In this document: in pieces, positions 1 through 64,000 of the stretch
Layout: each line of letters opens with the position of its first letter
How positions within the stretch are numbered: the first letter of the stretch is position 1
Assembly: GCA_051117555.1 (NCBI GenBank)
Contig: JBNPEG010000003.1
Coordinates: 1-64,000, forward strand
Length of the DNA: 64,000 bases
Direction of reading: 5' to 3'
DNA from: Elainellaceae cyanobacterium
GTDB taxonomy: Bacteria; Cyanobacteriota; Cyanobacteriia; CAZCXK01
The notes under the pieces: model-generated
The model's input: the letters and a program-made list of their open reading frames with translations, nothing else
Told to the model about the DNA's origin: nothing
Databases searched by the model: none
Translations under genes and position numbers: made by a program

Positions 1-156
1 ACCGAGATTGACGACAAGGAAAACCTGAACAAGCGATTGTTGGCGCTTCAGCTAGCGTTTGACATGGGTGAACTTTCAGAAGAGGAATTTGAAATTCAGG
101 AAGAAGAATTGTTGTTAGCCATTCAGGCTCTCAATGAGTCAGAAAACTCTGTATAA
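1..156 (+). CDS. gvpG: Gas vesicle protein GvpG, 3' part (5' end outside window)
   Basis: Frame 1 translates TEIDDKENLNKRLLALQLAFDMGELSEEEFEIQEEELLLAIQALNESENSV*. This resembles the cyanobacterial GvpG C-terminus (LLxLQLAFDMGEISEEEF). Confidence 0.8.
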   Translation, partial: TEIDDKENLNKRLLALQLAFDMGELSEEEFEIQEEELLLAIQALNESENSV

Positions 157-179
157 TAACCTTTTCTAGGAATGGGCTT

Positions 180-428
180 ATGAATGAATCCTACAGCCCA
201 ATTAACTGCGATTTTCATGACGAATTGGAGGCGATCGCCACTCTCCGAAACAAGTGCGTTATCGTCTATCGAAATTCTGATGGAGAAATGCGCGTTCAGG
301 ACTATATTGACGATGTGTATGCTCAAAATGGCGAAGAGTTTATCAAACTCAGAAGCGGTCTGATTATTCGCCTGGATGCTCTCGTCGAAGTCGATGGAAA
401 GTCACTGCCTCTATCATGTGAAATCTAG
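180..428 (+). CDS. Rof/YaeO-like (Rho-binding antiterminator family) small protein
   Basis: 82 aa. N-terminal Y-x-PINCD-x-x-D-x-LE and C-terminal IRLD are the Rof/YaeO signature motifs. Confidence 0.7.
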
Positions 429-3400
429 GTTCCTCCTGATGATGGATTACCGTAGCCGCCACCACCGGGAGTTTCGATGACAAACATATCTCCGGCATTC
501 ATCTCAACCGTTGCAGTGCTGTCGAGTTCTTCAAGCGCACCATCTCGCCGTTCAACATAGTTTCGCCCGGTGGCACCCGATTCTCCACCGGCTAAACCAA
601 ATGTCGGAACGTGACGATGGCTAGAGAGGATTGCAGCCGTCATCGGTTCACGGAATGTGATGCGGCGTATGACTCCATTACCGCCCGTGTGTTTGCCATT
701 GCCACCACTGGTTGCCCGGATACCAAACCTATCGAGTAATACAGGAAACCGCCATTCCAGGACCTCGGGATCAGTGAGGCGAGAATTGGTCATGTGGGTA
801 TGGACGGCATCAGTCCCGTCAAAATCTTGCCCAGCCCCTGAGCCGCCGCAGATAGTTTCGTAGTACTGATAGCGCTCATTCCCGAAGGTGAAATTGTTCA
901 TGGTGCCTTGAGATGCTGCCATAATACCCAGGGCAAGATAGAGTGCATTGGCGATCGCTTGCGAGACTTCCACATTACCGGCTACCACGGCTGCCGGATA
1001 GTTGGGGTTGAGCATGGAGCCTTCGGGAACAATGATATTTAATGGTTTCAAGCACCCAGCATTCAAAGGAATATCGGCATCTACCAGCGTCCGAAACACA
1101 TAGAGAACGACTGCTTTACAGATTGCTAGAGGCGCATTGAAGTTATTGGTCTGCTGGGGGGACGTGCCAGTGAAATCAATATGAGCTGTGCGAGACTGGC
1201 GATCGCATCTAACTTTAACCTGAATGTGGCTGCCGTTATCAAGCGGATACGTAAAAGTGCCATCCCGTAATGCGTCGATCACCCGGCGCACCGATTCTTC
1301 TGCATTGTCCTGAACGTGCTGCATATACGCTTGCACCGTTTCTAGACCATAGTGGTCTACCATGTTGTGGAGTTCACGGACTCCTTTTTCGTTAGCAGCA
1401 ACTTGAGCTTTCAGGTCAGCCAGGTTTTGAATTGGATTCCGCACCGGATAAGGCGCATTAGTCAAGAGAGCAAGGATTTCGTCTTCACAGAATCGTCCTT
1501 GGTCAACCAGTTGAACGTTATCGATCAGAACGCCTTCTTCCTCGACTGAGGTGCTATTGGACGGCATAGAACCTGGCGTAATGCCACCAATGTCAGCATG
1601 ATGCCCACGGGAGGCGACATAAAATAAAGGCGTTTCATCGTTCCAATGGGATGCCTCATTGCTCTGGGCAATGAATACGGGCGTAATGACGGTCACATCC
1701 GGTAAATGAGTGCCGCCGTTGTAGGGATTATTTAAAACATACACATCACCCGATCTGAGCGTGTCACCTTTTTCCTCAATCAACGATTGGACACTCTCAC
1801 TCATGGAACCTAAATGAACTGGGATATGTGGTGCGTTGGCAACGAGTTGCCCGTTGCCGTCGAAAATGGCGCAAGAAAAATCCAGACGTTCTTTGATATT
1901 GACTGAGTAGCTGGTGTTTTGTAATGTAAAGCCCATCTGCTCGGCGATCGCCATGAACAGGTTGTTAAAGATTTCGAGCATGACGGGATCAGGAGAATTG
2001 GAAAGAGTAGGAATATTTTGAGTGTCAGTTTGTGAGGGTTGAGTTGAAGATTGAATATTGGCAGCACTCTTTTTCAGCACGAGATGATTTTTGGCCGTAA
2101 TCTCTGCTTGCCAACCTGGTTCAATAACATTAGTCCCTGTGGATTCGATGATGATGGCAGGTCCGGTAATGGGAAAGCCAGGGGAGAGGCGATCGCGCTC
2201 AAAGACTGGCGTTTCGTGCCATGACTCGGCAGTGTAGACTCGCACCGTTGCACTGGGTTTCGGAGGTCCAGCGCGACGATCGTCGATCGTTGGCTCTTCA
2301 GGAATCGGCATGTGCCCAACTGCTTCCACCGATGCCGCTTCCACAATCAACGGCTTTTTACTCATCACAAATCCATAGCGCTGACGATGCGCGTCTTCAA
2401 ATTGAGCAATCATCCCATCCGGCGTATCAAAATCCACGACCAGCGCTGAATCAGTGCCTTCATAGCGGAGATGGACTTGTTGCAGAATTTGAATGTGCTC
2501 ATCCGACAATCCCTGAGCCAAAATTTCGGCATTACTGTCTCTGGTCAGCTCTGCAAGCTGAGCTTCAATGTCTGGCATCACGTCAGCGGTGAGTTTGAGC
2601 TCAATGGTTTTTTCACGTAGGGCACGCAAATTGGCAAGTCCCATTCCATATGCCGAAAGCACGCCCGCGTAGGGATGAATGAAAATTTGCTTGATCCCTA
2701 ATGCATCGGCAATCAGGCAGGCATGTTGCCCCCCCGCTCCGCCAAAGCAGCAGAGAGTATATTCGGACACGTCATACCCCCGCTGAACAGAAATTTTTTT
2801 GATCGCGTTTGCCATGTTATCGACAGCGATCGCCAAAAAGCCTGTAGCAACTTGCTCTGGCGATCGCCGATCCCCGGTGGCTTGGTGAATCTCATCTGCC
2901 AATTTCGTAAACTTTTGTCGGACGATGTGTGCATCTAGAGGCGAGTTACCCTCTAGACCAAACACATTTGGAAAAAACTGAGATTGCAGCTTGCCCACCA
3001 TCACGTTGCAGTCTGTAACGGCTAGAGGACCGCCGTTTCGATAACAAGCAGGTCCGGGATAAGCCCCGGCAGATTCAGGTCCGACACGATAGCGCGACCC
3101 ATCGAATATCAAGATTGAGCCACCTCCTGCGGCAACGGTATGAATCGACATCATGGGTGCTCGCAGTCGCACGCCCGCGACCTCGGTTTCGAAGGTGCGC
3201 TCATAGTTGCCTCGATAGTGAGACACGTCTGTCGATGTACCGCCCATGTCAAATCCAATGATTTTCTCAAATCCGGCCATTCTGCTGGTCTGTACAGCTC
3301 CAACAATGCCTCCTGCTGGCCCCGATAAAATGCTGTCCTTTCCTTGAAACAAGGTAGCATCAGTAAGTCCGCCGTTTGATTGCATGAACATAAGGCGCGG

Positions 3401-4171
3401 GACAGAGATTTGCGATTTTCCGGTTTCCTTACTCTCCAATTCAGATGCAATTCGATCGATATATCGGCGCAGAATGGGTGAAAGATACGCATCCACAACA
3501 GTGGTGTCACCTCGGCTCACTAGCTTGATGAGAGGGCTGACTTCATGAGAAATGGAAACCTGAGTAAAACCAATATCGCGGACGATCTCAGCCAGTCGGC
3601 GTTCGTGGTCAGGGTGGCGATAGCTATGTAGAAGGGCGATCGCACAGGCTCGAATACCTGTATCATATGCCTCCTGCAACTCTGATAAAAATGCATCGGT
3701 TAATTGGAGTGGTTGAAGGTCTTCCCCCTGAGCGCTGTAGCGTTCATCTACTTCAATCACTCGTTCATAGAGCATTTCAGGCAGTATGATTTCGCGAGCA
3801 AAAATTTTGGGACGGTTTTGATAGGCAATCTGAAGCCCATCTCGAAAGCCCTTGGTAATCAAGAGAAGCGTGCGATCGCCTTTCCGTTCTAGCAGTGCAT
3901 TGGTCGCAACAGTCGTTCCCATTTTCACCACTTCAATCTGATCCGCGGGAATTGAATCATCGGTTGCCAATCCTAAAACCTCCCGAATTCCCTGAAGTGG
4001 CGCATCGGAATAGCGGTCTGGATTTTCAGACAACAGTTTGTGAATAATCAGCTCACCAGACGGAGTTTGCGCAACAACATCAGTAAACGTTCCGCCACGG
4101 TCAATCCAAAATTGCCAGCGCTGCGAATGATGATCACTCTGCTGATTGAATGGTGAGCGACGAACCGACAT
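425..4171 (-). CDS. Fused hydantoinase A/B, ATP-dependent 5-oxoprolinase family
   Basis: 1248 aa. A part has [23 protein letters not shown] and DMGGTSTD. B part has [20 protein letters not shown] and GGTHLPD. Confidence 0.93.
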
Positions 4172-4424
4172 ATCAGCCTCCTAAACCCATGCACCAAATT
4201 TCGGGAATGTGCTCATCACACATTGAGGAACATTAAGTATTAAAAATTTAGCGAACTTGAGGGAAAAATGAGCATCGTCACAGATACTCGTCAATGGTTC
4301 TTCTTACCGTCTGATGCCATAGCGCCAGAATAACCCGTTGGGGTAGGACCAAGCTGTGATGGTCTATGCCAAATAAAAGACCTCAGTTTTAGTTGACATC
4401 TATACTCATACGGAGATAACGGAC

Positions 4425-5912
4425 ATGTCCGACCTGAATGGCACACTCATGCAAGCGTTTCATTGGGATATTCCTCACGATGGCACGCTTTGGAACGAGC
4501 TCGAAATGAAGGCAAAGGATTTGGCCAGTGCAGGCTTTACCGCGCTTTGGTTGCCTCCTGCCTATAAAGGACAAGCGGGTGAATATGATGTGGGGTATGG
4601 AGTCTATGATTTATTTGATCTAGGCGAATTTCAGCAAAAGAATAAGCACGAAAATTCGTGTCGGACAAAATATGGAACGCGCGACGAATATTTAGCTGCG
4701 ATTCAAGCGCTCAAAAGTCACAATATCCAGGTTTATGCAGATGTCGTTCTCAATCACAAGGACGGTGGCGACGAAACTCAACGAGTGATGGCAACCCCCT
4801 ACGACCGAGACAATCGAATTGAGCCGAAGGGAGGTTTGCAAGAAATCGAAGTTTACACGAGTTTCACGTTTCCTGGACGGGGCGACAAATACTCCAGCAT
4901 GAAGTGGAATGCGTGGCACTTTGATGCGGTTAATCACAACATGATTGGTCCCAATGATGGCACGGTCTATCTGTTAGAGGGGCGGAGTTTTGATAATTTC
5001 GTCAATCTTGAGAAAGGCAATTACGACTTTCTGCTTGGGTGCGACCTAGATTTTGATAATGAGCAAGTGCGAGGAGAACTCTTGTATTGGGGACGCTGGT
5101 ATCTCGATACAACGGGTGTTGATGGCTTTCGCATAGATGCTATTAAGCACATTCCCGCCTGGTTTTTCGACCTATGGCTTGATCACGTCAGAGATTATGC
5201 GCAGCGAGATTTATTTGCTGTCGGTGAATATTGGTCGCAAGATATCGAAGCGCTCCATTGGTATATTTCAGATACGGAAGGACGGATGTCTTTGGTCGAT
5301 GCCCCACTCCATTACAATTTCCATCGAGCTAGCCTGCAAGGCATTCACTTTGATATGCGGCAACTGCTTGACAACACGCTGATGCAGCAACAACCTGCGC
5401 TAGCAGTGACATTTGTTGAAAACCATGACTCTCAACCCTTACAGTCGCTTGAATCGGTTGTCGAACCGTGGTTTAAGCCGCTGGCGTATGCATTTATCTT
5501 GCTGCGCCGAGAGGGATATCCGTGTGTGTTTTACGCAGACTACTATGGAGCCCATTATCGCGGCAGGGGTAGAGATAATAATGAGTATGAGATTTGGATG
5601 CCGTCTCATCGCTGGATAATCGACAAGTTCTTACATGCTCGAACGAATTTTGCCTATGGCGATCAATATGACTATTTTGATCATCCCAATACAATTGGCT
5701 GGACGCGACTTGGAAGCGATCGCCATCCCAAAGCGATGGCAGTGGTTATGACGAATGGGGCGGACGGTTGGAAATGGATGGAAGTCGGGAAACCTGACGC
5801 TATGTTTTATGACATCACAGAGCATATGTCTGACCCAGTGCGAACGAATTCGAGCGGATGGGGACAGTTTTCGTGTAAGGGGGGATCTGTATCGGTATGG
5901 GTTGAAGCATAA
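4425..5912 (+). CDS. Cytoplasmic alpha-amylase (GH13, Bacillus liquefying-type)
   Basis: NGTLMQAFHW, GYGVYDLFDLGEF and DVVLNHK. Catalytic motifs GFRIDAIKH, GEYW and FVENHD. No signal peptide. Confidence 0.93.
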   Translation: MSDLNGTLMQAFHWDIPHDGTLWNELEMKAKDLASAGFTALWLPPAYKGQAGEYDVGYGVYDLFDLGEFQQKNKHENSCRTKYGTRDEYLAAIQALKSHNIQVYADVVLNHKDGGDETQRVMATPYDRDNRIEPKGGLQEIEVYTSFTFPGRGDKYSSMKWNAWHFDAVNHNMIGPNDGTVYLLEGRSFDNFVNLEKGNYDFLLGCDLDFDNEQVRGELLYWGRWYLDTTGVDGFRIDAIKHIPAWFFDLWLDHVRDYAQRDLFAVGEYWSQDIEALHWYISDTEGRMSLVDAPLHYNFHRASLQGIHFDMRQLLDNTLMQQQPALAVTFVENHDSQPLQSLESVVEPWFKPLAYAFILLRREGYPCVFYADYYGAHYRGRGRDNNEYEIWMPSHRWIIDKFLHARTNFAYGDQYDYFDHPNTIGWTRLGSDRHPKAMAVVMTNGADGWKWMEVGKPDAMFYDITEHMSDPVRTNSSGWGQFSCKGGSVSVWVEA

Positions 5913-5966
5913 GCTCAATAAATAAGACACAGTCTGAAGGCGGCAGAATCAATGACGACAGGACAA

Positions 5967-7802
5967 TCATGACTCATGTTGATATCGCGTAGATCTACTG
6001 TCCGGATCGCCGTTGGAAATCTGACGAGGTAAGCACATCGAGAAGCATGTCCATTCTTGCTCACTAGTCACTGTGATGCTTCCCTGAAGTTGTTCAACGA
6101 GCTGCTTAACCAGTGCTAGCCCTAGACCAGTTCCACCGTGTTTCCACGGGTCATTCTTGGGAACACGATAGAACTTGTCAAAGATTCGCTTAAGTTCATT
6201 AGTAGATAGACTCGTTCCAGAATTGCTAACGCTGAGCTGGAACTCTGTAGATGTAACGTGCACTGCAACAAGAATGGTATGACCAGAAGGAGTATATTTG
6301 CAGGCATTATTGAGGAGTTCACAGAGAATTCGACTCAGGCTAGATACGTCGGTTGTGAGGTCTGGTAATCCAGAGGGAAGGTCCATTTGAAATTTTTGCT
6401 GCTGGCTTTGAGCACGTTTTACAAATGGTTCTGCAATGCTGGGTAGCCAACTTTGGAGGTTGATGTCTGTCAGCACGAGATATTCTATGCCCGAATCAAT
6501 CCGTGCTAAGTCAAGCAAATCATTAATCAACGAGATTTCTCGGTGACACTCGCTACGCAAAATCTCTAGATACTTAGCGATCGGCTGTCGAGGTGAACTT
6601 AGAACCCCCGTCTTCTTTAAGCTAACGTCCAACATTTGAATGGCTACTTTAATGTTAGAAATAGGTGTTCGCAATTCATGGGAAACTGTGCTGAGAAATT
6701 CATCTTTAAGCGAATTGAGCTTTTCTAGTTCTCTAACTTGAACTTGTATAGATTGATATAGCCAGGCTTGTCGAATGGCGATCGCACATTGATTGGTGAC
6801 CTGCTGCACTAAACGAATCTCAGATTCACTAAAGCTCAAATCTTTGTCTTTAATCAGCAGCAAATCACCTAACACACCTTGACCATCGAGAATTGGACAT
6901 ACTAAGACCGACACATGATCCTCGATCTGATGTTGGGCAAATGTCGGCAGTGACGCACAAAATTGAAAGCTATCGCCACTTTTGAGTTGATGATAGATAT
7001 CTGAAAACTCTGAGGGATTGAGTATTGGATTGCAATGATTTTGGCGGGTTGACGCAGAACATTCAGCCTTGACTGTGATACTCTGTTGTTCAATATTGTG
7101 AATTGACGCACTGCAATAAAAAACCTGAGGCAACGAGGCAAGCTCAAGAACAGCGGTTTCCAAAATCTGATTAGCGTCTAGACTGTCGCGCACCTTATCT
7201 GTAATGCGTTTGAGTTTTGACTCATAATCGAGGGCCTGCTGCAACTGCACCGTATATCGGCACAAGGTTTCTTCGACACGCTCACGAGCAGCGGTTGCTC
7301 GCGACAGTTCGATTAGATTGCGCCGTAATTCTAGCTGAGTGACGACTTGACGGCCTAATGCTTGTAATGCGCTTATTTGTTCTGGAGTAAGTTCACGTGG
7401 GACGTGGTCGATGACGCAGAGGCTTCCGAGCGTATATCCGGTGGGGGTGATTAGAGGAGTGCCGGCATAAAATCGGATGCGCGGATTGCTTTTAACAAGC
7501 GGGTTCTGGCTGAAACGGCTATCAACTGCCGCATCTGGAACGATAAGAATATCAGTTTGGCAAATCGTGTAATTACAAAACGCCACTTCACGGCAGGTTT
7601 CAGTCGTTTCTAGGCCAACTTTAGACTTAAACCATTGGCGATTTGTATCAACTATGCTGACCAGAGCAATTGGAACATTACAAATTTGGGCAGCCAGATG
7701 GGTTAAATCGTCAAATGCATCTTCTGGAGACGTATCCAGAATTTGATATTCATAGAGTTTTTCGAGTCGTGCCAATTCGTTGTCAGGCAACGGAAATTCC
7801 AT
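5967..7802 (-). CDS. GAF-GAF sensor histidine kinase
   Basis: N-terminal GAF (RQWFKS...FC...IRFYAGTPL), a second GAF, H-box SHELRTP, N-box ELLNNACKYT and G-box GTGLGL. Confidence 0.9.
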   Translation of the reverse strand: MEFPLPDNELARLEKLYEYQILDTSPEDAFDDLTHLAAQICNVPIALVSIVDTNRQWFKSKVGLETTETCREVAFCNYTICQTDILIVPDAAVDSRFSQNPLVKSNPRIRFYAGTPLITPTGYTLGSLCVIDHVPRELTPEQISALQALGRQVVTQLELRRNLIELSRATAARERVEETLCRYTVQLQQALDYESKLKRITDKVRDSLDANQILETAVLELASLPQVFYCSASIHNIEQQSITVKAECSASTRQNHCNPILNPSEFSDIYHQLKSGDSFQFCASLPTFAQHQIEDHVSVLVCPILDGQGVLGDLLLIKDKDLSFSESEIRLVQQVTNQCAIAIRQAWLYQSIQVQVRELEKLNSLKDEFLSTVSHELRTPISNIKVAIQMLDVSLKKTGVLSSPRQPIAKYLEILRSECHREISLINDLLDLARIDSGIEYLVLTDINLQSWLPSIAEPFVKRAQSQQQKFQMDLPSGLPDLTTDVSSLSRILCELLNNACKYTPSGHTILVAVHVTSTEFQLSVSNSGTSLSTNELKRIFDKFYRVPKNDPWKHGGTGLGLALVKQLVEQLQGSITVTSEQEWTCFSMCLPRQISNGDPDSRSTRYQHES

Positions 7803-8146
7803 ACGATTGCATCCAAGGCTAGGAACTCACGGTGGATTGGGCGATTCGGATTCGTCAACATTAACCCCTGATGCGTGCAACGAATCTCAATAAAGATACG
7901 CCTGTGACGATTCTAAAAATTGGTCTGAATACTTGGAAACGGAACTAACAATCGGGAACGTTCATCACTCAATCGTTAGAAAAACTGCGTGAACCGCTTT
8001 TTCTTCTGTAAAATTTTTATCATTGAATTAGCGTGTCTTTTACTTTCTACTTTCACCGTCTATTTATAATTCCCTGCGATGCAGATCAATTTTTCACATA
8101 CGACTCAGGCGAATGTTATCCAAGAGAAGGCGCACCTCACGGAAGA

Positions 8147-9010
8147 TCATAGCTTTTGAAGTCCTGCCCCTAGACCTTGGCAAACACCTGCTAGAAAATC
8201 TAAATCAAGCGTATCGAGGCGATCGCTCCCTAAGTGATAGTGAGGATTTCGCATAAACGAAGTATCGGTTACCATTATGGCTCTATAGTCCCGGTCCCAA
8301 AACGGCGCATGATCGCTGAGGCGCGTTTGGGGCACAATCAGGCCGCGCTGGCCTGCTGGAAGCCATTCGCAGGGTACTCCGACCTGCTTAATGTGATGGC
8401 TAAGCGTCATCAAGTCGGGAAGAGTCGACACATTGCCAATCAGCCCGATGAAATCTCCACGATTGGGATAAAACGCCTGCAACCCAGCCGGGTAATGCTG
8501 CGAACCGGGAGTTGGGTCGCAGTAGCCAATCATCTCAAGCGATAGCATCAATCGGAGCGCTTGCCGTTGCTGCTTCAGGTCTGTTGCGTAGGCTTCGCTT
8601 CCTAACATGCCGTATTCTTCCATATCGAAGGCCACAAAACGAGTTGGATATCGAAGGGGATGAGCCTTCGTGAATCGTGCCAACTCTAGCATTCCAGCAA
8701 CGCCAGTGGCATTATCATCTGCGCCAGGGCTACCCGGAACTGCATCATAATGAGCCCCGATGAGAATTGGTGGACCATTGGAGTTTGAATCCTGTGCGGG
8801 CAAATTCAGAACAAGATTTTGATGGGGTTGCCCCTGCACCTGAAATTCATGAACTTCGACCTTACCCCACTGAGCGAGTTCTGTGCGTACATATTCTCGG
8901 ACATAAAAATGCCCCTCAGATGCGATGTAGGGATTACGTTCTCGCACGATTTGCTCCAGGTGCGATCGCAATCGGTGCTTGAGATCCAAATCTGACGTTG
9001 GGTTGGGCAT
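8147..9010 (-). CDS. M28 family metallopeptidase
   Basis: GAHYD, GADDNATG, DMEEYG, SDH and YH zinc-binding motifs. Confidence 0.88.
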   Translation of the reverse strand: MPNPTSDLDLKHRLRSHLEQIVRERNPYIASEGHFYVREYVRTELAQWGKVEVHEFQVQGQPHQNLVLNLPAQDSNSNGPPILIGAHYDAVPGSPGADDNATGVAGMLELARFTKAHPLRYPTRFVAFDMEEYGMLGSEAYATDLKQQRQALRLMLSLEMIGYCDPTPGSQHYPAGLQAFYPNRGDFIGLIGNVSTLPDLMTLSHHIKQVGVPCEWLPAGQRGLIVPQTRLSDHAPFWDRDYRAIMVTDTSFMRNPHYHLGSDRLDTLDLDFLAGVCQGLGAGLQKL

Positions 9011-9109
9011 GGGTCGTGTACTTCTCTATAAAGTCTTTAGTATCGGGCAGTATGAAGCAGACTTGTCAGAAAACCCTTTGATGGGCCTGTACGCTGCTAA
9101 GCTCATAGC

Positions 9110-10279
9110 ATGGCGATGAGGGAAAAGGGGCACCCCATGATGGATCTCTGGCAAATTCCTGTGATTGATCAGCATGCCCATAATGTACTAAAACCTGACG
9201 TGGCGGCTGAGATGCCCTATCAGTCTGCCTTTACCGAAGGATGTGACTCCCAGACGATTCATCATCATGCCCGGCATTCCCTGTGCTATCGCCGTAGTTT
9301 AGGAGATATGGCTGATCTATTGGGATGTGCTCCCTCAGAGGAGGCCATTTTAAAGTGTCGAACTGAATTGGGATGGGACGCGTTAACTGCTCGATGTTTT
9401 GCTGCATCCAATCTAGATGGGCTGATTCTTGATGATGGTTTTTTACCCAGCACCGTCTTACCAGTGGAATGGCATCAGCAATTCGTCTCAACCAAGCGGC
9501 TGTTGCGATTAGAATATCTAGCTGAGCATCTCATTCATGAATCGAGTCGTTTTGATGTGTTTCTAGAATGGTTTCGAAGCGAACTTGACCCGCCGCCGAA
9601 GGGGGTGGTCGGGTTTAAGAGTATTGCTGCATATCGAGTCGGCTTAGATGTGCAATTGATCTCAACAGATCTGGCAGAGGAAAGTTTTTATGCGCTGAAA
9701 CTCAAACAGGAGAGACAGGAGACTCGCATCCGCCTCACTGACAAAGCCCTAATTGATTTTCTGCTCCTGCATGCGTTTGACATTGCAGCGACCTATCAAT
9801 TGCCAATTCAGTTTCATACAGGATTTGGGGATCCTGACCTCGATTTACGTCTCGCTAACCCTCTTCATTTAAGGCTTTTATTGGAAATCCCGGAATATCG
9901 ACAGGTTCCGATTGTGTTACTCCATGCTGCGTATCCATTCACGCGAGAGGCTGCTTATCTGGCATCGGTTTATCCCAACGTGTATGTCGATTTTGGTTTA
10001 GCGATTCCCTTCTTGAGCGTCTTCGGCATGCGACAGGCAATTTCGATGTTGCTGGAGCTTAGTCCGACCAGCAAAATTATGTATTCATCGGATGCTCACA
10101 TGATTCCTGATTTGTTTTATCTCGGTGCAAAATGGGGGCGGATGGCACTCGGGCAGGTGCTTGATCAGGCCATTGACGATCACGATTTGACAGCTCACGA
10201 GGCAGACGATATTGCGATCGCCATTTTGCAGCGAAATGCCCGCCAACTTTATCGGTTAGCGGCTTCAGGCGATCGCTGA
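9110..10279 (+). CDS. Amidohydrolase-2 family protein (similar to the FluG/NodGS N-terminal domain); start may be a few codons downstream
   Basis: IDQHAH, FKSIAAYR, QFHTGFGD, VLLH and YSSDAH metal-binding motifs. Confidence 0.85.
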   Translation: MAMREKGHPMMDLWQIPVIDQHAHNVLKPDVAAEMPYQSAFTEGCDSQTIHHHARHSLCYRRSLGDMADLLGCAPSEEAILKCRTELGWDALTARCFAASNLDGLILDDGFLPSTVLPVEWHQQFVSTKRLLRLEYLAEHLIHESSRFDVFLEWFRSELDPPPKGVVGFKSIAAYRVGLDVQLISTDLAEESFYALKLKQERQETRIRLTDKALIDFLLLHAFDIAATYQLPIQFHTGFGDPDLDLRLANPLHLRLLLEIPEYRQVPIVLLHAAYPFTREAAYLASVYPNVYVDFGLAIPFLSVFGMRQAISMLLELSPTSKIMYSSDAHMIPDLFYLGAKWGRMALGQVLDQAIDDHDLTAHEADDIAIAILQRNARQLYRLAASGDR

Positions 10280-10539
10280 TAGGTAAAGGGCGGCTGATTA
10301 GGAGAGTCGTGTCGTAGCGTCATGAGCCAACTTAACAGGTGCCGATATTGACGGCGATTGGCAATATCATCGGCTCTCCGGTCAACCTCAGGAGTAACGT
10401 GCATCACCCGAGGCGTCTCTGTCATAAACGCTAGTTGCTGAGCTGTTGCCAACAAGCAGAGCGCAATGGTGAGAGCGATCGCCGTGAGCATAGTATTGGG
10501 CGACCCATCAGATTTCATATCTAGCACCCCCTTACCCAT
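10249..10539 (-). CDS. Hypothetical small membrane or secreted protein
   Basis: ORF with a hydrophobic N-terminal stretch (LTAIALTIALCLLATA). It overlaps the convergent gene end, and no family was recognised. Confidence 0.35.
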   Translation of the reverse strand: MGKGVLDMKSDGSPNTMLTAIALTIALCLLATAQQLAFMTETPRVMHVTPEVDRRADDIANRRQYRHLLSWLMTLRHDSPNQPPFTYQRSPEAANR

Positions 10540-11017
10540 CTAGTTTGCTCCCAATACGGTTCCAGGTGGTTTGTGGTTTCCAAGGCGTTAACCACAAACG
10601 CAATCAAATTAGTCCGTCTGGATGTGAAAACAGTCTGAAGCCCTCTGATTCCGTATAACGCCTTGCAAGTTAAGTAAGTGGATTTGATGAATTTGGCAGC
10701 GGGAATGTTCCAGAAATCTAAGGCAGGCTCGGAATACGACAAAATTGGACACCTAATCAGTGCGAATAAGATACCTTCCGAGAAAATTCGCTACACCCTT
10801 TGGGGAAGTCCTGATGTAAGATAAACCCGTACGAAAATTTTATAAAGAAGCCAGGCTTTGCTTAAGGCCGTTCCGACTCGTTAGCTATGATGATGGCTAA
10901 GAGTCTTACGGAGTCCAGGCAAAATCTTAAGAAGGTCACGATTTAGTGCTCGATAAGTCCTGGCAAGGGTGTAACTGCCACCGCGTCTCTTGAACTCTAA
11001 ACAAGGATGACCAGAGG

Positions 11018-13393
11018 GTGACAGCATCAGTGGAGAAATCTCCTAAAAAATTGATTGATAACCGCTATCAGATTCAGCGGTTACTCGGGCAGGGTGGATT
11101 TGGGCGCACCTACCTCGTTCAAGACGAGCGACGTTTTGGTGAGTCCTGCGTTCTCAAAGAATTTGCGCCGGGCGACAGCAATGATGCGACGGTAACGCAG
11201 AAGCTCAGTGAGCTTTTCCGGCGTGAAGCCAAGATTCTTCACAAACTTGATCATCCTCAGATTCCCAAGTTTTTAGCCTGGTTTCAAGATCAAGGTCGAT
11301 TGTTTATCGTCCAAGAATATGTTGATGGCAAAACCTATTGGCAGATTCTCCAAGAGCGCAAGCAGTATGGCAAAACCTTCACCGAAGCTGAAGTAATTCG
11401 CTGGTTGAAGGATTTGCTGCCGGTTGTAGGCTACATTCACGATCAAAACATCATTCATCGAGATATTTCGCCAGACAATGTCATGCTGCCCAAGGGCAAA
11501 GACTTTCCAGTCTTAATTGACTTTGGAGTGGTCAAGCCAACGAAAAGTGACAGCGGACAGGGAAGCGATTTCTCGGATGACGAGAGTTCGATGGAAGCAT
11601 CAGTGCTAGTGGGCAAATATGGCTATGCTCCTTACGAGCAAATTTACATGGGTCAATGTTCGCCCCGAAGTGACCTGTATGCTCTCGGGGTTAGCGCCGT
11701 GGTTTTGCTAACGGGGCGAAAACCAAACCAGCTCATTAACCCATCCACTCTAAAGTGGATATGGCAAGAACGAATTAGCATTGACAGTCGCCTAGTCCAA
11801 ATCCTGAACAAAATGATGGCTAAAGAGCCTCAGGATCGATACCCCTCGGCGCGAGCTGTTTTGGCGGATCTTCAGCAGCTTGAACTTTCGCCCCAAGGTG
11901 CCTGCCTAGATTCCTTTGCGCAACCGTCACTGCGGCAATCCGTTTCGCGGGCTATGAATGCTCTGAAAACAGCAGATGCCCATGAATCTCGTCAAAATTC
12001 ATCTCATACATCTCCCCCGCCTGTAGGTGCGCAGGTTGAATGGGCCTCGAATAACGCCTTCTCAAACCAAGTTCATGAAACTGTTCCGCAAACCATTTTA
12101 GAATCGCCGATTGCGACAACATCAGATGACGCATCACTATTGAGTCTTCAAGACTGGTCACCTCTGCAAAAGGGGCAACGGTTGCTGACGACGGCATTTC
12201 GGTATTTAGTGCATTTTGAACAGCCTCGCTGGAAGTATGCTGCACTGAGTTTAACTGCGGTCAGTTTGCTCGCCGCAGGGCTGGCTGGAGTGCAAACAGC
12301 TCAGAATGACTCGTGGTGCTGGCTATCTAGAAACTGTCTGAATCAAGAAACTCTGATGACCTCCTATGAGGAGGCCATTGACCACGCTAAATCTGCCTTA
12401 GTGGATGCTGAAGGGGCTGAGACTCTTAAAGAGTTAACTGTTGCGCGCGATCGCCTGCAAACTGCGATTGACTATCTTGGGGCGATTCCGAGTGATGCCA
12501 ACATTTTCCCCCAGGTTGAAGAATCATTGACGAGTTATCGGCGGGAGTTGACCGACCTCGAAAACCGCATCGAAACAGAGCTCCCTTATGCTGCCCTTCT
12601 CAGTGAAGCTGAAGCGCTTGCACAAGCTGCGGAAGAAAGTTTAGAAACTTCGACGAAAATTCAAGACCAGGTTGATGCGAAGCGATTTTGGGAAGATGCC
12701 CGGCTGAAGGTAAAAGCGATCCCGCCCTCGTCATTGGCATACGACATTGCAGCAGAGAGGCTGCAAGACTACCAGGCTCGGATTGAGGGAGTGAACCGCA
12801 TCATTGCTCAAGGGCAGCAGTCTGGCTCTATTCAAGATTCTGGTGGTTCATCACAACCTCCCTCCCCCGAGCAGGTTGTTAGTTCGCTGCCGACGTCACC
12901 CTCCTCGAATGCGATCCGACCCCCTGTGCAGCGATCGCCCTCTCAAACATCACCCCAACGATCGTCTCAACCCGTTGAGCGTTCAAGTCCTCGCGCTTCT
13001 CAGCCACCCCCATCCCCGACGAGATCGTCAGCATCTGGTGCGGTTCCGTTACTGGCAGCCCAAAACCTCGATGATGTGTCGGTGCGCTTAGATGGTGCCC
13101 ATGTCAATACCAGTGGTACATTTGTTGCCAATTTGGTGATTGAGAACCAGAGCGATCGCACCTTTGCCTTTGTGCCCGTTTATGCGGCTCGCATCGAAAC
13201 AGAATGGGGACAACCCATCACCTCGCGGATTTCATTTGGCAACTCAAGCGAGCCGGTCGTCGAACGAGGCGATCGCCTCTCAGGGCAACTCTTCGTCTTG
13301 GGGCAGCGTTGGAAAGATTCAGGTTCTCAAAATCTGGTCTTGGTCATTGAGGAAGGAACGACGGGTGGGCGAACCTTTCGAATCCCCTTCTAG
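11018..13393 (+). CDS. Membrane-anchored Hanks-type Ser/Thr protein kinase
   Basis: LGQGGFG, VLKEF, HRDISPDN, DFG and SDLYALG motifs. These are followed by a TM segment, a helical region, a Pro/Ser-rich linker and a C-terminal beta-rich domain. Confidence 0.92.
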   Translation: MTASVEKSPKKLIDNRYQIQRLLGQGGFGRTYLVQDERRFGESCVLKEFAPGDSNDATVTQKLSELFRREAKILHKLDHPQIPKFLAWFQDQGRLFIVQEYVDGKTYWQILQERKQYGKTFTEAEVIRWLKDLLPVVGYIHDQNIIHRDISPDNVMLPKGKDFPVLIDFGVVKPTKSDSGQGSDFSDDESSMEASVLVGKYGYAPYEQIYMGQCSPRSDLYALGVSAVVLLTGRKPNQLINPSTLKWIWQERISIDSRLVQILNKMMAKEPQDRYPSARAVLADLQQLELSPQGACLDSFAQPSLRQSVSRAMNALKTADAHESRQNSSHTSPPPVGAQVEWASNNAFSNQVHETVPQTILESPIATTSDDASLLSLQDWSPLQKGQRLLTTAFRYLVHFEQPRWKYAALSLTAVSLLAAGLAGVQTAQNDSWCWLSRNCLNQETLMTSYEEAIDHAKSALVDAEGAETLKELTVARDRLQTAIDYLGAIPSDANIFPQVEESLTSYRRELTDLENRIETELPYAALLSEAEALAQAAEESLETSTKIQDQVDAKRFWEDARLKVKAIPPSSLAYDIAAERLQDYQARIEGVNRIIAQGQQSGSIQDSGGSSQPPSPEQVVSSLPTSPSSNAIRPPVQRSPSQTSPQRSSQPVERSSPRASQPPPSPTRSSASGAVPLLAAQNLDDVSVRLDGAHVNTSGTFVANLVIENQSDRTFAFVPVYAARIETEWGQPITSRISFGNSSEPVVERGDRLSGQLFVLGQRWKDSGSQNLVLVIEEGTTGGRTFRIPF

Positions 13394-13707
13394 GAAGAAA
13401 TTTCAAATTCTTTCAATTCCGAGCTCATTCCCCCAAGATCGCATCAGCCGCTACATTTCGCTCTGAATAGAGGCGCTATACCAATAGTCTTAGCGACAAT
13501 TCCCACGCGTTGATCTGATTGATGCGGGGTCTAATCTCGAATTCTTCCCTATTTGGACATAAAAAGCAGGGACATACAACGACGGTTTAATCATTAACCG
13601 TGCAAGCTACGTTGGCTAATCTGCCTAGATTTGGCAAATTAGTCTCAAATTTTAGTGCGCTGACAACGGTCGGCAACAATCGCAGCACGATTTTACAGAG
13701 AGGATGT

Positions 13708-15297
13708 ATGAAACGCAGCACATTTCTCAAATTTGTGGGGAGGGCAGGAGGCGTTGCTGCTACCCTCGCCACTATGAAAGCAATGGGATTGCTTCATGCT
13801 GACGCAACAGGCAGTGAGCGACCCAACTTGCCCGTCGGGTCGGGAGACGGCTCCAGTGTGATCATTTTGGGAGCCGGAATTGCGGGTATGACCGCAGCCT
13901 ACGAGCTATCTAAGGCAAGTTATTCTTGCACAATTCTTGAAGCCCTTGATCGGTCTGGGGGACGATGCTGGACGATTCGAGGCGGAGATGAGATCAAGGA
14001 AACAGACAGCACTCAAACGTGCCCGTTTGACAGTGACGATTATCTCTATCTCAACCCCGGACCGGCTCGCATTCCGTATCATCATCAAGGCATCTTGGGC
14101 TACTGCAAAGAATTTGACGTGCCTTTAGAAGTGATCGTCAACGAGAATCGGGCTGCCTATTTCCAAGATGACAAAGCATTTGGGGGCGATCCTGTGCTCA
14201 ATCGCCGCGTCGTGAATGATAGTCGTGGCTACATTGCCGAACTCCTTGCCAAAGCGCTTCGCAAAAATGCACTGGAAGAAGACATCACGGTCGACGATCA
14301 GGAGCGTCTACTGGAGTTTGTGAGTCGGTTCGGCAATCTCAACGCCGACTATGTATTCAATGGTTCCAGCCGGTCTGGATATCAAGACCCGCCAGGCGCA
14401 GGGCTTAATCCGGGTGAAACGAATGATCCGATTAACTTTTCGGAACTGCTCAAATCGGATTTTTGGATATACAAAATGCACTTTGGCGAAGGCTATACCC
14501 AAGGCGCAACCATGATGCAGCCTGTTGGAGGGATGGATCAAATCGCCAAAGCATTTGAACAACACGTCGGGCACCTGATTACCTATAACGCAGAGGTCAG
14601 TGAAATCCGTAAAACTGGCTCTGGGGTCCGCGTGGTGTATACCGATACTGCCACTGGCGGTCAGCAAGCCCTCGACGGGGATTTTGCGATTTGCACATTT
14701 CCGTTGTCGGTTTTGGCGGGCATTGATGCTGATTTTTCGCCAGCCTATCAGGCGGCGATCGCCACTGGCTCTGAATCCTACGTCAAAGCTGCAAAGGTTG
14801 GCTTCCAGGCAAATCGGCGCTTCTGGGAAGAAGATTACAACATCTACGGCGGTATCTCATGGACGGAGCGCGACATCACGCAAATTTGGTATCCGTCCAA
14901 TCGCTTCCATGCTCAAAAAGGCGTCGTTGTGGGGGCTTATATCTGGGATAACGAGATTGGCGAACGGTTTGGCAACACGCCACTCAACCAACGACTCCTA
15001 AACGCCATTGTTGATGGCGAAATGATTCACCCCGATTATGGTCAAGAGGTATCACCTGAAACCGGCCTCAGCATTGCGTGGCATAAACTGCCTTACAGCC
15101 AAGGCGGCTGGATTGAATGGGAGGACGACGCTCTCGAAACGGCCTATCCTATTTTGAATGAGCCAGATGGGCCGATTTATCTTGCCGGAGAGCACCTCAG
15201 CTATCTAGTCGGCTGGCAGGAAGGCGCGGTGCTCTCAGCCCATCAAGCTGTTCAGAAGATTGCAACCCATCACTCGAATACGGAACCTCAATCATGA
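13708..15297 (+). CDS. Flavin monoamine oxidase / L-amino acid oxidase family
   Basis: GAGIAG FAD motif, GGRCWT, NPGPARIP, GGMDQI and AGEHLS...WQEGA. ATG at 13708 follows AGAGG and is preferred to the ORF-track start at 13600. Confidence 0.88.
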   Translation: MKRSTFLKFVGRAGGVAATLATMKAMGLLHADATGSERPNLPVGSGDGSSVIILGAGIAGMTAAYELSKASYSCTILEALDRSGGRCWTIRGGDEIKETDSTQTCPFDSDDYLYLNPGPARIPYHHQGILGYCKEFDVPLEVIVNENRAAYFQDDKAFGGDPVLNRRVVNDSRGYIAELLAKALRKNALEEDITVDDQERLLEFVSRFGNLNADYVFNGSSRSGYQDPPGAGLNPGETNDPINFSELLKSDFWIYKMHFGEGYTQGATMMQPVGGMDQIAKAFEQHVGHLITYNAEVSEIRKTGSGVRVVYTDTATGGQQALDGDFAICTFPLSVLAGIDADFSPAYQAAIATGSESYVKAAKVGFQANRRFWEEDYNIYGGISWTERDITQIWYPSNRFHAQKGVVVGAYIWDNEIGERFGNTPLNQRLLNAIVDGEMIHPDYGQEVSPETGLSIAWHKLPYSQGGWIEWEDDALETAYPILNEPDGPIYLAGEHLSYLVGWQEGAVLSAHQAVQKIATHHSNTEPQS

Positions 15298-15821
15298 TCT
15301 CTTGGAAAAAAATTGCATTAATCGGCTTTACCACCATTGGGCTGGCGATCGCCCTGTTAATCTCCCTCTCCCAACCCTCCTCAGCTCAGGACGTGGTGCG
15401 GTTTCCGATTCCTGATTCTGACTTTCCCATCGCCCAAGCAGTGGAGGTGCCGGGCGGAAAAAGCGTCGTCTATGTGAGCGGACAAGTGCCTCCGGTCATC
15501 GATGAAAGTGCTGAGCCGGGCTCGATTGCGGCGTATGGCGATACCACAACTCAAACCATCGGAGTGTTAGAAAAAATCCAGTCGATTTTAGAAAGCCTGG
15601 ACATGTCGATGGGAGATGTGGTCAAGATGCAGGTGTTCTTGGTCGGCGATCCGGCGCTGGATGGGGCGATGGACTTTTCAGGGTTTATGGACGGCTATAC
15701 TCAGTTTTTTGGCACTGACGAACAGCCCAATTTGCCTGCCCGATCGGCCATGCAGGTGGCGGGGTTGGTCGTTCCAGGCTGGCTCGTTGAAATCGAGGTG
15801 ACAGCCGTGCGTCCAGACTAA
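15294..15821 (+). CDS. Rid (YjgF/YER057c/UK114) family protein with N-terminal signal peptide
   Basis: VYVSGQVP, DVVKMQVFL, PARSAMQV and LVEIEVTA. Start overlaps the oxidase stop (ATGA). Sec-type leader ends PSSA|QD. Confidence 0.88.
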   Translation: MISWKKIALIGFTTIGLAIALLISLSQPSSAQDVVRFPIPDSDFPIAQAVEVPGGKSVVYVSGQVPPVIDESAEPGSIAAYGDTTTQTIGVLEKIQSILESLDMSMGDVVKMQVFLVGDPALDGAMDFSGFMDGYTQFFGTDEQPNLPARSAMQVAGLVVPGWLVEIEVTAVRPD

Positions 15822-15838
15822 TCCTGATTTGGAGTGGG

Positions 15839-17380
15839 TTAGGCGATCGCCCCGAAATCTGGCATGCCAATCAGTCCTATTTCTATGTCTAAAATCAGGG
15901 CGAGGGCATCGTCTCCGGTTCGGATCAGCGCTCCGTTCGCGCGTTGAAGAATGTCTACATTGGCAAGCGTAATGCCATCGGGCAGCGACAGCCGATCGAT
16001 TCCGTCTTCAAAATCCTGAATCGTTGCCTTCCCTCGTCCTGACTGCAACACAAAGATATCGGAGTCCGCTCCGCCGATCAGATGATCCCCCCCGTTGTCG
16101 CCGAGGAGAATATCGGTTCCGCTGCCGCCGATGAGCGTATCGTTCCCCATATTCCCAATTAACCAATCGTTGCCGTCGCCCCCATAGAGACGATCCGCTC
16201 CTGTATTGCCATAGACCACATCATCGCCGTCCTGCCCGTCGAGCAAATCGTCTCCCATTCTGCCCTGTAAGACGTTATCGCCCGTGTTGCCATAGATAGA
16301 GTTATCCAAGTCGTTGCCAGTGCCGCTTAAATCACTAAACCCTCCCAGCACCAAATTTTCAAATGTCTCGTCTAGCGTCAACGAAACCTGCGACAAAATC
16401 GTGTCGAGTCCTCCGTCGTCATTCTCAGGGCGATCGCTCTCATCTCGCACGAAATACCAATCAACCCCATTTCCATCGACTCGCTCAAGTTGCCAATTAC
16501 CGTCATCACCTCGGCGGGCATAGGTCACTCCCTCGTGCAGCCCATTGCGGCGATCGCCCGAATTGTCATATTGGTTGTCGGGAAATGCATCGAGCAGGGT
16601 TTTAAATAATTCGTTTTGGGGCGCAATGAAGGTAGATAAATCGGCATACACATCAATCATGGCGCCGTGGGCTTCATCCGCATTAAAGAACCCAAAGCGC
16701 AGTCCATTGAGCCTCACTACAAACGATGTCTGAGCCGTACCCGCCTGAGCATTGTCTCCTGCCAACCCTGTTTGAAAAATATCATCCGCGACCACAAACG
16801 AAAATGATCGATTGGCAATCGAGGTAAATGCTGGAACCCGCAACGGGTCAGGATCTAGGCTGTTGATGTCATACTCTAGCGCCGGAAACGCAGGATCAAG
16901 GGCAATCAGATCGGCTTGGTTGCCAAGCTGTTGGTTAAGCTCGGATGCAACATAGGTGCCGAGGCTGTGCCCTACCAGAGATAGCTGGTTTCCAGACGCT
17001 AGAATTGGCGATACCAGTGGAAGAACCCAGTCTGCCACGGGTTGAATGCGTCCGGCGGCGGCGAACGGCGGCAGTTGTCCCTCGGTAGCAGCTTCTCCCC
17101 AATCTAAAAATAGAATTTGAGTGTCGGGCTGAGCCGCTAATGTTTGGGATAACTCATCAAGCCGAGGAAATAGTTCGGCAAGGGGGCGATCGCGATCGGG
17201 AGCTTGGCTTCGTCGACCATGAACCACCAGAATCGTATTGCGAGTTAGGTCTAGCTGAGTTTGTGAGTTGGCTCCATAGCGCCAAAGCCGAATCGGATAG
17301 TTGCGGATGTCGTTGCCATTGGTTGATTCGGCAGCTTGAATCTGGTCTAAACGAATCAGCGTCGGCATGATGACGTTCAA
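15839..17380 (-). CDS. Lipase-like alpha/beta hydrolase with C-terminal RTX Ca2+-binding repeats (likely start ATG 17368)
   Basis: VVHG, GHSLG nucleophile elbow and LDPA. Multiple GGxGxD/GNxGxD nonapeptides and an IQDFEDGIDRL C-terminal region. Confidence 0.8.
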   Translation of the reverse strand: MNVIMPTLIRLDQIQAAESTNGNDIRNYPIRLWRYGANSQTQLDLTRNTILVVHGRRSQAPDRDRPLAELFPRLDELSQTLAAQPDTQILFLDWGEAATEGQLPPFAAAGRIQPVADWVLPLVSPILASGNQLSLVGHSLGTYVASELNQQLGNQADLIALDPAFPALEYDINSLDPDPLRVPAFTSIANRSFSFVVADDIFQTGLAGDNAQAGTAQTSFVVRLNGLRFGFFNADEAHGAMIDVYADLSTFIAPQNELFKTLLDAFPDNQYDNSGDRRNGLHEGVTYARRGDDGNWQLERVDGNGVDWYFVRDESDRPENDDGGLDTILSQVSLTLDETFENLVLGGFSDLSGTGNDLDNSIYGNTGDNVLQGRMGDDLLDGQDGDDVVYGNTGADRLYGGDGNDWLIGNMGNDTLIGGSGTDILLGDNGGDHLIGGADSDIFVLQSGRGKATIQDFEDGIDRLSLPDGITLANVDILQRANGALIRTGDDALALILDIEIGLIGMPDFGAIA

Positions 17381-17479
17381 ATGAGTCCTCCTTCAGTACG
17401 CCTAGGTTAGAACATTACAAAATCTTCAATTCTAAACAACAACCAACTAGAAAGTCAGGAAATCCCGCAGAGCGGGAGT

Positions 17480-17983
17480 TTGATTGATTCTGGATCGGAT
17501 AGGATTGTCTGGAGAATTAGTGGCATATCAACATCTACCGTGGCAGAGGAAATTCTAGATTTTTCACCTGACTATTTAACCGCTTGTGCTCAAATCATGG
17601 TTGCGGTTAGCAATCGTGAGCCGTGGCATGAAAACTGGACGGTTGAAACTGCACAAACTCGTTTATGGGAAATTGCCAATACTCCCGGATTTATTGGTCT
17701 GATCTATTGGTCGGATGGGGTAGTGGGGTATGCATTTGGCTGTTGTGAACAGTGGGATACGTCGAAAAATTTTTGCCTTTATGAAATTGCTGTCAAACCA
17801 GATATGCAACGAAAAGGCATTGGCAGTCAGCTTGTGTCTCGGTTGGAGCGAGTGCTGGTCAAGCAGGGGGTGACTAAAGTGTATTTAGCTACGTTGCGAG
17901 GTAGCGAGGCGGGAGACTTTTACCGTGAACAAGGCTATCGAGAATCAAAGAATGTCATGACTATGGTGCATTTTCTTGACTAG
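17480..17983 (+). CDS. GNAT family N-acetyltransferase (start uncertain, possibly GTG 17540)
   Basis: Acetyl-CoA motif A EIAVKPDMQRKGIGSQL and motif B FYREQGY. Confidence 0.82.
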   Translation: MIDSGSDRIVWRISGISTSTVAEEILDFSPDYLTACAQIMVAVSNREPWHENWTVETAQTRLWEIANTPGFIGLIYWSDGVVGYAFGCCEQWDTSKNFCLYEIAVKPDMQRKGIGSQLVSRLERVLVKQGVTKVYLATLRGSEAGDFYREQGYRESKNVMTMVHFLD

Positions 17984-18212
17984 TCAATTCTAAACTCTCC
18001 CCGATGGCTCCGATTAGAAGGGCATGGGTTGAATCGATCTCGCAGTCAAAGCAACGCAGGTGTTCAACCCTTTCCTAGCTTCGACACAGCGACAATGAAA
18101 GACACGAATGAGCAGTTTGTTTTACAAAGCTTTCCTGGGGAAGACGACGATGAGCACGATTTCGCATACAGTCAGCCCTATACCTACATAGTTTCACAGG
18201 GGGGTAGTTCCC

Positions 18213-19277
18213 TTGCGATTTGGCTCATTGATTGGGTTTGCAGCTCTCCTTATTTCGCTCTATATCCTCTGGAGCATTCAGCAAATCGTGTTGCTGGGGT
18301 TTGCGGCTGTCGTATTTGCCACGGTTATCAATCGGTTAGTCCGCTACCTAGAGCAGCATAAAGTTAAACGGGGATTGGCGCTTGTTCTGTCGGTTGCTTT
18401 CATCCTCGTGATTGCGATTGTTTTCATCGTGCTGATTGTGCCGCCGTTAGTGCGACAGGCAATGGAATTAGTTGATCTCGTCCCGGATGGGTTTCAGCAA
18501 CTGCAAGAGTGGATTAGCTGGATACAAAATTTCCTGCCGGAACAAGTCATGGAGGATGTTCGCGGATTGGGTGGAGTTGGGGCAATTGTTAGCAATATTC
18601 AATCCTGGCTCTCTAACCTGTTTGGCAACTTTTTTCAGATCTTTTTTAGCTCGATCGAGTTTTTATTGAAGCTGCTGCTGCTGATTGTGGTGACGCTGAT
18701 GTTTCTCGTCAACCCGTCTGCCTATCGCCACTTATGTCTCCAGCTTTTTCCGTCGTTTTATCGGCGTCGAGCTGATGCCATTCTGCATCAGTCTGAAAAA
18801 GTGTTGGTTGGCTGGTTCAAAGGTATTTTGTTTAATATGACCGTGATTACGGTGCTCAGTGGTCTGAGCTTATGGATTTTGGGCGTGCAGCTCCCGCTTG
18901 CCAATGCATTTCTCGCTGGGTTGCTGACCTTTATTCCCAATGTTGGACCTACGATCAGCGTGATTCCGCCTATGGCGATCGCCCTTTTAGATACTCCTTG
19001 GAAAGCTGTTGTCGTCTTGGGCATCTATGTTGCAATTCAGCAAATTGAAAGCAACGTGCTAACGCCCCTCGTGATGGAAAAGCAAGTATCCCTCTTGCCT
19101 GCACTCACGTTACTTTTGCAGGCAAGTTTTGCGATTTTCTTTGGGATTTTGGGACTGTTTCTCGCCTTGCCGATTGCGGTTGTAGGGCAGGTCTGGATTC
19201 GAGAGATTGTGATTCGAGATGTGCTTGACAAATGGAAGAATAATCGCACGCACGCACGTAAGCTTGAGCAGTCTTAA
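18213..19277 (+). CDS. AI-2E (PerM/UPF0118) family transporter
   Basis: Multi-TM protein with FIPNVGP, QQIESNVLTP and FGILGLFLALP. Confidence 0.88.
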   Translation: MRFGSLIGFAALLISLYILWSIQQIVLLGFAAVVFATVINRLVRYLEQHKVKRGLALVLSVAFILVIAIVFIVLIVPPLVRQAMELVDLVPDGFQQLQEWISWIQNFLPEQVMEDVRGLGGVGAIVSNIQSWLSNLFGNFFQIFFSSIEFLLKLLLLIVVTLMFLVNPSAYRHLCLQLFPSFYRRRADAILHQSEKVLVGWFKGILFNMTVITVLSGLSLWILGVQLPLANAFLAGLLTFIPNVGPTISVIPPMAIALLDTPWKAVVVLGIYVAIQQIESNVLTPLVMEKQVSLLPALTLLLQASFAIFFGILGLFLALPIAVVGQVWIREIVIRDVLDKWKNNRTHARKLEQS

Positions 19278-19280
19278 TAC

Positions 19281-19305
19281 GGATTTTGGATTTTGGATTT
19301 TGGAT
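19281..19305. repeat. Heptameric tandem repeat (GGATTTT)x3.5, STRR-like
   Basis: ggattttggattttggattttggat lies directly after the AI-2E stop. Confidence 0.85.
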
Positions 19306-19374
19306 GGGTCGGTGAGAGTCGAGTCTGATTGACTGACAAAAGATCAGGAGTTGAGTGGTTTTCAAAGGCTATGC

Positions 19375-21345
19375 TCATGCAAAGCGAGCCTGATATCGCC
19401 CCAGCGCAATCAATGGGAAATAGTGCTGATACATGTGGTATTTGAGATAGAAATGACCGGGAAATCCGGTGCCTGTAAAATAGGGCTCATCCCAACCACC
19501 ATCCGATCGCTGAGTCGTAATCAAATATCGAACCCCGTTTTGAATCGCGTCTAGCTCGGGTTGTCCAGTCACATCACCAGCGGCAATTAAGCCAATCAAT
19601 GCCCATGCCGTTTGCGAGGCCGTGCTGTCTCCCTGTCCCTTTAAAGATGGGTCATTGTAGCTAAAGCAGGTTTCACCCCAGCCCCCATCCGGATTTTGGC
19701 AACTGACTAACCAGGTTGCTCCTCGCTCGATTTGACGGCGATGAGTAATGGGGGCAACCAGGGCAAGAGCCGACAGCACGCCGCTCGTTCCATAGATGTA
19801 GTTGACTCCCCAACGACCATACCAGCAGCCGTCGCTTTCTTGTTCGGCGGTGAGGTAGTCGAGGGCACGGGTAAGACGAGCAGGATTTTGGGATGTGGGA
19901 ATGAGAGAGAGACTGTCGGGAGACGAAGAGGTTTGAGTCGTAAATTTTGAGGAGTGGATTCCGATAACATAGCCAATCATTTCTACGACCCGTGCTGTGA
20001 CGTCGGCGGTGTTGGGGTCGATCATCGCTTTGAGGTCGGCATAGGGAAGGGCATTGAGCCAGTCTTGGTCATTATCGAGGTCGAAGGCTCCCCAGCCACC
20101 GGGTTTGCACTGCATGGTGGCAATCCAGTCGAGGGCGCGGGCGATCGCCATTTGCTTCAAGTCTTCGTTCGGCAACGCTAACTGGCTCAGCGCCATCACC
20201 ACCACTGCCGAATCATCTACGTCAGGATACCAGCGGTTTACAAACTCGAATGCCCATGCGCCCGGTTTGCCCTGCGTATTCTTGACGGCCCAGTCGCCAT
20301 AGTCGAGAATTTGCTGATCTAAGAGCCATTGACCGGCTTTGACCAGGGCGGGGTGATCGGCAGGCATTCCCGAATCGATGCAGGCGCGAATCACCCACGC
20401 CGTATCCCAGACGGGAGACACGCAAGGCTGCACTCGGTATGTATCAGTTGTTTCAATCACAAAGCGATCGACGGATGCCATGCCCCGCTCTACGACTGGA
20501 TCGTCAGCATCGTAACCGAGCGATCGCAACGCCAGTAGTGAATTTAGCATCGCTGGAATAATGCCGCCCCAGTCGCCGCTGGCTTCTTGCCGTTCGAGCA
20601 CCCATTTTTCAGCCGCCCGCAATCCTTCGTCGCGGAAAGGAACTAGATTTAAATCTTCTGCGAGCTTAAAGCCTTTATCAAGCCAGAGAAACACGTCAGA
20701 CCAATCCCCACTGCTGGGAAAGTCAAGATTGGCATGGGCGCGACCTTCGACATACAGCTCATCTAGAGTGATTCCTGGTTCGGTCACATAAACGGGCTTT
20801 TGGTCAAACACAATCAGCAGCGGCACCGTGCTGCCTCGCGCCCAGCTCGACATTTCATAAATCGGGAATGAGTTGGGCAGCAGCATAACCCACGGCGGGA
20901 TGGAGGGCACGCCGCGCCAGTCGTAGCAGCCAATGAGCGCCAGATGCATTTTGGTGAATACGCGAGTTTTTGTAATGCCGCCGCGATCGCAAATAAACTG
21001 TCTCGCCGTCACCATCGCCGGATCATCAACAGAAACGCCCAACAGCTTCAGCGCCATATACGCCTCAACCGAGTTGCTGAGATGCCCGCCATCGCCGTAA
21101 AAGAGTTCCCACCCGCCGTGATCGCGCTGTTGCGATCGCAAATAGTGTTCGATTTTGTGAAGCGGTCGAGTGTTATCAGTGCCCCAAATCTTATGCAGCA
21201 AGACGACCTCAGCCGCCATTGTCACGTTTGACTCTAATTCTGCCCACCAATAGCCATCGGGATATTGCTGCGATAGAAAGTAGGTTTGACTGGCGGCGAT
21301 CGCCTGCTCTAACCCAGCAATATGGGTTCTATCTTGAATTTGCAT
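19375..21345 (-). CDS. shc: Squalene-hopene cyclase
   Basis: DVDDSA catalytic motif, QW repeats (QNPDGGWGE, QRSDGGW), GRWGVNYIYGT and FTGTGFP. Confidence 0.95.
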   Translation of the reverse strand: MQIQDRTHIAGLEQAIAASQTYFLSQQYPDGYWWAELESNVTMAAEVVLLHKIWGTDNTRPLHKIEHYLRSQQRDHGGWELFYGDGGHLSNSVEAYMALKLLGVSVDDPAMVTARQFICDRGGITKTRVFTKMHLALIGCYDWRGVPSIPPWVMLLPNSFPIYEMSSWARGSTVPLLIVFDQKPVYVTEPGITLDELYVEGRAHANLDFPSSGDWSDVFLWLDKGFKLAEDLNLVPFRDEGLRAAEKWVLERQEASGDWGGIIPAMLNSLLALRSLGYDADDPVVERGMASVDRFVIETTDTYRVQPCVSPVWDTAWVIRACIDSGMPADHPALVKAGQWLLDQQILDYGDWAVKNTQGKPGAWAFEFVNRWYPDVDDSAVVVMALSQLALPNEDLKQMAIARALDWIATMQCKPGGWGAFDLDNDQDWLNALPYADLKAMIDPNTADVTARVVEMIGYVIGIHSSKFTTQTSSSPDSLSLIPTSQNPARLTRALDYLTAEQESDGCWYGRWGVNYIYGTSGVLSALALVAPITHRRQIERGATWLVSCQNPDGGWGETCFSYNDPSLKGQGDSTASQTAWALIGLIAAGDVTGQPELDAIQNGVRYLITTQRSDGGWDEPYFTGTGFPGHFYLKYHMYQHYFPLIALGRYQARFA

Positions 21346-21447
21346 ACCGAAACACTCCTCACCCTCGATCGATCACTCACTCCATTACAAAACTATACAA
21401 TGCCACGCTGAGGAGCTGCCGAATTAAAGGAGTGACGCGGCAATGCC

Positions 21448-21564
21448 GATTTTGGATTTTGGAATTTGGAATTTGGAATAGTGGGTTGAGCGACGTCGAA
21501 ACTATTTCGGATTTTGGATTTTGGATTTTGGAATTTGGAATAGTGGGTTGAGCGACGTCGAAAC
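21448..21564. repeat. Two direct copies (62-bp period) of a GGATTTT/GGAATTT heptamer run followed by AGTGGGTTGAGCGACGTCGAAAC
   Basis: Copies at 21448-21502 and 21510-21564 differ by one base in the heptamer run. Confidence 0.9.
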
Positions 21565-21660
21565 CGGGTTAATCGCTCAATATGCCATTGTCATAGAGAA
21601 ACATCGAATGGTGATGGCTTGACATACGAATGTAATCGATGATCTTTGAATTGTAATAGG

Positions 21661-21884
21661 TCAACATGTTAATGCGATCGCTCAACATGCGATTGCAGCG
21701 GCGATATTACCAATGCGATCGCTCGACATGCGATTACAGCGACGATATTACCAATGCGATCGCTCGACATGCGATTACAGCGGCGATATTACCAATGCGA
21801 TCGCTCAACATGTTAATGCGATGGGTCAACATGCCATTGCAGGGGCGATATTACCAATGCGATCGCCCAACATGCGATTGCAGC
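21661..21884. repeat. HIP1-containing tandem array (41-bp unit plus a 21-bp half unit)
   Basis: Unit AATGCGATCGCTCRACATGCGATTRCAGCGRCGATATTACC starts at 21671, 21712, 21753, 21815 (degenerate) and 21856 (partial). A 21-bp unit starts at 21794. Confidence 0.9.
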
Positions 21885-22004
21885 AGCTCAAGAGGGCGGA
21901 AATTTCATACCCATTAGTGTGAGCGTCTCGCTCACGTCAACGTTTCTCACATCAATCAATGATTGGTTTAATTTTTGCCAAACGATACGAGTTGCTACAT
22001 TCAG

Positions 22005-23591
22005 CTAATTTTGATAAGCCTTTTGCCGCGTCGGTAGTCGAACAGTAAAGACACTTCCCTCATCCGCATTGGAATTAACTTCGATCGACCCTTGATGTTC
22101 TTCGACAATAATGCGAGATAGATGTAAGCCTAGACCACTGCCAGACCGACGCTCTCGACCTTGGCGAAACCGTTTAAAGATCTCCTGTTGCTCGTGAGAT
22201 GAAATGCCAGGGCCTGTGTCTTGAACATCAATCTCAACCCACGATTTATGATCAGACGAATCGTAGTGAGGAGAAGATAAAAACTCTGTTATACGGACAT
22301 CGATTGTCCCTTGCTGGGTAAATTTTATGGCGTTTCCCAACAAATTCGTTAACACCCGACGAAGTTCGAGGCGATCGCCCACAAATGATTGAAGGACATC
22401 AGAATCAGACTCGACATGTAGATTAATGGTCAATCCTTTTTCGCAAGCAAGCGGGTTTAGTTCATCCACGACTTCTTGAACGAGCGATTGAATATCAAAC
22501 GGCGAAAGCGTCAGTTCTTTGCGCCCCGCTTCGTGGCGATAGACCTCTAAAAGATTATTGACCATTTGCAACAGGTCTTTGTTGTTTTTGGCGATCGTGG
22601 CCATCGCCTGCTGCAATGAGGGGGATATGTCGCCAAACATGCCGTCTTGAATGAGCTGAAACATTCGATCTGCCGCAATCAGAGGCGTTCGCAAGTCGTG
22701 CGTCAGCCGAGAGACAAAATCTTCTCGCTGTTTGGCAATGGCGTCTCGATCTTGGATAGTGCGCTTGAGCAGTTCGTTTTGGGCGGCTAGTTTTTCTTCA
22801 GCCTGTTTCCGTTCAGTAATATCGACCACTACGCCCGCCATTCGCGTGGGGCGACCGTGAATAGTGCGCTGCGCCTTTCCTCGAACAATGCAATATCGGT
22901 CTGCACCCGACGAATGACGAAATCGCAGCTCCACATCAAAGGGGGTGTTGCGATTCAGGTGAGCTTCGATTGCCGTTTCAAACTGCTGGCGGTCGTCTGG
23001 ATGAACCAACTCGCAAAATGTCTCAAAGGTTGCATCAATCTGCGATCGCTGAAATCCTACAATGTCTAATAAGCGATCGTTCCAATAGATTTCGCCTGTA
23101 TTGATTGTCCAATCCCAGATGCCGTCGTTCGCGCCTTCGAGGACGAAGCGAAATCTTTCTTCCGTCTCGCGCAGCTTTTGGTTGGCGACCGTTGCTTCTA
23201 CATTGGCTCGATGAATCCGAATGACATTCTGGAGACGCCGAGAGAGCGATCGCGACGAAATTCTATCTTTAGATAGATAATCTGATGCGCCTGCTTTGAT
23301 TAATTCAACAGCAATTTGATCATCGGCTTGCCCCGTCAAAATGATCAGCGGAGTATCTACTCCAGCGCCTCGCAAATCTTGCACCAGCGCTAATCCATCT
23401 TTATCAGGTAGGCGATAGTCGATGAATACGCAGTCAAATGAATCGTGCTCTAAAATGGCGATCGCCGTTGAATAATCACACGCCTCAGTTAGCTTAACCT
23501 GAATGCCTGCTTTCTTAAGAGCGCGGCAGATGACGAGCCGATCAACCTCATCATCATCAACAACCAAAATTCTAATGGCTTCATCCTGCAT
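22005..23591 (-). CDS. Hybrid receiver-PAS-histidine kinase
   Basis: N-terminal REC (ILVVDDD...DYRLP), PAS (GANDGIWDW...VHPDD), H-box THDLRTP, NLLGNAIKF and GSGLGL. Confidence 0.92.
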   Translation of the reverse strand: MQDEAIRILVVDDDEVDRLVICRALKKAGIQVKLTEACDYSTAIAILEHDSFDCVFIDYRLPDKDGLALVQDLRGAGVDTPLIILTGQADDQIAVELIKAGASDYLSKDRISSRSLSRRLQNVIRIHRANVEATVANQKLRETEERFRFVLEGANDGIWDWTINTGEIYWNDRLLDIVGFQRSQIDATFETFCELVHPDDRQQFETAIEAHLNRNTPFDVELRFRHSSGADRYCIVRGKAQRTIHGRPTRMAGVVVDITERKQAEEKLAAQNELLKRTIQDRDAIAKQREDFVSRLTHDLRTPLIAADRMFQLIQDGMFGDISPSLQQAMATIAKNNKDLLQMVNNLLEVYRHEAGRKELTLSPFDIQSLVQEVVDELNPLACEKGLTINLHVESDSDVLQSFVGDRLELRRVLTNLLGNAIKFTQQGTIDVRITEFLSSPHYDSSDHKSWVEIDVQDTGPGISSHEQQEIFKRFRQGRERRSGSGLGLHLSRIIVEEHQGSIEVNSNADEGSVFTVRLPTRQKAYQN

Positions 23592-23634
23592 GGGGGCGCG
23601 GTGTCTCCGGGCAGTTTGACTAGGATTAACTGGA

Positions 23635-24081
23635 TCAAGGTAGTTCGCTTGCTGTCCAATATTGATGCACTAAAGTCATCATCCTAGCGAATTCTGTGAA
23701 AGGAGACGACTTCAGCATATAGCCTGCCACGTTGAAGTCAAACGCATGTTGCCGATCTTGCTCAGCATCGGACGTCGTTAAAATCACGACTGGTGTCCCT
23801 CGAAGATGAGGGTCTTCACGAAGCTCTTTTAGAAACTGGAGCCCATCCATAGTGGGCATGTTTAAATCTAAAAGAATCAAGCGACGATCAGGGGGAACAA
23901 CGGGAGGCTTTCCTCCGTGACCTCGCAACATTTCCAGAGCTTCTTGTCCATGGTTGGCAATATAGAGCGGTAAATTGATGCCGCTTTTTTGTAAGGCGCG
24001 CTTGACATTGATGATGTCTACTTCATCGTCTTCGACCAGCAAAACATTGACTTTATCTTTATTAACGCTTGAATTAACCAC
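23635..24081 (-). CDS. Single-domain response regulator (Rcp1-like)
   Basis: LLVEDD, LILLDLNMP, VVILTTS and AGYMLK. Confidence 0.9.
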   Translation of the reverse strand: MVNSSVNKDKVNVLLVEDDEVDIINVKRALQKSGINLPLYIANHGQEALEMLRGHGGKPPVVPPDRRLILLDLNMPTMDGLQFLKELREDPHLRGTPVVILTTSDAEQDRQHAFDFNVAGYMLKSSPFTEFARMMTLVHQYWTASELP

Positions 24082-24263
24082 TAATATTCATGTGCATACA
24101 GCGTATGCAACTTTTTCGGCATTTTTCAGTCAAATTGTTCGAAATGTATCTTTGATTTTTTTAAAGGGTGTTTCTAATATAGTTTAAGAGCGCTGTGGCG
24201 CTTAATTTCTCAGCATAGCGAAAGAGATTAGAATCTACCGAAAGGTCATTTGATACCCTATCT

Positions 24264-26102
24264 TTATTTTGAGTTGGGCCATGTAAAACTGAACACCGTT
24301 CCGCTACCTGGCTCAGATTTTAACCAAATGTTGCCACCTTCAGATTCGACAATCTTTTTCACAACAGATAGCCCAATCCCCGTGCTTTCCGCGCGCTTCT
24401 CTGGCTTAAGCACCTGAAAAATTGTGAACACTTTCTCATGCTGCTCATGGGGAATACCGGGGCCATCATCTGCAACGCTAAATTCATACCATTGCCCCTT
24501 ATCTTTTGCAGCTATTTCGACTCGGCCATCGGGGCGATTGTGATGTTTGATGGCGTTGCCAATTAAGTTGGCAAAGACTTGTTTTAATAAGACCGGACGT
24601 GCCGAAAATGTTGGCATTTCTGATGTGATGCTAATCTCAAATTCGGCAGGGGGATCAAGAATATCGATGACGTCGCGCACAAGCGCGTCTGTATTCACCT
24701 CTTCGATTGGCGCTGTTGACCGTCCGACTCTCGCATAGTCAAGCAATCCGTTAATGAGTGCCTGCATTCGATGCACTCGATTTCTGAGTAAGTCCATGTG
24801 ATGGTGGACTTCGTTTGGGAGTTGCCCGTTTAAGTCTTCTTCGATCCACTCTGATAGATTGGCGATCGCTCTCAGAGGTGCTTTAAGATCATGAGACGCA
24901 ACATAGGCAAACTGGTCGAGTTCTCGGTTGCGATTCGCCAGCATTTCGTTTGTCTTAGCTAAGGTTGCCGTCAGTCGCACTAGCTCATTGGCTCGTGCTT
25001 GCAGTGCAGTTTCAGATCGCTGTCGCTCGGTGACATCTCTAAAAATGGCGATCAGTCGACCATCAAGCTGCATGTCTGTAATGGTGACTTCGACTGGGAA
25101 GGATGCGCCAACTTTGCGTCTGCCCTTGGTGCGATGGGGATGGTCTAGAAGAACCTGATTATTATCTAAGTAGACTGTCTTTCCGTGCCCCTTTTCGTTA
25201 ACCAGAGGGTCTTCTAGTAAAAAGCGGAGAGGTTGACCAATCACCTCATCGGGCTGATACCCAAACATTTTGGCAGCACCTGGATTAAACGTCTCAATGC
25301 GTCCGCGATGATCGAGAATTAAGATGCCATCCACAACATTATCAACAATGGCTTGCATGTGGTTTTGGCTTTCACGCAACTGAAGCTCTCCCGCCTGCAA
25401 TTCTCGCTCAATTCGCTCCAACAGATAGATGGCGGCTAACGAACCGACTAACCCTAGAGCAATCGCGATTCCGATGACGAGGGTGGTGCTGCGTCGAATT
25501 TGCTGCAAGTCTTGCTGTTCTTGGGCAAGTGCTCGCTGTTCCTCAGCGTTTAATTGCTCAAGTGTGTCACGAATTTGCCTCATCAATTCGGTATTTTGGC
25601 TGAGTACTAGATCAAGGGACGGTTGTTGAATAGAGTCGCGTTGCTCGGATGCTTGATTTTGTGCTGTCGCATCGAGGCGTTCTAAGTTTTCGGCTGAGGT
25701 GGCGATCGCACGTTTGACTAAGCCCTCCAACCGAGCCAATTGAGTCTGCTGTGCCGGATCGGTTTCAAGAAGCTGATCAAGCTGATCAATTGAACTGGGG
25801 AAATTGGCGATCGCCTGTCGGTAGGCCGTCAAAAACTCAGGTTGCTGAGTCGCATAATACCCTCGAATTGCAGTTTGAGCGCTCAAAAAATCAATCAGCA
25901 AACGGTCAGTCTCTGTAATGACAGATTTCGATTGATTGATATTGGTATGAATCTCAATTGCCTGTTGTCGTGCCACTACCCACGCACCCAAACCAAACGT
26001 CAGGCAAATCACCGGAATCGTCGTGATAATCGTTCGGCGTCGATGGTTGGGTAGATTAGACCAGAGTCCTCGGATATGGTTTAACGAAAAAAACTGAGCC
26101 AT
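24264..26102 (-). CDS. CHASE3-PAS sensor histidine kinase
   Basis: Two TM segments flank a CHASE3-like domain (AQTAIRGYYAT...FL..Y). PAS follows, then H-box FAYVASHDLKAPL, NLIGNAIKH and TGIGL. Confidence 0.9.
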   Translation of the reverse strand: MAQFFSLNHIRGLWSNLPNHRRRTIITTIPVICLTFGLGAWVVARQQAIEIHTNINQSKSVITETDRLLIDFLSAQTAIRGYYATQQPEFLTAYRQAIANFPSSIDQLDQLLETDPAQQTQLARLEGLVKRAIATSAENLERLDATAQNQASEQRDSIQQPSLDLVLSQNTELMRQIRDTLEQLNAEEQRALAQEQQDLQQIRRSTTLVIGIAIALGLVGSLAAIYLLERIERELQAGELQLRESQNHMQAIVDNVVDGILILDHRGRIETFNPGAAKMFGYQPDEVIGQPLRFLLEDPLVNEKGHGKTVYLDNNQVLLDHPHRTKGRRKVGASFPVEVTITDMQLDGRLIAIFRDVTERQRSETALQARANELVRLTATLAKTNEMLANRNRELDQFAYVASHDLKAPLRAIANLSEWIEEDLNGQLPNEVHHHMDLLRNRVHRMQALINGLLDYARVGRSTAPIEEVNTDALVRDVIDILDPPAEFEISITSEMPTFSARPVLLKQVFANLIGNAIKHHNRPDGRVEIAAKDKGQWYEFSVADDGPGIPHEQHEKVFTIFQVLKPEKRAESTGIGLSVVKKIVESEGGNIWLKSEPGSGTVFSFTWPNSK

Positions 26103-26671
26103 GTTGATGTGTGCTAAAGCTTAGTCTGCTTCATTAATCTGCTTCAAATGAAATCTGGAAGAGTTGCTGCAACTACCCCCTTCCCGACTGGTTAATATAC
26201 AAGACGTATGACGGCTCATGCTCAAAATTTATGCCTAAGTTGACGTGTATGCGCTTAAAAGCTTTCTCTTCTAACGGCAGACCTATCCAAGCTGGACTAA
26301 ACCCTTAATTCTTATGGTAAAGCGTCGCCCTCGACCTGGCAGTCTCACAGCGTCAGATGTCCTAACGACAAGTTGAAGCGTCTTTGCGTGTAGGCGCGGC
26401 TATCTGCGGGAACGCCGGCGTTATGATGCCTCTACATCCTCCCCACACAGGCTCGAATGGTTGCGCTGTTCGTTGAATGGGTCTGTCGAAGGACTGAAGG
26501 CTTTTTCTGCATCGTGTTTCTCAGGGTGGAAGATGTTTTGCGCTCCAACCCTATAAGGTTGATAACAATTAACCAATCGAATTTCTTGGCTCAGACGATT
26601 AAAGGTTCAAGACTAAGTCGCACGTTTTCAGACAACAGAAGATACCAAATCAGTCAATTAGGAGGCAAACT

Positions 26672-26974
26672 ATGGCAACCTATCAGGTTACTTTGAAGAA
26701 CGAAGCTGAAGATTTAAACAAGACGATTGAGGTTCCCGAAGAAGAGTATATCCTCGATATCGCAGAAGAAGAGTATGGTATGGATTTGCCCTACTCATGT
26801 CGTGCAGGAGCATGCTCAACCTGCGCCGGAAAATTGGTTGAAGGATCAATTGATCAATCGGAGCAGCAGTTTCTAGATGATGAGCAAATTGATGAAGGCT
26901 ATGTGCTTACCTGCATTGGTCGTCCAACATCTGATTGCACCATCATCACTCATCAAGAAGGTGAAATTTACTAA
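26672..26974 (+). CDS. petF: Plant-type 2Fe-2S ferredoxin (PetF-like paralog)
   Basis: [13 protein letters not shown]...LTC and MATYQVTL start. RBS AGGAGG lies upstream. Confidence 0.9.
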
Positions 26975-27033
26975 TCGACTGAATGCAACATGACATGTTC
27001 TTGCGTGAGAATTTAATAGATTCTTTAAATAAA

Positions 27034-27081
27034 GATCAGCTTAACCCTGCCCCTTAAAGGATGGGTAAGGTTAAGCTGATC
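27034..27081 (+). terminator. Hairpin downstream of ferredoxin (terminator or 3' stabiliser)
   Basis: Perfect 13-bp arms GATCAGCTTAACC / GGTTAAGCTGATC about 60 bp after the stop. Confidence 0.6.
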
Positions 27082-27339
27082 CCAAAATATTATTAGAAAG
27101 TATGAAAAATACTTAAAGAAATGTTTAGTAGAAACGATAAAGTGCAGGACTGAAAGATATTCAATCAATGTGCCTGTAACGTTGAGATAATCGCACTATT
27201 CCGGTTCTAATTTTAATCCTTTCATTATAGATCTTTTATAGATCTTTAAGCTTTTATTTACTTCTAAGGATAGATGCGTATACCTTTCTGTATTCCCGAT
27301 GATAGTAAATAACTATTAAAGAGATTTAGAGCGTGATAT

Positions 27340-28059
27340 ATGAATAAAATTCGCGTTGCTCTTATCGAAGACCATGATTTGACGCGAATCGGGTTGCAAG
27401 CCGCCCTTCCTAAACAAGGCAATATTCAAATCGTGGCTGAAGCGACGAACGGCAGAGATGGATTGAAAGCCCTCAGAACTGCTTTGCCCGATGTTGCTTT
27501 GGTAGACATCGGTTTACCTGAAATGGATGGAATCGAGTTGACAAGACGGTTTAAGGAGTTTCAGGCAACCTCTGGTTCATTACATACAAAAGTAATGATG
27601 CTAACCATGCATGACAATGAAGAAGATGTGCTGGCAGCATTTGCGGCAGGTGCCGATTCTTACAGCATTAAGGATGCGGGAATTGACCGATTGATCGAGG
27701 CGATTCAAGTCACAAACCAGGGTGACAATTGGATTGATCCATCAGTTGCTCGGATTGTCTTGAGGCAAAATCAAAGTGCTAAGTCAGGCGATCGCCACCG
27801 TAAGTATGGTGAGACGACGATGATTGGGGCGGTCGATCCGGAGTATGAGCGAATTATTGCAAACTGCTCACTCACTGAGAAAGAGCTTGAGGTTTTAGAA
27901 CTGATTGTGGCTGGACACAGCAATGCAGAGATTGCGAAGAAGCTATATGTGACAGTCGGTACTGTCAAGACCCACGTTCGCAGCATCTTGAATAAGCTGT
28001 GTGCAGACGATCGGACTCAGGCTGCTGTTCGGGCGTTGCGAGCTGGGCTTGTCCGATAA
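27340..28059 (+). CDS. NarL/LuxR-family response regulator
   Basis: REC domain (LIEDH, DIGLPEMDG) plus LuxR HTH (LTEKELEVL...SNAEIA...TVKTHV). Confidence 0.93.
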   Translation: MNKIRVALIEDHDLTRIGLQAALPKQGNIQIVAEATNGRDGLKALRTALPDVALVDIGLPEMDGIELTRRFKEFQATSGSLHTKVMMLTMHDNEEDVLAAFAAGADSYSIKDAGIDRLIEAIQVTNQGDNWIDPSVARIVLRQNQSAKSGDRHRKYGETTMIGAVDPEYERIIANCSLTEKELEVLELIVAGHSNAEIAKKLYVTVGTVKTHVRSILNKLCADDRTQAAVRALRAGLVR

Positions 28060-28205
28060 GGGCGGTGATGTGATGTAGCGAGGGGGCGATCGCCCCCGAT
28101 CAAAGGTATTTATAATTCAATCCCGCAAGATGCGATAGGCTAATTGAGGAATGGTGTTTTTGACTCCAATTTCTCACCTCAATATTGCTCGTCGCTCAAT
28201 CATTC

Positions 28206-30557
28206 ATGTCTGTTACCGTCGATTTTCTGCGTCATCTCAATCCATCTCAGCGTCGCGCAGTCGAGCATTTCTGCGGTCCGCTTTTGGTGGTTGCGGGTGC
28301 TGGCTCAGGGAAAACCCGTGCCCTCACCTATCGCATTGCCAATCTGGTGTTAACCCATCGCGTTAATCCTGAAAATATTTTGGCAGTCACCTTCACCAAC
28401 AAGGCTGCTAGAGAAATGAAGGAGCGAATCGAAAAGTTATTCGCAGACCAAGACGCTCAGGCGAAATATGGAAAGCCCCTGGAGGCGCTGACGGACTATG
28501 AGCAGACTAAGCTGCGATCGCACATCTATAAATCATTAACAAAAGACCTGTGGATTGGCACCTTCCACGCGCTGTGTTCTCGAATTTTGCGCTTTGACAT
28601 CGAGAAATATGAAAGCGCTAGCGGGTATCGATGGACGCGGAATTTTTCTATTTTTGATGAGTCGGATGCTCAGAGCCTCGTCAAAGATATCGTCGTCAAC
28701 CAGATGAACCTGGATGACAAGCGATTTGAGCCCCGCTCGGTTCGCTATGCCATCAGCAATGCCAAAAACCAAGGGCAAACTCCAGGAGACTTTGAGCAGG
28801 ATCAGCCCAACTATCGAGGCCGGGTGATTGCAGACGTCTATCGAGCCTATGAAAAGGCCCTCGCGGCCAATAATGCCTTAGATTTTGACGATTTGATTTT
28901 GATTCCGGTGCAGCTTTTCCAGCAAAATGAGCAAGTCCTAGCTTACTGGCATCAGCGATTTCGCCACATTCTAGTTGACGAGTATCAAGATACCAACCGC
29001 ACCCAATATAATTTCATCCGGCTGTTAGTCACTAATGGTAAGGATTCTAGCCAGTTTGATGAGTGGGGCTATCGGTCAATCTTTGTCGTTGGCGATGCAG
29101 ACCAGTCGATTTACTCCTTTCGAGCCGCTGATTTTACAATCCTAATGGACTTTCAGGGCGATTTTGGCGATCGCCTAACAGACGGTGACACGCGCACCAT
29201 GGTCAAACTCGAAGAAAATTACCGTTCGACCGAAAACATTCTGCAAATTGCCAATCAGCTCATCGAAAACAACACAGAGCGCATCGATAAGATCCTCAGA
29301 CCCACACGCGGAACGGGGGAGTCGGTCTATTGCTATCGGGCGGATGATGAAGGGGCAGAAGCTCGCTATGTCTTTGAGCAAATGCGCTCTCTGATGCGCA
29401 ACAATCCTGAACTCACCTGGGGCGACTTCGCGATTTTGTACCGAACGAATGCCCAGTCGCGAACGTTTGAGGAAGTTCTAGCCCGTCATCAGGTGCCTTA
29501 CAACATCGTGGGAGGGCTGCGATTCTACGATCGAAAGGAAATTAAAGATGTGCTGGCATACTTGCGCGTCATTGCGAATCCTGACGATACGGTGAGCCTG
29601 AAGCGTGTCATTAATACTCCCCGACGCGGTATTGGCAAAACCACCCTCGATCGGCTCGAAAAAGCAGCCCAAGAGCTAAATATGTCTCTCTGGCAAATTT
29701 TGAGTGATGAAACGTCTGCTACGACTCTTGCAGGGCGATCGTCAAAGTCGGTGATTGGCTTCGCACAGATGATTCACTCATGGCAGGAAAAAGCCGATAC
29801 GATGCCTGCCTCTCAGATTGTGCAGGGGATTTTAGACGATTCCCACTATGTGGCGGATCTAAGAGCCCAAGGAACAGAAGAGGCGAATGACCGACTAGGG
29901 AACGTTCAAGAGCTTTACAATGCGGTTCGACAATTTGAAGAAGAAAACGAAGACGCAAATTTGTATATGTTTTTAGCGAATGCGTCGCTTGCGTCGGATT
30001 TAGATAATCACGAAGAAGGACAGAATAAAATTTCGTTGATGACTCTACACTCATCGAAAGGATTGGAGTTTCCGATTGTCTTTTTGGTCGGTATGGAGCA
30101 GGGCTTGTTTCCCAACTATCGCTCGCTCGATGATCCGGCATCGTTGGAGGAAGAACGTCGGCTTTGTTATGTCGGCATCACTCGCGCCAAGGAACGTCTC
30201 TATCTTACCTATGCCCGCGAGCGCCGTCTGTATGGATCGCGGGAACCTGCAAGTCCGTCGCTATTCTTGGGTGAATTGCCTGCCGAGTTGCTGCTGAGCA
30301 ATGTTGCAACTGCAATTCCGCGCCGCATGACCACCCCGATTCGCGAGATTAAACAGCACTCCACTAATCGACCAGGCACCCATGAGGATGATTGGACGGT
30401 GGGCGATCGCGTCATTCACAAAGCATTTGGGCCGGGGCACGTCACTCATATTTTCGGAGCAGGCAACAAAATTTGCTTAGCAATTAAGTTTCCTAGCTTG
30501 GGGCAAAAGATTGTAGATCCTAGGCTGACTCCGCTTCAGCGAGTCGAATCAAGCTAG
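28206..30557 (+). CDS. pcrA: ATP-dependent DNA helicase PcrA/UvrD
   Basis: AGAGSGKT, TFTNKAA, VDEYQD, VGDADQSIY, LEENYRST, TLHSSKGLEF and EEERRLCYV. ATG 28206 preferred as start. Confidence 0.96.
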   Translation: MSVTVDFLRHLNPSQRRAVEHFCGPLLVVAGAGSGKTRALTYRIANLVLTHRVNPENILAVTFTNKAAREMKERIEKLFADQDAQAKYGKPLEALTDYEQTKLRSHIYKSLTKDLWIGTFHALCSRILRFDIEKYESASGYRWTRNFSIFDESDAQSLVKDIVVNQMNLDDKRFEPRSVRYAISNAKNQGQTPGDFEQDQPNYRGRVIADVYRAYEKALAANNALDFDDLILIPVQLFQQNEQVLAYWHQRFRHILVDEYQDTNRTQYNFIRLLVTNGKDSSQFDEWGYRSIFVVGDADQSIYSFRAADFTILMDFQGDFGDRLTDGDTRTMVKLEENYRSTENILQIANQLIENNTERIDKILRPTRGTGESVYCYRADDEGAEARYVFEQMRSLMRNNPELTWGDFAILYRTNAQSRTFEEVLARHQVPYNIVGGLRFYDRKEIKDVLAYLRVIANPDDTVSLKRVINTPRRGIGKTTLDRLEKAAQELNMSLWQILSDETSATTLAGRSSKSVIGFAQMIHSWQEKADTMPASQIVQGILDDSHYVADLRAQGTEEANDRLGNVQELYNAVRQFEEENEDANLYMFLANASLASDLDNHEEGQNKISLMTLHSSKGLEFPIVFLVGMEQGLFPNYRSLDDPASLEEERRLCYVGITRAKERLYLTYARERRLYGSREPASPSLFLGELPAELLLSNVATAIPRRMTTPIREIKQHSTNRPGTHEDDWTVGDRVIHKAFGPGHVTHIFGAGNKICLAIKFPSLGQKIVDPRLTPLQRVESS

Positions 30558-30589
30558 TTCATAAATGCCCGTTTTTTGACGGTTTGACT

Positions 30590-31882
30590 ATGGCATTTTA
30601 TCTTGGCATTGATTTTGGTACGTCAGGTGCACGAGCGATCGCCATTACAGCCGATCAAAATGTTTGCGCTGAAGTGCGCGTCGGCTTTTCCTCAGATTCG
30701 CTATCTGGCGGTCAACTGACCGACCGCTGGCAGAATGCGCTGATGTACCTGCTCAACCAACTCCCTAATCACGTCCGAAGTGGATTAAGGGCGATCGCCA
30801 TCAATGGCACCTCATCAACGGTGCTGTTGTGCGACGAAAAGGGGCATCCCATTACAGATCCCATTCTCTACAACGATGACCGAGGGAAATCGGTCTTAGG
30901 AATCTTGGAGGCGATCGCACCGCCCGACCATCCTGTGATGAGCGCGACATCGAGTCTTGCCAAATTCCTCTGGTGGACATGCCAACGGGCGATCGCCGAG
31001 CGCAAGTTCAATTCTCAATCCACAAATGCCCCTCTTTATTTCCTTCATCAGGCCGACTGGCTTGCATTTCTGCTACACGGAAAACTCGGCATCAGCGACT
31101 ATCACAATAGCCTCAAACTTGGCTACGATGTCGGCAATCTTTGCTATCCTGACTGGATGCAAAAGGTGCCCAACGAATTTCAGTGTCCTCAGGTAATAGC
31201 ACCCGGAACTCCGATTGGCTCAATTCAGCATGACATTGCGAGTCGTTTGCAGATCCCAGCAGACTGTCGAGTGTGTGCAGGAACTACAGACAGTATTGCA
31301 GCGTTTTTGGCCAGTGGGGCTCATGTACCCGGTGAAGCAGTGACATCGCTTGGCTCAACGCTTGTGCTGAAACTTCTAAGCACCAATCGAGTCGACAATG
31401 CGCACTACGGCATTTATAGCCACCGTCTCGGCGACCTATGGCTCGTTGGCGGCGCATCCAATACGGGTGGAGCAGTATTGAGTCAATTCTTCGATAGTCA
31501 GGAATTGCAGTCCCTGAGTGAACGCATTGATCCCAATCGTGAAAGCCCACTCGATTACTATCCCTTAACCAAACCTGGCGAGCGTTTCCCCATCAGTGAT
31601 CCCCAGTTTTCTCCTCGGCTGACCCCTCGTCCCGAACAGTCCGTTGATTTTCTCCACGGGCTTCTAGAAAGTATCGCCCGAATTGAAGCGATGGGCTATC
31701 AGCGATTACAAGAACTGGGCGCAACACCACTATCGCAAGTGTATACGGCTGGAGGAGGTGCTCAAAATTCAACATGGACGAGTATACGAGCCCGTCATCT
31801 AAATGTTGAATTAGCTCAGCCCATTCATCGAGAAGCAGCATATGGTACGGCTCTGCTAGCCCTTCGCAGGCAAGCCATCTAG
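30590..31882 (+). CDS. FGGY-family carbohydrate kinase (ribulose/xylulose kinase-like)
   Basis: GIDFGTSGAR, GTSST, GTTDSIAA, SLGSTL, GGASNTGG and TAGGGA. Confidence 0.88.
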   Translation: MAFYLGIDFGTSGARAIAITADQNVCAEVRVGFSSDSLSGGQLTDRWQNALMYLLNQLPNHVRSGLRAIAINGTSSTVLLCDEKGHPITDPILYNDDRGKSVLGILEAIAPPDHPVMSATSSLAKFLWWTCQRAIAERKFNSQSTNAPLYFLHQADWLAFLLHGKLGISDYHNSLKLGYDVGNLCYPDWMQKVPNEFQCPQVIAPGTPIGSIQHDIASRLQIPADCRVCAGTTDSIAAFLASGAHVPGEAVTSLGSTLVLKLLSTNRVDNAHYGIYSHRLGDLWLVGGASNTGGAVLSQFFDSQELQSLSERIDPNRESPLDYYPLTKPGERFPISDPQFSPRLTPRPEQSVDFLHGLLESIARIEAMGYQRLQELGATPLSQVYTAGGGAQNSTWTSIRARHLNVELAQPIHREAAYGTALLALRRQAI

Positions 31883-31916
31883 GGTGAGAAATTGTCTAGA
31901 TGGCAGCTAGATGGAT

Positions 31917-32414
31917 TTAACGGTAGTTCGTAAATTGCAGCGCAACCGGAAAATCTTCTTGTTTGATAAGCTGCATGGCATCCTGCAAATCATCTTTTGA
32001 TTTGCTTGATACGCGTACTGAATCTCCCTGGATGGATGCTTGCACTTTCTTCAATTCATTGCGAATCAGCTTGGAGATTTGCTTGCTGATGTCCTGACTA
32101 ATGCCTTGTTGCAGTTTGATCTCTTGGCGTACTCGATTACCGCTCGCAGATTCGACCTTGCCATAGTCAAAAATTTTGAGAGAGAGATTGCGTTTTGCGG
32201 CTTTCGTTTGTAAGACCGTGTGCACAGACTGTAACGTGAATTCACTGTCTGTATTGATGACAATAGAATCGTCACCCAACTCTATCGTCGTATTGGTGTC
32301 TTTGAGGTCGTAGCGACTTTTGATTTCGCGCATGGTTTGATCGATGGCATTGACGAGTTCTTGCCGATCAAAATCGCTCACGATATCAAATGAATATGTA
32401 GAAGCCATAGACAA
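31917..32414 (-). CDS. yajQ: YajQ family (cyclic di-GMP-binding) protein
   Basis: [27 protein letters not shown] and LQFTNYR. Confidence 0.93.
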
Positions 32415-32443
32415 TCCGAATCAGTCTCAATAGTTACACTCTA

Positions 32444-32512
32444 AGTGCCTGTCCGAAAATTCGCTAGAGTTTTTGGATTCTAAAACCCCTGACGGGTTTT
32501 CGGATAGGTGCT
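32444..32512 (+). repeat. Intergenic stem-loop with 20 contiguous pairs, 5 of them G-T (SDR-like element)
   Basis: AGTGCCTGTCCGAAAATTCG (32444-32463) pairs fully with CGGGTTTTCGGATAGGTGCT (32493-32512) only on the + strand. Confidence 0.65.
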
Positions 32513-32626
32513 AACTCGAAGGATAGTGGATATTCTTTTGTCATCCTACCAATGCTTACCCTAAATCGGCGATCGCCAAACACAGATTGATTCTAATGAC
32601 GAATGACTCACTAGAAAAATAGAGGC

Positions 32627-33061
32627 TCAAATGTCGAGTTGTAGCAAGCTTAAGACGAATAGCGTTCCAATGCTGAGCGATCCCACACCAAACATCAGCG
32701 ATCGCAAGAGAGGAATATCTAAAATATAGAACAGAGAATATAGCGCACGAGCAACAACATAGGCGATCGCAGCCCCCAACGCCCATACGCTATTTACACC
32801 CGTTACATATGCCATCAAGGCAGCAGCGGCGTAAATCATAAATGACTCAAACGAATTTTGGTGCGCCCATGCGGCTCGCTGAGCATAAGCGGGCAACTTG
32901 TCAAACATCGCCCGAGGCGTGTGTGTGTCATATCCGGCTTGCATCCGCCCATACCCGACGACACCAAACGGAGCATAAATCAATATAGATGCTGCAACGA
33001 TCGAATAGAGCAGCGTTGCAGAGGCAGGAATATCGAGCAACAAATTTTGCAGAAAAGCCAC
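32627..33061 (-). CDS. MAPEG family membrane protein
   Basis: AQRAAWAHQNSFE motif, ARALY and four hydrophobic segments. Confidence 0.87.
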   Translation of the reverse strand: MAFLQNLLLDIPASATLLYSIVAASILIYAPFGVVGYGRMQAGYDTHTPRAMFDKLPAYAQRAAWAHQNSFESFMIYAAAALMAYVTGVNSVWALGAAIAYVVARALYSLFYILDIPLLRSLMFGVGSLSIGTLFVLSLLQLDI

Positions 33062-33100
33062 AGTGCCCTCTTCAAGATGTCAAAATTTTGTAATCCAAAA

Positions 33101-33604
33101 CTAATCAAGGTAGAACAACGTAACAATCTTGCGCTGATCTTCAGCATCTTGGCACGTTGTCAGAAGAGTATGGCTATCGTGAAATGCAAAGCAAATTAAT
33201 TGCTGGCAGCGTGAAATAATTTCTTGGTTACACAAAGCGCTTGCTTCAGAGAGAGCCATATGGTCATTTTCAGGATTCTCGACCAAGTGAATCACATTCT
33301 CTAACTGCTTGCGAGATTCTCGGGGTTGGCGTCTTAAGCTCTGGGGGAGAATGACCGTAACTAGATTAGGATTGGCCCGCATCGCGCCTCGAATGGCGGC
33401 AGAATTAGTCCCTGTCGCTCCTGATGTCAACAAGGTGTTGCCGGCCTGCACTAGTGCAAAGCTAAGTAACTCGATCAGATTTTGATGAGTGATAGGAATA
33501 TGACGCGACCCTAGCAGTGCGATTCGCTTTGAGCCAGTCTGCTGAATCGTCGCTAACTCCTGAAGAAATTCATCTACCTTCGGTAGGTCTATCGATTGAC
33601 TCAA
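33101..33604 (-). CDS. DprA/Smf-like (SLOG/Rossmann) short protein
   Basis: IALLGSR, LTSGATGTNSAAIRGA, VILPQ and CNQEII. TTG at 33604 is preferred over the longer ORF, which overlaps the FHA gene. Confidence 0.75.
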   Translation of the reverse strand: MSQSIDLPKVDEFLQELATIQQTGSKRIALLGSRHIPITHQNLIELLSFALVQAGNTLLTSGATGTNSAAIRGAMRANPNLVTVILPQSLRRQPRESRKQLENVIHLVENPENDHMALSEASALCNQEIISRCQQLICFAFHDSHTLLTTCQDAEDQRKIVTLFYLD

Positions 33605-33734
33605 ATCCAATTCCAGACTGTACAACCTCGATATTCTAGCAGGTGTCGGTACGGTGTGTTGCAGCTTAGTTCCCGATATCAGAAGTTTTCTAGTCGGTAG
33701 TCTTCGATAAACACCCGAGATGCTCCTATCAGGG

Positions 33735-34451
33735 TCAAAATTTCGCGGATCGCATAAATTGGAGTGTTTCGTCGGACGGCAAACGATGAGTCTTTTCTTC
33801 GTTAGATTCAGATGCGATCGCCTGGTTCTGTGGCGGAGATGCCGGCACATGAGGGTTAGTTACCGGCAATGCTCCCGCTTCTGCTAGCCGATGCAGCATA
33901 TCCGATGAAATAGCGTCCAGTGATTTGGTCTTGTGACAAATGTAAAAATTAAAAGTTAATGTTCCTAATCGAATGCGATCGCCATCTCTAAGCCGAAAAC
34001 AGGGGCGGACTCGTTCACCGTTGACAAATGTTCCATTACTGCTGCCTAGATCTGTTATGTAAAAGTTTTGATCATCGGCATATCGAATGACGGCATGGCA
34101 GCGAGAAAGCCGACTATCACTAATTGGCATGACAACCTGCTTTGGATCGCGCCCCACCGTCCAAATGTGGTCAGATTGAAACCAGGATTGAGTCTTGCCA
34201 CCCAGAAGATTGGTAACGAGATACACGTCATTATTGAATACCAAGCCCTGCATAAAATAACGATTGACTCCAACTGAGGCTCGGCTACTCGAATTTTCTA
34301 GATTGAGAATTTCATCCAAAAGGCTTCGATTATGGTCATAAAGCTTTAGAAATAGCTGATAAAGTCCTAAGCGCTGCTTTAGCTCAGTGTCGCACTTAGA
34401 AGCGTTAAGAAAATCTGATGAATGAGCAATTAATGCGTTCGCGTCAAGCAT
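33735..34451 (-). CDS. FHA domain protein
   Basis: TVGR...LSRCHA...DLGSSNGTFVNG...GDRIRLG. Confidence 0.88.
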   Translation of the reverse strand: MLDANALIAHSSDFLNASKCDTELKQRLGLYQLFLKLYDHNRSLLDEILNLENSSSRASVGVNRYFMQGLVFNNDVYLVTNLLGGKTQSWFQSDHIWTVGRDPKQVVMPISDSRLSRCHAVIRYADDQNFYITDLGSSNGTFVNGERVRPCFRLRDGDRIRLGTLTFNFYICHKTKSLDAISSDMLHRLAEAGALPVTNPHVPASPPQNQAIASESNEEKTHRLPSDETLQFMRSAKF

Positions 34452-34779
34452 AGGTCAATACTTTCAAACCTGTATTCTGTCTATGCCAGAACCAACGAGA
34501 TGATCGATCTAAACCGATCGAAATTAGGGCTAGGGTTCGGGTGGAAAATCCCTTGCATCGCTCTGGCTAAATTAATATTAAATATCGCTGTCTTCCTATT
34601 CAGGATAAATTCGGAAGCCGAGTTTCGATAACCGCACAAATACGGGAAAATGAAGCGGCAACCCTATAGAGCTCATTAAATTACCTAGATTCTATAAATT
34701 GGGGACCCAGCCATGCTAAGCCCCATAATTCTTTAGACGCCTTCGTTGATTGCCCATAAGCCCGACCTGTGGCGCGGCG

Positions 34780-35652
34780 CTATCTCAAAAAGCTGAGCAA
34801 TTCTCGGTTAACAGTCAACGGAACTTCTTGCTGAATCCAATGCCCACATTGAGGAATAAACTTGAGACAGAATGGCGCTTTTACAAATTTTTCGAGCCCA
34901 TTAGTCAGTTGCTGAGTCAGCATTGAATCATCTTCTCCCCACAAAACGAGCGTAGGCACGGTGATGGGTTCGGGCGATCGCCCCCAATTTCTTAACCAAC
35001 TTTGAGGAGAGAGCATCTGGCGATAGTATCCAAGGGCAGCAGAAAGCGCGCCTGGCTTTTCTAATGCAGCTTGATAGATCTCTGTATCATTTTTGGTAAA
35101 TGCTCCTTTACGAATGGCTTGCTCTTGGAGCATATTCTCCACAAAGCTTTTGAGATTTGAGCGAATCAGCCGCTCGGGCAAATCAGGAATTTGAAACGCG
35201 AGGACATGCCAACTTCGGCGAAGCTGATCAAGGTTACCAATGAGCTCATGCATGAAACGCTGAGGATGAGGAGCATTTAGAACGGCTAGCCGATCGAGAC
35301 ACTGAGGGAATCGATGGGCGAGATTCCAGGCTATGGTTCCTCCCCAATCATGCCCAACAATATGAGCCCGTAGATAGCCTAGATTTTCAATTAATCCGTA
35401 GATGTCAGCGCTGAGAGTATCTAAATCGTAGCCATGACTAGGTTTGTCAGAGTCGTTGTATCCTCGCAAGTCGGGGACAACAACCCGAAAGTGCCGGGCT
35501 AACGCAGGAATTTGATAGCGCCACGAGTACCAAAACTCAGGAAACCCGTGAAGAAGAATGACGAGCTCTCCCTCTCCTTGAGTGACGCAATGAAGACGAA
35601 TCCGATTTGTTTCGACGAATAGATGTTGCCATCCACTACCAGCTATGTCCAT
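34780..35652 (-). CDS. Alpha/beta hydrolase, epoxide hydrolase-like
   Basis: LHGFPEFWYSWR, DLRGY, GHDWGG and CGHWIQQE. Confidence 0.92.
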   Translation of the reverse strand: MDIAGSGWQHLFVETNRIRLHCVTQGEGELVILLHGFPEFWYSWRYQIPALARHFRVVVPDLRGYNDSDKPSHGYDLDTLSADIYGLIENLGYLRAHIVGHDWGGTIAWNLAHRFPQCLDRLAVLNAPHPQRFMHELIGNLDQLRRSWHVLAFQIPDLPERLIRSNLKSFVENMLQEQAIRKGAFTKNDTEIYQAALEKPGALSAALGYYRQMLSPQSWLRNWGRSPEPITVPTLVLWGEDDSMLTQQLTNGLEKFVKAPFCLKFIPQCGHWIQQEVPLTVNRELLSFLR

Positions 35653-35909
35653 AAAAATAGAGAATGAAGGGGTGTTAACTCAACTTGGTAGATACGCTAA
35701 TGAATATTTACATTACGGTTTAGGGATTAAGCTTAACAGAATTTTGTAGTCCTCTACACCTTTCAATCCTATTGTGCATCGGTGACGCACAGAATTGTCG
35801 TAGGTAAATTCCTGGATATCAAATTATTGTGTTAATTTTTTGCGGCTGCTAGAAATTGCGATCGCATGACTCTCGGTTCACATTAAACGAAACTCAGTCA
35901 CAATAAATA

Positions 35910-36899
35910 ATGAGTGAGATGAGGGACTCTCCTATGTTGCCCGAATACCTCCGGATTGTTTCGCTGATTCCTAGTGCGACTGAAATTGTGGCTGCATTAG
36001 GCTTGGCAGATCGGCTAGTGGGTCGATCCCACGAATGTGACTATCCCCCTGATATTCGCGATCGCCCAGTATGCACCCGACCCCGGTTCAACACAGACGG
36101 ATCTAGCCCTGAGATTCACGCCCGTGTCACTGATCTACTGGAGTCTGCTCTCAGCATCTATTCCATCAAAACAGATGTTTTGAAAGATCTGCAACCCACA
36201 CACATCATTACCCAAGCTCAATGTGAGGTGTGTGCGGTCAGTCTTAGCGACGTGGAGGATGCTGTTGCCCAATTGACTGATACTCATCCTCAAATCATTT
36301 CTCTAGAACCCAAAGTCTTATCAGATATGCTGTCTGATATTTATCGAGTTGCTGAGGTTCTCGGCGTTGATGGTGAAGAGTTGGGAATTGAACTGAAGCT
36401 CCGCGTGGATACGTGTGCTCAAAAGACGCAATCTATCAATGAGTCTGATCGTCCTACGATTGCCTGTATTGAATGGACTGACCCATTAATGGCGGCTGGA
36501 AATTGGATACCGGAGCTCGTCAAATTGGCGGGGGGGCGATCGCTCTTTGGCGAAATTGGTCATCAATCTGCCTGGATCGATTGGGATAGCTTATGTGCTG
36601 CTAATCCTGATGTCATTGTATTTTTGCCCTGCGGATATGACTTAAATAAAACCCGTGAAGAGGTTCAGCCTCTAATCCACCGCCCAGAGTGGTCTGCTCT
36701 AAAAGCAGCGCAAACTGAACGGGTATATATTGCAGATGGCAATCAGTACTTTAACCGTCCGGGGCCTCGGTTAATCGATTCACTAGAAATTTTGGCAGAA
36801 ATCCTTCACCCCGAGCTATTTAATTTTGGATATCAGGAAAAAGGTTGGAAGTCTCTTCAAGAAGCGAGTCGGGTTACGAATCGCTCATCGGCTCAGTAG
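35910..36899 (+). CDS. Cobalamin/Fe-siderophore binding protein-like (BtuF fold), no evident signal peptide
   Basis: RIVSLIPSATE, VGRSHECDYP, QAQCEVCAV and FNRPGPRL. Confidence 0.8.
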   Translation: MSEMRDSPMLPEYLRIVSLIPSATEIVAALGLADRLVGRSHECDYPPDIRDRPVCTRPRFNTDGSSPEIHARVTDLLESALSIYSIKTDVLKDLQPTHIITQAQCEVCAVSLSDVEDAVAQLTDTHPQIISLEPKVLSDMLSDIYRVAEVLGVDGEELGIELKLRVDTCAQKTQSINESDRPTIACIEWTDPLMAAGNWIPELVKLAGGRSLFGEIGHQSAWIDWDSLCAANPDVIVFLPCGYDLNKTREEVQPLIHRPEWSALKAAQTERVYIADGNQYFNRPGPRLIDSLEILAEILHPELFNFGYQEKGWKSLQEASRVTNRSSAQ

Positions 36900-36956
36900 C
36901 AGGTAAGCGGCTCGATTCGCACATGTTTTGAAATAGTGTGTCTCTAGAATTTTGAT

Positions 36957-36989
36957 ATCTGAGGGGTTAGCCCCCCCAACCCCTCAGAT
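36957..36989. terminator. Perfect 12-bp inverted repeat between convergent genes
   Basis: ATCTGAGGGGTT / AACCCCTCAGAT with a 9-nt loop. Confidence 0.55.
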
Positions 36990-37120
36990 TGAGACATAGC
37001 GCCTCTATCGCAAGAGACGCGCCAAAAATATGTCATGTTCCAAAGATTGGTCATTTTCTAATTTATATGTCTTCTGATTCCTGCATTTTCTTGGGCGGTG
37101 CTAGCCGTGTTTGATGTATT

Positions 37121-37570
37121 TCACCCTGAGGATTGAAAGGGTTTTATCTGCTTTTGGCGCATTGCCCAGTCGAGTGCTATCTGAGCGATCGCAAATAGTA
37201 GAATGCTTTCGGTCACTCTCACGGCGAGCCAACCCCATTCACCTTGCATTACAATTCGATTCTCGATTGCAGCGAATCCTCGAACCAGCCCAAACGCCAG
37301 AACAGCTCCAGATTTGAGATGAGCGTTTTGATCCGTTCGGACAATGTAGCGGTAGGTGATGCCGAATAAGAACCCTGACACGAGTGCGATCGCCCCACTA
37401 ATCGCTGTTTGGAGATGAGTGAAACTGACAATCAGAATCGTTGGCAAATATTCATTCTGAAGAGATAGAAGCTGGTGAACCAGGATTGTAGTAGCAAACG
37501 TTGCGCCAGCCGCTCCGCTGCCTACAATTCCTGCTTTCAACGATTCGATGCGTTCTAAATTAGTATTCAT
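37121..37570 (-). CDS. Conserved hypothetical membrane protein
   Basis: Four hydrophobic segments with ERIESLKAG, FGITYRYIVR and HLKSGAVLAFGLVRG. Lies directly downstream of the radical SAM gene. Confidence 0.75.
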   Translation of the reverse strand: MNTNLERIESLKAGIVGSGAAGATFATTILVHQLLSLQNEYLPTILIVSFTHLQTAISGAIALVSGFLFGITYRYIVRTDQNAHLKSGAVLAFGLVRGFAAIENRIVMQGEWGWLAVRVTESILLFAIAQIALDWAMRQKQIKPFQSSG

Positions 37571-37595
37571 AGAAAAATAACCAATTTATGTTGAT

Positions 37596-39278
37596 TCATG
37601 CTCTCTTAGCCGTTAAACGACCAGATTCAGGGGGATGAGCGAGCCCATCCTGAATTGGGAAATATCCGGAATCGGCATGGGACGTTGCATCTTGGAGATG
37701 TTTCAGTAGGGTTGATTGCGGCAGAGGCCCTTGGATGTGGCTCCACGGCAAGACAGAATCAGTTGCCCAATGGTCGTGAACGTAATACTCCATATCGGGT
37801 AACTGTCCACGCAATTGTTTGAATGCGCGGCGATAGCTGCCAACTGAATCTCCAAAATGGCGGGCTAGTTCTAGCACGCGAGATAAGCGGCGATCGCCCC
37901 TCGAAATTAATGCCTGAATCACTGACCAGTTATAGCTTTCAGGACGAAAATCAATACCGTGCGATCGCAACTGCTTTTGTAATTGCTTGAGTCGCTTATC
38001 TGCTTTCCGGTTTACTCCCAACCATTGAAACGGCGTATGGGATTTAGGAACAAACGTGCTACATCCCAGCGTGAGCCGTAACCCAGGTGCAGCCCGTTTC
38101 AGAGAATGCATCATCTCGATGGTTTGGTCAAGATCTTCGGGTTCTTCTCCCGGGATGCCGACCATCCCATAGAGTTTCATTCCCTTAAGTCCACCGGCTT
38201 TTGCGTGGATAGCAGCCTGAATGATTTCATCATTGCTGAGCTTCTTGTTAATAATCTGACGCAGGCGCTCGGACCCACTTTCTACAGCGATAGTGATAGA
38301 GCGAGTATCATGCTTGACCAATATTTCAGCGAGTTTAGGCGTGACCGTATTCGATCGCATTGAGGCAATGCTTAGGCGCACATCGTCAAACCGAGGTTGA
38401 TTGAGGTGGTCTAACAGTGTTTCAAATTCGGGATGTTGGGTCACAGACGCGCCTAATAAACCAATTCGCCTTGTAACCGACACCCCCCGTTCGATTGCTG
38501 GAATCAATGATTCTCCGATGCTGGCAGTCCGAAACGGCAGGGTGAGATAGCTAGCCAAACAAAAGCGACACATTTCTGGGCAGCTCCGTACGACCTCAAC
38601 CATATAGATGTTTTCCCATGCAGCACGCTCAGTGACTACGGTTGAGGCAGATAAAACATTCCCGCGATAGGTTTGCTTAACTACCTGCGGTGGTGTTTCT
38701 GCTTCTAGCGGTTGGATTGACTCGATTGGACCCTCTGGACTTGCATACGTGACACTGTAAAGGCTGGGGACATAAACACCTGGAACCGTGGCTAAATGCT
38801 GAAGCTGAATATGCCGGTGCTCATGACGGACGCGTTGATACGCATCGATAAACTCATCTAACAAATTTTCGCCATCACCCACGAGAATGACATCAAAAAA
38901 GTCAGCAAATGGTTCTGGATTCGCTGTCAAAACTGGGCCTCCGCCAAATATGAGCGGATGCTTGCGCGATCGCTCTGATACCCGAACAGGAATGTCGAGA
39001 GACTCTAACATGCTGAGAATATTGACGTAATCTAGCTCCCAAGACACCGAAAACCCTAGCAACTCGACTTGAGCCGGAAGCGACTCGTGGGCATCAGTAA
39101 ATAGGCGACTGACGCTGAGATCCGAGCGAGAGGCTAGCGTTGCCCAGACAATTTGGTAGCCCAAACTAGTAATCCCAACGCTGTATTCATTTGGAAAGGC
39201 AAAGACGAGAGGTACAGCCTCACTATGAGCCACAGCGGGGGTAAACAGTAAGCGTTCGGAGGAAAAGGGAGAACTCAC
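37596..39278 (-). CDS. B12-binding-domain-like radical SAM protein
   Basis: CxxxCxxC motif (CPEMCRFC). N-terminal FPNEYSVGITSLGYQ and GGPVLTANPEP, plus FVPKSHTPFQ. Confidence 0.88.
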   Translation of the reverse strand: MSSPFSSERLLFTPAVAHSEAVPLVFAFPNEYSVGITSLGYQIVWATLASRSDLSVSRLFTDAHESLPAQVELLGFSVSWELDYVNILSMLESLDIPVRVSERSRKHPLIFGGGPVLTANPEPFADFFDVILVGDGENLLDEFIDAYQRVRHEHRHIQLQHLATVPGVYVPSLYSVTYASPEGPIESIQPLEAETPPQVVKQTYRGNVLSASTVVTERAAWENIYMVEVVRSCPEMCRFCLASYLTLPFRTASIGESLIPAIERGVSVTRRIGLLGASVTQHPEFETLLDHLNQPRFDDVRLSIASMRSNTVTPKLAEILVKHDTRSITIAVESGSERLRQIINKKLSNDEIIQAAIHAKAGGLKGMKLYGMVGIPGEEPEDLDQTIEMMHSLKRAAPGLRLTLGCSTFVPKSHTPFQWLGVNRKADKRLKQLQKQLRSHGIDFRPESYNWSVIQALISRGDRRLSRVLELARHFGDSVGSYRRAFKQLRGQLPDMEYYVHDHWATDSVLPWSHIQGPLPQSTLLKHLQDATSHADSGYFPIQDGLAHPPESGRLTAKRA

Positions 39279-39720
39279 AGGCGCGTTGAAGTCAGAATGA
39301 ATTGCTCTTTCAGACTAGCACTGCCCACCCCTAGCCATTGATTAGCAACGCCAAATAAGGGGGGATACAATCGTTTCCGATTGGGGGTTTCTAAAGAACA
39401 GTGAGATTGAAATTTGGAACGCAAGATTTGGCTCGGTCAAATCTATTGGGTTTGGGGCCTGAAATTATCAAGCCCTCGCTATCAAAAAAGAGAAAATCTT
39501 TTGGGTATGGGATTTTGTTTTGTGGAAAACACTGAGGTTATTCTTTGAATTTAATCGTTTCGATATTTTGATCTGGAACATTTACTGTGTTTTCCAATTG
39601 CATATTCGACTAACTTTAAGATGTCTTGTCGATCATCATGAAGATTGTGTGTAGTTGACATCATTCTGCTTCTATTCGCCTAGAACCAAATTAGGTATAA
39701 CCCCGAAGGCAACCTAGCTT

Positions 39721-40740
39721 ATGGACAAATCATTTGACGACATTGGCGGAACATTCGTCCCTCCTCAAGAAAGAGGATGTCTCAGCGACGATACCCTGTC
39801 TTACTATAACGACGCCCCTAAAATTGATGCTAGTCAACTGTTGGAAAAAGGCATCGAATTTTATCAAATTCGAGAGTTTAGTGGTGCACTTTATGCTTTT
39901 AAACAAGCGCTTGCTATTTTTCGAGACACGCAGGACTTGCAGAAAGAAGGAAAAACACTGAGCGGATTAGGGTTGGTCTATTACGCTTTAGGCGATTACA
40001 ATCGCGCCGTGACTTATTCTTATCAAGGTTTGGCGATCGCCCGTCAGACCCTTGATCGCTTCACTGAGCACCAAGCACTGGCCAATTTAGGAAATGCATA
40101 TCGACACTGCAAAGACTATGCTCGTGGAATCGAATACACTCAAAAGAGCTTAGACGTTGCGCGAGACATTCAGAGTCGCCGGGGTGAGCTCTCTGCATTA
40201 AGTAACCTGGGAATGGTTTACAAGGCAATGGGACATTGCTATAAGGCGATCGACTATTACAAAGCCAGCCTCGCTATTGCTAGAGAAATCCACGATCGGT
40301 ACCTGGAGAGTCAGGTATTGAGAAATCTTGGAAACGCCTATCATGTACTCGGTGATTATGATAAGATGATTGAATGCTATGAAGACGTGTTAAATAGTAT
40401 TCGATGCATTCCCGATCGCCGCACAGAAATGCAGCTTCTTAAAAACCTGGGCAGCATTTGCGCCATGGCGGGAAAGCCAGATTGTGCGATTCAATATCAT
40501 CACCAACGACTCGCGATCGCTCGGGAATTACACGATCTTAATCACGAAGAACAAGCCCTCGAAAACTTAGGGATTCTTTATGATGCTTCGGGCGACTATA
40601 TCAAAGCTTTGGACTATCATGAACAACGCTTGCACGTTGCTCAAACCATTCAAAATTCCGAGCTAGAGTCGCGGGTTCGCCGTAGCTTAAAAACTATCTG
40701 TTATGCCATGGGCGACTATAAAAGAGCATACAAATACTAA
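39721..40740 (+). CDS. TPR repeat protein (about 40-aa repeats)
   Basis: Repeated LxNLGxxY...GDY..AI.Y...LAIARE units. Confidence 0.88.
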   Translation: MDKSFDDIGGTFVPPQERGCLSDDTLSYYNDAPKIDASQLLEKGIEFYQIREFSGALYAFKQALAIFRDTQDLQKEGKTLSGLGLVYYALGDYNRAVTYSYQGLAIARQTLDRFTEHQALANLGNAYRHCKDYARGIEYTQKSLDVARDIQSRRGELSALSNLGMVYKAMGHCYKAIDYYKASLAIAREIHDRYLESQVLRNLGNAYHVLGDYDKMIECYEDVLNSIRCIPDRRTEMQLLKNLGSICAMAGKPDCAIQYHHQRLAIARELHDLNHEEQALENLGILYDASGDYIKALDYHEQRLHVAQTIQNSELESRVRRSLKTICYAMGDYKRAYKY

Positions 40741-40823
40741 CTAATTGGATTGCAGAACCCATTAGTGTTTGGGGGAGACAATCGTCTCGGTTGAGTAGAT
40801 TGAGGCCGTATAGACTATTTTCC

Positions 40824-41807
40824 TTATCTCAGGATGATTTCATTCCTGAAATATTCCACCCTAGAATCTAAATCGAGCGATCGCAATCGTAATGAAATTT
40901 CTTCCGCTTCAGCCCGGCTGCTGTAAGCTCCTGCAAAAATAAATAGACCCCGGCCAGACCCCGCAAAACTTGCTCCGGTAACCACTCGCTGAGCTTGCCG
41001 AAGCTCGTCGATATCGTCTCTATCAGCCGGAACAGATACGATATAAGGCCCTTGTCTGGGTAGACCAAACACGGTTAAACCACCAGCGCTCGGCGCTCCT
41101 GGATCGGTCGGACCGCTAGGCGTAAACCCTAGCGCTCTCCACGTTGCTGGCCCCGTTACTCCGTCCACTGAAAGCCCTTGAAATGATTGAAAACTGCGGA
41201 TAGCATCTTCGGTTGACGGACCGTAAACTCCATCTGTGCCGCCTGTAGAATATCCTCTGGTATTTAATTCTCGTTGGAGAGCTTCGACATCAGAGCCGCG
41301 ATCGCCCGGATATAACGTTCGGCTGCCAGGGGCGGCATCGATGTAGGGGGAGTCTGCGGGAGGGAACGGAGTATCAAATGTAACGTTTGTAAATGCTGGC
41401 GATGCGGATGGGATACCAAACAACGCTGATTCCGTTGCGGGCCCATAAATTCCATCGGGAACTAATCCCGCATCTCGCTGAAACTGAATGAGTGCGTCTT
41501 CGGTTATTTGACCAAACACTCCATCGACATTGACGAAATAGCCCCGGTCTTGAAGCTGTTGCTGTAATGTCTCAACTGCTGGCCCGGTCTCGCCTCGTTC
41601 TAAAATTAACTGAGCTTTTACTGGAGTCATGATGCCAACCGTTGCCCAAATCGCGGCAGGCAAAATCACAGATAGCAAGAACCGACCCGATATGAAGTGT
41701 CGAATCATTGCCCACAGAGAAGGCTGAATATTTGACGTGTTGCGAAGCAAGGCGGGCTTAAGTAAAAGAAATTCCAAAAATTTGTACCGATCGGCGCGAG
41801 TATCCAT
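40824..41807 (-). CDS. Secreted protein with two peptidoglycan-binding domains and a SPOR-like C-terminus (start probably downstream, about 41708)
   Basis: Two V..LQ..L...GY...DG.FG..TE.A...FQ...GL..DG..GP.T domains, a signal-like N-terminus and a C-terminal AGAYSSRAEAE. Confidence 0.85.
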   Translation of the reverse strand: MDTRADRYKFLEFLLLKPALLRNTSNIQPSLWAMIRHFISGRFLLSVILPAAIWATVGIMTPVKAQLILERGETGPAVETLQQQLQDRGYFVNVDGVFGQITEDALIQFQRDAGLVPDGIYGPATESALFGIPSASPAFTNVTFDTPFPPADSPYIDAAPGSRTLYPGDRGSDVEALQRELNTRGYSTGGTDGVYGPSTEDAIRSFQSFQGLSVDGVTGPATWRALGFTPSGPTDPGAPSAGGLTVFGLPRQGPYIVSVPADRDDIDELRQAQRVVTGASFAGSGRGLFIFAGAYSSRAEAEEISLRLRSLDLDSRVEYFRNEIILR

Positions 41808-41890
41808 CTTTTTTCGAGATCTTCTACAGCATTACTCTAGACTATCCTGTCTTGACAAAATTGTTTGATTGTTGTCTCTAAATCTAGAGA

Positions 41891-42868
41891 TTAGATCGAT
41901 CGGCTTGCATACGCAGCCATGGGTTCTTTAATGAAACGGATATAGAAATGCCTAAATGTAGATTTCAGAACTCGCGGCAAGCCAAAATCAATGGGGACGA
42001 GCCTATCAGGCAGCTTCCAGTCTGACACGTATAAATCGCCAGGCTGAAGATGCGGAAACACAATCTCTGCTATGTCTGGACAAAGCCCCAGTCGTTGAGA
42101 TGCGTTAACCGTTGGAACCTGGGCAGATTCGACACCTAGAATATCGATCAAGGCGCGATCGAGCGCAAAAACATTGGTCGAGGCAGCAAGAACGCCCAGC
42201 CGACGAGGCTCACCACCGCTCGGCCCGTTTCCCTGATGCCCAATAATGCCATCCATAATCGTCAGATCAGGAGCGATCGCCCTCGCCGTTTCAACCAGCA
42301 TTGTGCCAAAGCGATCGCGATCCTTACCGGCTTCCATATGCCACCAAGCTTTCATTTTGCCAGGAACACAGCCAAAAAGATTTTTGACCCCCAATGTGAG
42401 CGTCAGCTGAGCGTGAGATTTTACTTTGGGGAGATTAATGACGACATCCGCATCAATGGCGTCTTTACAAAGAAGCAGGTGATTAAATTCGGCATTGACG
42501 GTTTCGTAGCGCTTACCGCTAAACTCGACGACCGGAATACCCAACTCGTGCAAATACGGGAGATAACCGTTGGCTTTGGCGACTCCATGCGCACTTCCAA
42601 AGGCTGGACTGTCGCCCAGGAATGGATGTCCCCCCGCTTTTTGAACCAACTTTGCCACGCTGTAGACGAGTTCTGGGCGCGTTGTGCATTCGTTATCAGG
42701 GCGTGACCCAGTCAGGAGATTAGGTTTCAGCAAGACGCGATCGCCCGGTTTAACAACGCTTTGGATACCACCCAGCGGCGCGAGTACCTGTTCAAGAGAA
42801 TCTTGTAATGCCGGAATGTCATAAGTCTCAGACCGCAATAAGCTCACAATTGGCTGATGGTGTTCCAT
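41891..42868 (-). CDS. DUF362 domain protein
   Basis: VLLKPNL, GDSP, INLPKVKSH, TLGVKNLFG and MDGI...GNGP. Confidence 0.85.
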   Translation of the reverse strand: MEHHQPIVSLLRSETYDIPALQDSLEQVLAPLGGIQSVVKPGDRVLLKPNLLTGSRPDNECTTRPELVYSVAKLVQKAGGHPFLGDSPAFGSAHGVAKANGYLPYLHELGIPVVEFSGKRYETVNAEFNHLLLCKDAIDADVVINLPKVKSHAQLTLTLGVKNLFGCVPGKMKAWWHMEAGKDRDRFGTMLVETARAIAPDLTIMDGIIGHQGNGPSGGEPRRLGVLAASTNVFALDRALIDILGVESAQVPTVNASQRLGLCPDIAEIVFPHLQPGDLYVSDWKLPDRLVPIDFGLPRVLKSTFRHFYIRFIKEPMAAYASRSI

Positions 42869-42926
42869 ATCTTAATCGTGTTCCTCGAATAATCATCAAC
42901 GTGCTCGTCTGTCATCCCCGATCAAC

Positions 42927-43220
42927 TTAGCGCATGCGGTTCAAAGCAGTGACTCGTTCAGCATTTGAAAATACGTCTTCTCCGTGAAGCTGAGGTAGAG
43001 GAGGCTTGACTTCTACTTTGATCACGTTGTCGATGTTGATAAAGACGGTTTGTTCGGGCAAATTCAAAATCCACCAGTCTTTCTTCAAAATATGCCGTAC
43101 CTCTAGCTGAACCTCTTGATTGTTTGCAGCATCGTCGAGAGAGGCATACACATTAAATGATTCAGTCTTTCCGTCGAGATAGTGAAAGGTTAGTTGGGTA
43201 TAGGAATCTTGGCTTTGCAT
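42927..43220 (-). CDS. Hypothetical protein
   Basis: Compact ORF filling the gap, co-oriented with DUF362. ATG 43220 is the likely start. Confidence 0.6.
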   Translation of the reverse strand: MQSQDSYTQLTFHYLDGKTESFNVYASLDDAANNQEVQLEVRHILKKDWWILNLPEQTVFINIDNVIKVEVKPPLPQLHGEDVFSNAERVTALNRMR

Positions 43221-43413
43221 CGTGATATTTCTGAGTGGTGTATTAACCTGTTTATCTTGCCAAATTTCAGCATTTGAATAAATTAACTGTGACAAAAATT
43301 CGATGAGGGGTTTGACCCCTCATGCCAAGCGAGAACGCCTGGCAAAATTGGGAATACTAGGAAAAATAGGTGCTCTTCCATTGACCCCAGATTTAGGCTG
43401 GGCTAGAACGGAT

Positions 43414-44229
43414 ATGGGTCGAGATAACGATTTACAAACCTGGTATGGGCAGGGTTGTTCGCTCTATGACATTGGTCGATACGAAGGGGCGATCGCCCGG
43501 TTTGACAAGATTTTAGCGACAAACCCTGAAAACTACGATGCATGGGTTCATCGTGGCTATGCGCTGTATGCGCTTCATGCTATCCAGGATGCGATCAAGA
43601 GTTTTGACGGCGCACTTCAAATTTGCCCAAAGTCTGGACTGGCGTGGCATGGCAAAGGACTAGCTCTAGCGAAACTAGGGCTCTATGACGACGTGATTGA
43701 ATGTTTTCGGCAAGCCCTGAAGATCAATCCAACCGATCAGCGGGTCTGGTACAACCAGGGCAATGCTCTTCTCCGGCTATACCGATATGATGAGGCGCTT
43801 GTTAGCTTTAATCGAGCGGTGGCTCTTAAGCGAGATGATCATCATGCCTGGTATAACCGCTCGACAACATTGGGGGCGCTTCACCGATATAACGATGCAC
43901 TAGACAGTGTTAACACGGCCCTTGAGCTGAAGCCCGATCGCTATTACATCTGGAATTATCGGGGGTTGGTGCTTGTTAACCTGGCTCGTCATGATGAGGC
44001 GATCGCCAGTTTTGATCAATCGCTGCACTATAAACGCGATAACCCCAATGCCTGGTATGGTAAAGCCTGTTCGTATGCGCTTCAAGGCGATATCGACTCA
44101 ACCGTCAAGAATCTTTATCGGACGTTTGTGCTCAGCCCGTATCTATACCGATTTATGGCGAAAACTGATTCAAAATTTGACGCAATTCGCGAAGATTATC
44201 GGTTCCAGAAAATCACTCGGGAGGACTAA
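43414..44229 (+). CDS. TPR repeat protein, paralog A (271 aa)
   Basis: 34-aa AW.xRG..L repeats and C-terminal AWYGKAC...TD..FD. Start chosen by alignment with paralog B. Confidence 0.88.
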   Translation: MGRDNDLQTWYGQGCSLYDIGRYEGAIARFDKILATNPENYDAWVHRGYALYALHAIQDAIKSFDGALQICPKSGLAWHGKGLALAKLGLYDDVIECFRQALKINPTDQRVWYNQGNALLRLYRYDEALVSFNRAVALKRDDHHAWYNRSTTLGALHRYNDALDSVNTALELKPDRYYIWNYRGLVLVNLARHDEAIASFDQSLHYKRDNPNAWYGKACSYALQGDIDSTVKNLYRTFVLSPYLYRFMAKTDSKFDAIREDYRFQKITRED

Positions 44230-44343
44230 GCTGGAACCGTAATCGTGTAAATATGCTGGGCGGTAACCTTAGCGGGTCATTGCCAGTCAGGCTGTGCCCG
44301 GAATGGGTATTCTAAAGAATTCATTGAACCTGCTAGATCGGCT

Positions 44344-45159
44344 ATGGAAAACAGTCACGATATTCACACTTGGTTGGGGCAAGCCAATTCTCTCTACGGA
44401 GTCGGACGCTACCAGGGCGCGATCGCCAAATTAGATAAGCTGCTTGATATCAATCCAGCGAATTATGAAGCCTGGAATCAGCGGGGCTATACATTGCTGA
44501 AGATGGGAGCCTATGACGAGGCGATCGCTAGCTTCGGCAACGCGATTCAGATTCAGCCTAACTTTGCCCTCTCATGGCACGGGAAAGGCATTGTGCATGC
44601 GAAATTGAATCAATATGAAGACGCAATCAAAAACTTTAGCCAAGCATTGAAATATAATCCTGACGATCATAAAGCCTGGTATAACCAAGGAAACGCTCAA
44701 ATCTGCCTATATCGTTATCGAGATGCGATAGAGAGCCTCGATCGCGCCATTGACCTAAAGCCAAACTTTTACAGAGCTTGGTACATCAGAGGTACTGCAC
44801 TGGCTTCACTGCGGCGATATGACGAAGCTCTCAATAGCTTAGATACTGTTCTGACAATCAAGCAAACGTGCCACTATGCCTGGAATTATCGTGGAATTGT
44901 GTTGAATAAATTGGGGCGGTATGACGATGCTGTGAAAAGCTTCGAGATTTCTTTGGCGTGCCGCTCGGAAAATCCTAGTGCATGGTATGGCAAAGCGTGT
45001 GCTCACGCGGCTCAAGAGGTGGTCGATATGACCGTCCAAAGTCTATATCGGGCCATTGTGACGAGTCCTAATCTTTATAAGCTAATGGCTCAAACCGACT
45101 CAGCCTTTGACAGCGTTCGCCATACTCAAGAATTTCAGGCATTAATCCAATTGGGGTGA
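44344..45159 (+). CDS. TPR repeat protein, paralog B (271 aa)
   Basis: Colinear with paralog A, with the same motifs. Confidence 0.9.
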   Translation: MENSHDIHTWLGQANSLYGVGRYQGAIAKLDKLLDINPANYEAWNQRGYTLLKMGAYDEAIASFGNAIQIQPNFALSWHGKGIVHAKLNQYEDAIKNFSQALKYNPDDHKAWYNQGNAQICLYRYRDAIESLDRAIDLKPNFYRAWYIRGTALASLRRYDEALNSLDTVLTIKQTCHYAWNYRGIVLNKLGRYDDAVKSFEISLACRSENPSAWYGKACAHAAQEVVDMTVQSLYRAIVTSPNLYKLMAQTDSAFDSVRHTQEFQALIQLG

Positions 45160-45258
45160 TTGAATATCGCTTTGTTCGAGATTGGATACATCACAGGGGG
45201 CGCGATCTTCTATAACTCGTCATCTGACAATATAGTGTCTAGGATGTGAGACGAATTA

Positions 45259-45346
45259 TATAGCGATTCTAAATCGCTTGTGAATTGCGTGTGAGCGGTG
45301 GGGCGGGCGGCTCCCCACCGCTCACAACCCATCTGGGATTGCTATA
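45259..45346 (+). mobile_element. Very small dispersed repeat (SDR/MITE-like), TATAGC...GCTATA termini
   Basis: Imperfect terminal inverted repeats with G-T pairs and an inner GTGAGCGGTGGGG/CCCCACCGCTCAC hairpin. Related copies at 57681 and 48057. Confidence 0.75.
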
Positions 45347-45494
45347 TTACGAGTGAATTTGGGCTAATTCTTTAAGGGCGATTAGAATTAAGTGGAATTT
45401 TGTGATTTTTTCTTTAAAGGTTGAATAAAGTGGGGTAAGCAAGTCTTTGAATCGCTAAGTCTGCTGCTGAATTACTGGCTCCCTAAAGATTTTT

Positions 45495-46277
45495 ATGAAA
45501 CTATCTACCATATCCTCAATAATCCTCACATTTACTACGCTCGGATTAACCCTTCCCGTGCGTGCAGAAAATGTCGACCATGTGCATCAGCTGATTACGA
45601 CTAGAGAATGTCAAGCGTGTGAGCTTCGGGAGGCAGGGCTGGTCTACACAGATTTATCTCGAACTGATTTAACGGGAGCAAACTTGAGTCGTGCCAACTT
45701 GAATCGAGCTAATTTATCTGGAGCGACGCTTCGAGGAACTAATCTGGTTGGGGCAAATTTATACAGCGCGAATTTGGCAGGCGCAGATTTACAGGGTGCG
45801 GATTTGCGGGGTGCAGATTTACGAAATGCCTATTTGCTAGATGTAAATCTAACGGGGGCAAACATTGAGGGCGCGAATCTGCGGGGTGCGATCGGTATTC
45901 CAGATCGGATTCTCGGAATCAACGATTACTACGGATGGGGACTGATTGAAACTAGACGAGGCAACTTTGAAGGAGCAGTGGCTTACTACAACCAGACGTT
46001 AGAGCTTGATCCGACGTTTGCTGCTGCTTATTTGGGGCGCAGTATTGCTCGCTACGAATTGGGCGATCGCCCAGGAGCGCTGGAGGATGCCGAACGCGCC
46101 GAGGAACTATTTGCCGCGCAAGGACAAGCCCAAGGTCAACAAGCTGCTGCCAATATGACAGAAGGAATCATCGCGGTACAAGAGGCTGAAGACGAGAGTG
46201 AATCGTCTAACAGAGGATCTAACTTCTTGAATTTCCTGGGATCGATGGGAATGCTTTTGCTGCGCTTTATGCTCTAA
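45495..46277 (+). CDS. Secreted pentapeptide-repeat protein with C-terminal TPR
   Basis: Signal peptide (VRA|EN), CxxC cap, A[D/N]LxG repeats and TPR motifs. Confidence 0.88.
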
Positions 46278-46284
46278 GGTTTGG

Positions 46285-47301
46285 TTAGTTTCGCGATGAT
46301 GCCCTATAAGTATCTAGGATTGTGAGTAGAGTCACCTCCCAAACGAGTTGAGATTGAGCATAACTCAGTATCTGGCGGCGAGCTGTTTCTAAAGTCTTAA
46401 GCGTTTCATGGGATGGTTGCTCACACCAAAACCGATGTTGTAGATGATTTAGCAGCCAAAGTTGGGTATCAGTGTCGAGGGTCCTTGAAATGTCCCTGGC
46501 CAGCTCTAAGCTTTGCCGCATGCTGATCGGCGGACTCACCACAGATTGCAAGAGCTCTGCAGGAATTTGTGGTAACTGATTCCAGCTTGCGATCGCCTCC
46601 CCAGGGCTGCCTTGAGCCGTTGCGAGTAGATCGGGCTGTCCTACGATTTCAGCATATCCAGTCACCTCTAGAACGCGCACGATTGCATCGTGACTGAGTC
46701 GATGAAATGGAATTTTTTGGCAGCGAGAGACGAGCGTAGGGAGGAGGGCATCTACACTAGGAGCCAAAAGGATTAAGGTTGCTTGTCCGGGTTCTTCCAA
46801 TGTTTTCAGCAACGCGTTGGCAGCTGATTCTGCCATCGTTTCTGTCTGCTCTAAAATGACTACTGTCCGTTGGGCTTCTAAGGGGGGGCGGCTCAAAAAT
46901 CGAGTGATTTCTCGAATCTGCTCTAAACGGATTTGTGGCAGACTCTTCCGCTTGAGATTCATCTCGGCTGCTTCAGATGCAGAAATCCGCTTACCCTGAT
47001 GCAAATACGTTGGCTCTACCCACAGCAAATCAGGATGGTTGCCTTGACGAACATTTGATTTCAATCGAGTTATTGACTGCTGCTTTGTCCCGTCCTCACC
47101 ATGCAGAATCCATGGCATTGAGAAGAGAGCCTCTGCAAAACACCGAGCTGCTAAAGATTTACCGACTCCTAGCGGCCCTGTGAATAAATAAGCGGGCGCA
47201 ATCCTCTGATGAGCGATCGCCTGGCTGAGCAACTCAACTGCCTGAGATTGACCTAGCAGTTCTTCGAAAAAGGGATGGATTACGCTGAGGCTGGATACCA
47301 T
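46285..47301 (-). CDS. holB: DNA polymerase III subunit delta'
   Basis: AYLFTGPLGVGKS, NHPDL, AANALLKTLEEP and LPTLVSRC. Overlaps tmk. Confidence 0.93.
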   Translation of the reverse strand: MVSSLSVIHPFFEELLGQSQAVELLSQAIAHQRIAPAYLFTGPLGVGKSLAARCFAEALFSMPWILHGEDGTKQQSITRLKSNVRQGNHPDLLWVEPTYLHQGKRISASEAAEMNLKRKSLPQIRLEQIREITRFLSRPPLEAQRTVVILEQTETMAESAANALLKTLEEPGQATLILLAPSVDALLPTLVSRCQKIPFHRLSHDAIVRVLEVTGYAEIVGQPDLLATAQGSPGEAIASWNQLPQIPAELLQSVVSPPISMRQSLELARDISRTLDTDTQLWLLNHLQHRFWCEQPSHETLKTLETARRQILSYAQSQLVWEVTLLTILDTYRASSRN

Positions 47302-47966
47302 TGAAGGAGTCTTTCTTCTAAAACCGACTGAATTTGATCGGCGACGTCTTGTTCTGTGCCCCGGGCATCAATGCGAATGATGCGATTCGGATACGCATCT
47401 GCGAGTGTTGCAAACCCACCTTGCACACGACGATGAAATTCTAGATTAGCGTGTTCGATGCGATCGCACCCTCCCCGGTTTCGAGTTCGAGTCAGGCCGG
47501 TCTCGACATCCAAATCTAACCAAAAAGTTAAATCACTCTCTAGTCCGCCTGTGGCAATGTAATTGAGTTGCTCGATGATCTGCAGATTTAATCCTCGTCC
47601 ATATCCTTGATAGGCCACTGTTGAGTCAGTGTAGCGATCGCATAAGATAAGGGCCCCCCGATTGAGATGAGGCGTTAAGAATTCCTGGACATGCTGTGCT
47701 CGATCAGCCGCATATAGCAGCAATTCTGCATGGTCATGGATGCTTGACTGAACAGAATCGCCGGATTCTCCTAACAGAATCTGGCGGATACGTGTCCCTA
47801 GATCGGTTCCTCCTGGTTCTCTAGTTAGACAGACCCAACGCTGAAAATCGCCTCTCTGCATGTGTTGAACGACTGGATTCTCTAGTAACCAAGCCTTTGT
47901 TCGTTTAATCTGAGTAGTTTTGCCACATCCCTCAACTCCCTCGAAAACAATGAGCTTTCCTTTCAT
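47280..47966 (-). CDS. tmk: Thymidylate kinase
   Basis: FEGVEGCGKTTQ, TREPGGT, AADRAQH and CDRYTDSTVAYQGYGR. Confidence 0.96.
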   Translation of the reverse strand: MKGKLIVFEGVEGCGKTTQIKRTKAWLLENPVVQHMQRGDFQRWVCLTREPGGTDLGTRIRQILLGESGDSVQSSIHDHAELLLYAADRAQHVQEFLTPHLNRGALILCDRYTDSTVAYQGYGRGLNLQIIEQLNYIATGGLESDLTFWLDLDVETGLTRTRNRGGCDRIEHANLEFHRRVQGGFATLADAYPNRIIRIDARGTEQDVADQIQSVLEERLLQWYPASA

Positions 47967-48056
47967 ACGCGACTCGATATTGAACTCCGATCAGCCTGAT
48001 TTTACTGACTATCCATCGGCCTGTGCCTAGGTTTAGTTTTCTCCTGACATATCAGC

Positions 48057-48079
48057 TATAGCAATCCCAGATGGGTTGT
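48057..48079 (-). repeat. Truncated terminal fragment of the 45259-type dispersed repeat
   Basis: TATAGCAATCCCAGATGGGTTGT is the exact reverse complement of 45324-45346. Confidence 0.8.
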
Positions 48080-48436
48080 AGTTTTATGCAAAGTTAATCA
48101 TCTGTGTCTTTGCAAAACGTTTGAAAAAATGACTTTTCTGTAATAATCTAGGCGCATAAGTTGCTTTTGATAGAACTGAGTTAGTAATTTTGTATGAAAG
48201 AGGATGCATGGTGGTAGTTAGAACAACATATTGCCTAACCGCACGCTGTATTAATGTCGACATTCTCTAGTCAGAGGCAATTGTACTCTAAGTAGATATG
48301 TTGTCTAGCGTATGGATAGAGTAAAGGTTGTCTTGATTTGAAGGGCGATCGCAAATAACCCATCCTTAAGAAAAGGTAACTTGGTTTACTACTTGGTTTA
48401 TTAGAAGTCTTAGATGTTGTGCGTCCGAGGTTGCCT

Positions 48437-48787
48437 ATGGCCCGCTACACAAGTTTATTTACTGTTGGGGCATCACTTGACAATCTCCGGCAGTTGCTTG
48501 CTGAAACATTGCGTTCATGCAACTTTGATATCGTTTATGAAACAGGGGACTATCTCGTAGCGCGTGAGGTCCCCGGACGGGTTGCATTTGCGAAACTAGT
48601 GACTGTAGAGGTCTTGTTTGATAAGTTTCAAGCAACAAGCGATGATGAAGTTCGCATGAATTTTGTAGTGAAGAACGAAGAGTTGCCTTTGAAGGTTGAC
48701 AACCATTGTCACCAAAAATTCAATTTGGTTAGCCAAGCCATTGTAGAAAACGATCAGCTCCATTTTATTGATCAGGTTGCCAGCTAG
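48437..48787 (+). CDS. Conserved hypothetical protein
   Basis: MARYT...DYLVAREVPG...KNEELPL..DNHC. Protein-like composition; function not recognised. Confidence 0.7.
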   Translation: MARYTSLFTVGASLDNLRQLLAETLRSCNFDIVYETGDYLVAREVPGRVAFAKLVTVEVLFDKFQATSDDEVRMNFVVKNEELPLKVDNHCHQKFNLVSQAIVENDQLHFIDQVAS

Positions 48788-48955
48788 GTTACTGATTGAA
48801 GCCGTACAACCTCGGTGGCTTTGACTTGGTAGGCGACCCAGAAGCATAAAACTGCGCCCTACTTGCTCTTGGAGAGCTAAGCAGGGCAGTTTTAGCTGTC
48901 GGCGTGAAACGTTAAGACCTAGCAATTATGTGGGTTTTTATTCACATCTTTGGGG

Positions 48956-49411
48956 CTAGTCTTCGGGTTCACCCACCATATTAGGGCTGATAAGGGTGAT
49001 GTCAAACTCATCAGGTGGCACTGTTGAAATGGCATCTCTTTTTAGCATGTAATAAACTGCATGCACATTGGGGCCAAAAACAATTTTGTCTTCGTCCTGC
49101 AAGTCATGTGCCTGCAGCTTTCGCCCATTAATGAGCAACCCATTTGCACTGGGTTTGCCTTTGAGATTGCCATCCACAATTCGATAGTAGTAGCCGCCCT
49201 CTTCGTTAGGAAGTTGAACAAGAGTGGCGTGCCGACGAGATACAAACTGAGAAACTAGGCGAATATCACACTTGGGATCTCTCCCAATCGAGTAGACTGG
49301 ACTATTTAGTGTGAATTCTCGCCGCCCTTTATTGTCCTCAATAATCAGTAAGTGATTTTGGTGTGCTTCTGAAGCCATCGAGACACTAACCGTATGACTG
49401 GTAACTGCCAA
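48956..49411 (-). CDS. FHA domain protein
   Basis: SIGRD...VSRRHA...SANGLLING...DKIVFG. Confidence 0.88.
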   Translation of the reverse strand: MAVTSHTVSVSMASEAHQNHLLIIEDNKGRREFTLNSPVYSIGRDPKCDIRLVSQFVSRRHATLVQLPNEEGGYYYRIVDGNLKGKPSANGLLINGRKLQAHDLQDEDKIVFGPNVHAVYYMLKRDAISTVPPDEFDITLISPNMVGEPED

Positions 49412-49645
49412 ATCGAGTCAATTGTTGCACGGAGCAAACATCTGACGGTAGATAGAAATACCCCTTCAGTGCATGTTAGGGAGGATTCCATCATATTTCC
49501 CACTACTTTAGCCCAGTTTAGTTCAACTGTAGAGCTAAACGTTCAATGTTTATAATACCCTTTCAGTCGCCGAGATCCATCATGGCGTATGAGGGGGCAG
49601 GTCACTGAACAGCAAATACTACGTAGAATCTACAGGGGAGCTGTG

Positions 49646-52072
49646 TCAGGATGTGCGAAATTTGCGCCGCAGCAGCAGTGAATTGGTAACAACACTAACT
49701 GAACTAAATGCCATTAATGCGCCTGCTGCTGCCGGGCTTAATAAAATCCCAAACGCGGGCAAGAGAATTCCTCCCGCAATAGGAATACCTAACACATTGT
49801 ATGCAAATGCCCAAAATAAGTTTTGACGAATTTTATTGAATGTTGCTTGACTCAGATGAATTGATTCAACGACGTCGTTTAGGCGATCGCGCATGAGAAT
49901 AATATCTGCTGCTTCGACAGCAATGTCGGTTCCAGAGTGTAGCGAAATCCCGATATCCGCCTGTGCTAGAGCGGGAGCATCATTGATTCCGTCTCCAACC
50001 ATGGCGATTTTTTGACCAGTTTGCTGCAGACGAGCGATCGCACTGGCCTTTTCATCGGGGCGAACGCCTGCCAAGACTTGCTCGGAGGATAAGCCCAGCG
50101 TCTTTGCGACAGCCTCTGCTGCAATCTGCTGATCGCCTGTCAGCAAAACAACCCCCAGATTTTGCTGACGCAGTTGATAGACGGCCTCGCGAGCCTCGGG
50201 TCGAATCGTATCTTGAATGGCGAGAATTCCAGCGGGCTGAGCATCGATTGCTAAATAAACAACCGTCTTGCCCTCTGTTAGAAGCTGCTGAGGTTGAATT
50301 TGATCAAATTCAGCCGTAGCAATGCCGCAGTTTTCGAGCCAGGACAAGGTGCCTAAGACGACGTGTTGTCCGGTTACATCTGCAGAGACTCCGAAGCCAG
50401 GTTCGGTGTAAAAATTTTCAGCCGCAAGAGTTGACAGATTTTGCTGGCGGGCTGAGAACATAATCGCATCAGCTAATGGATGGCGCGTACCACTTTCAAC
50501 CGTTGCGGCCATCTGTAATAGTTGGGACTCCGACATTTTATTTGAAAGAGAAATACAGTCTTTAACGATGGGTTGGCCAGTCGTCAGGGTTCCTGTTTTG
50601 TCGAATACGATCGTATCCAGCTGATGAACTTTCTCTAGCACATCTCCCCCACGAATCAAGAGCCCGCGTTCTGCGCCAATCCCAGACCCTACTAAGATGG
50701 CAGTCGGGGTTGCTAAGCCCAACGCGCATGGACAAGCAACCACTAACACGGCGATCGCCAGCTTTAGGCTCAGCAATAGCGGTGAGGTGTGCGCATCTGC
50801 TGTCATACCATGACCCACCATGTCATGGCTGCCCACAGCCCATGTCCCCTCATTCGACAAGACGTGTGACCAGAGTGAGGTGCCGACAAAATACCAAAAC
50901 AAAAACGTCAATGAGGAGGCAGTCATCACTCCATAGGTAAAATATCCGGCGACCGTGTCTGCCAAACTCTGAATGGGGGCTTTCCTCGCTTGAGCATCTT
51001 CGACCAGTTTGACAATCTGTGAAAGCACCGTCTTCTCGCCAATTTGGGTTGCCTTAATGGCGATCGCCCCTGATTGGTTGATGCTACCTGCCATGACAGG
51101 CTCTCCAGGTTGCTTTGCAATGGGCATGGGTTCACCTGTGAGCATGGCTTCGTTGACGGCAGTGTGTCCTGCCAAGACCTCGCCATCAACGGGGATCTTT
51201 TCACCTGGGAGCACCTGCAACCACTGCCCGATTTGAACGCGTTCGACCGGAATCTGAACACTGTTGGAAATACTGAGCGCGCCAGACCCAAGGGATGTCT
51301 GGTTTTGTAGCAGGCGAGCCTGAGACGGCTGAAGCGAAATCAGAGATTGGAGGGCGGATGCTGCCTTGCCCCGTGCTTGCTGCTCCAGCGTTCTACCCAA
51401 CAGAATAAATCCCACTAGCATTACGGGTTCATCGAAAAAACACTCCCACCCTAATGCGGGGAAAACCAAGGCAATCACACTAGCCGTATAGGACGCAATC
51501 ATGCCCAGCCCCACGAGGGTATTCATATTGGGAGAGTTGCGCCAAAGCCCCTTCCAGCCGTCAATTACAATAGAGCGTCCTGGCCCCAGCAAGGCTAGGG
51601 TGGCTAATCCCCAGTGAAATTCGATGGTGCTAAGAATTGGAATCTTAACCCATCCCCATTGCCCTAAATGGCCGACGGCTGAAAACACTAACAAAATGCT
51701 GGCGATCGCCAGTTGCCACCGTCGCTGCTGAAGTTCTAACCGCTGCTTCTCCGCAAAATCAAGTGTCCCTGCCGTATTTTCAGCTTTCCCGTTAGGCGAT
51801 GCGTCATGGTGCGGCAGACGCGGCTCAGACGGAAACCCTGATTCGGTGAGAGTATTTGCTAAATCGGCTGCGCTGACTGCCTCAGGATTGTGATCGACGG
51901 TCGCGAGTTCGGTTACCAGATTAACAGTTGCCGATGTTACACCCGACTGACGCTTGAGTTGATTTTCGACAGCCTGCACACATCCGGCACATTTCATGCC
52001 GCCGACATTAATTGTGGATGTTTTGGAAGCACTGTTAGAGGGGGCGATCGCTTGGTTTTGGCTCGTTTGCAT
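49646..52072 (-). CDS. Cu(I)-translocating P1B-type ATPase, CtaA-like
   Basis: GMKCAGC metal-binding domain, TGEP, CPCALG, DKTGTLT, HP, GDGINDAP and the YN / MAFSS Cu-type TM motifs. Confidence 0.93.
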   Translation of the reverse strand: MQTSQNQAIAPSNSASKTSTINVGGMKCAGCVQAVENQLKRQSGVTSATVNLVTELATVDHNPEAVSAADLANTLTESGFPSEPRLPHHDASPNGKAENTAGTLDFAEKQRLELQQRRWQLAIASILLVFSAVGHLGQWGWVKIPILSTIEFHWGLATLALLGPGRSIVIDGWKGLWRNSPNMNTLVGLGMIASYTASVIALVFPALGWECFFDEPVMLVGFILLGRTLEQQARGKAASALQSLISLQPSQARLLQNQTSLGSGALSISNSVQIPVERVQIGQWLQVLPGEKIPVDGEVLAGHTAVNEAMLTGEPMPIAKQPGEPVMAGSINQSGAIAIKATQIGEKTVLSQIVKLVEDAQARKAPIQSLADTVAGYFTYGVMTASSLTFLFWYFVGTSLWSHVLSNEGTWAVGSHDMVGHGMTADAHTSPLLLSLKLAIAVLVVACPCALGLATPTAILVGSGIGAERGLLIRGGDVLEKVHQLDTIVFDKTGTLTTGQPIVKDCISLSNKMSESQLLQMAATVESGTRHPLADAIMFSARQQNLSTLAAENFYTEPGFGVSADVTGQHVVLGTLSWLENCGIATAEFDQIQPQQLLTEGKTVVYLAIDAQPAGILAIQDTIRPEAREAVYQLRQQNLGVVLLTGDQQIAAEAVAKTLGLSSEQVLAGVRPDEKASAIARLQQTGQKIAMVGDGINDAPALAQADIGISLHSGTDIAVEAADIILMRDRLNDVVESIHLSQATFNKIRQNLFWAFAYNVLGIPIAGGILLPAFGILLSPAAAGALMAFSSVSVVTNSLLLRRKFRTS

Positions 52073-52212
52073 GGATGCTCAAATTAACTAAAATTGGCTG
52101 CAAATTAGATGCGTCTTCTTTGAGCGTAGGCCAAGCGTCGCTAAATTGGCTAAATTATTTTAATTTCTTTTGAGCTGGATGAATCCTGTTTATTAGCCAG
52201 AGGGTGAGTCGC

Positions 52213-52722
52213 TTAGAGACGCTGTGCGCCTGCCACGATTAGCTGCCAGAGGGAATGATTTGCCCAGCCAAACGGCAAACCTGCATCTGCTCCCGGGTAG
52301 CGAGCATAGAGTCGGAGCCCATAGTAGCCCAAAAATAGCGCAGCACCCGCGACTAAAATGGCTGGTTTCATACACCAGCGAATGTACCTGGCGGTGAGCG
52401 ATCGCCCACTAGTCAATTCTATAGAGGTATGGATGGCTGCGATTGCAAACGCACCAAATACTAATGGACCAAACCCGTGATACATGAATGCCTGATTCCA
52501 GTCTCCTCGGGCGATCGCCACAAATGACCGCGTCATTCCACATCCAGGACTTGGAAACCCCATGATTTGTTGGAACAAGCAGGGGTGTTCTGACAACTGC
52601 CAACTGTGGTTGTAGAGAACTGCGCCTGCGATCGGCGCCGCGCTGATTCCAAGAACAATACCCCTCAAGAAGCGGCCATTCGCTGATAGGCGGGATTGAT
52701 TGAATATGATCATACGACCCAA
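52213..52722 (-). CDS. DUF2752 domain membrane protein
   Basis: PCLF...G.PSPGCGMTRS....GDW..A...H. Confidence 0.8.
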   Translation of the reverse strand: MGRMIIFNQSRLSANGRFLRGIVLGISAAPIAGAVLYNHSWQLSEHPCLFQQIMGFPSPGCGMTRSFVAIARGDWNQAFMYHGFGPLVFGAFAIAAIHTSIELTSGRSLTARYIRWCMKPAILVAGAALFLGYYGLRLYARYPGADAGLPFGWANHSLWQLIVAGAQRL

Positions 52723-52747
52723 ATCTACGCTAGATTAGCAGGCTGCA

Positions 52748-53035
52748 CTAAAACCATTCTCTCTTATTAACAAGGTACGTATTGACAAACTCTTCATCCG
52801 TTTTGGTGAGGTAGATGATTCCTTCGGCTAAACCGATGGCGCCCATAGCGACGGTTGCTAAAACAGGAAACCCAAAACATGAAAGCGCCATCCCCGCAAG
52901 GGAAACCGCCAGCATGATAATGCCTTCTTGGGTGTAGCCCAAAATAAATTTGTGAACGCCAAGCGCACCGAGCAGAATTCCGCAAATACCCGCCGCAATT
53001 TTCTTATTGGCGTCTTCGGGGGAAGGTCCGGTCAT
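52748..53035 (-). CDS. TM2 domain protein (copy 2)
   Basis: KKIAAGICGILLGALGVHKFILGY...EGIIYLTKTDEEF. ATG 53035 follows AGAGGGA. Confidence 0.88.
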   Translation of the reverse strand: MTGPSPEDANKKIAAGICGILLGALGVHKFILGYTQEGIIMLAVSLAGMALSCFGFPVLATVAMGAIGLAEGIIYLTKTDEEFVNTYLVNKREWF

Positions 53036-53068
53036 GATATCCCTCTTGACAGGTGACAATAATAATCG

Positions 53069-53257
53069 TCATTTATGCGTATTCAAATGATTTCTTGAGT
53101 AGATGTAGCAATAAATCAGTGCTCCAATTTGCAGAGGCACGAGAGTCAGATAGCCCTTTAGACCCGGATAAATGTCTAGCTGGGAAAATGTGCCAAAGTA
53201 TCCTGCTCCTGCTAGTGCGAATATTAAGACGATGAAGAATCGCTTATAGTGATGCAT
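53069..53257 (-). CDS. Small two-TM hypothetical protein
   Basis: 62 aa, MHHYKRFFIVLIFALAGAGYFG...LQIGALIYCYIY, tightly packed between the TM2 genes. Confidence 0.6.
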   Translation of the reverse strand: MHHYKRFFIVLIFALAGAGYFGTFSQLDIYPGLKGYLTLVPLQIGALIYCYIYSRNHLNTHK

Positions 53258-53294
53258 GACGTTTCTGCTCTCGCGTCTTTGAATGACTACATAT

Positions 53295-53558
53295 TTAGAA
53301 CCAACCTTTCTTGTTATTGATATAGGTTTGCACAAATTCTTCATCAGTCTTGGTGAGATAAATAATGCCTTCAACCAGCCCGATGATGCCGATCACGGGC
53401 GAGGCAATGAAGCACGTTAGGACGCTGACCAGCAACATGATCAGCCCCTCTGTTTGATACCCCAGTATAAACTTATGAATCCCCAGCGATCCCAGCAAAA
53501 TTCCGCAGATACCGGCTGCAATTTTTTTCTCTGCGCCTGGAAGAGAGCCGTTTGCCAT
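53295..53558 (-). CDS. TM2 domain protein (copy 1)
   Basis: KKIAAGICGILLGSLGIHKFILGY...EGIIYLTKTDEEF. RBS AGGAG upstream. Confidence 0.9.
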   Translation of the reverse strand: MANGSLPGAEKKIAAGICGILLGSLGIHKFILGYQTEGLIMLLVSVLTCFIASPVIGIIGLVEGIIYLTKTDEEFVQTYINNKKGWF

Positions 53559-53725
53559 TGAGGAATACTCCTAATTAATAATCCTTCTGTATCATTCATT
53601 ACGCAGCAAGTATACCCACTTCCGCATAGAGTTCGCCAATAAAGCAATAAATTAGTATTAATCTGTTCTGGCGAGTGTTGCTCACCCCAGCGCCATGATA
53701 TGCGGATATATGGAGAGAACTAAAA

Positions 53726-54499
53726 ATGGATGTAATTCCAGCTATTGATTTGTTAGACGGACGCTGCGTTCGGCTCTATCAGGGAGACTACGAGCGATCG
53801 CAGGTGTTTGGTGACGATCCGGTCGTTGTAGCGAAACAGTGGTCTGATCAGGGGGCACCCCGATTGCATCTTGTCGATTTGGATGGGGCAAAAGCAGGAC
53901 ATCCTGTCAATCAGTCAGTTATTGAAGCGATTATTCGTGCAGTTGATATCCCTGTCCAGGTTGGAGGAGGGTTGCGCGATCGCCACAGCATTTCTGATTT
54001 GTTCTCAATAGGGGTGAATCAGGCAATTTTAGGAACTGTTGCAGTCGAAAATCCAGATTTGGTCGCGCAATTGTGTGAGGAGTTTCCCGAACAAATCATC
54101 GTCGGCATCGATGCTCGCGATGGTAAGGTTGCAACTCGTGGTTGGATTGAGATGTCGGAAATTGGCGCAGTTGATCTCGCTCGACAAATGACCGAGCGCG
54201 GAGTCAGTCGCCTCATTTATACCGATATTCATCGAGATGGAACATTACAAGGTCCTAACCGGCAGGCATTGAGAGATTTAGCAGACGCTGTCTCGATTCC
54301 TGTAATTGCCTCTGGTGGAATTTCTTCTATCACAGATCTGCTGAGCTTACTTGCCCTTGAACCTGTGGGCGTCAGTGGAGTCATCATTGGGCGAGCTCTC
54401 TATACCGGAGACATTTCACTAAAGGAGGCAATTCGCGCGGTCGGTCCGGGTCGGTTGCAAGATATTCCACCTGATTTTGGGTCTTCAGCCTTCGCTTAA
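53726..54499 (+). CDS. hisA: ProFAR isomerase
   Basis: IPAIDL...[35 protein letters not shown] and IIGRALY. Confidence 0.96.
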
Positions 54500-55809
54500 A
54501 CCGCCTCTAGCCCGCTATGAACCCCAATCGCAGGTGTGATAGTGGGCTTATAAAGCGCCTCACGAGTTTCTACCATCGCTTCGATTAATCGATCTATTTC
54601 TTCGTGAGTATGGAGAGCATTGGCTGTGATGCGAAGCCGAGGCTTCGCGATAAACCAAATTGGAGAAACCCAGATGCCATATTCCTTGATCATCGTCTGA
54701 CCAAAGAGCTTCGGATCGACATCGGTTGGCAAAATGACAGGAATCACGTTGGTTTCGCCAATCGCATCAAAATCATGCTCGATCAGGCGCGATCGCAAAT
54801 AGCGTGTATTGTCTTGCAATCGTTGAACGAGTTCGGGCATTTGTTTGACCTGACGAATGCTCTCAAGCGCAGCGGCTGTTGTTGGAGGCGGGAGGGAAAT
54901 TGTCCCGATCGAGGTTGGGGAGACGTTTAGCAGCGGCTTTAGCTCAGCCACGTTGCTGCTAATGGCAGCTCCTGCAGATGCCGCAAATTTGGAAAATGTG
55001 GACATAATCAGCGGAACGATGCCTCGCTCAATGGCGTGCTGAGGGCGAATGCCAAAATGTTCGTAAATACCGCGACCCGTCGCACCAATCGCTCCACTGG
55101 CATGTGCTTCGTCCATGACGAGAACACTGCCCTCATAGTTTGCCATAACATCGATCATGCCAGGGAGCGGGGCAATGTCTCCATCCATCGAAAAGACAGC
55201 ATCTGAAATGACCATAATGCGGTCATCAGGTCGGGCATACCGCTTCAGCTTTCGGGCTAAGTCTTCAGTATCGCAGTGACGATACGCACGAACGCGAACC
55301 CGGGGGCTATAGCCAAATAGCTTGCCTGAACGGGTTCCAGCATTTGTTATTGCAGAAACAATGCAGCCGTGATTGAGAACATCACTCAAAATCAACGTTT
55401 CACGAGTATTCTGAAAGCCGGGAACCGGAATAGCGAGATGGCAAAACGCATCCATCAGTGCTTGTAATGCCATCCAAGCATTCAAGAATAGCTGGGTATG
55501 CGATAAATGCTTGAATGTCGAGATTTCATCTTCGAGTTGCCGATGCAGGTCAATGCGACCGCTCAAGACTGAGCACGAGCTATTTGACGTGCCGTACTGC
55601 ATGATTGCGTCAATTGCAGCTTGCTGCACGTGCTTATTTTGCACCAATCCGAGGACATCGTTGGTACAAAACGTTAGCACCGTCCGGCGATCGCCACTCG
55701 ACGCTTCCTCGATGTCGATAAAATTGCCATGCCTTCCATGACAGATATATTCATCAGGGTCTAATCCGCTTTCGTACCAGCGTTGAACGTATTCTTTAAC
55801 GACTTGCAC
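54496..55809 (-). CDS. PLP-dependent alpha-oxoamine synthase family (BioF/SPT/KBL-like), divergent
   Basis: [36 protein letters not shown] (PLP Lys) and RLRIT. GTG 55809 is preceded by GAGGGGAG. Confidence 0.85.
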
Positions 55810-56399
55810 AGTAATACTCCCCTCACCTTCTTGATATATAGATAGCCAATTAGACTCTGACTCGATCACATGCGGTTCTGACAAGATGCGCTACCTACGC
55901 CTGAACCAACATTTGATGAAAGAGACTCTCATGACCGTGATCTTGACCTTAGAACCATTCTCTCAAGAATGGAATTTTAAAAAAGAGGGCTAATTAATCA
56001 CCTCTTCTTACGACTTTGCCAGAAACTTATGAGTGCGTCTGGTGGTGTTGTGACAGTTCCGTTCATTCAAATGTGTAAAGTCCTGATAATTCGACGTTTT
56101 CAGACCATAGCCCGGAATCGAGAGACAGGAATTTCCCTCTGTGCATCACTGCCTGAGTCATTTTGGGATCAGTCCTGAAATGAATCTAACGGTGGGCTCG
56201 ATTGTCCTGTATATTCTTACATACTATATTTTGGGCTCGATCGTGGACTTGACACTCGCTGACTGGATCTCTGAGTAGCATTGGGCAAAACGCTAGATAA
56301 ACTTTCCCTAAACGTTTAATCTTAATTGGATTACGCACTAGAGTGCGAATTCATAGAATATTTGAAGTGTGGCAATTTGTGAACTGTCGCAATGGATGG

Positions 56400-57533
56400 C
56401 TATTGATGCTGTAAAGTCTCTGCGGGTTTGGATGCAGAATTGTTTGAACTGGGGTGAGCTGTGATGTCTGGAGAGGTGGTAAGGTCGGGTTGCATAAATT
56501 GTTCGTACTGCCTGACGATCACTCGCTGGAGAGCAATGATAGCAGGATTAATTTCAACGTAACGCTGCTTAGGATTTCTGAGATAGGTCTGCTGTTCGCT
56601 TTCCATCATGTCAATGTCTTGAGCTAAGAATCGATTCAGCATAAAGCGCTCAATGATGACGCTAAGCAGCGGCTTAAAGGGATTTAGCAGCCACTTTGGC
56701 ACCCTGACCTTAAAAAAGAACAAGGCAAACGATCGACTTTCGGCTAGCCCGACTGGAAGCCGCATCAGATATAGCGAAGACACTCCAGGCATTGAGCTGG
56801 CAAAGTGGGGATAGCGATAGTGAACGTTAATTGGCAGCGTGGTCACCTCGTCGGAGCGATCGCTCAATCCCAGAAATTTTGCTAGCCGCCCCTTGTAAGA
56901 TACGTGATATTCGGCGCGAACCGATGAGTGCGTCGTTTCGAGATTGGTAAGAATCGGATTAAACCATCCTTGAAGATCCTGATGAAGAAATCCGTGAAAT
57001 ACATCCATTGCGTTTTCATTGCACACTGAAAAATGAGCCTTAAAGTGAGCAGTGACGCGCACCATGAGCCAATCGTCTTGTTGATCGAATTCTGGTACTG
57101 CCAGCACTGGACGCTCGGGTGCTACGTCTGAATCACCGGGAAAGATCCAGATGAGCCCATATTTTTCTTGGATAGGATAGCTGCGAGCAACGGCACAGGG
57201 AAGCTTTTGGTCATCAGATAAATAGGGAATATTGACACAGCGCCCCTGTCCATCAAACTCCCAACCATGATAGGGGCAGACAATATGAGCGCCACTCACC
57301 TGGCCTTTATGGAGCGCAACACCTCGATGGGGACACGCGTTCTCAAGAGCATGGAGGTGTCCGTCTGCATCTCGATACACCGCGATCGCCTGCTGCCAAA
57401 TTTCAGCAGCCATCATTTTCCCGGGTTTTAGCTGATCTGCCCACCCGAGTGGATACCAGTGATTCGGATTAATTCCTACCTCTCGAATCACATTTTGGAC
57501 AGTTTCACCTTTGAGGATTGGTGCCGATTCCAT
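56400..57533 (-). CDS. Rieske non-heme iron oxygenase alpha subunit
   Basis: Rieske motif CPHRG...CPYHGW and mononuclear Fe motif ENAMDVFHGFLH...QD. ATG 57533 is the likely start. Confidence 0.92.
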   Translation of the reverse strand: MESAPILKGETVQNVIREVGINPNHWYPLGWADQLKPGKMMAAEIWQQAIAVYRDADGHLHALENACPHRGVALHKGQVSGAHIVCPYHGWEFDGQGRCVNIPYLSDDQKLPCAVARSYPIQEKYGLIWIFPGDSDVAPERPVLAVPEFDQQDDWLMVRVTAHFKAHFSVCNENAMDVFHGFLHQDLQGWFNPILTNLETTHSSVRAEYHVSYKGRLAKFLGLSDRSDEVTTLPINVHYRYPHFASSMPGVSSLYLMRLPVGLAESRSFALFFFKVRVPKWLLNPFKPLLSVIIERFMLNRFLAQDIDMMESEQQTYLRNPKQRYVEINPAIIALQRVIVRQYEQFMQPDLTTSPDITAHPSSNNSASKPAETLQHQ

Positions 57534-57680
57534 CTGCGCTGCTCTTCCCTTTGTTCTCAAACTGTTCTCAAACGATATTCAATGCTGACTAATTCTCAAT
57601 TGAATCAGCCTGAGTGACCAATAAGTGGCCAAATATTTATCATGGCATAATCAAGCTCTTACCCTATGAGAAGGGAATTG

Positions 57681-57764
57681 CTATAGCGACCTAAATCGCT
57701 TGTGAATTGTGAGCGGTGGGGCAGGCGCCGCTCACAATTCACAACCCATCTGGGATTGCTGTAG
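57681..57764 (+). mobile_element. Very small dispersed repeat, same family as 45259
   Basis: CTATAGCGACCTAAATCGCTTGTGAATTG...CACAACCCATCTGGGATTGCTGTAG, with an inner TTGTGAATTGTGAGCGG/CCGCTCACAATTCACAA hairpin. Confidence 0.75.
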
Positions 57765-57852
57765 AGGGGTTGTTCATTGCCAATTGCGGCTATGTTTTAG
57801 ATTATTTTTATACGTCAATGCTCCTAGTCAGTCAATTTTGAAGAATTGACCA

Positions 57853-59175
57853 TTGTGTGTTCTTATTACTATCCTACGGCTGATTTACGGGCTGAATTCG
57901 GTCATTATTAATGAGTGGTATAGTCGCAAACGTGCAGGAATTATGCCGCCGTTTTTGAAATTCTCTATGTTGCCTGCTACAAAACCATCGGCTAGAAATA
58001 ATCCGGATCCGAATTCTCGGCAGAAATTCTATCAGCTTTGCGTGCTGGTCGCAGCCGGATGTTTAACGACGATGACGGGCGGGGTGGTTTCACCAATCTT
58101 GCCAGAGATGATGCAACAGCTTAGCCTCGATCGGCAATGGGCGGGGACATTGGTCAGCATACACGCGTTGGCGATCGCCATATTTACGCCTCTGTTGGGC
58201 ATCCTGGCCGATCGAATTGGCAAGCTGAGAGTGTTGATCCCCGCCTTAATGCTGTATGCAGTCTTTGGGGTCGTCGGAGCGTTTGTACCCACTCTGCCGC
58301 CATTGCTCGCGACGCGGATATTACTTGGGATCGCCAGCGCTGGCATCGCTGCGGCAAGCATTGGGCTGCTAGGGACCATGTATGAGGGTGAGGCGCGATC
58401 GCGCATTTTGGGATACGCGACGAGTGCGATGACCACGGCAAGCATTTTGATTCCGATTGTGGGGGGATGGGTCGGTTCATTTCACTGGCGATTTGCGTTT
58501 TTTCTGTATGGATTGAGTCTTCCTACTGCCTTGGTTGCCGTTTTGCTGCTCAGAGAAACCCGATCGCATTCGTCCAGCCTCATTCCGGCTGGACAGAACA
58601 AGATTTTGGTTCAAACCATTCGAAAGCCCGAGGTGCTGAGGCTATATCTGACCATCATGCTGGCGGCGGCAATCGTCTATGCAGTTGTTATCTATACTCC
58701 GATTTACCTCAAAACGGTTATGGGTGCAGGGCCTGCCCTAAATGGGTTTGTATTGGGCATTCGGGCGATCGGAGCAGCGGTAGTCTCTGCGGTGCTTGCT
58801 AGCCGATTGGCAAAGCGCCTCGGAACTAACCAAACTATTGCCTTAGGATTCATCGTCATGGCACTCATGCTAATGACAATTCCGTTTCTCGACGAGCTGC
58901 GATGGATCTTGCCCACGGCAGTTTTGTTTGGTATGGGGTTCGGTGTGGCTATTCCGAATATATATAATGCCCTGGCTACTCTTGCGCCAGTCGACGTGCG
59001 ATCGAGCGTGCTCGCAATCGGAACAGGGGCTAACTCTCTAGGACAATTTATCTCACCCCTTATGCTCGGACCCATTTGGGATACAGTCGGACTTGCTGCC
59101 GTATTCTTTGGTGCGTCAGGGGTTGCTCTCATCGTTGGCTTACTCGTTTTCTTTCAGCGAGAATTGGAATCGTGA
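57853..59175 (+). CDS. MFS transporter (drug:H+ antiporter-like exporter); true start probably about 57943-57967
   Basis: About 12 TM segments, motif A GILADRIGK, and WRFAF. Confidence 0.9.
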   Translation: MCVLITILRLIYGLNSVIINEWYSRKRAGIMPPFLKFSMLPATKPSARNNPDPNSRQKFYQLCVLVAAGCLTTMTGGVVSPILPEMMQQLSLDRQWAGTLVSIHALAIAIFTPLLGILADRIGKLRVLIPALMLYAVFGVVGAFVPTLPPLLATRILLGIASAGIAAASIGLLGTMYEGEARSRILGYATSAMTTASILIPIVGGWVGSFHWRFAFFLYGLSLPTALVAVLLLRETRSHSSSLIPAGQNKILVQTIRKPEVLRLYLTIMLAAAIVYAVVIYTPIYLKTVMGAGPALNGFVLGIRAIGAAVVSAVLASRLAKRLGTNQTIALGFIVMALMLMTIPFLDELRWILPTAVLFGMGFGVAIPNIYNALATLAPVDVRSSVLAIGTGANSLGQFISPLMLGPIWDTVGLAAVFFGASGVALIVGLLVFFQRELES

Positions 59176-59196
59176 TTCTTTCACAGAATTCTATAC

Positions 59197-59284
59197 ATAG
59201 CAATTTGCAATTGCGTCAAGGACAGAAACGGTGTGTGGAGCGCGCCCCACACCACCGTACTTAACCCAAGTGCATACCGCTATA
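59197..59284 (-). mobile_element. Very small dispersed repeat (second family), ATAGC...GCTATA termini
   Basis: 24-nt imperfect terminal inverted repeats, several of whose mismatches become G-U on the - strand. Inner ACGGTGTGTGG/CCACACCACCGT hairpin. Confidence 0.6.
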
Positions 59285-59327
59285 ATCGCGTGATTGATGA
59301 GGATGGTTATTGCGATCGCCCTGGTTT

Positions 59328-60104
59328 CTACCGGACTATGATTTTGGGGTCAGGGTCTATCGCCTCTGAGGTTGACCGACGCTCTTCCAACCGTTTTTCC
59401 CAAGCATCGTGATTGGCTTTGGCGTCTTGAATGATGGGCGAAGCCTCGATTAGTCGGCAAACCAGCCAATTGACCCACGACAAGGGAAAACGCATCGGAC
59501 GCAGCACGTCAAGGAATAGCACGACGCGATAGCCGTCGGTGTCATTCCAAACTTCGTGATAATAGGTGTCGTCAAAAATTAAACTTTTTCCTTCTTCCCA
59601 ATGCGCGACTTGATCGTCGATTTGGATGCGACATTGATCTCTAGGCTCAGGAACTTTGAGCCCCAAATGATAGCGAATTAGCCCCTTATGCTTGCCCCGA
59701 TGACGGGGGATATGTTTGCCTGGCGCCAAGATTGAAAAGAAGGCGACTTTCAGCCCCGGAACTCTCTCTAAGAGTTGGGTTGTCTCAGGGCAGCGATCGC
59801 AGTTTTTTTGAGCCTTAAAACTATATGCCTTAAAGAAATAGGTCTTCCAACGGTTATCGTTGGCAATTCGATATTGGCGTGTGGAAATATCTTGAAAATT
59901 TGGCAATGCCTCTACGTCTTGAAGCACCTGATCAAGCTCTTGGCGGATGACGGCCCAGTTTGCCTCAAACTCGTGTGCCCAAGGAAACTGCTCTGCTGAG
60001 AAAAAGATTGAGTCTCCGACCAGCGAGTACTTTGGAACGAGCCGCTCGATATAGGGAACCGCTTTCTCAAGTCGTTTAACTACGAAATCAAAAATGCCTT
60101 TCAT
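59328..60104 (-). CDS. Aspartyl/asparaginyl beta-hydroxylase family 2OG-Fe(II) dioxygenase
   Basis: FSILAPGKHIPRHRG, RYHLGL, WEEGKSLIFDDTYYHEVWN and RVVLFLD. Confidence 0.9.
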   Translation of the reverse strand: MKGIFDFVVKRLEKAVPYIERLVPKYSLVGDSIFFSAEQFPWAHEFEANWAVIRQELDQVLQDVEALPNFQDISTRQYRIANDNRWKTYFFKAYSFKAQKNCDRCPETTQLLERVPGLKVAFFSILAPGKHIPRHRGKHKGLIRYHLGLKVPEPRDQCRIQIDDQVAHWEEGKSLIFDDTYYHEVWNDTDGYRVVLFLDVLRPMRFPLSWVNWLVCRLIEASPIIQDAKANHDAWEKRLEERRSTSEAIDPDPKIIVR

Positions 60105-60147
60105 TCACTCCTCGTGTTGCTCAGTCTATTTTTGTAACGGGATGATC

Positions 60148-61839
60148 CTATAGCTCGTAAGAATCGCCCGGCATTCTCACCTCTTGTTCGACGGTCAGCC
60201 CGGTTAAAAACTGACGATCTTCGTTGACTTTTGGGAACTTGATATGAGATTCAGGAATTCCATGTTGGAGAAACCGTTGGCGAAGTGCCGAAAAACTTCC
60301 ACGTGACAGAATCCTCAATCGGGGAGGCGGCACCTGATCTCGACGCTTCACTGCATAGGAGGTGTGAATTTCCTGAAGCCGTTGATCAAACCGGACGATA
60401 AATGCTTGGGGATGATCGAGTGAATATCCCGATGGAAGTTCAATATTAACCAGATAATGAGGCGGAATGCGATCGCCCGACAGGGTGATACAGAAATTCT
60501 CAAGGGGACTATCAAACTCTCGCTGGAGCGCTTGCATGACTTGAGTCACGTGAAACTCAGTTGTTTTTTCGGTTGTCGATGACAACAGCCCACCCCGACG
60601 ATGGCGAAATGTCACCAGAGGAGTTTGATTATAAAACCCAACCACCTCTACCACATCTCCAATGTCATACCGATAAAAACCGTTATAGTTAGTGACCAAG
60701 ATGCGGTACGATTCTCCAACTCTCACCTCTTCTGCCAGTAAGGTTTTAGGCTGATCGACCTCCCACTGATCGGGCGGGATAAACTCATAGAAGCCGGTGT
60801 CGAGCGATAGAACGGTGCCATCGGTATTAAAGTCTGGATAAATGCCAAAGACGGCTTCTGCTGATGCATAAAGTCCGCCAAAGATAGGCGTGTCTCCGAA
60901 ATAGTCAGGGTATCGTTCAAAGTAGAAATTTGACGTTCCTCCGCGCGCCGTCACAATAAACGACAAATTAGACCACGCAAGTTTTGGGGTCAGGCGACCT
61001 TCTGCCTTCAAAATCGCTTTTAGCTGAGCCGCTCGCCGAGGCGCAGGTGACAGTTGTCGCTCAAGCGTGTGACGGAGTTTGGGTTCTAGCTTGAGCCAGG
61101 GTGCGATCGCCCCGATTTCTAAATCTTCGAGGAGAGAGTCTGCGTGGTGTTCTAAATAGTCACACAACCGAAGTCCCAAGACCGGAAAGTTGGCACCCAG
61201 GACGCCTGTCTGGGGATTTCTCAATGCGAACAGCAAACACACATAATGACGCGCTAAACTATCTGCTGGTCGAAGCGCATCGTGGGGATGCGCAAAGACT
61301 TGGCGATGCAGAAACCCCGCCATTCGCAAATCGCCAACGCTCACCGGACCATACGGAATTCCGGCGGGTGTATGCCCTAATAATTGCGTTGAACTGGTTA
61401 ATAGCATCTTGCCAATCGGGCGCTTTTGCCGGTGAGCGGCTTCGAAGGCAAATCCCATGCCAAGGTGATTGGCGTGACTGCGGACGCGACGCGCACCGTG
61501 AGTGACCGGAATGAGCTTCTTCTTACCCGTTGATCCACTGGTGAGATTTAGGTAAATCACGGGATCGGGGGTCATCACATTAGCTTCGCCCTGAGCAATG
61601 CGGTCTAGATAGGGCTCGTAAAATTGATAGGGCTGAATAGGAATGCGATCGCAAAATTGATCAACGGTTTTAATGGACGCAAGTCCTAAATCGTGCCCCA
61701 ATTCGGTCTGCCGATGCGCGCGCAGCAGTGAAAAAAGGAACGTTTCTTGAGCCTCGCCTGGACGATAGGTTTTGCGAATAAATGCCTTTCTCGTACGCTG
61801 CGTCGTGGCAGCAATTAGTGCCAGCATCGGAGTTGTCAT
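60148..61839 (-). CDS. GH3-family acyl acid-amido synthetase
   Basis: Adenylation motifs TSGSTGKKKLIP, YASAE and GFYRYDIGD. FYEFIP and a C-terminal KFP. Confidence 0.9.
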   Translation of the reverse strand: MTTPMLALIAATTQRTRKAFIRKTYRPGEAQETFLFSLLRAHRQTELGHDLGLASIKTVDQFCDRIPIQPYQFYEPYLDRIAQGEANVMTPDPVIYLNLTSGSTGKKKLIPVTHGARRVRSHANHLGMGFAFEAAHRQKRPIGKMLLTSSTQLLGHTPAGIPYGPVSVGDLRMAGFLHRQVFAHPHDALRPADSLARHYVCLLFALRNPQTGVLGANFPVLGLRLCDYLEHHADSLLEDLEIGAIAPWLKLEPKLRHTLERQLSPAPRRAAQLKAILKAEGRLTPKLAWSNLSFIVTARGGTSNFYFERYPDYFGDTPIFGGLYASAEAVFGIYPDFNTDGTVLSLDTGFYEFIPPDQWEVDQPKTLLAEEVRVGESYRILVTNYNGFYRYDIGDVVEVVGFYNQTPLVTFRHRRGGLLSSTTEKTTEFHVTQVMQALQREFDSPLENFCITLSGDRIPPHYLVNIELPSGYSLDHPQAFIVRFDQRLQEIHTSYAVKRRDQVPPPRLRILSRGSFSALRQRFLQHGIPESHIKFPKVNEDRQFLTGLTVEQEVRMPGDSYEL

Positions 61840-61896
61840 GAATCAGAACCTCACACCATCTTCACACCATCTATAATCTTGCGTTGATCGATGCTC

Positions 61897-61983
61897 ATAG
61901 CCCTACGGGCTTGGATTTGTGGTTAAAATCCGCATGCCGCAGGGTTCTACGTCCGATAGTCTGACGCGAGAGCATAGGGCTAT
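61897..61983 (-). other. Structured repeat or candidate leader RNA, copy 1 (5' of GH3 gene)
   Basis: Termini ATAGCCCTACG...CATAGGGCTAT. Shares several sequence blocks with 63626-63693. Confidence 0.6.
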
Positions 61984-62185
61984 ACCGCTCATTGCATTAA
62001 TTTGCTGAGAAATATTAAACCATTCTTCGTCTCGTCTCTAAATGATTTCAATAGCTTATCGCTATGGAGTGCAGGGTGTGGGTACTGATTGAGACAGCTT
62101 TTAAAGGGGTACATACCTCTGACCGGTCAATTCCACGTCTTTCGTTGGACGAGAGAATCTGGGGATCTGCCGAAAATCGTAGTGG

Positions 62186-63580
62186 CTATTCGCTGGTATT
62201 TGCCTGTTTGTCTCTAGTCGGCGTGCAGTGACTTGCAATCAGTGCGATTGTGAACCACCAAACGGTGCTCACTTGCGGACGATACCAAACGGTATCGACT
62301 AATCCATGAGCTAACATCCCAACGGCAGTGGCGATCGCCGCAATGAGCCAGATACCCTGGCGATCGCCCCCCTGACGCAATCGTTGAAGCTGTATCCAGC
62401 CGTGGTTCAACGTGACGAGCAAGATCCACAGGAAACAGATAAATCCAATAAATCCTGTCTCGACGATAATTTCTAAAAATACGGAATATGCGCTGAGTGC
62501 CGTATAGCCCGCTTCTTGATAAAAAGGATAAACTTTGTTGAAGGCGTCGTTGCCTGGACCGATTCCCAATATTGGGCGATCGCCAATCATAGCTAGCACA
62601 GACTTCCAGACATTCATTCGGAAACCGCCGCTGCTGTCGTCTTGCCAGCTAAAGATACTCGATACGCGATCATAAAGTGGGTCGACAGTGAGCACAGCGG
62701 AGGTTAGAAGTGCAGCAGAGCCGCCTAAGACGAGTGGCAACGTCCACCTGCGCCAGAATTTAGACCAATGAATTCTAAACCAGTGAATGAGCAAAAGGAC
62801 AGCAATAAACCCACCCGCGACCATTCCGATCCAACCGCCTCGGCTAAAGGTCAACACCAAACACGCCAAATTGACGAGCGTCATAACACCAGCTAGCAAT
62901 TTTGCGCCCCAGTGTTTCCAGCCAAAGATGGCAACGCCGCTAAATATCGCCGCCGGAATTAGATAACCCGCTAACAAATTTGGATTGCCTAGATAGCTAT
63001 ATACGCGAGTTGTGCCTGCCAAGGAGGATTCTGGATCAACCCATGTGGCCAGTGCCGACGCGCCAAAAAACCACTGACGTAATCCCACAATGCTAACTAG
63101 CAACGCGGCATGTAAATAAACGCCAATCACAACGCTACGAATCTGGGGCGATCGCAGCAGTCGGGCTAACAGTGCGAATAGTAATAAGTAGAGAGTGAGT
63201 TTGATCCAGCCGTCGAACGCATATATCCGGACTGGCGATAGTGCGGTTGCAATAGTTGCAATTCCCCAATATAGAAAAATAGTCAGATGAATCGGCGTGA
63301 CCCCAACGCCCGATTCATCGGATACCGTTAGCAGCACCCAAAATCCACCACAGACGAGCAGTAAAAGCCCAATCCACGTTGTCGACAATACTGGAGATAA
63401 ACCAAATATTAGGAGAACAAACCCCGTTGCGATGAGCTCAGCCCATTGAAGCAGCCAACTTTCCTTGCGCCATGCTCCGGCTAGCCCCACAATCTGATGG
63501 AGATAACTTGATTGATTCCACTCGCGAATCGACAACCGGCTGAGAGTCAGCTGTTGCCAGATGAATTGCATGGTTTTCAT
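62186..63580 (-). CDS. ictB: IctB family protein (O-antigen ligase/Wzy_C-like membrane protein)
   Basis: LATWVDP, TRVYSYLGNPNLLAGY, TFSRGGW, FRMNVW, GIGPGN, ALSAYS and HGLVDTVWYRP. Confidence 0.9.
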   Translation of the reverse strand: MKTMQFIWQQLTLSRLSIREWNQSSYLHQIVGLAGAWRKESWLLQWAELIATGFVLLIFGLSPVLSTTWIGLLLLVCGGFWVLLTVSDESGVGVTPIHLTIFLYWGIATIATALSPVRIYAFDGWIKLTLYLLLFALLARLLRSPQIRSVVIGVYLHAALLVSIVGLRQWFFGASALATWVDPESSLAGTTRVYSYLGNPNLLAGYLIPAAIFSGVAIFGWKHWGAKLLAGVMTLVNLACLVLTFSRGGWIGMVAGGFIAVLLLIHWFRIHWSKFWRRWTLPLVLGGSAALLTSAVLTVDPLYDRVSSIFSWQDDSSGGFRMNVWKSVLAMIGDRPILGIGPGNDAFNKVYPFYQEAGYTALSAYSVFLEIIVETGFIGFICFLWILLVTLNHGWIQLQRLRQGGDRQGIWLIAAIATAVGMLAHGLVDTVWYRPQVSTVWWFTIALIASHCTPTRDKQANTSE

Positions 63581-63625
63581 GGGTTTCCATCAAGGCCGAG
63601 AGATTGTGTATATCTTGAGTATGTG

Positions 63626-63693
63626 AGCCCCACGGGCTCGGATTTGTGTGGTTGACACACGTTCGATGCCCTAACGCGAGAGCGTAAGGCTAT
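63626..63693 (-). other. Structured repeat or candidate leader RNA, copy 2 (5' of ictB)
   Basis: AGCCCCACGGGCTCGGATTTGTG...ACGTTCGATGCCCTAACGCGAGAGCGTAAGGCTAT, homologous to copy 1. Confidence 0.6.
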
Positions 63694-64000
63694 CAGTCAG
63701 ATTATGAATCAAGGCAATCCTCATTCTAAGGCGTTGATTCTGAAACCCGATACAAATGTTAAATTTTTGGTAAAGTTGGGAAATCTGGGGTGGAAGAGGT
63801 TGTCATAAAATTCATAAAGAAATCAACCTTGATAATAAAGATTTATAGACTTGGCTCATATCGATCATTAAAACGATAGAGGAGTTTTCCGACGCCATTT
63901 CCTGAAAGAGTTACTGATTATGTATTGAAAACAGGGAAATGGCTTAAGCTCTCTCTGCCGTTAAAATCACTCTAATCGGGAGCAGCATAGTTTTGCGTGT

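Follow-up and report, generated by a model that had tools for sequence, protein, structure and literature searches.

A conserved cyanobacterial gene cluster that probably makes and moves a ceramide-like membrane lipid

Five genes lying between hisA and ictB in an Elainellaceae genome form a real gene cluster that is common to many cyanobacteria, and together with two partner genes on another contig they probably make and move an undescribed ceramide-like membrane lipid. They encode an alpha-oxoamine synthase (AOS), a Rieske oxygenase, an MFS transporter, an AspH-type hydroxylase and a GH3 amido synthetase. Judging from protein families and genomic context, it is moderately likely that most of a conserved cyanobacterial lipid-biosynthesis system is encoded here, the remainder being a GNAT protein and an epimerase-type reductase (SDR) encoded on contig C86, and that the product would be a hydroxylated ceramide-like aminolipid.

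The locus and its proteins

The window is the whole stretch of DNA that was analysed (64,000 nucleotides). The first-pass annotation had placed five genes between hisA and ictB, and a profile search of the window recovered all of them at these coordinates and with these flanks. The interval is filled by four genes on the minus strand and the MFS gene on the plus strand:

53726..54499, plus strand: hisA (TIGR00007, 282 bits, cut-off 229)
54496..55884, minus strand: alpha-oxoamine synthase, a PLP enzyme and predicted long-chain-base synthase (PF00155, E 1.4e-32)
56400..57560, minus strand: Rieske [2Fe-2S] non-haem-iron oxygenase of the DdmC/SxtT/KshA/SdmA type (PF00355, 92 bits; VanA_C, 23.3 bits, cut-off 23.5)
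57561..57852, no strand: intergenic region from which the Rieske and MFS genes diverge, with presumed promoters, read from the sequence
57853..59175, plus strand: MFS transporter, predicted lipid flippase or exporter (PF07690, 197 bits)
59328..60104, minus strand: Fe(II)/2-oxoglutarate hydroxylase (AspH/LpxO/OlsC family) that is predicted to 2-hydroxylate an acyl chain (PF05118, 190 bits)
60148..61839, minus strand: GH3 acyl-acid amido synthetase, predicted ATP-dependent amide ligase (PF03321, PF23571 and PF23572, all above cut-off)
62186..63580, minus strand: ictB (TIGR00947, 598 bits, cut-off 366)

The spacings described earlier hold as well: 43 bp lie between the GH3 stop (60148) and the start of the AspH-type gene (60104), and the Rieske and MFS genes share a divergent intergenic region, with 292 bp separating their starts (57560 and 57853). 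Promoter-like matches in 57561..57852 are no commoner than in shuffled sequence, and the region has no Rfam match.

The TFSK motif of AOS at residue 296 contains what we take to be the PLP lysine. The listed TTG start of this gene is probably too far upstream, with the true start near 55810-55820; orthologues are 425-442 amino acids long, and their alignment begins at about residue 20-25 of the window protein. The top NCBIfam model is bioF (235.7 bits, cut-off 426), and AOS stays under the cut-offs of the bioF, KBL, SPT, ALAS and CqsA models, scoring 176 of 640 bits or lower against the curated SPT models. Its closest solved relative in the PDB is the Sphingobacterium SPT 3a2b (146 bits), which scores above the cysteate acyltransferase 28eh (109 bits). 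A best match to this SPT is not diagnostic, since the true BioF of Nostoc punctiforme has the same best PDB match and, according to PMC8895605, makes no 3-ketodihydrosphingosine.

The Rieske protein has a CxH...CxxH motif at residue 76 (CPH...CPYH) and a DVFHGFLH motif. SdmA is the NCBIfam model that it fits best (239 of 600 bits, full length), its PDB relatives DdmC and SxtT score about 85 bits, and it is predicted to act as a lipid hydroxylase, desaturase or methyl oxidase. The MFS protein has multiple hydrophobic segments, and its start probably lies later than listed because orthologues align from residue 20-60. The AspH-type protein matches the OlsC model over its full length (269 of 450 bits) and LpxO at 142 of 500 bits; two conserved histidines, which align with those of human AspH, are presumably the iron ligands.

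GH3 matches plant GH3 structures at 106-127 bits over its full length, and it resembles the plant acyl acid amido synthetases JAR1, GH3.5 and GH3.12 across three domains. The motifs SGSTG..K, YSSAE and YRYDIGD, which we regard as the GH3 nucleotide-binding motifs, are invariant in 16 homologues. Unlike the plant enzymes, it has a bacterial host and a lipid-related neighbourhood. The statement that little is established about GH3 proteins of bacteria no longer fully holds, since PMC12493201 describes the 2025 characterisation of OlsH, a GH3 enzyme that makes N-acyl-ornithine by ATP-using ligation of free fatty acids to ornithine. Against the OlsH model the window protein scores no more than 88 of 620 bits.

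Conservation and distribution among cyanobacteria

Neighbours were counted within 10 kb in 77 GH3-centred loci of other cyanobacteria, whose named records are all cyanobacterial, while some are titled only 'uncultured bacterium'. The named records come from Nostocales, Chroococcidiopsidaceae, Coleofasciculus, Gloeocapsa, Thermosynechococcaceae, Oculatellaceae and Elainellaceae. The same MFS type is present in 42, the AspH type in 41, AOS and Rieske in 25 each, GNAT in 18 and SDR in 15. A fatty acid hydroxylase family (FA_hydroxylase) is found in 21 loci; either this or the AspH type occurs in 60, and both together in only 2. Since the cluster genes each appear in 15-42 of the 77 loci and the flanking ictB and hisA in 2 and 3, respectively, the genes keep together far more often than chance would allow. 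In the 44 loci that span at least 15 kb, MFS is present in 31, AOS in 20, Rieske in 19, GNAT in 15 and SDR in 13, and 21 have no AOS, Rieske, GNAT or SDR gene within 10 kb.

Several loci display a nine-gene order, amidohydrolase-Mpo1-FA_hydroxylase, GH3, MFS, Rieske-AOS-GNAT-SDR, in which the FA_hydroxylase/Mpo1-like/amidohydrolase set replaces the OlsC-like enzyme, and the GH3-MFS-Rieske-AOS order is preserved across distant families. The gene-neighbourhood comparison proposed in the first-pass annotation is thus clearly positive, with the five genes co-localised in many cyanobacterial families and their order kept.

The cluster genes also occur in the same genomes of a 41-genome sample, with AOS in 18, GNAT and MFS in 17 each, and Rieske and strong GH3 matches in 16 each, although these counts overstate independence because the compared genomes are related. 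Every genome with GNAT, MFS, Rieske or strong GH3 is also AOS-bearing, and Rieske adjoins AOS in 14 of the 16 genomes holding both. The MFS orthogroup is nearly always single copy; it adjoins AOS/Rieske in 12 genomes and GH3/AspH in 8. It stays with AspH-GH3 when these are split from AOS-Rieske (G003, G028), and with AOS/Rieske when GH3 lies elsewhere or is not found (G013, G029, G031, G037, G012, G038), so that a single-copy transporter links the two modules. GH3 was not found in G024 and G029, where AOS, Rieske, GNAT and MFS are present, and it is not obligatory in AOS-bearing genomes. Five additional genomes in which no core genes accompany the GH3 locus were tested, and in all five GNAT was found elsewhere in the genome; one of these is the 3.2-Mb genome of Richelia intracellularis HH01.

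A predicted ceramide-like lipid pathway

The fuller form of the cluster in other genomes adds GNAT and SDR, and the window cluster is incomplete, since these two core genes lie on C86 in the Elainellaceae genome, where they overlap by 4 bp and are operon-linked. The GNAT protein aligns end-to-end with E. coli YghO (28% over 379 amino acids, E 1e-54). PMC9386255 lists yghO as the equivalent of CC_1154 in Caulobacter, where this N-acyltransferase is required to make dihydroceramide. Next to yghO lie spt and genes for an ACP, an epimerase and a fatty acyl-AMP ligase, and a Streptomyces plasmid carries AOS-GNAT-epimerase in the same order. SDR shares only 22% identity with the E. coli epimerase-type gene and scores higher on the HpnA (215 bits) and SdmB (161 bits) models.

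The protein domains, the conservation of the neighbourhood, the co-occurrence across genomes and the GNAT–YghO homology are observed, whereas all substrates, the order of steps and the product are inferred. AOS would condense an amino acid with a long-chain acyl thioester into a 2-amino-3-keto long-chain base, GNAT would N-acylate this base and SDR would reduce the ketone. The Rieske enzyme may hydroxylate or desaturate the lipid or oxidise a methyl group, while the OlsC-like enzyme would hydroxylate an acyl chain, a role that the FA_hydroxylase/Mpo1-like/amidohydrolase set could fill elsewhere; the accessory families OlsC, FA_hydroxylase and Mpo1 are all lipid hydroxylase types. The MFS protein would flip or export the lipid. 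GH3 would use ATP to form a further amide bond, either by attaching a free (possibly 2-hydroxy) fatty acid to the amine of the pathway or by coupling a lipid carboxyl group with an amino acid. The earlier suggestion of a sphingoid-like base plus acyl chain, oxidised and exported, fits this context, with AOS placed in other genomes beside a YghO/CC_1154 homologue and an epimerase-type reductase.

The proteobacterial ceramide pathway consists of Spt, AcpR, AasR, CerR (epi) and bCerS (aca; CC_1154 or E. coli B YghO). The cyanobacterial system shares its triad of AOS, a YghO-homologous GNAT N-acyltransferase of about 380 amino acids and an SDR of the epimerase/dehydratase family, clustered as AOS-GNAT-SDR in many cyanobacteria, although split over two contigs in the Elainellaceae genome. 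It differs in lacking a dedicated ACP or fatty acyl-AMP ligase and in having GH3, Rieske, MFS and the OlsC-like enzyme or its replacement set, and the identity between its AOS and E. coli Spt is only 28%. Some observations speak against a ceramide-like product: with GNAT already in place, it is not evident what a second amide-forming enzyme would act on in a plain ceramide; AOS falls short of every curated SPT cut-off and has bioF as its top model; and GH3 often lies apart from the core genes or is not found, as described above.

Alternative explanations

A rather unlikely alternative, yet the one that survives best, is that two separate lipid pathways are simply often neighbours: a ceramide-like lipid would come from AOS and Rieske together with GNAT and SDR, and GH3-AspH, with or without MFS, would independently produce a lyso-aminolipid or a hydroxylated N-acyl amino acid, in the manner of OlsH and OlsC in ornithine-lipid synthesis. 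Among named NCBIfam families, OlsH comes closest to the GH3 gene and OlsC to the hydroxylase gene, and no pairing is tighter than that of GH3 with one of the two hydroxylase types, AspH or FA_hydroxylase. As in the OlsH/OlsI pathway of Singulisphaera acidiphila combined with rhizobial OlsC, a GH3-family ATP-dependent ligase is paired with an AspH/LpxO/OlsC lipid acyl hydroxylase, and free fatty acids are the likely acyl donors. The window locus differs in having AOS, Rieske and MFS as neighbours and no OlsI-type alpha/beta-hydrolase or OlsG methyltransferase. Separate pathways would also accommodate the 21 long loci without a core gene and the AOS module without GH3 in G024 and G029. Furthermore, a paralogous GH3 clade pairs with cysteate synthase in six of six cases, which suggests that the amine used by a GH3 enzyme depends on what the adjacent gene provides. 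Against this division, AOS and/or GNAT are also present in 16 of 16 strong-GH3 genomes and in all five further GH3 genomes tested, and the single-copy MFS adjoins either module. Moreover, AspH lies directly beside Rieske/MFS or AOS, with GH3 not adjacent, in G039 L057, L132 and L135 (no GH3 is nearby in G039 L057, and in L132 and L135 it is on the far side of Rieske-AOS), and the GH3-MFS-Rieske-AOS order is shared by distantly related families.

It is improbable that the product is a diffusible signal or small specialised metabolite, such as a CqsA/LqsA-type alpha-hydroxyketone or amino-ketone that GH3 would cap with an amide and MFS export. The AOS family does include autoinducer synthases, the MFS gene suggests export and plant GH3 enzymes conjugate hormones. 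However, the CqsA-type match (87 bits) is the weakest but two among the eleven AOS models listed, the companions (YghO-like GNAT, OlsC-like, FA_hydroxylase, Mpo1-like) all belong to lipid-type families, and retention in the reduced genome of R. intracellularis HH01 better fits a structural role.

Still less probable is a capnine-type sulfonolipid, for which AOS would join cysteate and an acyl thioester, and GH3 would then N-acylate the sulfonated base. The known pathway consists of cysteate synthase, cysteate fatty acyltransferase and 3-ketocapnine reductase; it has a similar AOS and reductase logic, its acyltransferases belong to the AOS family, and PMC13692747 describes it as parallel to sphingolipid synthesis. 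The Elainellaceae genome encodes a cysteate synthase (contig C194; TIGR03844, 515 bits, cut-off 325) that adjoins a GH3 paralogue. Nevertheless, this enzyme is unlinked to the window AOS in position and distribution: it occurs in only 6 of 41 genomes as against 18 for AOS, always beside the other GH3 clade and never beside AOS, and is absent from all 77 window-type GH3 loci. In addition, AOS scores lower against 28eh than against SPT.

That AOS is the biotin enzyme BioF amid unrelated housekeeping or stress genes is very improbable. The top bioF model would fit, as would the unusually high conservation (69-98% identity among orthologues) and a genome with bioD and no stand-alone canonical BioF, whose sole other AOS forms a domain within a 2696-aa ORF. 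Even so, the score is far from the BioF cut-off, bioB was not found in the Elainellaceae genome, and AOS is confined to 18 of the 41 cyanobacterial genomes, which are also those with the YghO-like GNAT. Genuine BioF coexists with window-type AOS in four of five genomes tested (G017, G025, G027 and G029, where a separate gene passes the cut-off at 455-466 bits and the window-type AOS scores 230-237), so AOS is not BioF.

Equally remote is triterpenoid (sterol or hopanoid) tailoring by Rieske and SDR as methyl-group demethylases like the sterol C-4 pair SdmA/SdmB, since these models and HpnA are among the best named matches but scores fall far under the cut-offs (600 bits for SdmA and SdmB, 368 for HpnA), such demethylation has no use for an AOS or a YghO-like N-acyltransferase, and SDR is operon-linked to GNAT in an amino-lipid context.

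To conclude, a hydroxylated ceramide-like aminolipid is the product that we favour for the five genes and their two partners, and the matter is of importance since it offers candidate genes for sphingolipid-type lipids in cyanobacteria.

The gene set and its conservation

That five genes of a candidate biosynthetic cluster fill the space between hisA and ictB, as the first-pass annotation had proposed, was confirmed by ORF listing and family scans. The GH3 and AspH genes are indeed spaced by 43 bp, and the divergent region described between the Rieske and MFS genes is present and measures 292 bp.

Genes of the cluster and its flanks
53726-54499, + strand: hisA, flank
54496-55884, - strand: alpha-oxoamine synthase (AOS), PF00155
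56400-57560, - strand: Rieske oxygenase, VanA_C-type catalytic domain
57853-59175, + strand: MFS transporter, sole cluster protein with hydrophobic segments
59328-60104, - strand: AspH/LpxO/OlsC-family hydroxylase (AspH), PF05118, OlsC model aligned over its full length
60148-61839, - strand: GH3 amide synthetase, three GH3 domains
62186-63580, - strand: ictB, flank

The listed starts of AOS and MFS probably lie too far upstream. Rfam matches at E ≤0.1 were not found in 53500-62500, and neither promoter-like matches (14 versus 9.2 ± 3.0 in shuffles) nor terminator-like matches (12 versus 7.8 ± 2.7) are clearly in excess. The gap of about 515 bp between AOS and Rieske holds just ORFs of at most 50 aa, with no ACP-like gene found there. 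The region upstream of the cluster encodes a P1B ATPase of the copper type that bears an HMA domain (49646-52072, - strand) and a DUF2752 protein (52213-52722, - strand), and this stretch (49646-52722) displays synteny with only two sampled genomes (G002 and G003).

Conservation was followed in a sample of 41 genomes, consisting of the window's own, three more in its family and 37 spread over 26 further families of the class.

Occurrence in the 41-genome sample
AOS orthologues (at least 69% identity): 18/41
Rieske orthologues (at least 53%): 16/41
MFS orthogroup: 17/41
Strong GH3 matches: 16/41
AspH orthologues (at least 56%): 12/41

All genomes carrying Rieske, MFS, GH3 or AspH fall within the 18 AOS genomes, and of the 16 genomes with both AOS and Rieske, 14 have them side by side. 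In maps drawn for 41 fetched loci, the AOS-Rieske <> MFS-GH3 arrangement appears in three families. In addition, the best 77 GH3 loci were taken from a genome collection of 185,579 species and scored by tblastn (E ≤1e-15, alignment over at least half of the query, gene-specific identity thresholds of 35-60%). Every named record among them is cyanobacterial, while some are labelled 'uncultured bacterium' only; the nearest relatives of the window are labelled Elainellaceae MAGs, and its close relatives account for two or three of the 77 loci.

Genes near GH3 in all 77 loci, and in the 44 loci of at least 15 kb
MFS: 42/77; 31/44
AspH: 41/77; 26/44
FA_hydroxylase: 21/77; 15/44
AspH or FA_hydroxylase: 60/77 (both in 2); 39/44
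AOS: 25/77; 20/44
Rieske: 25/77; 19/44
GNAT (YghO-like N-acyltransferase): 18/77; 15/44
SDR (epimerase-type reductase): 15/77; 13/44
Cysteate synthase: 0/77
ictB (flank): 2/77; 1/44
hisA (flank): 3/77; 3/44

The co-localisation implied by a candidate cluster was thus borne out in the gene neighbourhood of GH3, where cluster genes recur across cyanobacteria (15-42 of 77 loci) and the flanking genes hardly do (2-3 of 77), so the conservation is the cluster's own and not general synteny. GH3 stands alone in 11 of the 77 loci, eight of which are under 15 kb. A nine-gene form, in the order Amidohydrolase-Mpo1-like-FA_hydroxylase / GH3 / MFS / Rieske-AOS-GNAT-SDR, occurs in several Nostocales, Chroococcidiopsidaceae, Coleofasciculus and Gloeocapsa loci. 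It was seen at five loci, and parts of it at four more; here FA_hydroxylase, Mpo1-like and Amidohydro_2 genes replace the AspH-type hydroxylase upstream of GH3. Among culturable strains, Nostoc minutum NIES-26 and Coleofasciculus sp. H7-2 have the full cluster, and in Calothrix parasitica NIES-267 a GH3-AspH-MFS-Rieske run extends up to the edge of the fetched locus.

The oxoamine synthase and a ceramide-type triad

The window AOS scores below the cut-off on all NCBIfam models of its relatives, namely bioF (235.7 bits, cut-off 426), KBL (191, 460), ALAS (169, 339) and the CqsA-type autoinducer synthase (87, 428), as well as on the serine palmitoyltransferase (SPT) models NF047600, NF047599 and NF047603 (176, 165 and 118 bits; cut-offs 640, 500 and 670). 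Its TFSK motif, which presumably carries the PLP lysine, is intact. The best PDB match is SPT at 146 bits, and such a match is not diagnostic according to the excerpted text of PMC8895605.

Two assignments of the AOS were rejected. The capnine pathway is opposed by genome distribution and gene position, as only 6 of 41 genomes hold a cysteate synthase above the cut-off, and in all six its gene directly adjoins a GH3 from the second main clade, never AOS, a constant pairing which suggests that this second-clade GH3 forms an acyl-cysteate conjugate. Swaps of first-shell residues leave the specificity of cysteate acyltransferases unswitched, as stated in excerpts of PMC13692747. The second assignment, BioF (TIGR00858), was dismissed because a separate gene passes the cut-off in four of five genomes and the window-type AOS fails. 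In G017, G025, G027 and G029 the other gene reaches 455-466 bits and the window-type AOS 230-237, and in the fifth genome (G013), where the window-type AOS has 224 bits, the best other gene falls short of the cut-off with 366. As far as the excerpts of PMC8895605 go, Npun_R3567 is the one gene tested so far for cyanobacterial sphingolipids and proved to be BioF; this canonical BioF of Nostoc punctiforme made no 3-ketodihydrosphingosine, and sphingolipids were not detectable in this organism, which has no second AOS. That negative result concerns another AOS clade, in a strain which by its authors' account, in the same excerpts, lacks the window-type AOS.

The sole other AOS of the window's own genome is a domain ending a 2696-aa open frame (13597-14646 on contig C132), which reaches 361 bits against the bioF model. 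Giant frames of this kind also occur in G001-G003 and G019, and in G019 the frame adjoins a second AspH paralogue. A stand-alone canonical BioF and bioB were not found in the window's own genome, and bioD is present.

In other genomes AOS precedes a GNAT of about 385 aa, followed by an SDR of the epimerase/dehydratase family. The window's own genome carries these two genes at 28970-31077 of contig C86 (7970-10077 of the fetched locus L145), where a GNAT of 385 aa and an SDR of 317 aa overlap by 4 bp among unrelated neighbours (a TPR protein, a subtilase, a phosphatase and a pilin); this pair is the missing half of the window cluster. GNAT is found in 17 of the 41 genomes, that is, in the AOS genomes less one that is only 61% complete, and adjoins AOS in 5 of the 17.

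The identity of the GNAT emerged through tblastn against plasmid records, which returned full-length relatives in Roseomonas, Streptomyces, Sphingomonas and E. coli (yghO). A Pfam scan at E ≤1e-5 and an NCBIfam scan at E ≤0.01 returned nothing for it, a Pfam scan relaxed to E ≤10 yielded weak GNAT matches (23.6-28.4 bits, cut-off 20.7), and the ESM Atlas gave only 'N-acetyltransferase' clusters. The C86 protein aligns with YghO end to end (28% identity over 379 aa, E 1e-54). Neighbours of E. coli yghO are lptF-lptG and an operon of a class I/II aminotransferase, an acyl carrier protein, an epimerase/dehydratase and a fatty acyl-AMP ligase. In the excerpted text of PMC9386255 these operon genes are named spt, acpR, epi and aasR, and yghO (ECD_02850) is given as the counterpart of Caulobacter CC_1154, an N-acyltransferase needed for dihydroceramide.

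The AOS is 28% identical to E. coli Spt. Furthermore, a plasmid of Streptomyces sp. NBC_01001 carries an AOS, a GNAT (33% identical to the cyanobacterial protein) and an epimerase-family SDR (4769-9295 of locus L143), in the same triad order as in cyanobacteria; the amide-forming partner that follows is, however, a different one, a stand-alone condensation-domain protein. Similarity to YghO and Spt, together with the shared order, thus argues that the AOS-GNAT-SDR core is homologous, as judged from sequence, to the bacterial ceramide triad, less clearly so for the SDR. The SDR itself (PF01370) has only 22% identity to the E. coli epimerase-type protein and scores higher on the HpnA and SdmB models.

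The GH3 ligase, the oxygenases and their tie to the core

The three GH3 domains (PF03321, PF23571 and PF23572) score 260.8, 91.6 and 68.3 bits, all passing the cut-offs of 23.6. Across 16 cyanobacterial homologues S101, G102, T104, G105, K108, E328, Y391, D392, G394 and D395 are invariant, Y324 and A327 are nearly so, and a YRYDIGD motif begins at residue 389; with names borrowed from the GH3 literature, we take the conserved motifs to be those binding ATP/AMP. To our knowledge, the bacterial GH3 family has one characterised member, OlsH (2025). OlsH acylates ornithine with a free fatty acid, as described in excerpts of PMC12493201, and its equivalog model NF052613 matches the window GH3 in two stretches with 88.1 bits, below the cut-off of 620.

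GH3 paralogues are frequent. One in the window's own genome, 58% identical to the window GH3, adjoins a cysteate synthase (13561-16716 on contig C194; TIGR03844, 515 bits, cut-off 325). Tandem-duplicated GH3 genes are common beside the cluster (nine loci), some genomes hold at least three paralogues, and one paralogue clade is associated with paired genes for a response regulator and a histidine kinase (three loci).

The Rieske protein bears CPH...CPYH at residue 76 and DVFHGFLH at residue 186, which we take to be the cluster motif and the mononuclear-iron histidine pair, the latter spaced one residue shorter than in DdmC. Its best model is the SdmA 4beta-methylsterol monooxygenase (NF052579), with 239.3 bits and a cut-off of 600. 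AspH passes PF05118 with 190.5 bits, and both its histidines, presumably iron ligands, align with those of human AspH. On the OlsC equivalog model NF052565 it aligns over the full length with 269.3 bits, below the cut-off of 450, so that it is a relative and not an equivalog. AspH and FA_hydroxylase are near-exclusive alternatives beside GH3, occurring together in 2 of the 77 loci, which suggests that the two types do equivalent work. Each named relative of the cluster hydroxylases works on the acyl chains of lipids or on sphingoid bases: OlsC and LpxO introduce a hydroxyl group at C-2 of acyl chains, Scs7 and Sur2, members of Pfam FA_hydroxylase, likewise take such substrates, and Pfam describes the Mpo1-like family as 2-hydroxy-palmitate dioxygenase.

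Whether GH3, AspH and MFS belong with the core can be weighed from their distribution. Of the strong-GH3 genomes, all 16 have AOS and 15 have GNAT, the exception being the 61%-complete G001; in five further genomes whose GH3 locus lacks core genes, GNAT lies elsewhere in every case. The MFS orthogroup, present as a single copy, connects the modules, adjoining AOS/Rieske in 12 genomes and GH3/AspH in 8, and it stays with GH3 in G003 and G028 though AOS-Rieske lies elsewhere. In G039 AspH directly adjoins Rieske/MFS with GH3 not nearby, and at two loci AspH adjoins AOS, with GH3 on the far side of Rieske-AOS. Against a single pathway, G024 and G029 carry the core and GH3 was found in neither, core genes (AOS, Rieske, GNAT or SDR) are absent within 10 kb in 21 of the 44 long GH3 loci, and a plain ceramide lacks the free amine or carboxyl that a second amide ligase would need. 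On balance, it is reasonably probable that the five window genes and the C86 pair form one lipid system.

An adenylating substitute for GH3, or conserved partners, were sought in 11 ORFs near AOS/Rieske and AspH lacking an adjacent GH3, including loci L050 and L052 from genomes without GH3, and none was found. The ORFs are unrelated: LepA, lectin-like, ABC transporter, ShlB, NdhH, glycosyltransferase, lysozyme, PepSY, radical SAM, permease and one without a Pfam family. The reduced 3.2-Mb genome of the diatom symbiont Richelia intracellularis HH01 has kept the GH3-AspH pair, with a YghO-like GNAT elsewhere.

A possible ceramide-like aminolipid pathway

The reading we favour is a ceramide-like aminolipid pathway. 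AOS would form an amino-keto base, which GNAT would N-acylate and SDR would then reduce; the Rieske and OlsC-like enzymes may oxygenate the lipid, and MFS may translocate it. A gap at the ceramide transporter of Caulobacter is noted in excerpts of PMC11087976, and such translocation, if true, would close it.

GH3 would add a further amide bond at the cost of ATP, possibly in one of two ways. In the first, a fatty acid that is free and possibly 2-hydroxylated would acylate an amine of the pathway, in the manner of OlsH and ornithine (excerpts of PMC12493201). A supporting analogy is the paralogous GH3, which adjoins the supplier of its presumed amine, cysteate. In the second, an amino acid would be joined to a carboxyl group of the lipid, which may arise by SdmA-like methyl oxidation through the Rieske enzyme or, if the BioF-like AOS takes a dicarboxylic acyl substrate, stem from that. 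Either specific role is, taken singly, a doubtful proposal.

A further reading would be an undescribed class of sphingolipid-like lipids in many cyanobacterial orders. GH3 would be its thioester-independent, ATP-driven amide ligase, either a second 'ceramide synthase' that attaches free (2-hydroxy) fatty acids to the long-chain base or a head-group ligase adding an amino acid to a Rieske-made carboxyl. Variant head groups would come from GH3 paralogue clades, for example the clade associated with cysteate synthase, and MFS would be the missing flippase of the bacterial ceramide pathway. This reading is speculative, and we regard it as unlikely.

A full-text literature search did not find a description of the cluster; Stankeviciute et al. 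2022 and its supplements, which may list cyanobacterial homologues, lie outside its coverage. The kinds of enzyme are known, and what is new is their combination and the cyanobacterial setting, namely a ceramide-type triad with a GH3 ligase, a Rieske enzyme, an OlsC-like or FA_hydroxylase set and a dedicated MFS. We know of no genes assigned to sphingolipid-type lipids in cyanobacteria, and of ceramide-type lipids reported from only two of them, Scytonema julianum and Moorea producens. With its relatives, the locus supplies seven to nine candidate genes for such lipids as a defined set, and since many strains that carry it can be cultured, and even a symbiont with a reduced genome has it, the question is directly testable. 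In addition, the locus puts a bacterial GH3 into a second lipid context after OlsH, and it offers candidate answers as to how free fatty acids may enter a bacterial ceramide pathway without acyl-CoA and which transporter may carry a bacterial ceramide-type lipid across the inner membrane.
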